The notes under the pieces were generated by a model. It saw only the letters and a list, made by a program, of their open reading frames with translations, did not search any database and was not told the DNA's origin. Below, piece by piece: positions 1 to 64,000 of a stretch of DNA of 64,000 nucleotides. The stretch is from positions 161,357,803-161,421,802 of the forward strand of contig NC_068983.1 in the NCBI RefSeq assembly GCF_001194135.2, in the 5' to 3' direction. A program made the translations under genes and the position numbers. This DNA is from Octopus bimaculoides. Lineage: Eukaryota. Numbering within the stretch: position 1 is the stretch's first letter; each line of letters opens with the position of its first letter.

Positions 1-2038
1 CATCCAACAGTAAACACAGTTGATCACTTTTGCATAAATAAATAAAACACAAACTGACTGACCCTCAATATTAAATGAGTGAAATGAACTGAGGAGCTCA
101 TTAGAACAAACACATTGATTAACGTCTGTCTTCCATGCTGGCATGGGCTGGATGGTTTGACAAGAGCTGGCCAGGCAGAAAACTGAACCAGACTTCTGTG
201 TCTATTTTGGCACAGTTTATATGGCTGGATGCCTTTCCTGACACCAACTACCCAACAGAGTAGACTGTGCTTTTTATGTGGCACCAGCACAGGTGAGGTC
301 TGGTTTAGCATAGTTTTTACAGCTGGATGCCCTTCCAAACATCAACCACTTTACAGTGTGGACTGGGTGCTTATAATTAGTTATTTACCTTCCATAAAAT
401 AACCTGGTGTTCCATAAAAAAGAAGACTAATTTCAAGTTGATTTTCATGGAACCAGAAATTCATAATGTTGTCATTATTTCAAAAATTAAAAAAAAAGTT
501 ACTAATTAAAAACATTATCTGCTACACTGACATGCATAAAAGATATTCATTAAAGTCATGCACATGGGATTCTAGAACTATTTCATGGCCATGCATATAA
601 TTAATTATTTATATCTCAATGCAGTTATTTTTGTGTGTATATGAGGTCAAGGACTTACCTACATGAAACAATTTAAATACTCCAAAAGAAATGTTATAAC
701 AAAAACAATAAGCTAAGAATCAATAGAACTAATGAGTGCAGCCTGAGCATTTTCCAGCAACTAATCATTTAGAGTGGTGATGTATCAGCTCTATTACAAT
801 ATCTAGGATCATGCTTGATCTACAACTAAGAGTAGAGTGAAAGTACGTGGTATAGTGAAAGAAAAAGCGATATAAAAGCAGACATCACTTAAACAAGAAA
901 ACCATAACCATTGAAAAAAAAAACATACCCCAAAGCAATCCCAGAACTGCATTTGGATTTGTACCTGTGAGGACTGAGTGAGAAATAAAAGAATTAGATA
1001 TTGCAAGAAAACCAATCAGTAATTATAGATAACTCTATTTTTTGAGTTACTTCAAATTTTTCACATTGACAGAATACAGGTTGACAGTCCTAAATTTGAA
1101 ACCTTTGAAATGAGATATGTACTGGAATACTTCATATTTCAGAAAGACCAATGATTAGATAATAGAGTCATAAATATGAGAAGTTCCAGCACTATTAGTG
1201 TCAAAATAAATCTGAAGATTTTTTTTGAAAAGCTTGTGTAATAAGAAAGTAAACAAGTTTATTTAACGCCCATCAGTAAACCTGTTTTCAACTCCAGTTT
1301 TTGTTGTTGTTTAGCCTCACATTCACCCTGACTGAGCTGACCTGTGAACAAAAGTGCTTCAGCCATGAGCAGGATTGGCTTTGTTTATAAAGTACACTAT
1401 CCAATGTGTTTTTCCTGTTTTGCTTTTTGTTTTTTTTTTAAGAAAAGGAAAATGATTTGAAAGAGACTTCGTTGCTTTTTCTAGCAGGTCAGATAATTAC
1501 AGAGAGGCCCTTTTGATAGTTCAGTCATCTTCAGTTAAATGAACTTTTTAATGATGGAAAAAAAGATAAAGAGAATTAGGATTAGACAAATATCTGGAGT
1601 GGGGGCAGGTGAATGACAAGGAAGCTGTAGGCTAGAGTAATATTAAGTTAGTTTCAAATTTTGGCACAAAGCCAACAAGTTCGGGGGAGGGGGTAAGTTG
1701 ATTACATCAACCTCCAGTGCTCAACTGGTACTTATTTTATCAACCCCAAAAAGATGAAAGGCAAAGTCAACCCTGGCAGAATTTGAACTCAGAATATAGA
1801 AACAAACTAAATCCTTACCAAGTATTTTGCCCAGATATATTATGAACACAAATTAATATTCCATGGCAAAAACTTTTACATTTGACAGTTTCAAGATTCA
1901 GAATTGTCAACCTATATATCATAAATTACTGGATTAAACAATTAACCAAAAAATGAATTGCTACTTCATTAAAACACAAAATGTACATAACTGTTGCACA
2001 TCATACAATAACATTTATATGGCTATATGTTTATAACA

Positions 2039-2080
<42 letters not shown>

Positions 2081-2938
2081 NNNNNNNNNNATATACTTGT
2101 GGTAATCATAAATCAATTTATATTCTTTTATTCTTTTACTTGTTTCAGTCATTTGACTGCAGCCATGCTGGAGCACCGCCTTCAGTCACACAAATCGTCC
2201 CCAGGACTTATTCTTTGTAAGCCTAGTAATTATTCTATCAGTCTCATTTGAAGAACTGCTAAGTTATATTCATCACACATTATAACATTCCTTTTTTCAA
2301 GAGAAGAATACCAGTCTTCGCTTGGAAAACGGAGTCAGACCTACAGTAATAACTTCATCTGACTATTCACTTGTTGCTTATCTATGATTTTATGCATATA
2401 TCACCTGTCTATGATGGTTATTATGTAACTCTTGGCTTCCTGAAAGAACTTTTGTGATAAAGCATTACATAATTTCAATATCTATTGTTTTCTTTATTTT
2501 TATTCTGTATTTTTGTACTTCATGTAAATGTTACTTGATTATATATATATATATATGAAATCGTGATGGCACCTGTGCCCAGCGTCGCCTTTCTGGCACT
2601 TGTGCCCGTGACATGTGTAAGGACTTTCGAGCAAGATTGTTGCCAGTGCCGCTGGACTGGCTCTTGTGCGGGTGGCACATAAAACACGCCATTTTGAGCA
2701 TGGCCATTGCCAGTACTGCCTGACAGGCCTTCGTGCCGGTGGCACGTAAAAGCACCCACTACACTCTCTGAGTGGTTGGCGTTAGGAAGGGCATCCAACT
2801 GTAGAAACTCTGCCAAATCAGATTGGAGCCTGGTGTAGCCATCTGGTTTCACCAGTCCTCAGTCAAATCGTCCAACCCATGCTAGCATGGAAAGCGGATG
2901 TTAAACGACGGTGATTATGATGATGATGATATACACTA

Positions 2939-3506
2939 TATGAGGTCTCAAAAAGTATCAGGACTGTTGCTATAGTAACAGAGCTAAAGTACACAGAGTG
3001 AAGTCACTTGGCACAGATTGACCTTGAGTTCTGTCATACAATTACATTAAGTTATGATGTTCTTGCTTCCTTCCGTTGTTTACAGCAGGGCTTGGAAGTA
3101 GAAGTGTCTAGAGTGTTGTCATCTCAAAAAAGAAGATCAGATTTCAGCAGTGCAGGATCTCCTTCACTGTATCAAAGAAGACGAAAACGTTTTGAAAATG
3201 GGTCATAACAGGTGATAAATCATGGGTCTATGACCATGACCCTAAAACCAAAAGCTCTTCAGAGTGGAGGACCCCAAATATATCTCAAAACATCAAGGAA
3301 ATCCAAGAGATTGCAACAAGGCAGTTGCTTGCTATCCCAAAAAGGCATTCCAGAAATGATTCCATCAATGGAAACAAAGTTCAATATGGTGGGTGGTTTC
3401 AGAAGGGGACTACTTTGAAGGAGATTAAATGCCAAATTGCTATGGGTTGTAGTTTTTGTTATATAGCACCAGTCCTGACCCTGGCATTCTTTGATCAGAT
3501 CTCACA
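2939..3506 (+). mobile_element. Internally deleted mariner (Tc1/mariner) element
   Basis: Imperfect TIRs (TGAGGTCT..AAAAAGTATCAGGACTGTTGCTATA / TATAGCACCAGTCCTGAC..TTGATCAGATCTCA). Transposase remnants ITGDKSWVYDHDPKT and EGDYFEGD*. Confidence 0.8.
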
Positions 3507-3607
3507 TACACATCATGCCTATATGTATCTCACTCTCTATCGCTCTCTCTCACATATAGACTCATTATACACACACATGTATATATATATGTATACTTGT
3601 ATGTATG

Positions 3608-3661
<54 letters not shown>

Positions 3662-3887
3662 TAAAGGGCAGGGAATCGTCAATTAATAATAAAATTAATA
3701 ATTAACAATTTTGCCGGGTAGCTCAGTATGAAAAAACCTTATCGGTAAAACCATTTATAATCATAAATTAGAGAAAAATTTGTAGTTTTGGAATCAGTAG
3801 TTCTTTGGCTGCTATTTCTGAATTCTCAGTATGTTGGAGAAGCAGGATACTGCTAATCCCTATATATTTATGATTTTATATATATAT

Positions 3888-4473
3888 NNNNNNNNNNNNN
3901 NNNNNNNNNNNNNNNNNNNNNNNNNNNNNNNNNNNNNNNNNNNNNNNNNNNNNNNNNNNNNNNNNNNNNNNNNNNNNNNNNNNNNNNNNNNNNNNNNNNN
4001 NNNNNNNNNNNNNNNNNNNNNNNNNNNNNNNNNNNNNNNNNNNNNNNNNNNNNNNNNNNNNNNNNNNNNNNNNNNNNNNNNNNNNNNNNNNNNNNNNNNN
4101 NNNNNNNNNNNNNNNNNNNNNNNNNNNNNNNNNNNNNNNNNNNNNNNNNNNNNNNNNNNNNNNNNNNNNNNNNNNNNNNNNNNNNNNNNNNNNNNNNNNN
4201 NNNNNNNNNNNNNNNNNNNNNNNNNNNNNNNNNNNNNNNNNNNNNNNNNNNNNNNNNNNNNNNNNNNNNNNNNNNNNNNNNNNNNNNNNNNNNNNNNNNN
4301 NNNNNNNNNNNNNNNNNNNNNNNNNNNNNNNNNNNNNNNNNNNNNNNNNNNNNNNNNNNNNNNNNNNNNNNNNNNNNNNNNNNNNNNNNNNNNNNNNNNN
4401 NNNNNNNNNNNNNNNNNNNNNNNNNNNNNNNNNNNNNNNNNNNNNNNNNNNNNNNNNNNNNNNNNNNNNNNNN
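3888..4473. other. Assembly gap (other large gaps: 17442-17649, 48757-49068, 50296-50413)
   Basis: Runs of N. Confidence 1.
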
Positions 4474-4560
4474 TTAAGAGTGGGAGGTGGGGCATTTAAG
4501 AGTGGGAGGTGGGGCATTTAAGAGTGGGAGGTGGGGCATTTAAGAGTGAGAGGTGGCTTT
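4474..4560 (+). repeat. 22-bp G-rich tandem repeat (TTAAGAGTGGGAGGTGGGGCAT), 3 perfect units and 1 degenerate, abutting an N gap
   Basis: Directly visible in the sequence. Confidence 0.95.
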
Positions 4561-6357
4561 ATGCCCGGCATTGAAAGGCTAAATATGAAAGAGGTGACAA
4601 GAATAGATGTTTGGCTATAGAGGAGATATGCGGCTACGTAACATTATACAGGGGTGGGTGGGAGTAGTTGGGAGGGAGATAACGAGGGATATGATGGAGT
4701 GCCAGAGCAAACTCTCAAGGTACAAGAAAGTGAGCGTAAGAGAGAATATGGACAGTGGATGATGAGCGTTATTAATCCAATTACCATGCTAGCATGAGTG
4801 AGACAAATGAATAAATGAAGCATTATTTTTTTATATCTAAGCTGCCCTTCCTATCATTAACCCACATCTGTTTTTCAAGTGAGAGATCTCTTATTTCACA
4901 TATCTTCAAAGACCTAAAACCAGCAGATGATTTGTTGACATCAGACATGACAACAACAGTTAGATATAGCATTTTCTCAGTATTCCAACCCTAACCTTTA
5001 CTCTAGGGTCTCAAAAGTTAAAGACCCCCTTTGGTCATGAATGACCATGGGATTGCACCTAGAAAGTTACCCTCCAAGGCACAAGTTTGGGCAAGGTAGT
5101 TTATGGAAGACCAGCATTTGACCATGCATACCAGCTTCCCTTCCCCTGTCCACGCCACCGATGTTATCCAAGGCAAGGGCAAAGGCCAATGCAGTTTGGC
5201 ACCAGTGATATCACAACTCATTTCTACAGCTGAATGAACTGGAGCAACGTGAAATAAAGTGTCTTGCTCAAGAACACAACACACATCCCAGTCCAGGAAT
5301 CAAACTCACTACCTCATGATTGGGAGCTCAATGCTCTAACCACTAAGCCATGTGCCTTCACTCTAGGATCTTATTATCCGAAAATTCAAGTCTAAAATTA
5401 TCAGTCTATATTTCAAGAGATTGTTATAATAGACTCATCTGTTACATTGACCAGATCACATATAAACAAATAAATCTATCTATTATATATATTCGTCGTC
5501 GTCGTTTAACGTCTGCTTTCCATGCTAGCATGGGTTGGACGATTTGACTGAGGACTGGTGAAACCAGATGGCTACACCAGGCTCCAATCTGATTTGGCAG
5601 AGTTTCTACAGCTGGATGCCCTTCTTAACGCCAACCACTCAGAGTGTAGTGGGTGCTTTTACGTGTCACCCGCACGAAGGCCAGTCAGGCGGTACTAGCA
5701 ACGGCCACTCTCAAAATGGTGCATTTCATGTGCCACCCGCACAAAAAAAAAAAAAAAAAAAAAGATTTCATGTGTCGCCCGCACATGAGCCAGTCCAGGG
5801 GAACCAGCAACGATCTCGCTCAAAAATCCTACAACGGCCCCGCACAAGAGCCAGTCCAGGGGCACTGGCAACAGTCTCGCTCGAAAAATTTCTTGCGTCA
5901 CCCGCACACGAGCCAGTCCCAACATTATAATGTCAGTGTTGGTTATAGTTTTCCAGCAAGTCAATCACTGGTTCACTGCATTTATAATGGAAAGAGTGAC
6001 AAAAGAATATTAGCGACTCTGCATTGCTGGGGTCGTGAGTGAGTCGTTAACCTATTATTTCCACTAGTACTCAGCTCTCACTTGTGGCCCCAGCAATGTA
6101 GAAGTAGGTATTGACAGAAGCGTGCATACAGGCAAACATAAATACATGCATTACAAACATGCAAGTACTCCCTTGATCTGCAAGAACTAGCAGTTAAATA
6201 CTTTCAATCCACATCTTACCATTTTAGAAAAGAGCAAATAAGAAAATGTAGTCCTAGATTCATAATGCTTAAATAAAAGACGGAAAGCATTTGGAGCTGA
6301 ACATAACAGAATACAGAAATTAGATTTGTATATTCAGGGAATTCTTTGTATTTGAAT

Positions 6358-6405
<48 letters not shown>

Positions 6406-6853
6406 ATGCATGTGCATAAGAGAGAGAGAGAGAGAGAGTATTCATATTGGCAGCTAGTCACTATCAGTTTTCTTTTTATGATTAAGTAGAATGATTAATT
6501 ATGATGAAAATAGATTTTAGATAATTTTTTTAAATAAATAAAGAAGCAACTAAATGACTTTTTAATGTATATTGTTTGTCACCAACACTTTAATCAAATG
6601 CTAACACAATGAATTAATTGAGAATGAGCCAATAAGGGAGCCTCCAAATGGTTAGTTGATCTGCTTGAAATAGCAGCAAAATTTCTTTCAAGTCACACCC
6701 TGTCACTGAAAAATATGATCCTGAGTTCCTTATATATATATAACAGTTGGAACACTTTTGGTCAAAATCTGCTACATCAGGGCTGGTCTAAAGTCAAACA
6801 GCAACTGAGAATATTAATGATAGTTAAAAACAAAAAATTCAATAGTAACTCAC

Positions 6854-6974
6854 ATTTCATTTTGCTAAAATCCAATGATGTTTCTCTAATACTAAAATCA
6901 GCCTGGAATGGTGCAATCTGTTCTCGTAGAATCAGTAAATGTTTTATCATAAACATCTGACCATCTAGTAAGGT
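6854..6974 (-). CDS. COG3: COG3 exon 17 (121 nt; [23 protein letters not shown]...FSKMK)
   Basis: Acceptor tttcgttttttaaag (AAG type), donor T|GTGAGT, phase 0/1. Confidence 0.93.
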
Positions 6975-9128
6975 CTTTAAAAAACGAAAGAAAAGCAATG
7001 TTGCTGAATTAGTTTTGACATGTCTCACTTTTAAAGAGTTATGAAAGAAATAGAAAAATCAGTAGACTAGTTTATTGATGTAATTTGCATTCAATTCTTC
7101 TTAGTTCTCTAAACCACCAAAGTAATTATCAATGCGATCAATGCTTTATAAAGCCATTTTCTCTTTATTCTAACCTGCTTTATTGTCATTTAAGAAGAGT
7201 AATGCTAGTCTAGAAATAATATATCAATGATTATAACACTAAATTAAATCATCATACTCAAGGCAGAAACAAGAACCTTAAACATGGATTTATACCAATA
7301 ACTGTTTCAAAGCTTAAGAAAAATCTTTCTAATATTTAAATGTTATCCTCCTAACTTAATATATGCAGACATGTTCAGACTAGTTAGAAAAGATGTCAAA
7401 ACTAGGTTATTTAGTTGAGGAAAATATTTAAACATTTTTGTAACAATTAGCAAATTTTTCTAACGTGATTTACAGAACATATAAAATAAAATTTGATGAC
7501 ACAAATGGACATGACATAGATGCAATAAGGAATGAGCTAGTAAGTACTTTTTATGAATTTGGACTTACTATCATTATAATTACTAATATTATAATACTTG
7601 ATTTCCAAACCAAAATATTAGTATTGGGTGAGTCACAAAATGTTATAATCATTTAAAGATCAATTTTCACAATTGTAAGTAAAAATTTACTTAAAGAAAA
7701 TTTACCTTTCGTTTGACAATACCTTCTTTAGCAACATTTAAACTTTTTATACAAGATTGTAGAGCTTCCTGTGAAAGTCCTTGGAATGTTGTTCGCTGAA
7801 AGAATTGGAACATAAAATTATGCACTACTAATGCAGAAAACATCAAAATAGCATAGAAAATAACAGCAGTTATTAATGCAAATAAAAACAAAATAAGATA
7901 CATATGCTAAATTGTTAAAATAACTCTTTACTAATTAGTTAATGAAACAGAAGTTTACTTCTTTCAATTTATCACAGGATCTTTCATCATTGTATCTTGT
8001 ATACATAGTATCTTTTCATTCACAGTCTGAAAAAAATATTCTTTTTACATTAACACAAGGCCTTAGACATGTACACTGGTGAGATCGGAATTCAAAATTG
8101 AAGCATTTTAACCTAAACACTGTAAGATATTACTTTAACCTACTACATCAGCACTTCTACCATTCTATTGTTCTGGGTGAATGTAAATCAAGATTTCTCT
8201 CTCAGAAGGGAGTGTACAATCAATTAAGTTGACTCAGTATATCATTGGTATATATTTAACTGATAATGAAAGGATGAAAGGTAAAGTTGTCCTAGGCAAG
8301 ATTTGAACTCAGAACATAAAGGGATGTTACTATATAGCACAAACCATTTTGTGTCAGGCATTCAAAAGTTTGTGCTACTTACTACCCTCATTGGCACTCC
8401 ATCGGTTACAACGACGAGGGTTCCAGTTCATCCGATCAACAGAACAGCCTGCTCGTGAAATTAAAGTGCAAGTAGTTGAGCACTCCACAGACACGTGTAC
8501 CCTTAATGTAGTTCTCGGGGGAGATTCAGCATGACACAGAGTGTGACAAGGCTGACCCTTTGAAATACAGGTACAACAGAAACATGAAATAAGAGTGAGA
8601 GAAAGTTGTGGTGAAAGAGTACAGCAGGGTTCGCCACCATCCCCTGCCGGAGCCTCGTGGAGCTTTAGGTGTTTTCGCTCAATAAACACTCACAACGCCC
8701 GGTCTGGGAATCGAAACCGCGATCCTACGACCGCAAGTCCACTGCCCTAACCACTAGGCCATTGTGCCTCCACACTTACTACCTAAGTGAATAATAAAGA
8801 ACTCTTATCTCATCTTCTATTATAGCCATTTAATCTATAAACTCTTCCTTTCAAGTTGATAATATGAAACAAGAAATACAGTACAAGATGGCTTTCCTCA
8901 TTCCTACTAATCTGCACTATGACTAATGTAAATTCTACAAATTTGACACAAAATACAAACTCATATGGAGTAAAATACTTGATAAGATTTGCCATTTATG
9001 TATAATAAACACAATGTGAATAATAAGTGTAAGATGAATTTATTAAACACATACATTGAGAAGAATATTCACAGGAATATTCACCTGTAGATACACAAAT
9101 GTACACATACACATGACACCCAATCACA

Positions 9129-9204
<76 letters not shown>

Positions 9205-12200
9205 TAAACTTGCTTCAACTAAAAATTCAACTTACTGCAATACACCGATAGAGTTTAGACAAAGTGACCAAAGTTCTTCTTACTGTTGGATACCACATAC
9301 CATGGAGATCAGCAGGTGACATGGGCATTGAAGACGAGTGAGTTTCTGAAAATAGAATAGGAATGTTTTCAAAATTCATAAACCACCGAACATTTCATTG
9401 ATTTCAGTATTACAGAGTCTTTGAATATTTGCTACTCTAATAGCTATATGCCAGAATTCTTTAGCATATCAGTTACATAACAAAATATATTAAGTCTACT
9501 ATTTTAAAAATCACCATCATCAATTTGACATTCACTTTTCCATGCTTGCATGGGTTAGAGACAATTTGTTGAGGCAGATTTCCTGTGACCAGATGCCCTG
9601 CATGTTACCAACTCTTACCTGTTTCCAAGCAAGACAAACAACACTCATTTATAGCTATCACACAATGTCAAGACATGGGACATAAACACATACATGCACA
9701 ATGGTCTTCTTTCATTTTCAGACTACCAAATCCACTCACAAGGTTTTGTTCAGTTTGAGGCTACAGTAGGAAGCACTTGTTCAAAATACCATGTAGTGGG
9801 ACTGAACCAGAAACCACAAGCTGGGAAGCAAGCTTAAATAGACACAACCTTAACAGAATAAGGAAAGATCTAGTTTGTTTTTTAAAAAATCTGAACTTGC
9901 AAGTACTAATATCACAACAGCTGATTTCCTCAATATAACTTTAATGCAGGTTAATATAAACCATACAGAAAGCAAAATGGAAAATTCTGTTATACTAACA
10001 AAAGCTGCAAACACTGCCTACCATCATTTTAAGAATCTTGTCAGCAATATTCTTTTCTACTTTAGGCATATGGCCCAAAATTTTTGGGGTGGAGGCCAGT
10101 TGATTAGATTGACATCAGTATGCAACTGGTACTTAATTCATTGAAGCCGAAAGGGTGAAAGGTAAAGTTGACCTCAGCAGAATTTGAACTCAGAATGTAA
10201 AGACAGTCAAAATACCATTAAGAATTTCGCCCAGCATGCTAACGCTTCTGCCAGCTCACCACCTATCTCATTAGCAATATTACTAATAGACAAAGGAACT
10301 GGCCGGATGTCATTCCTTTTACCAACTACTTTATAGAGTGCAATGGGTGCTTTTTTTGTTACTTCACAACTCACAAGACCAAAGTGCCTTCTCAATTGAG
10401 AAGCCGAATAGAGGTGGTTACTTTATGCAAGATGTTGAAAGGTTAAAATATGACAGGAGGGAGAGTAAGAGGCTTATTGTTGTAGAGAAGATTCATGACT
10501 AACTTGCATTTTTACATGGCTTGATGGGGATGGCTGGAGAGGTGCCTGAGAGAGAGAGAGGTAGATTAGGTGGAGACAAGATGCCAGAACATACCCTCAA
10601 GATAACATGTTCAAGTGTAAATAAATACAAAACTGATCTAAAGACCAGATAAATTTACCTCCACTAGTTTAAAGCCTCTAAAAACACATTCTTGATGATT
10701 TCATTTCCAAAGCAAGCAGTTCAGCTGCATCTAGTGTGTGTGTGTGTGTGTACGTGAGTGCATGTATGCGCATGTACATGTGTGCATATACTGGTGTAAA
10801 ATAATGCATGAAGTTTACAATCCTTTTCGCAAGGAAATGGTAAGATTCTGCTTTTCTGTTTACCTATTTTTCTCCCATCTTTTAGTCAGAAAGAAAGGCA
10901 GTGCCCATGATGAGTGTAACACTTCACATGGTCCCCAAGATTGATGAGAAAAAAGGAGGAAGGTATCCTCAAACTAGAGATCTGGCCCAAATGCACTTTA
11001 AGTGTCAGGTGGTGGTGTTAACCAAATCAGAGGATTAAGTAAGCCACAGCAGTATTTGAACTTAGAATGCAAAAAGTCAGAACAAACACTACAATGTATT
11101 CAGTCTGACATTATTACAATTCTAATCTACTGCACTGGATTAACACTTTTTTAATCATCATCAAGATCTCATTGGGATGCCACTCTAGATGCTTTTGCAG
11201 CCAGTCATCACCACTAGTTAGTTCTCTGTCATGAGAAGCAGGTTCACAGTCTTGTAACCTGTCCAGCCTTTGACATTGTCAAACCAGGATCTTCTCTGTC
11301 TGCCTACCTTCGACTGTGCCCTGAACAATGGTTTGGATAAGAAGCTGTTGCTGGATAGGTGACTGTACCATGAAAGCTTTCATCTTTTTACCTGTTCAAG
11401 GAGAGGTTCTTGCCTGCCAGTGTATTTGTTTACTTTCTGCCTGACAAAGCTATTCATTTTGTGCTCTATGTACAGGATGTGTAGCAGCTTTTTGAAGCAC
11501 TTGTGCTCAAATGCCTGGATTCTTCACTCCATGTCAGCTGAAGGAGTCCAGCTCCCACACCCATATAGAAGGATCAAAGTCACCAGGGACTTGTACATTT
11601 TGAGTCTTGTTGGAAAACTAATGAAATTAATTTTCCACATGGTGTTCAACTTTGACATGGCAAGAGATGAGGCTGAGTCTTATTGTTCTCTCTTTTTGAG
11701 ATCTGCTGTCCTTGGTCAAAACAAAAGCAGACTACTATGGAACAAATATTTAATATTCGATTTTACTCTGTCCAACCCATGCCAGCATGGAAAGCGGACG
11801 TTAAACGATGATGATGATGACTGAGAAACATCTGCAGCACCAATCTGATCTCTATCACAACTTCAACTTCAAAAAAAGCCCTTGACCATGTTTGGTGCAA
11901 TGGGCTGTAGCAGATGATGAAGAATTGCAACTTTGACAACAACCTCATCGAAGTAACCAACACTACAAGACATCCTGTATGAAAATTCAAGCAGTGCAGT
12001 TCTCCTGAACAACACCAGAGAATTCTTCAGGACAACAGTAGGTGTTCAGCAAGGATGTCTCCTCTCTCATATGCTTTTCAACATCTTCCAGGAAAACATC
12101 ATGCAGGAGATACTTCAAGGCCTTCATCTCTCTCTGTCTCCACTGGAGGACAGCCCATTTCCTACCTGCACTTTGCTGATGACATTAACCTGTTATGAAG

Positions 12201-15200
12201 CAGTGAAAGGGGACTACAGGAGATTACCATCAGACTGGGAAAAGTATCAGGAGCATACAGGATGGAAATAAGGCCAGAAAAGAGCAAGATCTTGGTTAAA
12301 AGTAACAACCAAAACATAGCAACCAACACAAGGCATCCTGCTCAATGCTCTAATGATTCAGTCACTTCACCATCTATAAATACAGATTGACAAATTAAGT
12401 ACCAGACTGAAATATTGACTGGATTTAATATAATTGCTGTGAAAGCAATGCTTCAAAAAGACAGAAGTCCAATAGCTGAAACCAGTGACAATAAACGAAT
12501 ACCTGTAGATGGACCTATAACTTCAGTGAAGCCATCACTGTCAGTTTTCTTATTCTCCTCTGTTGATTCTTGAACAGCAGTTATCTGAGCAACTTCCATA
12601 CTTGTGCTTGAAGCATTCGATGCACTTCTTGAGTGTTGTTGAGTTTTCCTAATGTTTTCTGATATACTCTGCAAAATAGAACAAGAAAATGGAGCAGGAT
12701 GTTTTAAAATTCTTTATAAATATAAATAACTTATAAAATGACAAATGAATAATCAACAACATTTAGAGTCTCTCTTTCATGCTGGCATGGGTTGGACAGT
12801 TTGATAGGATCCAATGAGTCAGAGGACTGCACTGAGCTCAATATAGTTTGTTTCTAAGGTTGGATGCCAACCACTTTATGAGAAAGCACTGCAAGCCTTT
12901 TTTCTTTTTTTTCATGACACCAACACTAGTGAGGTTGCCATGTAACTCACAAAACAAAGAAAAAGACTCTTGACTGAGTGGAAGGTGGCTTTCTTTTTCT
13001 GTATTCACCTCAATGACTATCTCATTCAGTTTTTCCTAACACATAGACATCAAAATATGGATCCAGAAACTCATTATAAATATGTTGTGATGTTTTGTGA
13101 ATCCTATTTTCATGACCTGACATTTAATAACACTACAATAAGCTTTCTTATTTACAGAGAAAATATTGTAGCTGCACAAAACAGGAACGTCATACAATCA
13201 GCGAGTGTTGATTATTGTGCAGTGAGCAGTGGGCAGTTCAAGTTCACCTGTAGACTAAAAGGAAACAACAGAGAACTATTCTCAAACTCATTCCCAAACC
13301 ACAACCTTCCACTCATCTCACTCAACCCTACCTGCTTATCTAGGTAGCAGTTGATATAGAATATGAATCACAGTTGAGTCCTACATTTAACTCATTTCAT
13401 ACAGGTACCCCTATCAAAATCAATAGCTTTACTCGTCATTATACTATTTACATCCACTTTTCTAAGCTTGCACAGGTCAAATGGAAATTACTAAGGCAGA
13501 TTTTCTGTGGTGGAATGCCTTTCCTGTTGCAAACCCTTCCATATTTCAAAGCAAGATAAGTAGCACCCCATGAATGGATATGTTTACACAGCAGATTAGA
13601 AGGACTCTGCTTGTTTGACTGAAACATTTCTTACAACTATCACACTATTTCAAGAAAAGGACACACACACACACACACACTTGCACACTGCCTCTTTCAC
13701 TATCCATCTACAAAATCCACTCACAAGGCTTTACTTGGCCCAGGGCTCAAGGTGCTATGCACTGAGCCCAAAACCATTTGGTTAGGAAGGAAGCTTGAAC
13801 CACACAGCCATGCCTGCACCTACTCAATTACATACAACTCTTTGACCATAAGAGTTGCAATATCAAATACATATGATAGGCACTGGTATAACTATAGGCA
13901 GAGTGGTTAAACTTACATCACAACTATATGGGTTTGCATTCAGTCCTACTGTGTAACACCTTGGACAAGTGTCTTCTAAAGTCTCAAGTTGACTAATGCT
14001 TTGTGAATTTAATCTGGTAAATGGAAAGTGCCCATCATATATACAAATATAAATAAATGTGTGTATGGGTGCATGTGTGCCTGTACATTTGTGTGTATAT
14101 GTGTCTTTATCTGTGTTGATGTGTAGTGGCTTTGCAGCAACACCTCTTGAGCAGAAGTGACATTTATGTCTGCATAAACAGTAATCCAGCAGTTTTGACA
14201 TGCAAAAAACCAGTGGGATAGTAGAGAACCTCACTTGAAAACAAACACAGCTTAGCATCAAGAAGGGCGTCCAACTGTAGACAACTGTTTCAAGAAGTCT
14301 CATTCAACTATGATGACAATACTTTATTGAGCTGTGAATGCAGAAGAAAATCTTATCCACTCTTTAGTTTTGTATTTAAGCATTCTTTCTACAACTGGGC
14401 ACATTAATACTCAAAACTGAATTAAGCCTAAACTGAGAAAATTAGAAGCATCCATTTAAAAAAAAAATTGTATCAGCTTGTAGTTTAACTCCAAGCTAGC
14501 TCTGATCTAGCATATCTACAATGGAAGCCATTCCAACCATAATTAACCTATCTCTTATTCAGACATAATGCATCTAGAACTACATTAGTCAAATTGTTTT
14601 ATCCATTTTTAAAATAATAGAGTGTCATCCAAGAGAGATTTGGCATCTATTACTAGCAAGATGAGTAATTATAAAGAGACTACTTTGTTAGTTCATTTTA
14701 CCTAGAAAATTGTATTAGAACTGTTCTCTTTTTAGAAAAGTGGCATAACAAACACGACAAGTGGAAATGAATTAGCACACAGTTGAAATAATTATGTAAT
14801 ATTTTAAAGGGTAGCTTTATGTTCTTTACCTCCATCATTTCTAGCTTCTCTGGATATGCTAAATCTCCTGATGCAGCATTATACATGAAGATATCATTCT
14901 TGATGTAGATATATGTTCTATAAACAAGTCGCTCTTGAACATCCATAAGCATTTGATTGCAAATATTCTCAAAGGCCTTCAGTTCTTGAGCTACAACAAA
15001 AGATTTTCAGTAAATAAATATCTTCAAGATTTTAAAAACAATATTCTTTTTCAGATTCAAACAAAAAATTTCAAAGCACTAAAGAGGAGGAAGTTGGTGG
15101 ATTCAATTTTCCATTTGGCTTTTCTCCATATTGTTAGCAGACAACATCAAAAATATATTATGAATAATATTAACAGAGTTACAAAGGTTTTCTTTGTGCC

Positions 15201-18200
15201 CCCTGAAGAAAATGTAGAAGTAGCTAGGGCTACCATGTGATTTCCTATATCAGGTGGGAAAGGGAATACGGAACTATATGCATTGTTTTTAAAAGTGAGA
15301 AAAGGATGAAAAGACAGGCCAAGACAAGCATTGTACACCTGCCCCATGAGGTAATCTCACTATATATGGGACAAAGAAATACAAGGATCACCCAGAAAGA
15401 CATTAGAGACAATATTGATCCTAATTTCATTACAACCTAAGTGGCACAATAGAGGCAGTGGTCAGCACTGATGTGATCTTTTATGATATGCAATTAGGTG
15501 GGGGTCTGTAAAACAAAAAAATCATGATGACACCTCCCACCAAGTCCACAAAAGATTCTGGAGCTGTACTTTGAAGTAGAAGCAGAGACAAAGACATCGA
15601 GGTTGGTTGCGCAGGACATAAAAACTAGCAGTTTTACGTGTGGTAATAAAAGTCATTTAAGAGCTTTCTGTTCAGAAGAGTTGGTGAAGACAGAAGGGAA
15701 AGAACAGAACACATAACAGTAACAACAGCATGCCATTGTGAGGTGGTGCTTTCATGGTACCACCAGTTGCAGCTATGGAAACAACTGAGACTGCTTAATC
15801 CTTGGTTCCAGAGTTGAGCAGAAAGCAAAGGGACTTTCTACTCCTGGTCATAACCAACAGTACAATACAGCTATTTTACAGCTCAGCTGATATGATTCTT
15901 GAGTAATATACAGTGATGTCCTTACAATAACAGATGATGACAAACAAACTAACCCTTTAGCTGATACATCAATGCTACATTGAATTCCTATGCTGGAATA
16001 TGCTAATTATAAATAATTTTATAATTAGCATATTATGCAAATGCTTAATAAAGAGGAATTACACTGAACCTTTTAGTGACAGTATTTTCACTACCCATGC
16101 ATTTCTGTTAATTAATAGAATTATCACACTCTCTGAGTGGTTGGCGTTAGGAAGGGCATCCAGCTGTAGAAACTCTGCCAAATTAGATTGGAGCCTGGTG
16201 TTGCCATCCGGTTTCACCAGTCCTCAGTCAAATCGTCCAACCCATGCTAGCATGGAAAGCGGACGTTAAACGATGATGATGATGATGATGATGATCACAT
16301 ATTTATTGCACATATTCTAATGTTCAAATGATATTTGGTATATCAAATGGTTACTCCATAAAATTATGATGGAAGCAACACTTTAAATATGAACACTTAA
16401 CTGTTTAACATTTAAATCAGTGATATCTGGCCCAAATATTCCACCTGTCTTATGTTCAAACTAAATATATACTGAACCTTGCACACCTACCCTGCAATGT
16501 TATTCAAAAATTAAGAATCAAATCATCGAAATCTTGAAGCTACGAGATAAGCCACGATTAATTTAAATCAATCATTATCATCATCATCATTATCATCATT
16601 ATTTAACATCTGTTTTCCATGCAGACACAGGGTGGAAAGTTTGACCAGAACCGGTAAATACCAAGGGCTGCACCAGGCTCCATTGTTTGTTTTGGCATGG
16701 TTTCTATGGCAGGATGCCCTTCCTAATGCCAACCACTTTACAGAGTGTATGGGTACCTTTAATGTAGCACTAGCATCAGTGCTTCTTATGTGGCACCAGC
16801 CCCAGACATTACATTTCACAATAATCTGAATGCTAAAGGGTTAAAACAGATTATTTTGTATCAGAATCTTAGAATCAGAATGGATTTCACAAGAGTTGGC
16901 AGCAAAAGAGTAAAATGGCATATAACATAGATTGTAATGATGATGTAACTTACGGTTATTTCGTACATGCTCTTCAATCATTTCAATCTATAAATAAAAC
17001 AAACATTACATTGTATGTTGTTTAGAGAAATATGAAATAGGTTAAATAGTATTAGTTTCTTGATACAAAGAGAACTTTTACAAGGGAAGGTTTATAGTCA
17101 ATCAAACAGACTGCAACATATGCTACTAGCATTACTTATTTTATCAAAGTTGAAAGGATGCAAAGAAAGATCAACCTTAGTATGATCAAAATTTTAAATG
17201 AAGCAGCAACAGAAATAAATATTGTCAACCCATTGTTCAACTCTTTGTGTGTATAAATGTGTATACACATGTGTAAAATCACAGTGTGTATATATATATT
17301 TATATATATATATATAGATTCAAGATTGAATATGGTACTTATGTGTAGGCACCAGAATATTGTATGGTATGGTATTATATTATACAAAAACCATTCCAAA
17401 AGGATAGGTGATCAAAAAATCGAAATAAGCAACACGGATTTNNNNNNNNNNNNNNNNNNNNNNNNNNNNNNNNNNNNNNNNNNNNNNNNNNNNNNNNNNN
17501 NNNNNNNNNNNNNNNNNNNNNNNNNNNNNNNNNNNNNNNNNNNNNNNNNNNNNNNNNNNNNNNNNNNNNNNNNNNNNNNNNNNNNNNNNNNNNNNNNNNN
17601 NNNNNNNNNNNNNNNNNNNNNNNNNNNNNNNNNNNNNNNNNNNNNNNNNGTGTGTGTGTGTGTGCGTGTGTGCGCGCATGTGTTTATGTATGTGTGTGTG
17701 TGTGTGTGTGTGTGTGGTAAAATAAGGATTCAGATAGAATAAGATATTTGAAAAGATATGCACCAGACAGGGTTGGATAAACTTGTGGTTCAGCCTATGG
17801 TTGATAAATATCAAATAGGATATTCTGATTGTGTACCCCACCCTATGACTATTTAGTGCCTAGGGACTGGTCCAAAGCATGCGTTATGTTGAATTGTACA
17901 TTGTTGGTATACTCTAGGGTATCCAATAAGTCATAAATCCCCTTGGTGTATTATAATCAAATGAATAATAACAGAGGATGGATAACTGTCAGTTCATTAC
18001 AGCTGTTCCTGAAGCATTTTTTAACAGAAAGATGAGAACATTACTGCATTACAAAAAACCGTAATTATCAGATGAAACATAATTTAACAAACAGAAGAAT
18101 ATTCCAAGAATATGGAAGAAATTTCATAATTAGCCTCAACAGACTTCAGCTACATCCCTGCCATATTTTTGGGATATTGTTCTGTTTGTAATTTTGTTTC

Positions 18201-21200
18201 ATCTGATGATTACGGATTTTTGTAATGAAGTAACTCAAGAGTTGAGAGTGTCATGCATGACACTGATTTATATATGTTGGATGGTCTAATTTCCAAAGTT
18301 TAATACTTATAACAAATTATAATGACTTAATTACTATGTAATATTGGTTTCCTGTGAAAGCTTTCAGAGAAAAATGAAAGAATGTCTATTTCAAACCTCA
18401 ATACAAGTATTATAAATCAAACTGAAAACTACTTTAAAAAACAATAAAATGTCACTAACTTTCAAGATTGCACAGAGTTCTGCTAGTGTTTCCAAGTGAT
18501 TAATATGAATTATCAGCGGACGGAATACATCATAAAGGTTGGTACATAACTTCTCAAGCATTTGGCTACAAAACATAAAAGAGATTAGTCAGAAAAAAAT
18601 TAATATGTAATATTTCATTTAGATATTAAAAAAATTTACATTTTTGTTGTTGTTTAATCTCAACTCAATCATGAGTGCTTAGACCTATGATCAAAAGCAT
18701 CCCAACCAGGACCTTCTCATCCTAATCTCAAGCACTGTATATTATAAGGATTAGATTATTCAATGTGATCCTTCTATATCAACATGATAAGGTTGAACAT
18801 GAAGAAGATTTTGCTTCTTTTTCAAATAGATTGAAGAACCATGTGGAAAATCTCTCATTATTAGTGCACCTATACCAAAAATAGGAGTTATTTAAACATG
18901 GACTTTAAATGAATTATCAACTTTATCNNNNNNNNNNCATGGAAAGCGGACGTTAAACGATGATGATGATGATGATGATGATCTCCATTTTTATTTGGGA
19001 TTGTGAGGCAAGTTATGGAGACAGTATCAAATAGTTATTTCTAATTAGTTTTTCATTTTAAAAATGGTAGTTTAAAATCATAAAAAATAATTGCCTGTTA
19101 AAAACAGATGGAATAATTACCTCCTATATTTGTTAACTATATCATACTGTACTTGCCACAAATGGCCATACAGCAGACATTTTGTTGAAAGCATAAAACA
19201 ATAAAATTCAAAAACTTTCTTATTGTTTTTAAAGTGGGGAATATAGATTACAAGTCTTAAATTTTGGGACAGTATTATCACAATATACATGGTTAGATAT
19301 TCTATTCAATGCTTCTGTTGATAAGCTGGCTATCTTCATAGTATAAAGATAATTAAGTGCAAGAGACAGTGGCTAACCATTAATATAAAAACTTTACATT
19401 CACAATCTTAAGAATAATGTATGATATCGTAATCTACCAGTTTACTTACTCAAGTAATGGTGATGGTTTTGAGAAAAAATTGAAATAAAGTTGGCTTTCA
19501 TCTTCACACACGTGCACCATAAAAACACAACCACTGCGCATCTGTTGGAGACAAATGGAAGCAAAGTCAGTTCTCTTAATTACAAAAGAAAATCTAATGA
19601 AATATGTATTGAAACGAGTTTATGTAAAACATCAGCTTACATAGAATAATAACCTGAAAAAGAAAAAGCACAAATTAGTTGGTATGAAGTAGATGAACTA
19701 GCACAAGGGTTCCCAACTTGGGGTACCTACACATTTTGGGGGCATGAGATAGTATTTTAATGAGTGTGACAAAGTATATATTTTATTAAAATTACTTCCC
19801 AAAATAAAATTATTATCTAACTCTTATAAATAACATTATTCTATGAAGCATATCAAAAACTGAAGTTTTACATAATTAGGTACATTCTATATATGTGGAG
19901 TTAATCCTGATGAGATTATGACCCCCAAACTGTGTTCTCATTACACAAGCAATGACATATTTGTGAGTATACATATTCTAGCCATCCGGTTGCACCAGTC
20001 CTCAGTCAAATCGTCTAACCCATGCTAGCATGGAAAGCGGACGTTAAACGATGATGATGATTTCTCCTTTGTCAATCAAGACAAAATTTAGAAATCACCT
20101 GGATTTACAAGCAGACCTGCAGATCACAATCAACAAGAGAGCTCCATATTTTGATAGTCATATAATGAATGAACAGTAGGAACAAACAAGCCATTGATTT
20201 TTATATTCACAATGGTGATTGATTTCACTGTCTAAAGTTTTTCCTGACTGCTCGTTTTACAGTTGCATATTATGCACCATGTCAAAATTTTATCTTTTTC
20301 AGTTCGCTTTGTTCATCCACAGTAGTTTATCTCCTGTCTTTTATTTGTTACAGTCATTGTAGTCCAATGACTGAAAACAAGTAAGAGATAAAACAAAAGG
20401 CATGATATTTCAGGCCTTTTGCAGCAAAAGCGTTAACAACATAAATGAAATGAAACAGCTACAGATAGAAATCAAAACCAGGTTAGGGAATCAGTTCACT
20501 GGAAATTACCCAACTTTACTCGTTCATAAGTCTGAAAAGAAGAAAGAAATCTAAAAATTGAAATAATGTAGAAGGGATTCAGCTTGGTATTAGAATAAAA
20601 GTCATACAACAGAATCTAGTTGGATAGAACAACTCAATTTCAAATGTTAAGTAAGGAAAAGAATAGCACATACCAAAGCGCAATGGTCTCGTTGATATCG
20701 TGCAGCAAGATCAGCAATTGTAGACTCAACACTAGGCCCAAGAAGTAGTTCTCGTTGGGAGAAATAGCACTGGTGACAATCATTTAAGATCTGAGCATAC
20801 CTACAGCATAAAATTAATCACAGAGATGTTGTTATAATTTCATAAATATTAAGTGAGCAATAGCAATGAATAGACAATATAATAGAAGGGAATTATTATA
20901 AACTTTAGTAAATAAGACGACTGATTTGAAAGAATTACTGCTAAAAGTAGGCAAACTTTCACTACAGCATATAGGAAAGTGGGTTATACATCATTAGATG
21001 TATACCTGACTTTCCTATATAAAATTAAGAATATAACGGAACGCTGAACTCCAGACTATCAACATAACAATTATTTATTTTAAGGTGGTTAATATATACA
21101 TCATTAGTTCTTGTTAGTTGAGACGTCTTCTGTGTGTGTGAGCATGGTTGTTGGGATGTTGGTATGTAGATGTGAGCAAGCTGTCTAGCGTAAGTTCGAA

Positions 21201-23613
21201 AGATGGAGAGAGACAGCTAAACACGTCCTTGCTCAATCTCTGGCCAGCAAGAAAGAGACAGAATGAAGCGGGAAAGCTTGGTTGTTGAATTCCACGCATG
21301 CGTGAGACTACGCATGCGCACAGCGTTACTACAAGCTATCAACTAAAGCATATGCTCAGACATGTGAAACTGAAGAGATCTGAGACAGAAGAATTATGAG
21401 GGATTAAAATATACGATGGTGTCTTAAAATAAACACTTCCAAGGAGGAAAAGAATGGCTATAGAGAGATTTTTGAACAACAGTAACATTATAATACTTTC
21501 TGGAGTTAAGAGTAGTCCAAATGTAATCATGGTTACAGGGCTTTCAAGAAAAAGCAACCAAATCTCTCTCAAACCACACCCTACCATCTTAAAATGGGAA
21601 GGACACATGAGATAAAGCAGCCCTTGAAATATTGTTCATTAAGAGAAACAGTATGGTCACAATAGGAACACTTTCCATCATAGGTTTGCTTAGTTGGGAC
21701 TGACATGGATATGAACAACAACTTTCTAAAACCAAATCACTAAAGGAAATATAATTCAGGAAGGTTTTTTCGTTATGCAAAAAAAAAGGGTTTGGTTTTT
21801 GATTATCGTCCATACCAGAACATAACTTGTTTATCAAATGTTTGCAATAATAACAAAAAATATGAGTTAAGTAAGCTAAGGATAGAAAGGTCAAGAGCAT
21901 AACAAATATTTTCCTTCCTAGCAGGTGAAGAGGATCGAGTGAAACATGGCTTGTTAGACATGAAATTTTTATTTACAAGAAAGGTCAAGTTCTTGTAAAA
22001 CCGAAAAAGCAACTATGATAGTTACCAATGTCATAGGTCCAAATAAGAAGGAAGGATAAAGAGAACAGTAGCATGACATGGGAAAGCAAAGATAGACAAA
22101 GTAAGAGTTGGGGTCAAAATAGTTAGATAAGGCGTAGTAACATTGTAACTCACTGATGTGAGAGTGTATGACTGAGATGCATGGAGATAAGCAATATTAG
22201 TACTAGAAATGGTAACATAAGAAAACAGATATAATAACATTGATAGTGGCATTTCAAGAAAATCATAAATTTAACCCTTAAACATTCAGATTACTCTGTC
22301 AAATATAATGCTAATTTATTCACATTGTTTTGAATTAATCAAGCATTATCTCATTGCTGTGAGATTTTGATGTTGTGATTTGTTTATTTTTACAATGACA
22401 TTGTAGCGTGGGTGTGAGATGTTGGATCTGGCCAGTTTGAACACAAAAGAGGCAGAATATTTTGGCCGGGTATGGCTGGTTTAAATGCTAAAGGGTTAAA
22501 GAGTTATCCCAATTTGTACTACGACAAAAAATGAATGTCAAAAAATACCATCTAATATCAAAATATTCCGTATGTGTATTTCGTGTGCAAGATTCTTGAT
22601 GTGGATACGTGTTGAAAGAAATACAATTAAACCTTGGGAGAGGCATTATGCCTATAATAAACACACGTACTGGTTCAGTCCTTTATTAATTTATAAACAG
22701 TATATAGTTTTTTGTTAAATAATTTCATTGCACTCTTGCAATCTCTTCAGTAACTTGTCTCTCCACTTCCATTTATTTTGAATCTATAGTTTATCTTTTA
22801 TTAATATTTAGCAGAATATTTAGCTTCATGCATTAGCACTAATTTAACTTAACACTTTTGACTACTAACACATGAAATTCTTGGCCCTTGAGTCACTATT
22901 GCTTTTACCACACACACACACACACACACACATATGCATGCACACACTTATTTTGAGTACTGGCTTTCCTGTTAACATTACCAAATGTAATTAAACCTTG
23001 GGAGAGGCATTATGCCGGTAATAAACACACACACTGGTTCAGTCCTTTATTAATTTATAAACAGTATACAGTTTTTTGTTAAATAATTCCATTGCACTCT
23101 TGCAATCTCTTCAGTAACTTGTCTCTCCACTTCCATTTATTTTATAAATTAATAAAGGACTGAACCAGTGCGTGTGTTTATTACCGGTATAATGCCTCTC
23201 CCAAGGTTTAATTGTATCAAAATATTCAATTTTATTAATTAGTAAACAACTTCATGTTGTGCATGTTGACTGCGTCTGTCCTTATTTTTTTCCTTCATTA
23301 AAATTATCAAAATTAAGAACAAAAGAAACACATTTGAATATATACACCAAAAAGAAATGTTTACTAACTCTACAGATTTATTAGTTCTTTGTTCCAGTTG
23401 CTCCATCAAAGCATGAACTCGGGGTGCATTTGTGCGGAATTTCCCATAAAAGAGTGTAAATGCATCATCACCTGCATTCGGTGTATCCTAGAACAGAAAA
23501 TAACATTGGTATAATTGTATTAAAGTACTACTGAGAAAATAGGTCAATTTAGTTTCAGTTTATTTAATGACACAGATTAAACTAAAGTTGAAATCCATTA
23601 AGAACACTTCAAA

Positions 23614-23664
<51 letters not shown>

Positions 23665-24493
23665 GATTACTGGCAACCCCGTCGAGCTTGCTTGGTGAGG
23701 AGGGTCATTGTTGGACACCCTGCAGGACGAAGAATAAGACCCGTGAAAGGGCAGAAGAACTACTGTGTAGTCAATGGCCAATTCAACAAGTACCGTGTCG
23801 CGGTGAAGTGCCTGTGTGCTCCATTGGCCCGGAGAGCTATGCTGGAGGGAGAGGAATCTTCAGGCAGGTCTTACCAGGCCAGACAGGTCGAAGGGTAGGA
23901 GACAGACAAAACATAAATGGCAATAAATCGAAGCGTCGGCAGCAGGGCGTGGACTTAGTTATCGGCAGGACCTAACAGATCAGATTCCTGGCTTTGAACT
24001 AGTAGGATGTCATGCAGAAGAACTTGAATACAAGACAATGGATGAGACCCTAATATTCCTAGTTAAATAGAAACTGTGGGACCACATGGAGCAGTGCCCT
24101 GTGACTCCTATAGTATGCACAACCGAAACCCCTATAGGGGCGTCCCAGATGAGATGAGATACTATATTTTAAAAGGATTAATGGAACTCTTCACAAAGGT
24201 AAATAGACAAGACGAAGAGTGCAATGCAATAGCAATAGATATTTCGAAAAATCATTCAACCAATAAAATATCTATTTCTATCCATATCAGGACAATTACC
24301 CTACTAGGACTATATTCCCCTCCCCACAGGACAATTCCCTCTGACAATTACCCCACTCGGTTAATTACTCCCTGTCCAATATATTAAGAAGTTTTAAATC
24401 ATCATCTGTTGTTCTTGGGGATAATTGTCAGAGGGTGGGGTATTGTCCATGGGAGGTATTGCTGGTCTTGTGCCAAAACTTGAAACCATTATT

Positions 24494-24562
<69 letters not shown>

Positions 24563-25802
24563 GAGTGAGTAAGCAGTGTTGCCATCTAAGTGACACAGGG
24601 GTATAAATATACAAAGCCCAATATACCCATGATGACTACCCATCTGACAAGAGTAGACCAGGCACATCCATCACAACCATATGTGCACAACATGGTGATC
24701 CCATATCAAGATAAACAGTGCAAGATCTTGCAGGTGGGGCTCAGTATTTTCTTCAGGTTGAGTAGCCCATCTTGCTCAAAAGTTCTCTCAAGAATGGTTG
24801 TTAAAGGATATTGAATGAAACACCCATGATTCCTGGGGTGAATTACTCAAACCCCAAAGAATTCCTTTCAACACATGTCTATGATGCTTCCTCACTACTC
24901 CTGCTTCTAATCAGAGATGCACATATCATCAGCTACTAAAGAACATGCTCAACTGGTTAAGGTCAAGCAACTGACAAGCAAATCTGAGGTATTGAGCAGA
25001 ATATTTGCTGCAGCTCATTTTTTACACCAAGACAAAGAATGTGCATGACACTTCTAATCAGTTAAGTTCAGAAGCCATGAGAACCACTGCTTGGTACTGC
25101 ATCAGGGCATTTATTATTATTACTGTTAAAATGCTATCAGGGCCAACTTTGCCTTTCATCCCTTTGGGATCGATAAAGTAAGTACCAATAGAACACCGGG
25201 GTCAATGTAATCAACTATTCCCTTCCACAAAAATTTCAGGCCTTGTGCTAATAGTAGAAAGGATTATTATTACTATTATTATTATGATATGGTGGACCCG
25301 TTTGAAAGGGCTAAAGACAGACACTTTCCTCTTTGGCCAAGGCCTCATCAACTTTTTCAAGTTCCATTTGAAAAGGAAGATGAGAGTAGAGAGGGAAGTG
25401 CTGTCTCATAGCAAATTCGTTGAAAGATGGGTGACTGTTGGAAGAATGGCCAGTATAAACGGACCAATTCTGAGAATACACCTGTAGAAAAAAAGAAAGG
25501 TAATGTAAAAGGAGAAAGGGCTCTATACCCCTTTCTTATTTTTTCTGACCAGGCTCCCGTGGTTTTATGGGTTTTTCCACGTGTAACCTTTCCTTTTTCG
25601 AAGCGCCTCCCCCTTTGGGAGTTCTACTTATTTATTTATCTATTTATTTATCTATTTATTCATCATATCCTTCTCCGTTTTCTTCCTCTGTTTAGACGAA
25701 CTTTCCTACCTTTTCGGACAAAACCTTTTGTAACCTTCGTCCTGTCTTTGTCCTTACATGTTTTTAATTGATATTAGCTCTTGTGGCCAATAAAACGAAT
25801 TA

Positions 25803-25844
<42 letters not shown>

Positions 25845-27294
25845 AATAGCAATTTAATATATTATATATGATTGGAATTTGAAATTTGAAATCTGAAATC
25901 GAAATCGAACTGAATCCGATGACTGGCACCCATGCCAACCTCTCCATCATTGGACACTACACTCTGCTTGCGAAGACCTGTTGGGGCAAGTGAAATCAAA
26001 ATCGTAATTGAACCATACTCGATGACTGGCACCTGCGCCAGTGGAGCACTAACAGCACTGTCCGAGCGTGTTCATTGCCAGAGCAGCTGTCTGGCTTCCG
26101 TGTTAGTGGCCTGTAAATAGCACCATTTGAGCGTAATTGTTACCAGCGTTGCCTTCTAGCACTTGTGCTGGTGGCATGTAAGAAAATCATTCGAGCAAGG
26201 TCATTGCCAATGGTGCTGGACTGGCTCCCGTGCAGGTGGCACGTAAAAAACACCTTTTTGTGCGTGGCCTTTGCCAGTACCGTGTGACTGGCCCTCACGC
26301 TGGTCACACGTAAAAAGCACTCACTACACTCTTGGAGTGGTTGGCGTTAGGAAGGGCATCCAGCTGTAGAAACTCTGCCAGATCAGATTGGAGCCTGGTG
26401 CAGCCTTCTGGCTTGCCAGTCCTCAGTCAAATCGTCCAACCCATGCTAGCATGGAAAGCGGACGTTAAACGATGATGATGATGATGATGATGATGATTAA
26501 ACAATATCAACAGAAAGAGTTCAATATGCTCACCTTTTTAGGTAAAACTTGCTGTGTCGCATTTTGCAGGACTGTGATCACATGGCTTTTTATGAGGGTC
26601 AGCGCTCGGGACAAACATTGCTTGAATCGTGCCAAATACACTTGAGATTCTCGGTAACGAGACTGGAAAGATATTTTGTAAAATAAGTAATAATCAAAAC
26701 CACAACAGATCAATAGGTATAAAAATGGAGTTATAATTCAGACATTTATGCTTAAATTTAGCAAAATAAAATAAATATTTGATCCTTTAGCACTCAGATT
26801 ATCCTGTCATATGCAATGATAATTTATTCACATAATCTTGAATTAATTATACATTATCCCATAGCTTTGAGATTTCAGTGATGTGAGACCTTGCTGGTAA
26901 TGGTGCCATGTGAAAAGCACCCAGTCCAATCTGTAGAGTGGTTGGCATTAGGAAGAGGATCCGGCCATAAAAACCATGCCAAAAACAGACAGTAGAATGT
27001 AGTGCAGTTTTCTGGCTTCCCAGCTCTTGACAAGCCACCCAAGCCACACCAGCATGGAAAACAGGTAGAATATTTGGGCCGGATATGGTCAGTATTAATG
27101 CTAAAGTGTTAAACAACAGAAGAGATATATAAAAAATGAAAACATTTTCCACAGTTTACATTTCATTAATAACAATTTTCACTATTACCATTATCACCTT
27201 AACCATTTAGCATTTAAACTAGCCGTATCTGGCATGAATATTCTACTTGCTTTATGTTCAGACTGTCCAAATCCAGCCCCTCACACCAACCCTA

Positions 27295-27334
<40 letters not shown>

Positions 27335-29332
27335 GTTCAGTAGTTTTATTTTTATAACGTGCTTTCACTTCACTACCGAGCGCAGCTCTGTGTGCTTTGG
27401 GTATGTGCTGTGGTTTGCTGTGGTGCTCTTATAGTTACTGTATTGAAAGTGTTTTGCGTAGGATGTGTGCAGTACCCAGTAGTGCAATTTTCTGTATGTT
27501 ATATATATTTGTAAGTCCTGGTGTTTTTGTTATGTATTTGTCTGAATATTTTCTTATTATACCTAAGGCACCTACTATGATAGGAATTGTTTCTGTTTTT
27601 AGATTCCACATTCGAGTTACCTCTATTTCCAGGTCTTTGGATTTTGAAAGTTATTCCATTTCTTTTAAGGAAACGTTGTCATCTGCTGGTATTGATACAT
27701 CAATTAGAAAGCATTTTTTTTCTTCATGATCTTTGACAACTATATCTGGTCTATTTGCCTTAGTTTCTCTATCTGTGTGTATTGGCATATCCCAGAGTAT
27801 GGTTGCTTTCGCGTTTTCTGTGACCTTTTATTATTATTATTATTATTATTATTGTTATTATTATAATCCTCCTCCTTCTCCTCCTTCAGTGCTTTAAATC
27901 TGGATTTTGTCCCTGTTAACAGGGGTGGCCGCCATCTTGCCCAGTTTTGGGCATCCTCTTGTTTCAATCTCTTCCTCCACTTGTCCCCTCCACCTTTTCC
28001 TCGGTCTACCTTGATTTTGCACTCCATTAACCTCAAACACAATCTCCCTCCTCAGAACATGCCCATACCACTTCACTCCATTCGCCCTTGCCAACCATTC
28101 CACTGATTCCTCCAACCCCAGCATCCCCATCAAATCCTCAGTCCTCCTCTTATCAAACAGCCTCACCCCACACATTTCTCTCACCATTGCTCTCTCAAAA
28201 ATTGCCATCTCTGTCTCCTTCAAACGCCATGTCTCACCCCCATACAGCATTGCAACTCTCCCACAACTCTTATAGACCCTTCCTTTCATCTTTAATGAGA
28301 ACCTTTTCACATATAACAATGCTCCACATTCCCTGAACTCCACTCAGCCAAGTCTCACTCTTGCAGTCACAGCTGCTTCACACCCACCCTACCTCTCAAA
28401 TAACAAAATCCCCCCACCGTTTCCACCTCATCACATAGCATTTCCATTGGTTCATCATTTAACATCCGTTTTCCATACTGACACGAGGAGTATTGTTTGA
28501 CAGGAGCTATCTAACTGCAGAGCTGCCCAGACTCCATTGTCTGTTTTGGGATGGTTTCTACAGCTGGATGCCCTTCATTCACAAATTAAACAATCACATC
28601 AACGAAATCTCAAAGCTACGAAATAATACATGATTAATTCAAAGCAACTTGAATAAATAAGTATTGTGTTTGACAGAGGAATCTGAATGCTAAATATATG
28701 TAAAAATATATGTTATTTTAAGCAAATATTTATGTATAAATTTCATAAGAGTTTATAAGGGGGTCCCTAAGGTAAAGCCTGAAATATAAAGGGGTCCGCA
28801 AGTTAAAAAGTTTGAAAACCCCTGCTCTAGGCAATGTATGCTCAAAAATAAGTTAAGTACTCACATTACTCGCAATATATAAAATGCATTCATCCAGCCG
28901 TGCCAACATGTGTACAAAGGAGTCATTGGTGACAGTAAAAAGTGGGGAACCAAGTTTCTGAAAAGAAATCAACAAGAAATAAGCTTCACATTATGGAATT
29001 CCATATCATGGCAAGATTTTCAGGAATGCGATGCTTCTGTAATACGAGGGTTTGTATGTATGTGTGTGTGTATAATTTTTAAGGGTAACTTTATCACAGT
29101 GTAAAAAGTGCTTACAAGGGAGATAAATCTTATACGAATAATAAAATTTGTCTTGTCCCTCCATCCATCCATAAATACATATTTATACATAGATCACAGA
29201 TGAAATTTCTTCATTGAAAATTAAAAAAAAAACTTTTCTGCTTCCAAGTCACATTCAATTATAAGTGACTGTTGATTGACNNNNNNNNNNGTGACTGTTG
29301 ATTGACTGACTGATTGATTATGGCAGACAGGT

Positions 29333-29367
<35 letters not shown>

Positions 29368-32126
29368 ATCGTCATCATCGTCGTCGTCGTCGTCATCGTT
29401 ATCATCATCATCAGTAGAAGTAGTCTCTTGCATCCAATTCTGCAACTTCTTGCTAAACAACTTACACAGATGATTTGTTTATAGAGATCAAATGCTAGTA
29501 CAGCATATTAGCTCACTCTCTCCATCAACTCAATATTGCCTGTAGAGGGACATAGTGTGCCACATGTCAGATGTTGAGGTGACTGCAGAGCAACATGAGA
29601 TGAAGGGTTTTGCTCAAGAACACAGCACATTACCTGGTTTGAGACCATAAATTATATATAGATATAATATACATATATGAAGCCAGGAAAAGGTCCCGGC
29701 CCATCAGGAATCACTGCTGAGATGCTTAAAACATCTGGTGGTGTGGGCTATGGCCTAGTCACCCGCATTGTAAACCAGGTAGTTCATGATGGAGTCATAC
29801 CCAATGACTGGCGTAGCAGCACCATAGTCAACTGTTACAAGGGTAAAGGTGATGCTACAGGGGTATCAAACAGCTGGATCAGCTGAAAGTCACAGAGAGG
29901 GTCATAGCCCATCTCATTAGGGAGAGAGTTTGCTTAGATGAGATGCAGTTCGGTTTTGTGCCAGGTAGAAGCACCACTGATGCTATATTCCTGGTTCAAC
30001 AACTGCAGGAGAAATACCTATCTAAAGATAAACTCCTATACTTAGTTTTTGTGGACTTGGAGAAAGCCTTTGACTGGGTCCCCCGATCCCTTATCTGGTG
30101 GGCGATGTGGAAACTGGGGATTGACAAATGGTTAATAAGGGCTGTACAGGCCCTATACAGAGAGGCCGTTAGTAAGGTTAAGATTGGCAATGAGTATAGT
30201 GAAGAATTCCGGGTAGAAGTAGGGGTCCACCATGGATCAGCCCTCAGTCCCCTTTTATTCATCATAGTGCTCCAGGCAATAACAGAGGAATTCAAGACGG
30301 GTTGCCCCAGGGAGCTCCTCTATGTTGATAACTTGGCCCTCATAGCAGAATCAATACCAGAATTAGAGAAGAAATTTCAGGTGTGGAAGCAAGGTTTAGA
30401 ATTGAAAGGCCTTAGAGTCAATGTTGCAAAGACCAAAGTTCTAGTAAGTAGGAAGGCAAACACATCACATACCCGTTCAGATAGGTGGCTCTGCTCGATC
30501 TGTAGAAAAGGTGTAGGTAGAAACTCCATAAAATGTACCCAGTGTAAGATATGGACACATAAGAGGTGCAGCAACATCAAAGGAAGATTAACCGGTAAGA
30601 TAGCTTTCATATGCAGCAGATGCACGGGGGCAATAAACACCACAGATGCTCAGGAAACAGATTCCATCACATTTCAGGGGAAGAAACAAGTAGTTGATAG
30701 CTTCCACTACCTAGGTGGCCAAATTAGTAGTGGAGGTGGATGCTCAGAGAGCGTTGCCACTAGAATAAAAATAGCCTGAGCAAAGTTTAGAATGCTTCTA
30801 CCTCTACTGGTGACAAAGAGCCTCTCGCTCAGAGTGAAAGGGAGATTGTATGATGCATGTGTATGAACTGCCATGCTTCACGGTAGTGAAACATGGACCA
30901 AGACTGCTGAGGACATGCATAGACTTAAAAGAAATGAAACCAGCATGATCCGCTGGATGTGTAATATTAGTGTGCACACAAAGCAGAGTATAAGCGCCAT
31001 GAGAGAAATGTTGGACATAAGAAGCATCAGACGTGGCATGCAAGAGAGATGTTTGTGTTGGTATGGTCATGTACTGCAGATGGACGAGGAGAGCTGTGTG
31101 AAGAAGTGCCACTCCCAAACAGTGGAAGGAATCTGGAGTAGAGGTAGACCCAGGAAGACATGGGATGAGGTGGTGAAGCATGACCTTCGAACGCTGGGCC
31201 TCACAGAGGTAATGATGAAAGACCGAGACCTCTGGAGATATGCTGTGACTGCGAAGACCCGGCAAATAAAGTGAGTTCACGGGTGTATCCTACACCAGTT
31301 TCGCATAACCAGTCCCAGCCCATTCAAAAGTACTTTGGATCGTAGGGTGACCTGCTGTTCTTGAGGAGACCTATTGAGTCAAATACATCAACATCAAAAT
31401 GAAAATCAAATAGAAATTGTAGTTGTGAAACCTGTGCAGGTGGCATGTAAAAAGCACCATCTGAACATGCTCGATGACAGCGCCACCTTGACTGGTTTCT
31501 GTGCTGGTGGCACATAAAAAGCACCAAACGATCATGGCCATTGCTAGCCTCCTCTAGCCCCTGTGTTGGTGGTACGTAAAACGCACCAACTACACTCATG
31601 GAGTGGTTGGTGTTAGGAAGGGCATCCAGTTGTAGAAACACTGCCAGATCAGACTGGAGTCAGGTGCAGCCTCCTGGCTTCCCAGACCCCAGTCGAACCG
31701 TCCAACCCATGCCAGCATGGAAAACGGACGTTAAACGATGATGATGATGATATAACATCTACTATAATTGAAAGAATTAAATTATTATTCTTACACTTGA
31801 TATTCTTTCTAATTCATTGAAATACGATAGTTTATTACTGATATTTTCTGCAGTGTTCATCAGACTAGACTGAAATGAAACAAAAAGTAAAATAAATTGT
31901 AATGATATTAGTTTTGTAGAGAAATAACATTATTTTAACATGAAACAACAACAGCAGAAGCAACTTCCTCCATCAACATCTAACATTCATCTTCCATACT
32001 GGCATAGGTTACACAGATTGACAGAATTTGATGAGCCAGTGGACTGTGTCAAACTCCAGTTTCTGTGCCCATATGCCCTTCCTAACACCAACCACTGTAT
32101 TAGTATTAGCATGAATAAACCTCGCT

Positions 32127-32163
<37 letters not shown>

Positions 32164-35100
32164 TTACAAGCTGTGCTGTTAAGAAGCTTGCTTCCCAACT
32201 ACATAGTTTTGGATTCAATTCCACTGCATGACACAGTGGGCAAGTGGCTTAGACTACAGCTCCCAAGCTGACTAAAGACTTGTGTGGATTTAGTAAACAG
32301 AAACTGAGAGAGGCCCATCAGATATGCATAGATATGTCTGTATGCATGGGCATGTGTTTGTTAGCATGTGTCCTTGTTTTCACAGCATGCAATAGCTGTG
32401 AATGAGCTTCACCCTCATACAAGCAGTACATTGCTTGGAATCAGGTAGAGTTGGCAATATAAAGTACATCTTGCCACAGAAGAACTATCTTATAAGAATT
32501 CCATATGACCCATGCAAGTATGGAAAAATAATGCTGGTGATCATAACAACGACACACATACACATATATATCTATCTATATAGATACAGGGTGGCCCAAA
32601 ATTAGATTTACAGTTATTCAACTATCTCTTTCACATTCATACATTAACAGTTTAGAGCTTAATTATAAAAATATATGAAACTATTGTTCTATGCTAATTT
32701 AGTTAATTGTAAGATAGAAATTTAAATGTAATAAAATGTTTTAAAAGAAATTTAGACTACCTACTTGAAAAACCAAACTTTTTACTGTTATAGCTTTATG
32801 CATTAAATCTACTAAAATTAAATCTACTAAAAAAGTTATTAGGATCACTAATACATTAACAAAAACATTTTCACCTCAAAAATTTGAATAAACACATCCA
32901 TCTCAACTCCACTTCATATGATACAAAATATTTTATTTCAGGTATATTTTTGACCTGCATTTTGTTTTTCTAGCAGAGGCACAGTTTGGACACTTAACAA
33001 CAATGAGAGCAGTTAAGTATAGCAACTTGACCTCACAGCTGTTGTTCAACTAAAATTCAAGCAAACAAGAGTATTTCTTTACCTGTTCTGCAAGTAAATG
33101 TTCACAGGCATCATGAAGTGCATTAGTTTTGAAAGATACTAAGTTATATTGGTGTTGTAAATTATTAAGGTAGTCAAGGGAGTCAGTGACTTCTTGTAAC
33201 ACATCACAGCACTGCTTTCTATAATTCTCAAGTTCTCTTATATAATTCCTGAAACAAAATGTTGAAAGCAACAGTAAATCTAAAGAGAAATAAGTAATAA
33301 CTGTTCAAGGGATAAACGTTACTACAATTATTCTATACAACTAATAAAAATATTATATCTATCAAATGTTAAGTCATTGTTATTACTTTCAAGACAATTC
33401 AAGAATAATAGCAAAACATCTACAAACGGTCTGAGACAGTGTGCTGAAACAAAAACAATTGTGGCATGGAAGGTGTTTATAAACCATTTAAAAACACACA
33501 AAAACCATTAGATTCACTTCAACATTTAAATTTAATTTGTCAAAATATTTTCGTCGCTTTGAAACCGCGACCTGTTCACTGACAACATTCTGTGCTGCAT
33601 AGATTCTTGTCAGTGAACAGGTCACAGTTTCAAAGCGACGAAAATATTTTGACAAATTAAATTTAAATGTTGAAGTGAATCTAGTGTGTTTTTAAATGGT
33701 TTATAAACACCTTCCATGCTGCAATTATTTACAAATGGAGTCTCTCAATACTGCAAATAAAATTAAATTTATTGTAAAGTTTGTGCTGACTGGGACTTCA
33801 AATTTTGCCAAACAGCTTATTCAACTTCTGATTGTATGAACCATTGAATGGAATATTACTTTTATTAATAATTCTAGTCTGTTATTGATTGTTATGTCCT
33901 TCCCCTTCCCACACTTTGTTACTCCAACAACTTGTTCTATGTTTGATATCATCATTTCCCTTTTGAGGAGTGAGTGTAAAGAATAGCAGTTATCTAAGCA
34001 TGCAAGTCTCCTCTCTTCATATCATCAATGAGGACTGGTGAAACCGGATGGCAACACCAGGCTCCAATCTAATTTGGCAGAGTTTCTAGTGCATCCAGCT
34101 GTAGAAACTCTGCCAAATTAGATTGGAGCCTGGTGTTGCCATCCGGTTTCACCAGTCCTCAGTCAAATCGTCCAACCCATGCTAGCATGGAAGGCGGACA
34201 TTAAACGATGATGATGATGATGATGATATTTTAGCCCTTTAGCATTCACATTATTCTGTCATGCATAATGCTTATTTATTCAAATTGGTTTGAATTAATC
34301 ATGCATTATCTTACTACTTCTAGATTTCAAAGATGTGATAGTATATTTTTTAAATGACATTTTATGGTAGATGAGAGAGGCCAAATTTGGTCAGTTTCAA
34401 CATTAAATATGTGGAAATATTTGGGCCTGATTTAGCCAAATTAAATGCTAAAGAATTAAAGATCTATAACTTTGAAGACCCATTTAAAGTACATTATATT
34501 CACTAATTGAAAAGTTATTTCTGGAAACCCCTACTGATGTGTTTCTTGCAGATGTTGATTTGCAACAATTCAAGAGGAATATTAACAATGTTAGGGTTAG
34601 GGTTAGGGTTAATCTCATTGGCCTTGAAGAGTACTGCCTTACCCTTCAATAAATGTAAATAAAAGTAGATATTAATATCAATGTGAAAAAAAGAACATAA
34701 ACATACCTATATGGCACTTCTTCTTCTTTAGAAATATTTTCTTCAATACTTGCAAACCAGGAGAAAAACTAAAATTAAGATTAAAAATACCAAAAGTTAT
34801 AAAATATTAAACTCTAAATAAAACATTCATTACATTTGTTGATTAAATTTTCTCAAATAAACTTGTAAAAATGTAAATTCTATCTGGTCAAGAAATAAAA
34901 TCAATAATTCATTTCATAAAGTTTCTTTAAATGATCTGCGATCACATTGATATGTTGCTGTTGTTGTTGTTTAATTCCAACTCAGCCCCGATACAGTAAA
35001 CTTCATGATCAAAAACATTGAAAATAGATTTGATATCAAGAAAATGTTCCCTGAAAATGTGCATAAAATCAACACGTAACATTTCTCTTGTTCACTTTGT

Positions 35101-38100
35101 TTATAAATCATCTGGATGTTTAGTTTTCGTTCAATATTCCCAATAGTAATTTTTCTACTAATATACTCTCCATTCATTTACAATGTTAATTTCAATCAAT
35201 CTGTACAGTGGAATCTTTCAGTTATTTAGCTCTCTTCTAATACAGATATTCCCAAACTTTCAAAAAAAAAAAAGAAAAATTATTTGGTTTAATTTTTAAT
35301 CATTTCACAGAAGTCAAAACAACTTATAGACATACTTGTTGGGCATTTTCAATTTTCTCTTCTAGTTCTGAAACTTTAGGTGAAATTATAGAACCTGGTA
35401 ACTGTGTTGCCTGGTCATCTCTGGCAGAGAGGTGAGCGGTTGGGACATCATCTAGAGGCAGCTGTAACAAAATTTCATAGATATTTACTTATTTGAATGC
35501 TTAAGGCTCCAGCTTAGCTGGAGCACTGCTAGAAAAAAAATATGAATATAAATTTTAATAAGAGATTATGAGTAAACAACAAGCAAATAATTCCTAAGAT
35601 CTTGTTATATCTTGGGAGGGTCTTTACACCAATAATAATAAACATGCACTGGTTCAATTTCACTTCTTTATTGTTAGTCAGTTGGTTAGCTATTTAACCA
35701 CCCAATTAATTGATCACTTGTTTAATCAGTTGGTTGAACACTCAATCAGTCCTTTCATCACTATTCACAATGTCACCAAAATTATGCCCTCTTTCTTCTA
35801 GGTCTGTTTCAAATCTGCCCGTGAATGAACCCTATGCTTATGTACCAGCAGATAAGTGGTCACTTATATGAGAAGGGAAGTAAGAGAGAAAAAGAAGAGT
35901 ATGTGTGTGTGTGTGTGTGCTTACATGTATGCCTAATTCTCAAAATGTTTATCTTTAATAGGAATATTTGATAGAGCTACTACTATATTTGATAGAGCTA
36001 CTACTCCTACAAGATGGTGAATTGGCTGAATCATTTGAATGTTGGATAGAATGCTGTACAATATTTGTCCCAACTCCCCAAAGTCAACTTTGCCTTTTAT
36101 CTTATCAAGATTCATAATAACATACTAATTCAGTAACTGTTAGGGGATCAGGTAAGATACCTAGTGGCATCTGTTCTTGCTCTTTGCTTTCTATAAGAAT
36201 ATCTGTCGTGATAATGGCACCAAGCTATATTGGCTAAAGTTGGCACCCTTTCCCTTGCATAAACATTGATGATATGAAGAGAGGATGCTTGCATGCATAG
36301 ATAACTGCTAGTCTTTACAACCACCCTTCAAAAAACACTTATCAAGACCTGCACATAAATGTGCAGACATATGGTCATCATTGACTAAGGAGGCTCAATT
36401 ACTCCTGTGATAAGAAGTAAATTCATTGATAATGAATGAAGCTGCAAGTATAAAGGTAGATTAATAGTGACAAATGTACTTAATAAGAGTATACAGTGTA
36501 TAAAATAAATTACTTCAAGTAATTTAATAAAAATATATATTAAATATTTATTTGATGCTTAATTGATTTTTAAAATGATAAAAAGTTAACTGCTTCAGCT
36601 TCTTGCTAATTCACACAACCATCCTTGAAGCATGGTAATATAGTGTCAAAAAGAGGAGCCAGTATATTGTACTGCAAACCCACCAATATGTACCAGGTTG
36701 GAAAAACAAGTGTGTGTGTGTGTGGTTCAAATCTTAAAATGTGTGACTAGACCTTTTATCTTAAATGTGTTATTAAAATTCATAGCAGTAATATATAATG
36801 TAATCAGGGCGTTTGTTTATGAATTTCATGTCAAAAAAGAAAAAAAAAGTCAATTACTTGACTTTCTATTCTGATATCCAGTTATTAGATAAAAAGGATA
36901 AAATTAAGATTTCATGCAGTTTGGTGAGTATTATCAGTGTAAATAAACTCAATAACATCTATGAATTAAAATAGAGTAGATTTCAGGTACAAGGGTTTTG
37001 CTTCCCATTCTGCACCACCAGTAATGTATAGTGGAACTATCAAAAATAAATAGAATATCTCTTTGGTTCCAGTTCCACTGCATCGAATTTCTTCTTAAAC
37101 ATAGCACCAATCTATGTAATGCAACATTCCCAGAAAATTTGGTTTCTATTCCAGGTAGCTGCATGAACAGAGGTATATAGATTTGTGTGCATTTGTCTGA
37201 AATACACAATAGATGCAAGACCAGCAGCGGATTAAAATCCAAGACCCTTGACCTAGTTAAGTCGAAATTTCGCCACTGCTGAGGTAATTCGGTCAGATAT
37301 ACCTGTTACAAAAAATAACAGGTTAACAACCTGCATTATATCTAACATCAATATAGAGAAGATAACAATTGTGGTAGTTCATTAGTCTATACTATACTTT
37401 TCTTTTAAGTATGGATTTTTTTTTTTTTTAAATAGAAGCATCACTGTAATCAAATTAGGGAAGTTCTGTCTGGTTAACGACATCGAAAGTTCAAACTGAA
37501 CATCGACCTCATTAGTCCCAGAAGACCTATAATAGTTATAGGCATCGTCCCTCTTTCTGGAGTTAATTCGTTTTAAACCAATCGTTATAATATAACCACA
37601 AATCTTAAAAGATTTGTATTTCTTAGATGACAATTACACAGTATCTCAGAAACTTTAAAAAACAACAACATGCACGCTGTGCTCTAGTGTAAAACGAGCT
37701 TACGAGGGAGGTTTTATGTGATCGTTCGACTGGCTATATAAATAACTACCGAAACTCCTCAAGGTCTGTCTTAATAAAGGTAGGATGGTCGTGAGTGGAA
37801 CGCCTTTGCTCATAGGTCGACTTACTCAAAATTGGCCTGAGACGAACAACATGTGTAAATATTGGTTTCGAATTTTGGCACAAGGCTAGCAATTTCGTGG
37901 ATGGAAGTAAGTCACTTACATCGACCCCAATACTCAGCTAGAACTTATTTTATCGACGCCAAAAGAATAAAAGGCATGTCAACCTCGGTGGAACTTGAAC
38001 TCAGAATGTTAAGATAGACGACATGCTGCTAACGATTCTGCCAGCTCGCCGCCTTAAAACCTATTTACGTATTTGCAGGTATACTTCCTGTAATAACAAT

Positions 38101-38668
38101 CGCAACACCCAGAAAAAGTAGAACGAAATAGTAAGGTGGTATTGATGTTATACATGAGGAACGCCTGAACGAGGTGTATAAGGAAGAATAAACTTGTTCA
38201 ATGAAAAATCCACACTGACTTTACAATCATTCACTAAATTTGGTATTTTAACGAGAAATTAAAATTTTATAAAACATAATTTTGATACAATGATCTGAAC
38301 GTTATACGTAAACAAAGTCAGATAAATAGAAATCCTTTATTAAATAGTTAATTTAAATGTCTAAATGAGGTCAGTTTAATTCATCTTAAAATATTCTGAA
38401 TATTTGTCTCAAACTAAACACAGCATCAGTTATATTAAAAAAATTTCCTAGGATATGAAATGTCATTAGTGTTTACATGGCTTTATGAGAGTGACTCTTG
38501 TCCTACCTCCACAGGAAGACGCCTGTGTTGTATCTGACTGGACAGTTCTATAAGTATATCCCTCTGTTTATCTGTCAGGTAGGCTCTGGGCTCAACATTA
38601 GCATCCCACTGACTTAATCGTTCTCTTAATGACTTCTGATCGAGGAACTTTGTCGGCATATCCGCCAT
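6854..38668 (-). CDS. COG3: Conserved oligomeric Golgi complex subunit 3 (Sec34), spliced gene, 3'-partial in this window (17 coding exons traced)
   Basis: The spliced translation matches metazoan COG3 motifs in order: [115 protein letters not shown]. All introns are GT-AG and the phases join without frameshift. Confidence 0.97.
7706..7795 (-). CDS. COG3: COG3 exon 16 (90 nt; [30 protein letters not shown])
   Basis: Acceptor ttctttcag, donor AAG|GTAAAT. Confidence 0.95.
8392..8775 (-). mobile_element. tRNA-derived SINE, near full length (second copy at about 47375-47668 minus)
   Basis: Minus-strand head TGGCCTAGTGGTTAGGGCAG (A box) ... GGTTTCGATTCCCAG (B box); shared body between the two copies. 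Confidence 0.8.
9236..9345 (-). CDS. COG3: COG3 exon 15 (110 nt; [36 protein letters not shown])
   Basis: Acceptor ctattttcag, donor GCA|GTAAGT; highly conserved [17 protein letters not shown] motif. Confidence 0.97.
11190..12340. mobile_element. Decayed RTE-clade LINE with an inverted 5' half (plus-strand RT 11715-12340; minus-strand C-terminus 11190-11710)
   Basis: Plus strand reads [10 protein letters not shown]...KKALDHVW...GVQQGCLLS; minus strand reads [15 protein letters not shown]...[14 protein letters not shown]...[13 protein letters not shown] younger 3'-tail insertion sits at 11768-11821. Confidence 0.75.
12503..12668 (-). CDS. COG3: COG3 exon 14 (166 nt; [21 protein letters not shown]...GPST), low-complexity linker
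   Basis: Acceptor attttgcag, donor G|GTATTC, phase 0/1 compatible with exon 15. The donor choice is inferred from phase and consensus. Confidence 0.82.
14830..14990 (-). CDS. COG3: COG3 exon 13 (161 nt; QELKAFE...DVQERLVYR...PEKLEMME)
   Basis: Acceptor ttgttgtag, donor GAG|GTAAAG, phase 1/0. Confidence 0.96.
16954..16987 (-). CDS. COG3: COG3 exon 12, micro-exon (34 nt; [11 protein letters not shown])
   Basis: Acceptor ttttatttatag, donor C|GTAAGT, phase 0/1; matches NEVLEDHVQNN and restores the frame between exons 11 and 13. Confidence 0.88.
18460..18565 (-). CDS. COG3: COG3 exon 11 (106 nt; [20 protein letters not shown]...CAILK)
   Basis: Acceptor ttttgtag, donor AAA|GTTAGT, phase 2/0. 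Confidence 0.96.
19450..19541 (-). CDS. COG3: COG3 exon 10 (92 nt; [19 protein letters not shown]...SPLL)
   Basis: Acceptor ctccaacag, donor GA|GTAAGT, phase 0/2. Confidence 0.96.
20674..20800 (-). CDS. COG3: COG3 exon 9 (127 nt; [12 protein letters not shown]...RDHCAL)
   Basis: Acceptor gctgtag, donor TTG|GTATGT, phase 2/0; QRELLLGPS and RDHCAL motifs. Confidence 0.96.
22624..23216. repeat. Direct duplication of about 155 bp (22624-22779 and 22989-23141) plus an inverted copy of about 75 bp (23141-23216); MITE-like
   Basis: AATTAAACCTTGGGAGAGGCATTAT...CTGGTTCAGTCCTTTATTAATTTATAAA occurs twice forward and once reversed. Confidence 0.9.
23369..23487 (-). CDS. COG3: COG3 exon 8 (119 nt; [18 protein letters not shown]...NKSV)
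   Basis: Acceptor ctgttctag, donor GA|GTTAGT, phase 0/2. Confidence 0.95.
24290..24465. mobile_element. Small fold-back MITE-like element with GGACAATT(A/C)CCC subrepeats
   Basis: GGACAATTCCCTCTGACAATTACCCC on the left versus GGGGATAATTGTCAGAGGG...TATTGTCC on the right. Confidence 0.5.
24563..25110. repeat. Unclassified interspersed repeat embedded in (TAA)n
   Basis: A more GC-balanced block bounded by (ATT)n at 24488-24562 and TTTATTATTATTAC at about 25110; no coding similarity recognised. Confidence 0.4.
25282..25800 (+). mobile_element. Tx1/L1-like LINE 3' end with (ATT)n tail
   Basis: IWWTR...KRKMRVERE...[23 protein letters not shown] resembles Tx1-type ORF2 C-termini; AATAAA is followed by (ATT)n. 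Confidence 0.55.
25905..26497 (+). mobile_element. Short retroposed copy of the RTE LINE 3'UTR, ending CCAACCCATGCTAGCATGGAAAGCGGACGTTAAAC(GAT)n
   Basis: Same 3' end as the LINE at 29677-31750. Other approximate copies: 2555-2930(+), 5494-5920(-), 11768-11821(+), 16125-16296(+), 18938-18982(+), 19978-20061(+), 34100-34227(+); older ones at 119-372(-), 12765-12950(-), 16590-16805(-), 26880-27062(+), 28445-28580(-). Confidence 0.88.
26534..26662 (-). CDS. COG3: COG3 exon 7 (129 nt; [21 protein letters not shown]...VLPKK)
   Basis: Acceptor ctttccag, donor AAG|GTGAGC; FKQCLS motif. Confidence 0.95.
27340..27820 (-). mobile_element. R4/Dong-like RLE non-LTR retrotransposon 3' fragment flanked by (TAA)n
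   Basis: Minus-strand reading [18 protein letters not shown]...[18 protein letters not shown]...[17 protein letters not shown]; (TTA)n at about 27295-27334 and 27827-27866. Confidence 0.85.
27890..28440 (-). mobile_element. RTE-clade LINE C-terminal fragment
   Basis: [10 protein letters not shown]...KWYGHVLRR...GRPRKRW. Confidence 0.85.
28865..28957 (-). CDS. COG3: COG3 exon 6 (93 nt; [31 protein letters not shown])
   Basis: Acceptor ttcttttcag, donor AAT|GTGAGT; matches KLNSP...MLAKLDDCITYI. Confidence 0.95.
29677..31750 (+). mobile_element. 5'-truncated RTE-clade LINE (RT, PHD-like insert, C-terminus, 3'UTR, (GAT)n tail), inactivated; in COG3 intron 5
   Basis: RT motifs [34 protein letters not shown] and a degenerate YVDN (for YADD); C-terminal WYGHV...RGRPRKTW. 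In-frame stops are present. It ends ...CCAACCCATGCCAGCATGGAAAACGGACGTTAAACGATGATGATGATGA. Confidence 0.92.
31795..31869 (-). CDS. COG3: COG3 exon 5 (75 nt; [25 protein letters not shown])
   Basis: Acceptor tttcatttcag, donor AGT|GTAAGA; KLSYFNELE motif. Confidence 0.95.
32170..32420 (+). mobile_element. SINE of a third family (GCTGTG.GGTAAG..GCTTGCTT...GAAACTGA..GAAGCCC, ending in (TG)/(CA) microsatellite)
   Basis: Related approximate copies at 9680-9850(-), 13650-13815(-), 13890-14290(+), 58075-58275(+). Confidence 0.65.
33083..33248 (-). CDS. COG3: COG3 exon 4 (166 nt; RNYIRELE...[11 protein letters not shown])
   Basis: Acceptor tttcag, donor CAG|GTAAAG, phase 2/0; [16 protein letters not shown] motif. 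Confidence 0.95.
33457..33726. repeat. Long palindrome / fold-back element (about 120-130 bp arms, 21-nt loop) in COG3 intron 3
   Basis: 33457-33585 is the near-perfect reverse complement of 33607-33726, apart from one 9-nt indel and a few transitions. Confidence 0.95.
34029..34161. repeat. Perfect 60-bp inverted repeat with a 13-nt loop, at the 5' end of a retroposed tail copy
   Basis: 34029-34088 is the exact reverse complement of 34102-34161. Confidence 0.95.
34707..34768 (-). CDS. COG3: COG3 exon 3 (62 nt; [20 protein letters not shown])
   Basis: Acceptor aattttag, donor AG|GTATGT, phase 0/2; FFSWFA motif. Confidence 0.93.
35336..35461 (-). CDS. COG3: COG3 exon 2 (126 nt; LPLDD...EEKIENAQQ)
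   Basis: Acceptor ttgttacag, donor CAA|GTATGT, phase 0/0; matches LPIED...ERIETAQQ. Confidence 0.9.
38507..38668 (-). CDS. COG3: COG3 exon 1 (162 nt; MADMPTKF...RRLPVE)
   Basis: ATG at 38668, donor GAG|[14 protein letters not shown]...LTDKQ resembles the COG3 N-terminus (REKLALWD...LTDRQ). Confidence 0.92.
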
Positions 38669-38672
38669 TTTG
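38661..38672 (-). promoter_or_regulatory. YY1-type motif (CAAAATGGCGGA) overlapping the COG3 start codon
   Basis: Plus strand reads TCCGCCATTTTG, matching the YY1 consensus AAAATGGCGG; the ATG is the COG3 initiator. Confidence 0.45.
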
Positions 38673-41600
38673 ACATTTTTATAAACTGATCGCCCCAGCT
38701 TCGCATGCCACGTCGATTACGGTGTCAATTATAAAGTATACGCTGATGAATTAATATCCTGGATTATCAGCACTACTGCTTTTATGATCGTATTTGTCAA
38801 TCCCTGCGTTAGAAAAGCTATGTTCAAAACAATATTACCTAATAATAATTACATTTTAAAGCTAGACTTTTAAGAAAAGTTATAAAAATATATTAAAAGA
38901 ATAATCCTAGTTTTAAAAAGATGCTCAGGAATTAAAATTTTGCTAACATATTCCGATCTCTATAAATTATCTAAATTGTTGAATACGTTAGTATTTCCTA
39001 CACCCCTACTTTCTTTCTGAGTTAGCTTTATGTTTGTCAATTACACTAGTTTTACCTAGTGTTACTTTGGTAAACAATAACTTTTGTAACATTTATCGGG
39101 TCGTCCATATGGAGGAAAGAGCACGAAGCATTGGCAGTTGTAAATTTTGCTTTGATAAATGACATTCATGTGACTATGTTTCTACCTCAAGCGTTTCATT
39201 TGGATAGTATTAAGAGATTTGAAACAAATGCTGTAACATTTTAGAAGGGGTTTTTCAATAGTATCTTTGAAAAAAAAAATTCTATCCCAAATTTGTTGGT
39301 TAGTGTTGGTCCATTGAAGTAAATGATGGTAACCATCATCATTTTAACACCAACTTTCCATACCTACATTGGCCGGATGAAGTTTACTCAAGCAGATTTT
39401 TCTATGGCCCTTCCTGTTACTAACCCTTGCTTGTTTCCAAGTAAGGCGATGTTTCCCAATGGCCAAACATGCTTTTGCGAAATACTGGAAATACAGATTT
39501 TATTACTGCAAATAATGTTTTCTATGTTGGTCTTTTAATAAATACTAGCAACAAGAACTACACACTGGGAGAGACATACTTCTGGAGGATCTTTTAAGCC
39601 AAGAGATGAGTAATAGATAAAATTCATATGTGAGTAACTTGATTTGCAGAATGTCATATTAAACAAGTTGAAGGGTTTACTGATGCTAAGGGCGACAGAC
39701 AATGCATTTGCTGACATTCTCCAGAGTAGAAGGTGTGATGGAGAAGGATAAGTTTTTATATGGTCTGATAACCCGGAAAGTGAACTGGTCAGAGCAGAAG
39801 AGGTGAGGAAAGGTGTTTCAAGGCAGTGACTTTTTATGACTGTCTCCATTATTTTCAAGATGGCAGAATTGAAGGTGATGGGTTGATAGCTGGCAAGGTC
39901 CCTAAGGTTGTTGCTGATTTCGAGATGGGATACACTGTAGTGCTTCTAAAATTAGGATGGATATCTGGAAGGTGAGAGAGAGAGAGAGAGAAGTAAATGA
40001 CATTTCAAAGGGGACTAATATTTTACTATGTTGAAGATTTATTAGATTGTTTTCTTTCGACTAAAGTACAAATTAGTTGGAAGTATCTATTGAGTTAACG
40101 TCAATATATTTCTGATATGTATTTTATCGAATCTAAAAGGATGATAAGTCGAACTCGATTAGGATATGCGACATTGAAAAACAATTGTTCACTGCTTTTA
40201 TTTCGCGTGTGTGTGTGTTTCCAACTGTCACACCTCTTTGGCTGTGGTAATGCCTGAAAAATTTCATTCATAAAGTTACTTTCAAAATAAGAATTATCTC
40301 CCTTAGACTACACCCGAAATTAGCAGCCAGTCTCGTCATACTACAGTTTTTAGGAAAGATGCAGAGATTTTCATATGGTAAACGATTATAATGATTGCTA
40401 CGGAAAAAAAACCCAGAAGAAAAAGACGCATGGGATGATGCAGTTATGGTTACACTATGTCATAAAAAATACAGCGATGTCACAGTTGGAACGCTTTTGA
40501 TCACCATACATGTAAACAGAATTTAAAGAAAACCTACATCGACTTCAGTATATGACTGGTATTTACTTTATCGACCCAGAAAGGATGTAAAGCAACGTCG
40601 ACTTCGGCGGTATTTGAACTCAGAACGTACAGATAGACTTAATGCAGTTAAGCATTTTGCACTGCGTGCTAACGATTCTGCTAGTTAGCCGCAACTCCAA
40701 GATAATATCAAATACAATCAACCATTAAACTTAATGAGATGAACATATCACACAAGCATAGATGACAAAAATCCATGTAATTACAACATTCATACCATAC
40801 AATAGTGCAAAGAGCGAAAAAGTAACGAAATGATATACAAATGACCGACTGTAAAACTGTTCAGCAAAGGTGCTACTACATTTGCTGGAGTTCTTGTAAT
40901 CGTGAGGTTAGTTGAAACATCTTTCAACTAACTTCACGAAGAATTTATTTTCTTCTTTGTCTGTTCTAAGTTAAAACCTTGTCCGAGTCGGTATTGCTTT
41001 TCATCATTTTTAGTACCAACAAAATAAATATCAGGCATCTGCCGGGATTGATTTAATCGACTATACAATTCACATACGAATTTTTTTCAGTGGAGTTTGC
41101 TAACACACTGTTTCTATTTAATCCACTTAACGGAATTCAACACATTCATGCTTCTTGACCATTTGGTTTTAATCAGGAATTTTTTTGGCAATAAACTATT
41201 TCAGGGGACATAACTCAATAGAGAACAAATTTAAAATATAACTCTATATTTATTTACAAACCATTTTGAATAAATCTGAAGAAAAGTGAAAACAGAATTA
41301 TTTTCGGTTCAACATTTATTTTAGCAAACTAGCTTGTTAAGAACATGCCTATTAGACACGAAAGCAGTAATTGTTTATCGCCTCCTAAATGTGGGTGTTC
41401 TATAAGAACAGACGTTACTGCTATTTTAACCCCAGGAGGACGCCTCCTCCAGCTGGTTATTTCTTTGATCATACTTGAAATTAATATTTTTCCGTACTGT
41501 ATGCATTTTATGGGTTCAAATGTGCAAATAATGGTTTCTTATATAGGCACGAGGCCAGCAATTAATGACTCCAATACTTGACTGTGATTTTACACCAAAA

Positions 41601-42159
41601 GGATAAAAGGCAAAACTGACCTCAGCAGGATCGGAAACATAGCGGTTCGACACTAACAATTCTGTCAATCTGCTGCTTTATTGCGTAAATAAATACATAA
41701 ATAACAAGGCGAATTACACTAGCTTCGAAAGTTATATTAACTACTTGTTGAAAGCATAAGTATATACATATATTCAGTCTCAGCATGAAATTAAAACTCC
41801 ATCAGGGCCTTTCGATATATAAGGTGATGACTGAAACTTCAAAATCGTTGTTGTGTAATCCGATTTCCCATCATCATATGAATGAGTTAAGCCTAGAACA
41901 GTCTTGTCTATATTTTAATGTTTGCCTCTACTACTGTATGCTTTAATGTTTTCCCCAACCATTTTTGAAGCACGAATGCTTTCATGCAAGACAATTTTTC
42001 CACAGATCAGGAGATCACATACATAACAAAAGACGAAAAGCAACATAATATATTTTTTACTTATTACATGAGATAATATACTTATAATACACATATAATG
42101 CAAAAATACCCTGAACCCTGCGATAGTCTAGTAAATCGAAAAAAATTATTTATTTATTC

Positions 42160-42620
42160 TTTCTGTAAGGCCCAGTACCAAATGATCCACAACCCGTTGG
42201 TGTGGGACTCCCGCGTCCCTGTATCTCAGCATTCTGGATAGGGAAAGTATCCGAGACCTGATGAGTCATGCTGCATCTAGGGAAAGGGTCATGCCCATGA
42301 CCTTTCAAAACCCTTCGGGACCGGCTGTTAATATTCTGTTTAAAGTGTTATAGATCAGGTCAACACCGACAAGAAAGACATGAGCAGAAAGAAAATCCCA
42401 CAGGATCAACGTTCTGGGAAGACCTGGGTATGGTCGTTAAGTGAGGACTCGGGTGACACAACAAGGTTGATGAGAAATAGAAAGACAAATGAAATAGAGG
42501 TGCTTGAGAAGAGGTACAACATCAACCAGCTCTGAAGAAAAGTGACCATTACAGTAGCGCTAGAGATGACAGAGAAAGGAGACAGCGTGTCTGAGGGTCA
42601 GACACTGAGGCGTGTCTATT
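42160..42620 (-). mobile_element. CR1/Jockey-group LINE 3' remnant (related pieces at about 39640-39975 minus, 44375-44640 minus, 55010-55250 plus)
   Basis: Degenerate RYCNGHFSSELVDVVP...FPRT..LW..L...VF motif. The 39640-39975 piece reads SYQPITFNSAILKIMETVI...VALSISKPF (RT N-terminal part). Confidence 0.55.
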
Positions 42621-43171
42621 AGTGATTAAAAGCAAATCAGTTGAATATCCTCCACCTTTCTCCGCTTTGGATGCAGTCCAGTCGGTTTGGTCCGCAATTC
42701 AAGCTGCTGAAGAAATGGTTCTCACAAGCTAATTTCACAGTAAGACTAAATTTATAGATAGAAATGTATATTTATCTATTGTTACACACACTGTATTATA
42801 TTATTTTTTCAGTATTGGAGTAATAAAGTTGTGAAGTATATAGTTGTGCAGCTACTGTTTATACCTCGTTCAGATTTATTGTTAGTAATAAAGTTATCTC
42901 CCTTTAAATACAAATCTCTTTTTAAACCACTACCTTAGATGCTAATAGTGATTTCCAATTTTGACACAAGGCCAGTAATTTCGGAGGATTGGATAAGTCG
43001 ATTACACTGACTCCATTGCTCAACTGGTATTTATTTTGTCGACCCCAAAAGAATGAGAGACAAATTCAACCTCGGCAGAACGTAAAGACGGACGAAATGC
43101 AGCCTAGCATTTTGCCCTGCGTGCTAACGATTTTGCCAGTTAGCCGCCTTCAAGTTAATAATAAATTTTTA

Positions 43172-44370
43172 GATTAATATAAACGTTTGTTTACATGAAA
43201 CAAAATTACCGGAGAACTTTCAACTAATTCTTCCAAATCTCCCAGTTAAAACTGTATTGAAACCATTTGTGGGGAATTTTTTTTAATCACAGCAACCGGT
43301 CACACACCACAAGGTTTAATGGAACCTACTGAAGCAAGCCAGCACGCTCGCAGTATTACCCCAGGCGACGGCGAAGCTAAGCGCCCTCGCGGGCATCACT
43401 TGACACCTTGGTGAGGCGAACTGCCAACGTTGAGAAGAACTTGGCGGTTAGTGGCCCAGTCCCTCTGAACGTCTCAGATGCCACAGGTCGGAAGAGATAG
43501 TTCAGTCAGGTCTCGATACTTCAGGATTTTCTTCCGTTCAGTTACGGAAGCAGTGACCCTCACGTTAACTGCAGCATCCAGGATGTGGGAGGGAGAAAAA
43601 GGGGGTGCAGACTGTGGCGTCCCAAATGAGGCACCTACCTCTAATCCAGGGACAGAAGGTAAGACCGTCTGGTCTCTTTCCATCACTTTCGGATAATCCC
43701 GACGACGACTCCAGAACTGAGAGCATATTAATCCGAGCCAGGGTCCGCTAAATGATTAGGTTTAGATCGGTGTAACGAACGAAGCGGCAAGACAGATCGT
43801 GAAGATCTGTGGGGTCGAGGGACCTACCACGGCGGCGTTTTAGTCTCCTACAGATGTCAGCTTCCACTCTGAGTGCGACGGAGATGCAGAGTTCATCTAG
43901 ACTGAGTAGACTTCGAATGTTGGCCACAAGCAGGGCATCAATTCAGTCCCCCGAGAATTTTGCACTAGCTGAAAGTAGGCGATACCTTGAAAATTGATCA
44001 GATTGATCAAAGAGAGAGTTGAAAGTGGCACCTGAACGCAGATTGTCCCATAGTCTGTTTCCGTCTATCCTCTACTGTAACCAGAACTGACAAACCTAGC
44101 TCTCTCTCCATTGGGATAGGACTTCATCCATCTCGCTGTTGGAATTAGTCCATATTGGAGAGGAGAGGATGTTGCCTACCAAAGTGGAGCAAGCGTGGCT
44201 GGAGGAAAGAGAACAGGGAACAGATGAAGACGAGCGCTTGCGCAGACTTAAGCCACCCCACCCCCACCAAACCGTTTTGGCAAAGCAGCTTGGTCGAGGG
44301 ATCTGGGGAGAGTTTGACATTGACGAAGCATTCGAGTTTCCTGAAGATGAATTGGTTCAACACTCCACCA
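43172..44370 (-). mobile_element. Decayed CRE-like RLE non-LTR retrotransposon (RT C-terminus, zinc knuckle, restriction-like endonuclease)
   Basis: QAALPKRFGG...; LDELCISVALRV...LNLII; SDGKRPDGLTFCPWIRGRCLIWDAT; YLFRPVASETFRGTGP... Confidence 0.8.
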
Positions 44371-45967
44371 CTGACTTATTGTTACTTGAACTGCAAGTCA
44401 ATACTTACGGGAAAGACACGAGCCTGAAGGGAATTCCAGAGGACTGGATTTAGAGGAAAGTGCATGGCCTGGAAGATTGGAACACAACAAGAGTGATGAG
44501 AAGAGGAGAGACGGGATGTTCAAGACTATCAAAGCAAAATTAACATGAGCTCACTCAATTCTGAGGAGTAGAAATCGTTAAAGTGATGTTAGAAAAGCAG
44601 AAAGACGAGACTGGAGCACGTCTTTCGGTCAGAGGCTGGAGCATGAATGTGAGTGACTTTATGCCAATCAGTTGAGTGACCCTTTTTTTTTTATGCGGGC
44701 TAAGAATGTTTGTGTGTACAGCAGCAGCCGTCTCACATGTTAAAATGGTACTTCTTTGTAGGCCTCGTTTGAACTTTGTAGAGATAGAAATAAAGGAATG
44801 GAACCAGAATGAAAACAAAAGTACAGTTTAACACATTAACCTTATTTTTAAGTATCTTCAGGTTAAATATATAATTAATGTTTTCATTCCGTTATGCTAA
44901 AGTTGCATTTTACCAGTTTTCTAAAATAATTTTAACCGTCTCTTATAACACTACATATAAATTCTCTTACTCTAATAAGACTACTCGGATTCTGAAAAAA
45001 TGTACTTTAGAGTTTGATGGATAATTTTAATGACAATAGAGAGGTATAATTGATTGACTCAACTTCATTATATACTTGTCATTTTACGAATCCTCAAGAG
45101 ATGGCATGCAAAGTGGGATCTAATACTGCAAAGTAGTGTTTCTAATGGAGCGAGGTCGTGAGGATTGAACGTAGGTGGGCAAATTACAATGCTTTTAGGA
45201 AAACTAGGGAGGATTTAAACTTGTCCAATACCGTAATAGGGAAAGAGTTGTACGAATGCAGACTCTATTTCGTTTTCCTATTAATAAAATGAGGAAAGTG
45301 GGGAAATTTACCAATAATCTTTGGACGGGAGCCTTTAGTTGTTAGTTGGAGAACCACTCCAACAAGCCATTTCCGTAACTCAACCCTTTTTTATTGATAG
45401 ATGATAGTGATTTCTCCCAAAGGCAGAGTTCCAAAGTTTTAAAATATAGACATAGTTGTTTGAATTGATTCACTATATCAGCTGATATTTATTTTATTGA
45501 CTTTGGATGGATAACGACTTCGGTTGGATTTGAACACGAAGAGAAGAGGACTGAAGTGAAATATTTGTTTCAAATTTTAGCACAATGCCAGCAAGTTCGA
45601 GAAGTAGATTAGTCGATTACATCGACTCCAGTGTTCAACTGGTACTTATTTTATAAACAAAGGATGAATGGTAAAGTCGATCTCGGTGGAATTTGATCTC
45701 AGAACGTAAAGACGGACGAAATGCTGCTAGGCTTTTTCCCGGCATGTTAACAATTCTGCCGGCTCACCACCTTACTAAAATGAAATATTGGACTGGGTTT
45801 GGTCTAATGGTTGAATAGGGTGCCGAGCTAAATGCTTAGTAACAATTAATTTTAACTCTTCCGGCTTTTTTACGTTCTGATTTCAAATCTCATCGAGATC
45901 AACTTTGCCTTTAATCTTTCTGTAGTCGACAGAATATATACCAGTGAAGTTCTGAGGTCAATAGGTG

Positions 45968-46320
45968 AAAACGCATGGCCTAGTGGTTAGAGCATTGGGC
46001 TCACAATCACGGGCCCGGGCTTGTGCTGTGCTGTGTTGTGTTGTGTTGAGTTGTGTTCTTGAGCAAGACACTTTATTTCACGTTGCTCCAGTTCACTGAG
46101 CTGTAGAAATGAGCTGCGACGTCACTGGTGCCAAGCTGTATCGGCCCCTTTGCCTTTCCCTTGGATAACATCAGTGGTATGGAGAGGGGAGGCTGGTATG
46201 CATGGGTGACTGCTGGTCTTCCATAAATAACCTTGCCCAGACTTGTGACACAAAAGAGGACTTTCTAGATGTATCCCATAGTCATTCATGGCCGAAGCGG
46301 GGGTTTTACTCTTTACTGAG
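45968..46320 (+). mobile_element. tRNA-derived SINE, second family (inverted copy at about 5010-5360)
   Basis: Head GCATGGCCTAGTGGTTAGAGC; body GAGCAAGACACTTTATTTCACGTTGCTCCAGTTCA...TAGAAATGAG shared with the 5010-5360 copy. Confidence 0.8.
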
Positions 46321-47724
46321 GTCAATATGAATGACTGCTAGTTGAGATTTTATGTTTATGTAAGAAAACAATAGTTATAACCATTACAGTCTCAGCTCAA
46401 ATCCCGCTAGTATAAGTTTAGCTTTTCATCCTTCTAGGACTAATAAAATAATTAACATATATGTACTGGAATCCATTCAGTCAACAACTTCTCTCTTTGA
46501 GTAAAACTGATAAAAGAAGTCATACAAATGTTAAGATCGAAGTTTTTCATCGATGCTTTGACAATATTTTTGCAGGTCAACCTTGATTAACTTATGATTA
46601 ATTGTGCACAGTCGTGACTGTCCCGTACTGTTCTCAAGTACAGAGCACCCAAAACAATATCATCCAATGAGCTATTTTCTAAGACGTTAGGTTGTGTTAT
46701 GTGAAAGATTAGGCTGCTATTCTTAGCAGGGAAAACGACCACTTAGCGGTTCCCACGTTAGCTCGTAACGATATGTCTTTCGATTCTTACAATGCCTAAA
46801 AATGACAGTTAGATGCGTTCTCGCCTTGTCAGTCAACGCTGTTTTCGTAGCACGAGACCAATTCTTAAATTAAAACGAACAAGGAGAAGCGCTGCGAAAA
46901 TATCATTCAAACCATAACTTAAATAACGAAAATGTGTATTCTATTTCAATAACTTATAACAACTTGATCTGATAACCCAATACAAAAATAACTGTGACAT
47001 TTGAAAAGAAGGTAGGTAAATGGAATTAATGAGTAAAAGATTAAAAGAACTTTTGAAAAGTTATCGCTTCCCTTTTAAAGGAACAAAGATGTAAAAAAAT
47101 TAAGTAAAATTTGGTAAAAAAGAGTTGTAAATTATGTTTCATGAAACACAAGAATACTTTACACACTCACATATATTAAGGGGAACAAATTCTAATTACC
47201 CTCCCTATTTCTTCCTCGCCAGGTTGTGATATCTATTTCAAAACACCGTCAAAGATTATTTAAATTTTCACATTTCATACTTTGTACATTTTCAAACCAT
47301 TATTCTAATTTCCATCATTATTCGCCTTATTTGTAAAATTAATGGATCAATTTTTATTTATTTATGCGCCCTTCTAAAGCCTAGCCAGGCTCATGGGCCC
47401 GGTTTCCCGGTTGCTATGGCGTATGTATTCCCCCCTAGCTGGACAGGACGCCAGTCCATCGTAGCGTTATTCATGAAACAGGAAGAAAGAGTGAGAGAAA
47501 GCTGGGGCGTAAGAGTACAACAGGGGTCACCACCACCCACTGCCAGAGCCTCGTGGAGCTTTAGGTGTTTTCGCTCAATAACCACTCACAATGCCCGGTC
47601 TGGGATTCGAAACTGCGATCCTCCGACCGCGAGTCTGCTGCCCTAACCACTGGGCCATTGCGCTTCCAATGGATCAATTAGAATCCCTAAAATATAAAGC
47701 AGTGTTACGATATCTAAAGTGTTC

Positions 47725-48150
47725 AAAGGCGGCGAGCTGGCAGAAACGTTAGCACGCCGGGCGAAATGCTTAGCGGTATTTCGTCTGCCGCTACGTTCTG
47801 GGTTCAAATTCCGCCGAGGTCGACTTTGCCTTTCATCCTTTCGGGGTCGATTAAATAAGTACCAGTTATGCACTGGAGTCAATATAATCGACTTAATCCG
47901 TTTGTCTGTCCCTCTTTGTCCCCTCTGTGTGTAGCCCCTTGTGGGCAATAACGAAATAAGAAATGGGCGAAATGTTTAGTGGTATTTCGTCTGCTTTTAC
48001 ATTCTGAGTTCAAATTCTGTCGAGGTTGACTTTGCCTTTCATCCTTCGGGGTCGATAAATTAAGTACCTGTTGCGTATTGTGATCGATCTCATCAACTAG
48101 CCCCACTCCCACCCAAAATTTCGGGCCTTGTGTCTAGAGTAGGAATGAAT
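47725..48150 (+). mobile_element. Two tandem copies of an abundant SINE family (GGCGGCGAGCTGGCAGAAACGTTAGC...TTCATCCTTTCGGGGTCGAT)
   Basis: Other approximate copies: 1655-1835(-), 8220-8390(-), 10060-10265(-), 25120-25262(+), 37860-38057(-), 40530-40695(-), 41535-41680(-), 42950-43150(-), 45575-45775(-), 53055-53272(+), 53640-53830(+), 57270-57400(-), 59835-60050(+), 63030-63250(+). Confidence 0.85.
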
Positions 48151-48527
48151 ATTAAAAATGTTCAGTTAGAGTTACACATCTAGCGACACGGATATAGAGA
48201 TAAAGAACAAGACAGCGTTCAGAGTCCCCGCTTGAAATTTAATGGTTACGTGAATTTTTCATTTTTTTTCTTTTTTTTAAGGAAGAAACCGTATTATATT
48301 CAGCTCCCAACCCGTTTTGGTTCTTCGGGCCTCGGACCAATGTACCAGCTGAACCTGTCTCTTATTAACATGAATGTGTAGTGTGTGTATATGCGTGTGC
48401 GTTCGTGTGTGTGTAACATAAGTATATGTATAATCTTTTATACTAAATCAGTGGATCCCAACGTGTGGCCCGAGGACCTCTGGTGGTCTGCAAAGATAGC
48501 ACTGGTGAACTAAATTCAAAATTTCAT

Positions 48528-48582
<55 letters not shown>

Positions 48583-49211
48583 TATTGTGAACTAAATTCA
48601 AAATTTCATATATATATATATATATATCTGTAAAAATATGTGACACTTATTCGCTAGCTATGATAAAACTCGGAGTTTTATCATGGCTACCGAATAAGTG
48701 TCACATATTTTTACAGATAAATTCCTCTATTTACATAATATCGAGGTCTCTTTCTTNNNNNNNNNNNNNNNNNNNNNNNNNNNNNNNNNNNNNNNNNNNN
48801 NNNNNNNNNNNNNNNNNNNNNNNNNNNNNNNNNNNNNNNNNNNNNNNNNNNNNNNNNNNNNNNNNNNNNNNNNNNNNNNNNNNNNNNNNNNNNNNNNNNN
48901 NNNNNNNNNNNNNNNNNNNNNNNNNNNNNNNNNNNNNNNNNNNNNNNNNNNNNNNNNNNNNNNNNNNNNNNNNNNNNNNNNNNNNNNNNNNNNNNNNNNN
49001 NNNNNNNNNNNNNNNNNNNNNNNNNNNNNNNNNNNNNNNNNNNNNNNNNNNNNNNNNNNNNNNNNNNNTATGTGGCCTGCTTGTTTGTTGTACCTTGTTT
49101 ATCATTTTGTCCATGTTCTTTTGCAACGTCATGTACCTAGATATGTATCTATATGTACATGTAGATGAAGGTATGTACATACATGTACATATATATGCAT
49201 ATACTCATATA

Positions 49212-49244
<33 letters not shown>

Positions 49245-50413
49245 CATACATACATACATACATAAGGATAAGCGCATTAAAAGGGGTCCATGGGAAAATT
49301 CATTTAAATAAAAGGGGTCCTTGGTAGTGAAAAGGTTGAGAACGACCGTACTAAACCATAGGCTCATGTCTTTCCCTAAGTATGACCAATCGCTTAGGAG
49401 TGTGAGGACCTGAGTGTGAGGTGAGGCTAAATATTGGGCAACCCTTAGTGAAGCTTACAACCTCTACACAACCTTTGGCCGTCCTTGCTGAAACTTTCAC
49501 TAAGAGAGCGTGCTCCTATTGATATGGTATATCTAGGAGGGCATATCATGAGCAAAAAAAAAAGGGGGCCTTTTTTGCCGAACTGACGGAAAAGGGCAAT
49601 GTTAGTCGGAATGCCTATAAAGTACAGCTCAAGCAATACCTGGAATGACAGCAATCTGTTGAAATTTTGTTGCCTGATTCTGCAGGTTACACTTCATATT
49701 TGCTGCAGAGGATGCCTTCGAGGCCCACACTGCATGAGTCACTTCCTGATAACTCTGGATCTATTCTAATCAAAGCCACACCACTCACATTTTCTTTCCC
49801 GAAGAAAAAAATACACGTAAACGAGGAAGAGCCGTAAATTTTGATAGATACACCAGCACGCGTTTCACTAAGAAACAAGAAAAAAAAAAACTTGGATTTT
49901 TTGCGTGGAATCAAGTACCCTGACCTCCTAATGTGCTGCATTCAACGAAAAAAAAAAAACAAGCATTTTCCAATGATTCCTGGAAAGGGAGGGATGAAAG
50001 TTCCGAGGATTTCACCCCCACCAAATTTGTTTTTCCTGTTTTTTTTTTTATATTAAATCTAACCACCAAACCACTGGAAATCGTTTGATCTTCAGACAAA
50101 TCACACCTTCAAAGTGAGACGAGTGTAATAGTAAGAATTTACCGTTTTCATTATCTTACTCTTTTTATCGAACCGCTAGTGACAGTACATATGAACAACA
50201 GATAGAATATCATGTCTGTTCCAAGATTTCATGCTAGCATAGAAAATTTCTTACAGCTATACAACCGACGAAGAGCGTCAGTACTTTATCGGCTGNNNNN
50301 NNNNNNNNNNNNNNNNNNNNNNNNNNNNNNNNNNNNNNNNNNNNNNNNNNNNNNNNNNNNNNNNNNNNNNNNNNNNNNNNNNNNNNNNNNNNNNNNNNNN
50401 NNNNNNNNNNNNN

Positions 50414-50455
<42 letters not shown>

Positions 50456-51451
50456 AAATTTAATCTCAAAAATGTTCATATACATATGGAAAATTGGGGA
50501 AAATAAAAACGCACTTGATAGGAAATCACGGAGCAAATAAATACTCATTGCATCCAAGAATTATTAAGAAAATCGTATTTAAAAAAAAAAAACGATATGG
50601 AACGGAAATACTAGAAAACAAAACTCCTTCAAATGTTCAAATTGTAAATTGGCTTATCTTTGTAAGTCCGGTTTTGTTAACCAGTGAAGGTTGCATGAAC
50701 CAAAGCAAGCTAATAATGTACTGTCGCCACCTGAAAGAACATATACATCAGCCAATCATGTAAGAAGTGTCGTTTCTATTATTTTTTAGAATAGGCTTCC
50801 CCCTTCTCTCCAGTGCTTTGAAGTGTGTGGTGTAAAAAATTTTTTAATCCAGGTGAAAACGGAGAAACTCCAACTTATGTGAGACAGCTATTTCAAAAAT
50901 CCACCCAGACCACCAATAATAGAAACAACATTTATTACATGATTGGCAGACGTGTATGTTCTTTCAGATGGCGACAGTATATTATTAGCTTCCTTTGGTT
51001 CATGCAACCTTGACTTGTTATCAAAACCGGACTTAAAACGACTAAGTCAAATTACAAAATGAACATTTGAAGGCGTTTCATTTGTATTTTTTGCTTTCTA
51101 TAATACGATTTTCTTTTATCAATTGGACTTTTTTTCAGTTTTCCTCATGAATACGAACATTTTTGAGATTAGATATACACACACTCATACGTATTCAGCC
51201 GACAAAATACACTTTATGGGAGACAGCTATACTGAAAGTCCTGCGGTCGAAAATGACACTGTATGAGTACTGTTTTCAGAGGTGCTCCAACGATATAATA
51301 GTGTTACAGGACTTTCCACCACCACCACCACAATAACAACAACCAACACGAGCCCTACCTCTACAGCTCGACTAATTTATTTATAAAACTACTGGACTCT
51401 TGCTCAAGCCATCATATAATAAATGCATTTTTATTTTTCAGGTTTTTCGCA

Positions 51452-52336
51452 ATGTCTTCGCCAGTCTTGAAACTATTCCAGATTATTATGATACTGTATA
51501 TGGCATTAGGTGGTAATACATTTGTAAGAGAAATTAAACATAATTCGGAAGTTGCAGGAAACATAAAGTCTAACATTAAAAGTACAACTACACCCAGTTC
51601 AAAATTAATGAAACACACAGTAGCTTCTTTAAGGAATCAGACAAATAATATACACAATCTGAGAGTTGATGTCAACTCATCAAAATACCCTGTTTACAAA
51701 ATGACAATGAAACCAACTTTGAAAATGAAACCAGTTTTGAAAATGAAGCCAGCTTTGAAAATGAAAACAGTTTTGAAAATGAAACCAGCTTTGAAAATGA
51801 AACCAGCTTTGAAAATGAAACCAGCTTTGCAAATGAAAACAGTTTTGAAAACGGAAAGAACTTTGAAGGTGAAACCATCACGAAAATATAAAATACTACA
51901 ATCCATCATTGTTAAAAGAGTCACTTTCAAAAATAATTCAGCTAACCAAACCCTAGGAAAAACCAATGGTATTTCTGCTTCGACAGAAAATTCCAGAATT
52001 GGGCAGGTGAAACGGATGTCTTTATTTCCTTCAAGATTATTTAGAAGAATTTCTCATAATCTACAAGGTTCTGGAAGTAAAAATGCTAGTAGTAAACTTG
52101 ATAATGGCTTGGGTGTTCATCTTATTCGAGTGTATCCCCCGATAATGCATGGTTTCCATAGGTTTTTCGTAAGGCGTCGGCCTTTTGCTAATTTTACAGA
52201 CAAAAATGATACTCTTCTTAAAATTGTATTAATTTCTAACGAAACTCCAGCGGTAAACAATTTATTCCAACCATTTCTCGACTTTTTTCGAAGAATGACA
52301 TTGTCCATTAAGTCATTTCTTCACGCCGTGAAATAG
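51452..52336 (+). CDS. Unrecognised 294-aa basic protein with a predicted signal peptide and (L-K-M-K-P/T-A/V) hexapeptide repeats
   Basis: 885-nt uninterrupted ORF in AT-rich DNA. Hydrophobic N-terminus (LFQIIMILYMALG) and 8 N-X-S/T sequons. A polypyrimidine/CAG acceptor-like site lies 10 nt before the ATG, and AATAAA is at 52380-52385. No transposon motifs are visible. Confidence 0.7.
   Translation: MSSPVLKLFQIIMILYMALGGNTFVREIKHNSEVAGNIKSNIKSTTTPSSKLMKHTVASLRNQTNNIHNLRVDVNSSKYPVYKMTMKPTLKMKPVLKMKPALKMKTVLKMKPALKMKPALKMKPALQMKTVLKTERTLKVKPSRKYKILQSIIVKRVTFKNNSANQTLGKTNGISASTENSRIGQVKRMSLFPSRLFRRISHNLQGSGSKNASSKLDNGLGVHLIRVYPPIMHGFHRFFVRRRPFANFTDKNDTLLKIVLISNETPAVNNLFQPFLDFFRRMTLSIKSFLHAVK
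51707..51875 (+). repeat. 18-bp coding minisatellite (consensus TTGAAAATGAAACCAGCT), about 9 degenerate units
   Basis: Directly visible tandem array inside the 294-aa ORF. Confidence 0.95.
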
Positions 52337-52379
52337 ATTTTGCAGTTAATTGCTACCTGACTGTATACAAAGATGTTAA

Positions 52380-52385
52380 AATAAA
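52380..52385 (+). terminator. Polyadenylation signal for the 294-aa ORF
   Basis: AATAAA 44 nt after the stop codon, followed by T-rich sequence. Confidence 0.45.
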
Positions 52386-52552
52386 GACTGATTTATTTCA
52401 TTGATTTAGTTTTATTTTATTGAAAAGTTTAGATTTCTTTTGACATGGCACAAATTCAATTGTTTCCCCAGACCCCAGGGATAGGGAGGGTGCATTACTG
52501 ACACTCTATCAATATATTTTCGTTGATTTCTTAAAAATTACTTATTCAGCTA

Positions 52553-52629
52553 GGACATGTCCCTTTGGACATGTCCCTTTGGACATGTCCCTTTGAACAT
52601 GTCCGTTTATATCCAGCTTGGACATGTCC
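52553..52629. repeat. 14-bp tandem repeat (GGACATGTCCCTTT) containing five RRRCATGYYY palindromic decamers
   Basis: GGACATGTCC at 52553, 52567, 52581 and 52620; GAACATGTCC at 52595. Confidence 0.9.
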
Positions 52630-53455
52630 GTTTTATATCCAGTACACAGCGTCCATTACTGAGAGTATCAGATATGGCATAGATTAGAGGGCCCATTATT
52701 GTCATAAGATACACCTATGCCAATGGAAACAGCCTTTCTCATTCAGAGAGTATTATGACCCTTGACGGCACAGCAATATTTTTACGTATATACCTAGACG
52801 GTCCGACATGGCTATCCACGCCACCGACATTGCACATATTTCTGTTTTTCTTTCAACACCTCGACTCGTTTTCCCTTCATAAACCAGGTGGTCAACACCT
52901 TTCCTGGACGTTCATCTCTCGTGAAAAATACTCCAGAACTCTCTGAGATAAATCAGTAGCGTAGCTAGGGCGATAGGGGTGGCTCACCTCGGGTGACGCT
53001 TTATTAGTCGACGATGAAAATTATTATTATTATTAATAATATTTCGAACTGATTCAGGGCGGTGAGCTGGCAGAATCGTTAGCACGCCGGAAAAAATGCT
53101 TAGCGGCATTTCGTCCGTCCTTACGTTCTGAGTTCAAATCCCATCGAGGTTGACTTTGCTTTTCATCTTTTCGGGGTCGATAAAATAAGTACCAGTTATG
53201 TACTGGGGTTGATGTAATCGACTATCACTCTCCCCAAAATTTCAAGCCTTGTGCCTATATTAGAATGGATTATTTCAAACTGCTTTGCTTCTCACCCCTA
53301 TGATGGAATTTAGGTGGGTTTACTTGACCTCAACCATCCAAGAACTTTCGAATGATCTTCGCTGTTCCTAATAAGCAGGCGAGACGCATGTATTCTATGT
53401 GCTTCTGCAAGCCTGTTTCTTCTATCCACTCTTAGAGCCTCTTCCCCGTCATTCA

Positions 53456-53512
<57 letters not shown>

Positions 53513-54325
53513 CAATAATATTAATACGCTAACTTCTTAGCTGTTTATTTTTCTCTTCTTTCACATTGATCTTGTGGTCAACGGGACATGCTATGTCGAT
53601 TATCATGCATGTTCTTTCTTTTTTATTCACCACGACAATATCCGGTTTCCGATGTCTGGTCAGGGGATCGCACTGCCGCTGCGTTCTGAGTTCAGCATCC
53701 GCCGAGGTCGACTTTGCTTTTCATCCTTTCGAGATCGATAAATCAAGTACCAGTTGCATTCTGGGGTCGATCTAATTGACTCGCCCCCTCCCACTAAATT
53801 TCGGGCTTTGTGTCTTTAGTAGAAAGGATTATGGACACTTAATATATGTTTTGAAATAAGATTACTTCTGAGTCAATTAATACTTCTAGATATTCTCAGT
53901 CTTATCATCTGAATGAATAAGTAGTTACAATATTCAGATGAACTAGTGGGGCCCGTGAATATTTCACAGAATTAATGGTAAACTTATTCAGCTATTTCTG
54001 AAAACTTTATCCAAAATACCTGAAAGCGTAGTCTGTGTTGTGTCTGTATCAAAAGATAGTCAGTCGTCTGCTAATCACTGAAAAGTGAAGACAATTGGAA
54101 TATGATTACTTCATGCACTTTATATATACAGCTTATATATTTTATGTACAATTTTATAAACTTAATACATTGCACTACCCCTCTTTCTCTCCCCCTCTTC
54201 TCCTTACCATCTTTTTCTCTCTCCTTTTTCTTTTGCTCTTCGCCTTTCCCTTCAACTAATCACATGAAAGCGTTACAGACGGGCTAAGTAACGGAGGAGA
54301 AAAAAACAGTTTAGAAAAAAAAACA

Positions 54326-54795
54326 CTTTAATTAAGCAAGCAAGCAACTAATTACCTAACTGATTAAGTAATAAAGCCACAATTATTTAATTAAGCACGC
54401 ATGCAGCTAATTTGTTAACTAACTAATTAAGCAAGCAAGCAAACAGGCAACAAATTAAATAACTTATTAATTAAGCATACAAACCACAAATTACTTACCT
54501 AATTGATTAATCAAGCATGAAACTAATTAGTTAACTAAATTATTAAGCAAGTAAGCAACTGATTACTTAATTAACTAATTATGCAAGCAAGCAACTAATT
54601 AATTAATTAAGCAAGCAACTAATTAACTAACCAATTAATTATACAAGCAACTAATTAATTAACTAATTTAGCTTAGGAGCAACTAATTAATTTAGCTTGT
54701 ACGCATCAAATTAATTAAGTAAGCAACTAATTATATAATTAACCAAGTAAGCAACTAATAAATTAACTATTTTATCAAACAACTAATTAACTAAA
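54326..54795. repeat. Degenerate AT-rich minisatellite of TTAATTAA / GCAAGCAAC / TAATTA units
   Basis: Repeated AATTAAGCAAGCAACTAATTA variants over about 470 bp. Confidence 0.85.
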
Positions 54796-55354
54796 GTGAA
54801 GGAAATTGGAATACGATGATTACATAATGCACGTTATATATATATACTTTATGCACAATTTTATAGACTTAATACTCATCACTCATAAAATAAATATTCG
54901 CTCTTATTTTTCCATTTTCTCCATAAACAGAAAAAATCAGATTTTTTTCAAAAAACGCCCATCCTCTCTGCCCCACCCTGTGCAACGTCTCGATTAGAGA
55001 CACGTTGTCATTTCACTCTACCGATTCTACCATTACTACAACTGCATCTGTTCATCAGAAATACCTTGCTGATTGCCACCCCCTATTTAAGCTCATGCAA
55101 TCTCTTCCTTCTGACTCATTCTGTTTCCTCTCTGAGACTTCGCACTAACCACAGTACTCAACCCTTCCTCCCTTTGTAGGGCATCAAGCTTATGGAATTT
55201 TCCTCCCTACTCATGTGTTTCCTAGAGATGCATACTCGGAATTTTTTTTTATTAGAACACCTGTCGCGTCAGTCTGACCAGCTACCGAGGAACTGAAAAA
55301 CCTACCGAGAATCTAACAATTCCTTGGTACTTCCCGTCTTTTCTAACAGCATAA

Positions 55355-55930
55355 TGAGTACAGAAGACGCCATGATGATATTGCACAATGGTTAGACTGG
55401 AAGATGTGCAGGAGGTATGCGTTAGAATGTAAGGCAAGTGGTAAAAACACCAAACTTTGCTAGCCGTAGAAAAACGATCTGGTGAAACTTATGCGGAGTA
55501 TAATAACCTATACTGAAAGAAGATGCAATACAATCGACCAGATATTACTCTCCTACGGAAAGAGACAAAAAGAAAAAAATTGGATCTTCATTGATATAGC
55601 AGTACTTGCAAATCAGAACATTGCAGAGAAAGAAAATGAATACGTTGAAAGGTATCAAGACCAGGTAATTGAAGTGGAGTGCATGCACAGAGACTCAAGA
55701 ATAAGTGTATTACCTACCCATCATGACTGGTGCATTCGAAAATAACACTAAAACCAAGAATTCGTTGGAAGTACACAATTGGTGGCCACATTCAAAACAT
55801 TGCATATGTTGTGGAAAGTGTTGCCTCTCCAAAGGGCAGGAAGACATGATACAGGAAACCGAAAACGTCAAAACTCGGGAGAATTGCAATAAAAACAACT
55901 AGAAAAGCATTCAGAGAGCGCAGACCTCCG
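55355..55930 (+). mobile_element. R4/Dong-like RLE retrotransposon remnant
   Basis: RHDDIAQWLDWKMC...YNRPDI...WIFIDIAV.ANQNIAEKE... Confidence 0.7.
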
Positions 55931-56379
55931 ACAAGCAGCTCACTTCCACCCATATACACGCATGCTGAAAATCGCCCAATTTCCCAAACCAACGCCGGCA
56001 AAAACATAACCTCCTTCCATACTTATTTCGACCATCGTCATCATCAGCACTGTCTCTGCTTTCACCACAGTCACCGTCAAAACTACGATCAGTTTCTTTA
56101 CACAGTTGAAAATCCATTATCCGATACTTATGAGACCGAGATTGTTGAAGATTTTTGATTTTTCTAATTGCAGAATGCTTTATCAAAAATTAAAAATTGC
56201 ATCTACAAAACGGAACAGTTTGAGGAAAGAAACCAGGTCTAAACACAATAGCTTATAGACATACTCTGAATGTAGTTCTATATAATCTTTAATAATTATT
56301 TTTATACTTAAGACCATCAGAAATGTTAAGATATCAACCTCTACCCACGTTGTCATGCTTTGATTAAAAGGTTACAGCA

Positions 56380-56850
56380 TAGATTAGATTACTTAGATAA
56401 ATTTCGGCCGAAGTTGACTCAGGCCATGTCTAATTTAATAGCACCACATGAAAGAGATACACAGTCAGTTCTGGGGAACCGTAGCCCATTCAAGCAGAGG
56501 GTTATTGTTTTCAGAGACATATTTGGGTGTGGGTGGTTTATCTAGTATTTGTTGGGGGTAATCATCTAGGTATCGTTTGAATGCCGTGAAGTTACTTTCC
56601 TACTTTATGTGTGTCTGGCACGATGTTGAAGAGAGCAGGGCCAATTGAGGTGATACGACACGAACATTTCTGTAGTGGACGAATGGTACGGGAGCCAACC
56701 CTCGGACGAATTTTAAAGATGGGCAATGTTGATGGAATATTTTCCACATCATACAGATGATATAGAGCTCACATGATATGGAGGGAGCAAAGCCTGAGCT
56801 TTTTGAATCGATCCCAATAGTCAAGGCTTGTCATGTCATCCTCCGCAGAC
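56380..56850 (-). mobile_element. CR1/L2-like LINE 3' remnant
   Basis: Degenerate minus-strand reading ...YIICMMWKIF...FKRYLDDY...LDKPPTPKYV...NNPL. Confidence 0.55.
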
Positions 56851-56899
56851 CTCCGCCAAGCAGCTCATTTTAAGATAGATACGTGAGTAAAATTACTAA

Positions 56900-57197
56900 T
56901 AGAGAAACGAAAATAAACTTTGGAAACAGCAACGCCACCATAGGTTACATTGAAACGATGAACGTGTTTTCAAGGGAGATAATCAAAGAACGTAACATTG
57001 TAATATTTCATGTAAAGTAAATATAACAAATGAAAAATCCTTCAAGAATCCATAGAAATTCCCGGATCACTACCAAAATTTCATCATCTGTTCCTTGTGT
57101 CATTACCGTTCACAACTTTTTGAGTTATTTTGCGCACAGACAGACGGACAAACCAACGCCGATGAAAACATAACCTCCTTCTTTGGCGGAGGTAATA
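56900..57197 (+). mobile_element. HINE/DINE-1/pearl-like non-autonomous element 3' end (a truncated relative lies at about 55960-56020)
   Basis: ACAGACAGACGGACA microsatellite followed by AAACATAACCTCC...GGCGGAGGTAAT terminal hairpin. Confidence 0.6.
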
Positions 57198-57728
57198 ATT
57201 GCTTGTAACGGAGATGTAAAGCCAGGAATTCGAGTGAGGGTCAGTTGAGTATGTCGACTGCAGTTCTTAACTGGTAATTTATCTTATCGACCTCGGAAGA
57301 AGAAAAAAAAGGCCACTTTAACATCGGGGGGATTTGAACTCAGAAAGTAAAACTCGGCGCAATTGCCACAAGACATTTTAGCCAACGTTCTAACGATGCT
57401 ATCAATCGAAATATCTCATGGCCTGAGCACAAGACCAAAGTATAGATTTATGGACACATTTCTACTGTGGTTACTCAACACAGAATAGGCTTGATGTTCA
57501 CACTTCTCACACTGAACACAAAGTCAAACTTTGGAAACTTTTGCACCGTACGGTGCCCGAAGAGCGTCATTCAGCTACATTGATGTTATTATTAGTGACC
57601 CAACATGAAACTGAGGACCCACCAAAGCTAATAGGGGTGGAGAGAGTTCTGAGATTCTTGGTGCAGTGTATTGAAAGACATTTTGATTGAGGGTTGCCTG
57701 AAGAAAAAACATGTATTTGTAGGGGCGA

Positions 57729-57731
<3 letters not shown>

Positions 57732-57772
<41 letters not shown>

Positions 57773-57776
57773 CAGC

Positions 57777-57815
<39 letters not shown>
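57732..57815. repeat. (GTA)n microsatellite (other SSRs include (CA)n 9130-9200, (CT)/(GA)n 6358-6438, (ATT)n 23612-23665 and 53457-53511)
   Basis: Directly visible in the sequence. Confidence 0.95.
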
Positions 57816-58207
57816 TTTCCCATTTAAACTTTTTCTTTTTCAAAAATCTCTTTGGACTCCTATAACGAATTTTTCTTCTTTTTTTTTAAAAAAAAAGCCT
57901 TTAAAATTTTTTATTTACATCCCATCAACAAGTTATTTTGGTTTTAACTTTTTTGCTTCCTTTTATTTTCTTGATTTATTGGTTATTTTTTGTAATTCCA
58001 CGTTTAAAAATATGGTGATTAAGATTACGAGAGAAAACAAGAAATGCTTTTTTGAAACTTCAATCTCTTACCGCATAGCTAAGCTGTGTGGTAAGAGATT
58101 GAAGTTTTGCTTCACATCTTAATGGCTCTCTGTTCAGTTCTATTATAGCTTCGGCCGACCATAGCCTTGTGAGTGAATTTAGTTGGCGGAAACTGAAAGA
58201 AGCCTGG

Positions 58208-58211
58208 CGTG

Positions 58212-58270
<59 letters not shown>

Positions 58271-58280
58271 GCGCATACAC
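58208..58280. repeat. Compound (CA)n(CG)n microsatellite
   Basis: About 70 nt of alternating purine-pyrimidine sequence, including about 9 consecutive CG units. Confidence 0.95.
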
Positions 58281-59362
58281 AAGTGCTCGTCTCTATCTCT
58301 ACCCTGTTTTCTTTCCTCCGTCCATGCTTGCTCCCCTTAGGTAGGCAATATCCTCTCCTCTCCAACAGGGAGATAGATGAAGCTCTATTACAGTGGCGAG
58401 AGCGGGGTTTGTCAGTTCCTGTTACAGCCCAGGATAGACGGAACAATCTGCGTTCAGGTGCCACTTTCAACTCTCTCTTTGATCAATCTGATCAATTTTC
58501 AAGATGTCGCCAACTTTCAGCTAGTGCAAAATTCTCGGGACCTGTGGTCCGCGTTCTCCTGGTAGTATTGGGGGGTCTGTCAGCATGTTAAGCTGACAGG
58601 CCTTTCAATATCATGGGGCCCGTGGGAAAACTCATTTAAATCAAAGGGATCCTTGGTAGTGTAAAGATTGTGAACCACTGGTCTAGAGGAACTTCGCATC
58701 TCCATCGCACTCAAAGTGGGAGCTGGCGTTTGTAGGGTACTAAGACCAATGTGGTTGGCCCCTTGACCCCACAGATCTTCACGGTCTGTCTTGCCGCCTA
58801 AATGCTGGTCGCTTCGTTCGTTACACCGAGCTAAACCTAATCATTAAGCAGGCCCTCGCTCGGATTAATATCCCCTCCATTCTGGAGCCGATGGAGTTAT
58901 CCAGAAGTGATGGAAAGAGACCAGATGGTCTTACCCTCTTTTACTTACTCCCACATCTTGGATGCTCCAGTAAATAAGAGGGTCACTGCTTCCGTAGCAG
59001 AACAGAAGAAAACCCTGAAGTACTGAGAACTGACAGTGAACTATCTCTTCCGACCTGTGGCGTTTGAGACGTTCGGAGGGACTGGACCACTAACCGCGAA
59101 GTTCTTGTCGTCGTCGGCATTTCGCCTTACTGAGGGTGTCAGGTGGTAATGCTGCGAGCGTACTGGCTTGCGTCAGTAGTTTCCGTTGAACCTTGTGGTG
59201 TGCGATCAGTTGAAGCGCTTGGTGCTGCATTGTTGATGTTGTTCTTTTTTCCCCCTCTTTCTTCCCTACAAATGGTTTCAATAGTTTTAGCAGAAAGATT
59301 TGGAAGAATTAGAAGAAAGTTCTCCGATAATTTTCTTTCATCTAAGTAAATGTTTATGCTAA
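58277..59362 (+). mobile_element. Second decayed CRE-like copy, interrupted by a hAT-like MITE fragment (about 58590-58682)
   Basis: Reverse-complement homolog of 43172-44240. Reads SCRLNAGRFVRYTELNLIIKQALARINIPSILEPMELSRSDGKRPDGLTL. Confidence 0.8.
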
Positions 59363-59617
59363 GTTAAGAATTTGCCTGCGAAATCTTATAAAATGACAAT
59401 GTTCTAAAAGATGTCTCTTGCAAAACATAGTGACGACCGGCGAGTTTTTATGAAAAAGATATAAGGATGTATTCAACCGACTACGTTTTGTGGAACTAGT
59501 AACATACGAAATATCAACGAATGGAAATATTTGGTGGTAACAATATAAAATTATTCTGATGCGTAAGCAATTATTTTCAAGTAATAAATAACAACGATAA
59601 GACTACAGCTGTCGCTT

Positions 59618-59688
59618 GCATCGGTGGTTCAGTGGTAGAATGCTCGCCTGCCACGCGGGCGGCCCGGGTTCGATTCCCGGCCGATGCA
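59618..59688 (+). tRNA. tRNA-Gly(GCC): tRNA-Gly (anticodon GCC), 71 nt
   Basis: Acceptor stem GCATCGG/CCGATGC, anticodon loop CTGCCAC, T-loop TTCGATT, intact A and B boxes, oligo-T terminator just downstream. Confidence 0.97.
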
Positions 59689-60236
59689 CTATATCTTTTT
59701 GAATAATGTTTTTTTTTTTTTATTATTAGTTAGGAAAATTAAAAAATCAAGAGCATTAAAATGAGAAATCTACCATTCACGCCTGTTCCAATAAATTAAT
59801 GGCAGGATAAATAATTGATAATATCAATATGTAGCTATGTTCTGAGTTCAAACTCTGCCAAGGTCTACTTTGCCTCTCATCCTTTCGGGGTCAGTAAATT
59901 AAGTATCAGTTGCATACTGGGGTTGATCTAATCGATTGGNNNNNNNNNNCGGGGTCAGTAAATTAAGTATCAGTTGCATACTGGGGTTGATCTAATCGAT
60001 TGGCTCTCTCCCCCAAAATTTCGGGCCTTGTGCCTAGAGTAGAAAAGAATATCAATATGTAATACGACGATCGATGAGTAAATCCTTTTGATTTTCAGCT
60101 GTTGACAGTGTACAGTTCAGCTAAGGTTGACGTTATAAACATTACATCTTTGACCTTCCCGTCTGATTATTTTTGTCTTTTTCCAGACGCATCGAGCGAT
60201 CACATAGAGGTTCTCTCATTGATTCATGATTAATCA

Positions 60237-60554
60237 CACGTTGGCAGTTCGCCTCACCGAGGTATCAGGTGATGCCCGTGAGGGCGCTTGGCTTTCCCAA
60301 CACCTTAGCCTCGCCATCGCCCGCGGTAAGGATCTTGTTGGTGCCCCCGTTTTGAACAAGATCCCGCCGGTAATGTTGCGAGTGTGCTGGTTTGCTTCAG
60401 TAGGTATCGTTAAACCTTGAGGTATGCGACCAGTTGCTGTGAAAAAAAAAATCCCCACAAATGGTTTCAATACAGTTTTAACAGAAAGATTTGCAAGAAT
60501 TAGGAGAAAGTTCTCCTGTAATTTTCTTTCATGTAAATAAATGTTTATATTAAT
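60237..60554 (+). mobile_element. Third CRE-like copy (3' end only)
   Basis: TLAVRLTEVSGDAREGAWLSQHLSLAIARG, plus the same 3'UTR ending GTTTATATTAAT as the other two copies. Confidence 0.75.
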
Positions 60555-60951
60555 GAAGGGGGGGGAAATCACACTTTCCATCCCTTCGAGAAAGTGGATC
60601 CAATGAAAAGCGCCTCAACATGGTCACTCGATCTGTTAGAAGTAGCAACGAAATATCTTCCCAAATCTCACACTTTAATTTATTTCATATAACAATTTGA
60701 GAGTAATGGCCTCGTTGCTTCCATGTTTCCAACAGACAAATTACTGGCGGTTAGTGTGAAGAGAGTGTTTAATTGGATACCAAACAAATATTTCAAAGGG
60801 GTTTTGTAAAGTGCCAGTTTTTTTGCGGATGCTTATATTCTTCACCAATATTTCTTCAGCCAAATCCATCCCTAACCTATCCATCCATCCGTTCGTCCAC
60901 CCATCCACCCATCCATTCATCTATCCCACCCTTCCACTCACCTCACATACA

Positions 60952-60979
<28 letters not shown>

Positions 60980-60982
<3 letters not shown>

Positions 60983-61145
60983 GGTGGGTGCTATTTTATT
61001 CAACATACTCCCCGCTCAGATTCATTCACTTATTGTAGCGCCCCTTCAGTTTTTTTAAGCCCGGTAAATGAACTCAGAAGCTTGGACCTCCAGCCTGACC
61101 TTTCACGGCATCCTTAAAGCTAGGAACTTTTCAGCACCTCCAAGT
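60980..61145. mobile_element. Mariner-derived MITE remnant
   Basis: Ends ...AAAGCTAGGAACTTTTCAGCACCTCC, resembling a mariner TIR. Confidence 0.45.
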
Positions 61146-62274
61146 ATATGCATTCCGAAAATTCTCCATCTGAGATTTTTATGTGAATAGACGCACACTT
61201 GGGTATAAGCTTCGACAATCCAACAAAAACACCACCAACTCAACCGCATATTTACAAACACCGGGAACTCTCTGAACACAAAAACTCTTGTAGCTTTGCT
61301 AACGACCGGCTTGAACTCTCCCAAGAAGANNNNNNNNNNAGCTTTGCTAACGACCGGCTTGAACTCTCCCAAGAAGAACTAAAAAAAAAAAAACTCAGAA
61401 AGAAATCATACTAAGTAAACTCCTCAAGAAATAACTCATTTCCCAATGACCTCCTGTATGACCCCAAAATTATTGGATTGGGATGCCTCAACAAAAACCT
61501 GGAAGGGAAAAATCTCTATGAAGATGAAAATTTACAAAAGCAAATTTTACGTTAAATTATTGAGTGAGACTTTAATATGAATACATACAACACAATCGGA
61601 GCAAAATTTGTAGCTGTAAAGGGATAATGATCTCTACGTATAAAAGAATATTAAGATCACCAGGAAAAGAGAGAAGAAAATAGAAAACACGGGACGAATA
61701 AAGCCTTCGTTATTCATGTTGATACTCTTCAAATACAATTTCCTTCTCGACGATTTCTATATGATTTTTTAGACTAACACCGAAGTCCTTTTTATTTTGC
61801 TTGTAGTTAGCCTTTGAAATATACTTCGGCTTTTTGTCTCATTTATTTACATAAAAAATTATTTTCGATAGTTTCTTTTGTTATCTTGTGATTATTTCTT
61901 GAAAAAAAAAATACAACGAAGTATTAAAGATATAATAAATGTCTGCTGAACTCAAATAGTTACTTTTATCCCTTTAAAATGTTAATAAATAGTCAAGGTA
62001 TTTAGATATTCTGCCCACCATATATTTTTAAATAATTAATATCACTCTGCGCGTGTTGAGTTAAATTTAGTTGAAAGATTTTAAAGTCATAATATTCTTC
62101 TTTCAAAGTTTTTAAAAAGTATTAAAGGCAAAAACAGAGCTAGTTGATTCAACTAAAATTCAATAAATATATGAACAAAAGAAAAAAAACTTTCAAATAA
62201 CACGAAAGCATACAAGATATAATAGCAATGATTCATATAGTTAAAATAAGGCCGTTGACGTTATCTGCGCTATA

Positions 62275-62346
62275 GCCGTGATCGTCTAGTGGTTAGGACC
62301 CCACGTTGTGGCCGTGGTAACCCAGGTTCGAATCCTGGTCACGGCA
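62275..62346 (+). tRNA. tRNA-His(GTG): tRNA-His (anticodon GTG), 72 nt
   Basis: Acceptor stem GCCGTGA/TCACGGC, anticodon stem CCACG/CGTGG with loop TTGTGGC, T-loop TTCGAAT, oligo-T terminator about 14 nt downstream. Confidence 0.97.
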
Positions 62347-63289
62347 GCGCAGTATAAATTTTTGTTTTTATATTCTGTACGATATTTTATGTGTATATGT
62401 ATTATTCCCATTTTATTCGAGAATTCTTTCACTGCTTTGTAGAGTGAAATGCTGGAAGCGGTGAGTCGTTTAGGCGTCATTGGCGGTGTCCAGTTGCATG
62501 CCTCGAAAGCATTAAAAAGCAAACACGATAGTGCAACATATCTATGACTTATTTTATAATAATAGTAAAAGAAAACATTGAAGTGATTGCAATTGTAAAT
62601 ATCTGTACAAGATATTTTATCACTTAATATATATATTAAATATAACTATGAAATAATATGCCTACAAAGCTCTACTTGTTACTATGTATTCTTTCTAAAT
62701 ATTTTCTTTTCCTCTTTCTTCTCTTTTCGCTTCTTCCCATCCATATATTTCCTTATTCCTTCCTTTCTTTTCTGTAGTGTGTCCTTATCTTCCTTTCTCT
62801 CTCTCTCTCTCTCTCTCCCCCCTCTTCCTGTCTCTCTTTCTTCATTTATGCCTCGTTCTCACACCGCTTTCATACTCTGTCACTTTTATTGCCGAATTGT
62901 TAAACATTTTTAATGTTAAATTTTGAGTTGTAAGCTTTTAAATTTTATAATCTCGGTATTTACGAGCTTCTTTTTGACTAAATGTACAACTCCTATACAT
63001 TAAAATCTTTTATCGCTCTGAAAAACGATACACGGACGCCACTATAAAATCTCCGTGGCTAGCTAACAATTGTTAGCGCGTCGGACAAAATGCTTAGCGG
63101 CCTTTGTTCTGAAGTTCCGAGCTCAAATCCTGCCGAGACCAACTTTGGCCTTTCATTTTTTTCGGAGCTGATAAAATAAATTATCAGTCAAGTACCAAGG
63201 CCAAAGCAATCGACTTGCCCGCTCCCGCAGTAATGCTGGTTTGGAGCCAAATTGGAAAGAATTATAGTTATTGGGTAAGGAAGCTAACA

Positions 63290-63720
63290 TAGCTGGCTCC
63301 CTGATCAATATAGATTAGTCAAAATTTTCGATAGAGTCGACCACCACCACCACTTGGCAGTTGTTCTCACGGCGGCTGGTTTCGATCTCGTCTTCTGCTG
63401 TTGGATTGCTACAGTGTATAGCGACATCTGTTAGGTGTTGAGCGTGAATGGCCATCTGTCAGAGCCATTCAAGTATTATACGCTTGGTCCATCAAGGATG
63501 TCTCTTCTCATCTCTTCCGTATGTACTGGTTTTTAGACACTATTGCTGAAACTAGAGACATTGAGAAACGTCACGCACAAACTAGAACTGTATCGGCATA
63601 CTCGGACGATGTTAACGACATAGTTTTGGAAACTTAGCACATCGAGGTGATCGACACTGTTCTAAGGAATAACGAAGGAGTGAATGGAGAAAAATCAAGT
63701 AAGAAAAGTCGAAGGTATCT
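63290..63720 (+). mobile_element. Decayed Tx1/L1-like reverse transcriptase fragment
   Basis: Degenerate LINID*SK.FDRVDH...NGHLSEPF...VSAYSDDV motifs. Confidence 0.65.
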
Positions 63721-64000
63721 AAAGAGGTAGTGTTATATGGACTGTTAGATATGTAATTCGTCTGACGTTCCGTGTGTCATGTGGTTCGTCTGAGTTCATT
63801 GTTTCATTGTTGTTGTCTTGTGGGACTGTCGTAGTAAAATGTCATTGATATATATATGGGGGACATGACTTTTGTTTATTCATAACGAACATTGGGTGAG
63901 TGCGTTCTTTGTATGTAATTGAACAATAAATGTAATAATTAAATTGTATAACTCGTTATGTTATCTCTGCGAGTCAGTCCGAGGGAAACATAACAGGTAG

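What the first reader, a model, noticed from the sequence alone, without database searches (positions are those of the whole stretch)
51414..52400. Orphan gene candidate: secreted, highly cationic, Cys-free protein with a Lys/Met hexapeptide repeat
Seen directly: an 885-nt ORF with an N-terminal K plus hydrophobic core ending A-L-G (signal-peptide-like). By hand count it has about 55 K+R versus about 10 D+E, and no Cys or Trp. It has 8 N-glycosylation sequons, about 8-10 tandem (L-K-M-K-P/T-A/V) units, and several dibasic or tribasic sites (RK, KR, RR, RRR). The C-terminus looks amphipathic (NLFQPFLDFFRRMTLSIKSFLHAVK). It is flanked by a tttttatttttcag acceptor (or a TATA-like ATATAATAAA at 51414) and AATAAA. 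I recognise no family. It lacks the reflectin motif and the G-K/R amidation sites typical of neuropeptide precursors. Inference: a lineage-specific secreted structural, mucus/egg-coat, adhesive or antimicrobial precursor that may be processed into cationic peptides.
Basis: partly seen in the sequence, partly recalled or inferred. Interest (0 to 1): 0.72.

Follow-up and report, generated by a model that had tools for sequence, protein, structure and literature searches.

The report
Octopod-only secreted polycationic glycoprotein gene
The ORF is a real two-exon gene, found so far only in octopods, that encodes a secreted, sugar-decorated, very positively charged protein made at very high level in one tissue (tissue label hidden; my guess is testis); its function is untested and no paper mentions it.

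Summary

It is a real gene. An in-frame stop precedes the ATG, and AATAAA follows the stop codon.

In run X13 its depth is 2,400-6,900, against about 0 in two sister runs. The neighbouring COG3 gene is equal in all three.

It is not a strict orphan. Positional orthologues lie next to COG3 in Octopus sinensis (LOC118762507, uncharacterised) and Argonauta hians. Between Argonauta and this window only the coding DNA still aligns.

Conserved features:
- signal peptide
- high pI
- no Cys in the mature protein
- several sequons
- a 150-aa C-terminal domain ending in an amphipathic helix

Not conserved: the hexapeptide array and five of the six dibasic or tribasic sites. Processing into peptides is therefore unsupported.

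No Pfam, PDB or wider homologue was found, and AlphaFold gave no confident fold. Between close species it evolves at about the neutral rate.

Best reading: a secreted polyanion-binding glycoprotein, probably testis-enriched. The tissue call is inferred, because run labels are coded.

The parts
46825..47011 (+). Exon 1, non-coding 5' UTR. This is the minimum extent. The X13 contig runs on upstream to 46208, where it meets a repeat.
   Evidence: A 1053-nt X13 RNA contig lies on 46208-47013 and then on 51440-51690. Organism C contigs start at 46825 or 46860 and make the same join. An in-frame TGA lies 27 nt before the ATG in the spliced mRNA.
47012..51441 (+). Intron of 4,430 nt, GT..AG. It holds high-copy SINE-like repeats, two N gaps and a (GT)n run.
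   Evidence: The join is seen in RNA contigs of X13, X16, X17 and X25. Repeat depth reaches 1e4-1e6.
51426..51451 (+). Polypyrimidine tract, AG acceptor and a 10-nt leader (GTTTTTCGCA) before the ATG.
   Evidence: Nearly identical in O. sinensis. Still recognisable in Argonauta hians as ...ttctttagATTTTTCGCAATGTCTTCG.
51442..52400 (+). Exon 2, carrying the whole coding sequence and the 3' UTR. The 3' end is approximate.
   Evidence: RNA contigs run colinear with the genome from 51442 to 52361-52400.
51452..52336 (+). Coding sequence, 294 aa plus stop.
   Evidence: All indels between species are in frame. Divergence from Argonauta by codon position is 0.39 / 0.24 / 0.50.
51452..51514 (+). Signal peptide, residues 1-21 (MSSPVLKLFQIIMILYMALGG). 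The cleavage site is inferred to follow A-L-G.
   Evidence: It is the only hydrophobic segment. It is identical in O. sinensis and homologous in Argonauta, MSSLILQLFFMCLIPYVTLG. No SignalP run was possible.
51515..51697 (+). Polar N-terminal region rich in N, S, T and K, residues 22-82, with two sequons. It evolves fast.
   Evidence: Organisms B and C lack one NIKS unit through a 12-nt in-frame deletion at 51560. Argonauta has a Thr-rich stretch here instead.
51698..51877 (+). Ten tandem hexapeptides, (A/V/T)-L-K-M-K-P, residues 83-142.
   Evidence: TRF gives period 18, 9.8 copies. Units are listed. The O. sinensis genome has 8 units and its RefSeq protein 6. Argonauta has only a short K/P-rich stretch.
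51887..52333 (+). Conserved C-terminal domain, residues 146-294, with five or six sequons.
   Evidence: 93% identical to O. sinensis and 46% to Argonauta, with 66 invariant columns. BLASTP against the Argonauta protein gives E = 9e-41. Window 52076-52335 is one of only two blocks of this gene whose DNA still aligns with Argonauta.
52259..52333 (+). C-terminal cationic amphipathic helix, residues 270-294.
   Evidence: Hydrophobic moment is about 0.6. The hydrophobic positions 1, 2, 4, 5, 8, 12, 15, 16 and 19 are the same in Argonauta. It is a helix in both AlphaFold models, at pLDDT of only about 50.
52380..52385 (+). Poly(A) signal AATAAA.
   Evidence: It lies 44 nt after the stop and is conserved in O. 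sinensis. RNA contigs end at 52361-52400.

Best explanation
This is a single-copy, two-exon gene restricted, as far as annotated proteins show, to octopods.

Shown:
- The mRNA is spliced from a non-coding first exon.
- It is polyadenylated after AATAAA.
- It is very abundant in one sequencing run of this species.

Inferred from conserved sequence features:
- The product enters the secretory pathway through a cleaved signal peptide.
- It is N-glycosylated at several conserved sequons.
- It leaves the cell, or fills a secretory granule, as a Cys-free, largely unstructured polycation with a net charge of about +44.

Inferred mechanism:
- The young Lys-Met-Lys-Pro array supplies multivalent positive charge that sticks to a polyanionic partner. 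Candidates are sulfated or sialylated glycans of a mucus or egg coat, or acidic membranes.
- The conserved C-terminal 150 residues, ending in a cationic amphipathic helix, carry the specific and older function. This may be surface or membrane binding.

Inferred tissue:
- The producing tissue is most likely the testis.
- That would make it a sperm acrosomal or sperm-coating protein acting in the female tract or on the egg coat.
- Near-neutral to fast protein evolution and changing repeat number fit that role.
For: Gene and transcript:
- Spliced RNA contigs are found in two species.
- An in-frame stop lies upstream of the ATG.
- Poly(A) signal and contig ends agree.

Specificity:
- Depth is 2,438-6,882 in X13 against about 0-7 in X23 and X24 of the same study.
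- COG3 mRNA is 86, 55 and 69 in those three runs.
- No other run of that study is listed as holding the gene.

Single copy:
- DNA depth equals that of the flanks.
- There is no paralogue in the window.

Constraint:
- Orthologues lie beside COG3 in O. sinensis and A. hians.
- Only coding DNA still aligns with Argonauta.
- Second codon positions diverge least.
- All indels are in frame.

Secretion and glycosylation:
- The N-terminal hydrophobic segment is conserved.
- Sequons are enriched, P = 0.008.
- All 8 are kept in O. sinensis despite substitutions inside them, and four lie at aligned positions in Argonauta.

Charge: mature pI is 11.5, 11.0 and 10.4 in the three species.

Fast evolution:
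- dN/dS against O. sinensis is 0.86.
- Against organism C there are 8 non-synonymous changes and 1 synonymous.
- Repeat number differs between species.

Testis lead, from coded run ids matched by year, run number and size:
- The organism C runs fit the O. maya studies.
- Four equal small libraries at depth of about 300 fit the 12 equal testis libraries.
- A variable set fits the white-body study, whose male libraries are reported to hold sperm and cilium transcripts.
- From my own memory, not a tool result: the 2015 tissue set of the likely source species includes testes and no white body.
Against: - The tissue labels of X13 and of the organism C runs could not be read. The testis assignment rests on pattern-matching of coded runs, and the alternative pairing (white body high, testis variable) is not excluded.
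- Transcripts also reach depth of about 48 in runs that fit oviducal-gland libraries. That is more than stored sperm would easily explain.
- No signal-peptide predictor was run, and there is no proteomic or glycosylation evidence.
- AlphaFold gave no confident fold. The helix and the 'disordered polycation' picture are therefore weakly based.
- Polyanion binding is inferred from charge alone.
- dN/dS near 1 between close species is equally what relaxed constraint would give.
Confidence: 0.45

Rival explanations
1. It is a host-defence protein of haemocytes or of the white body, the blood-forming organ. Under this reading it is a cationic granule glycoprotein whose amphipathic C-terminal helix and Lys array attack microbial membranes. 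By function it would be comparable with eosinophil cationic granule proteins or large antimicrobial proteins.
For: - Strong positive charge, a conserved cationic amphipathic C-terminal helix and fast evolution.
- If the four equal organism C runs are instead the four white-body libraries (4 runs), the gene is well expressed in the white body of both sexes.
- The weaker signals in other tissues would then be blood cells.
Against: - In organism A the gene is on in one run and at least 300-fold lower in sister runs with equal COG3 depth. No other run of that study holds it. A blood-cell product should show in many vascularised tissues.
- The variable run set (9, 42 and 18 million letters) does not fit the equally pooled testis libraries, as this pairing would need.
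- At 294 aa and glycosylated, it is unlike typical antimicrobial peptides.
- No conserved cleavage site would free the C-terminal helix.
Confidence: 0.18
2. It is a structural or adhesive secretion, such as egg chorion, egg-stalk cement, mucus or sucker lining. The polycation would condense with acidic glycans or proteins (complex coacervation) or be cross-linked through lysines.
For: - Signal peptide, very high expression in one tissue, Lys-rich tandem repeats with regular Pro, conserved glycosylation and no Cys.
- Transcripts are present in runs that fit oviducal-gland libraries.
Against: - The repeat array is missing in Argonauta, while the non-repetitive C-terminal domain is the conserved part. 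This is the reverse of most structural repeat proteins.
- Tyr is scarce (5 residues). Gly is not enriched (11 residues). Asp and Glu are few (10 together). So the usual DOPA or Gly-rich adhesive chemistry is absent.
- The putative oviducal-gland runs show only partial, lower coverage.
Confidence: 0.15
3. It is a precursor that is cut at dibasic sites into several cationic bioactive peptides.
For: There are six dibasic or tribasic sites in this species, and five of them are kept in O. sinensis.
Against: - Only [RK]K at 144-145 is conserved in Argonauta. KR155 is already lost in O. sinensis.
- There are no Gly-Lys/Arg amidation sites.
- Conservation is spread over the whole C-terminal domain rather than in short peptides between sites.
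Confidence: 0.05
4. It is a transcribed but untranslated ORF (a long non-coding RNA), or a decaying gene.
For: - dN/dS is about 0.86 against O. sinensis, with 8 non-synonymous changes to 1 synonymous against organism C.
- Within Octopus the coding DNA is no better conserved than the flanking non-coding DNA.
- The exact protein sequence is not in the 15-billion-protein collection, so the gene appears unannotated in this species.
Against: - The ORF is open in all five taxa compared here, as far as their contigs reach, and every indel is in frame.
- Against Argonauta only the CDS and COG3 exons still align.
- Divergence by codon position follows the coding pattern.
- An ORF this long is not expected by chance: 9e-5 per window.
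Confidence: 0.03

Closest known systems
Uncharacterized protein LOC118762507 (XP_036357028.1), Octopus sinensis
   Same: Positional orthologue next to COG3. It shares the exon-2 layout, the signal peptide, all 8 sequons and the C-terminal domain (93% identical).
   Different: It has fewer hexapeptide units: 8 in the genome and 6 in the RefSeq protein, some changed to LKTEPT. It has one extra residue and one extra sequon in the N-terminal region. No function is assigned.
Hypothetical protein Ahia01_000924100 (GAB1606415.1), Argonauta hians
   Same: Positional orthologue next to COG3. It shares the acceptor, leader and start context, a homologous signal peptide in the genomic ORF, a basic pI of about 10.3, four aligned sequons, and a C-terminal domain 46% identical that ends in the same amphipathic pattern.
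   Different: It has no LKMKP tandem array and a Thr-rich N-terminal region instead. Five of the six dibasic sites are absent. The deposited model is cut short at the N-terminus: 196 aa against a 252-aa genomic ORF.
Abalone sperm lysin / sp18 and other molluscan acrosomal gamete-recognition proteins (comparison from my own knowledge, by function only)
   Same: Made with a signal peptide, strongly basic, abundant in one tissue, and fast-evolving between close species. They act without enzymatic activity on an extracellular coat.
   Different: No sequence similarity was detected. Lysin is a small helical-bundle protein without tandem repeats. Testis expression and positive selection are not shown here.
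Large cationic secretory-granule or antimicrobial proteins with amphipathic helices (by function only; from my own knowledge)
   Same: Secreted, pI above 10, with a cationic amphipathic helix.
   Different: There is no homology and no conserved site to release the helix. The expression pattern is too restricted for a blood-cell product in organism A.
SEA-domain mucins (notothenioid fish mucin-1-like proteins P0003 and P0004)
   Same: Residues 23-76 align at 35% identity with the second half of their repeat unit.
   Different: The low whole-protein E-values come from summing 7-18 near-identical repeats. A single unit gives only E = 2e-4 in a one-to-one comparison. Pfam reports no SEA match. The region is not conserved in Argonauta. 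I treat this as chance or compositional similarity.

Membership tests
SEA-domain mucins | Significant match to the SEA domain profile over its full length of about 120 residues | tested here: not met
   Pfam scan at E <= 10 lists no SEA hit. Only 60 residues align to half a unit, with pairwise E = 2e-4. The region is not conserved in the Argonauta orthologue.
Neuropeptide / prohormone precursors | Conserved dibasic cleavage sites flanking conserved short peptides | tested here: not met
   One of six basic clusters is conserved to Argonauta. Conservation is continuous across the C-terminal domain.
Neuropeptide / prohormone precursors | Gly-Lys/Arg amidation signals | tested here: not met
   The sequence has no G-[KR]-[KR]. 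The only G-K is GKT at 169-171.
Antimicrobial-peptide precursors with a C-terminal cationic amphipathic helix | Cationic amphipathic helix | tested here: met
   Hydrophobic moment is about 0.6 for residues 265-289. The hydrophobic register is conserved in Argonauta. AlphaFold gives a helix, but at low confidence.
Antimicrobial-peptide precursors with a C-terminal cationic amphipathic helix | Conserved processing site that releases the peptide | tested here: not met
   RR280-281 lies inside the helix and is RS in Argonauta. No conserved basic pair precedes residue 270.
Antimicrobial-peptide precursors with a C-terminal cationic amphipathic helix | Antimicrobial or membrane-disrupting activity | not testable with these tools
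   Needs synthetic peptide or recombinant protein assays.
Molluscan acrosomal gamete-recognition proteins (lysin/sp18-like, by function) | Sequence or fold homology to lysin/sp18 | tested here: not met
   No hit in the exhaustive HMMER search, the profile searches or PDB. Models are too poor for a fold search.
Molluscan acrosomal gamete-recognition proteins (lysin/sp18-like, by function) | Testis-specific expression and acrosomal location | tested here: inconclusive
   Expression is confined to one run, but that run's tissue is coded. The testis reading rests on matching run patterns to published O. maya studies.
Molluscan acrosomal gamete-recognition proteins (lysin/sp18-like, by function) | Positive selection (dN/dS > 1) | tested here: inconclusive
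   Overall dN/dS is 0.86. The repeat region gives 4.7, but on 18 changes in an uncertain alignment. Against organism C there are 8 non-synonymous changes to 1 synonymous. This is too few changes for a test.
Sperm nuclear basic proteins (protamine-like / histone H1 family) | Nuclear protein with no signal peptide, an H1 globular domain or an Arg-rich core | tested here: not met
   A conserved N-terminal signal-type segment is present. There is no Pfam H1 or protamine hit. The protein is Lys-rich rather than Arg-rich and carries conserved sequons.
Reflectins | Repeated Met/Asp-rich reflectin motifs with abundant Tyr and Trp | tested here: not met
   Only 5 Asp, 5 Tyr and 0 Trp. No family hit.
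Transposable-element ORF | Multi-copy in the genome, with reverse transcriptase, transposase or integrase domains | tested here: not met
   DNA depth equals that of the single-copy flanks. There are no Pfam domains. Position beside COG3 is conserved in three genomes.

The most novel reading that the evidence does not exclude
The gene is the founding member of an octopod-specific sperm (acrosomal or sperm-coat) protein family, a functional counterpart of abalone lysin or oyster bindin. Its conserved C-terminal domain would engage the egg coat or the female storage organ. Its Lys-Met-Lys-Pro array grows and shrinks between species and would tune binding to acidic glycans, contributing to species-specific fertilisation in octopuses. 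As far as I know, no gamete-recognition molecule has been identified in octopuses.
Probability: 0.2. Interest if true: 0.7.

Novelty: new member of a known kind. Interest (0 to 1): 0.42.

Why it matters
Taxon-restricted, highly expressed secreted proteins are where much lineage-specific biology sits, in reproduction, defence and materials.

This one appears unannotated in the source species: its exact sequence is absent from a 15-billion-protein collection. It is truncated in the Argonauta annotation and nameless in O. sinensis.

The report supplies three things:
- a corrected gene model;
- evidence that the gene dates at least to the Octopus-Argonauta split;
- a separation of its old core (signal peptide, glycosylated C-terminal domain, amphipathic tail) from its young, copy-number-variable Lys array.

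If the producing tissue is the testis, it becomes a concrete candidate for sperm-egg or sperm-female-tract interaction in octopuses. If it is a blood-forming or secretory tissue, it is a candidate defence or material protein. In either case, reading one run label turns it into a directly testable hypothesis.

Tried and rejected
- **Family searches, no result.** Pfam on the full protein gave only a sub-threshold UQCC2 hit at E = 0.23, and nothing on the C-terminal domain.
- **PDB, no result.** A profile search against PDB sequences found nothing.
- **Wider homologues, none.** The exhaustive phmmer search over 1.84 billion representatives gave only the two octopod orthologues as credible relatives. 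The other eight hits are repeat or composition matches: fish SEA mucins, and PE/PK-rich repeats. Two profile searches of the 5.8-billion-protein set added nothing.
- **Structure, unusable.** AlphaFold2 on the full length and on the C-terminal domain gave mean pLDDT 36.6 and 37.9. I therefore ran no fold search.
- **Reading the tissue of the runs.**
  - The word filter of the run search accepts only fixed SRA terms.
  - The O. sinensis locus could not be used as a query for runs.
  - A marker-gene test of X13 was dropped. I had no reliable octopus marker sequence.
- **Literature, no mention.** The gene id, the accession digits and three peptide strings appear in no held paper. They also do not appear in the supplements of an O. 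sinensis gonad study or an octopus immune-cell study. Two other papers had no supplements held. The 2015 octopus genome paper is not held.
- **Rejected ideas.**
  - The ORF as one exon of a longer coding sequence: an in-frame stop lies in exon 1.
  - A TATA promoter at 51414: the spliced leader makes it unnecessary.
  - A paralogue family in the window: none found.
Full report
**1.

The window carries an ATG-to-stop ORF at 51452-52336 on the + strand (885 nt, 294 aa). It is the longest N-free ORF in the 64-kb window. From the window's own stop-codon frequency, about 9e-5 ORFs of this length are expected per window.

The hand counts are exact:
- 37 K + 18 R against 5 D + 5 E
- no Cys and no Trp
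- pI 11.4
- eight N-x-S/T sequons
- basic clusters at 144, 155, 187, 198, 241 and 280

Eight sequons is more than composition predicts. Shuffles give a mean of 3.25, with P = 0.008.

Tandem Repeats Finder reports an 18-bp unit at 51702-51877, 9.8 copies, 84% matches. This encodes ten (A/V/T)-L-K-M-K-P hexapeptides at residues 83-142. Three of the units are identical at the DNA level, so the array is young.

The only strongly hydrophobic stretch is the N-terminus. The C-terminal windows have one of the highest helical hydrophobic moments in the protein, about 0.6.

**2. It is a real, spliced, polyadenylated gene**

A 1,053-nt RNA contig of run X13 (organism A, the species of the window) lies on 46208-47013 and continues on 51440-51690. 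The overlap resolves to a canonical intron, 47012-51441 (GT..AG).

Runs of a closely related species (organism C: X16, X17, X25) show the same join. In that species exon 1 starts near 46825-46860.

In the spliced mRNA an in-frame TGA lies 27 nt before the ATG. Exon 1 is therefore non-coding and the 294-aa ORF is the whole protein.

AATAAA lies 44 nt after the stop codon, and RNA contigs end at 52361-52400.

DNA contig depth over the gene equals that of the single-copy flanks. Four DNA runs of organism A show no variant outside the repeat core. No paralogue lies in the window.

**3. Expression is strong and highly restricted**

| Run (organism A) | Depth on this gene | Depth on COG3 mRNA |
|---|---|---|
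| X13 | 2,438 (5' contig), 6,882 (3' contig) | 86 |
| X23 | about 0-7 | 55 |
| X24 | about 0-7 | 69 |

X23 and X24 come from the same study as X13. COG3 was read on its 2.8-kb mRNA contig in each run. The difference is thus several hundred-fold and is not a matter of library depth. No other run of that study is listed as holding the gene. Two 2023 runs hold it, spliced, at depth 3-5.

**4. It is not a strict orphan**

The only protein hit in the 5.8-billion set is O. sinensis LOC118762507, uncharacterised. The exhaustive HMMER search adds one more true relative, a hypothetical protein of Argonauta hians (E = 4e-36).

Both genes lie just downstream of COG3, on the opposite strand to it, as in the window.

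The Argonauta model (196 aa) is cut short. The genomic ORF is 252 aa and begins MSSLILQLFFMCLIPYVTLG, homologous to MSSPVLKLFQIIMILYMALG here. The acceptor, the 10-nt leader and ATGTCTTCG are conserved too.

Between Argonauta and the window, the only DNA in 20 kb that still aligns is:
- the COG3 exons;
- the start of this gene (51426-51478);
- its C-terminal coding part (52076-52335), which ends at the stop codon.

Divergence by codon position is 0.39 / 0.24 / 0.50. This is strong evidence for long-term purifying selection on a protein.

Two profile searches, Pfam and PDB find nothing further. The exact protein of the window is not in the 15-billion-sequence collection, so the gene appears unannotated in this species.

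**5. What is old and what is young**

Conserved in all three genera:
- the signal peptide;
- a basic mature protein (pI 11.5, 11.0 and 10.4);
- no Cys after the signal peptide, and no Trp;
- sequons at four aligned positions (all eight are kept in O. sinensis, two through T-to-S and F-to-Y changes that preserve the sequon);
- a 150-residue C-terminal domain, 93% and 46% identical, with 66 invariant columns;
- a final 20-residue segment whose hydrophobic positions (1, 2, 4, 5, 8, 12, 15, 16, 19) keep the same register, that of a cationic amphipathic helix.

Not conserved:
- the hexapeptide array, which has 10 units here, 8 in the O. sinensis genome, 6 in its RefSeq protein, and none recognisable in Argonauta;
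- the N-terminal polar region;
- five of the six basic clusters.

This argues against the idea of a precursor cut into peptides.

**6. Rate of evolution**

Against O. sinensis, dS is 0.068 and dN/dS is 0.86 overall. By region it is 0.54 (N-terminal), 0.47 (C-terminal) and 4.7 (array). The array figure rests on few changes in an uncertain alignment.

Organisms B, C and F differ from the window by about 1.2%. There are 8 non-synonymous changes to 1 synonymous, plus an in-frame loss of one NIKS unit.

Within Octopus the coding DNA is no better conserved than the neighbouring non-coding DNA, which is about 88-94% identical across the locus. The protein is therefore under weak or diversifying selection in the short term and clear constraint in the long term. 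That pattern is usual for reproductive and immune proteins. This last comparison is from general knowledge.

**7. Structure**

AlphaFold2 gave mean pLDDT 36.6 for the full length and 37.9 for the C-terminal domain. Helices were predicted at about 193-205 and 270-293, but only at low confidence. I made no fold comparison because the models are not usable.

**8. Which tissue?**

Run names are coded, and the attempts to read them failed. The following is inference.

Organism A has 2015 genome and tissue RNA runs. From my own knowledge it is probably Octopus bimaculoides, whose 2015 set includes testes but no white body.

Organism C has RNA studies in 2018, 2019, 2021, 2022 and 2024. These fit the published O. 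maya series:
- testis: 12 equally pooled MiSeq libraries;
- white body: 4 libraries;
- oviducal gland: 4 libraries, 2021.

Study P8 shows four equal small runs, each with full coverage at depth of about 270-310. That fits the equal testis libraries, since the tool lists at most four runs per study.

Study P9 shows three unequal runs with variable coverage. That fits the white-body set. Its authors report sperm-, axoneme- and cilium-related transcripts found only in the male libraries.

The putative oviducal runs reach depth of about 48.

The opposite pairing (white body high) cannot be excluded. I put testis as the main site at roughly 0.55-0.6.

**9. Mechanism proposed**

Shown: the gene is transcribed, spliced, tissue-restricted, and conserved as a coding sequence.

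Inferred:
- The signal peptide takes the protein into the ER.
- Several conserved sequons are glycosylated.
- The mature protein is a soluble, Cys-free polycation. It has no second hydrophobic segment and no retention or GPI signal.
- The Lys array gives multivalent electrostatic binding to acidic glycans or membranes.
- The conserved C-terminal domain with its amphipathic tail provides the older, specific activity.

If the tissue is testis, the secretory route in spermatids leads to the acrosome or the sperm surface. The partner would then be the egg coat or the acidic secretions of the oviducal gland, where sperm are stored.

**10. Rivals**

- A haemocyte or white-body defence protein. This fits the charge and the helix, but fits the one-run specificity in organism A poorly.
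- A structural or adhesive secretion. This fits the repeats, but the repeats are the non-conserved part.
- A peptide precursor. The cleavage sites are not conserved.
- An untranslated ORF. This is contradicted by the Argonauta comparison.

**11. Comparison with known families**

It belongs to no described family. The only named relatives are two unnamed predictions.

The hits to fish SEA-domain mucins come from summing near-identical repeats. They are not backed by Pfam or by conservation in Argonauta.

By function it resembles molluscan acrosomal recognition proteins or cationic granule proteins. No defining feature of either could be shown here.

**12. Verdict**

This is a sound observation of a genuine, octopod-restricted, uncharacterised secretory gene. 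It is a new member of a familiar kind (taxon-restricted secreted proteins), not a new kind of system. It is moderately interesting. It would become clearly interesting if the producing tissue is the testis and the protein proves to be a gamete-interaction factor.

Noticed in passing
window 52553-52642: Five palindromic decamers (GGACATGTCC or GAACATGTCC) sit in a 14-bp tandem array about 170-250 nt beyond the poly(A) signal. They fit the RRRCATGYYY pattern, which from memory resembles a p53-type half-site. Five of the window's 11 matches lie within these 77 bases. One DNA contig of organism A lacks one 14-nt unit, and the alignment with O. sinensis breaks here.
   Followed up: partly
window 29943-30779 (+): A 278-aa ORF carries reverse-transcriptase motifs (FVDLEKAFD ... 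YVDNLALIA). It is a fragment of a non-LTR retrotransposon.
   Followed up: partly
window 47476-48060, 48446-48640, 49028-49415, 53000-53250: Very high-copy short repeats lie inside the intron and just downstream of the gene. Their depth is 1e4-1e6 in both DNA and RNA contigs. They are transcribed at similar levels in all RNA runs.
   Followed up: no
window 51652-51745: In three 2022-2025 DNA runs of organism A, a second contig carries a piece of about 95 nt that is 93% like this stretch. It is flanked by unrelated sequence, so a stray fragment copy lies elsewhere in the genome. It was not seen in the 2015 run.
   Followed up: no
L001 10001-10852 (O. sinensis): The genome locus encodes 283 aa, but the RefSeq protein has 271 aa. 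Two LKTEPT units are missing. This is either copy-number polymorphism of the array or a difference between the assembly and the transcript-based model.
   Followed up: partly
L002 9833-10591 (Argonauta hians): The deposited gene model (196 aa) starts at an internal Met. The open frame extends 56 codons upstream to a Met followed by a clear signal peptide.
   Followed up: yes
window 51440-51746 against 51800-52400: In several organism C runs the 5' contig is 8-10 times shallower than the 3' contig: 27 against 272, 38 against 310, and 11 against 102. In X25 and X13 the ratio is only 1.4-2.8. The cause could be 3' bias of the libraries or a shorter transcript starting in or after the array. Contigs alone cannot decide this.
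   Followed up: no
window 35336-35461 and 38507-38705 (-): These are the first two exons of COG3 (conserved oligomeric Golgi complex subunit 3), joined in 2.8-kb mRNA contigs of three runs. The 5' end of COG3 lies about 8 kb upstream of exon 1 of the gene studied, on the opposite strand.
   Followed up: partly
window 2081-61339 (nine N runs, e.g. 3888-4473, 48757-49068, 50296-50413): There are assembly gaps, two of them inside the intron of the gene. Intron length and content are therefore approximate.
   Followed up: no
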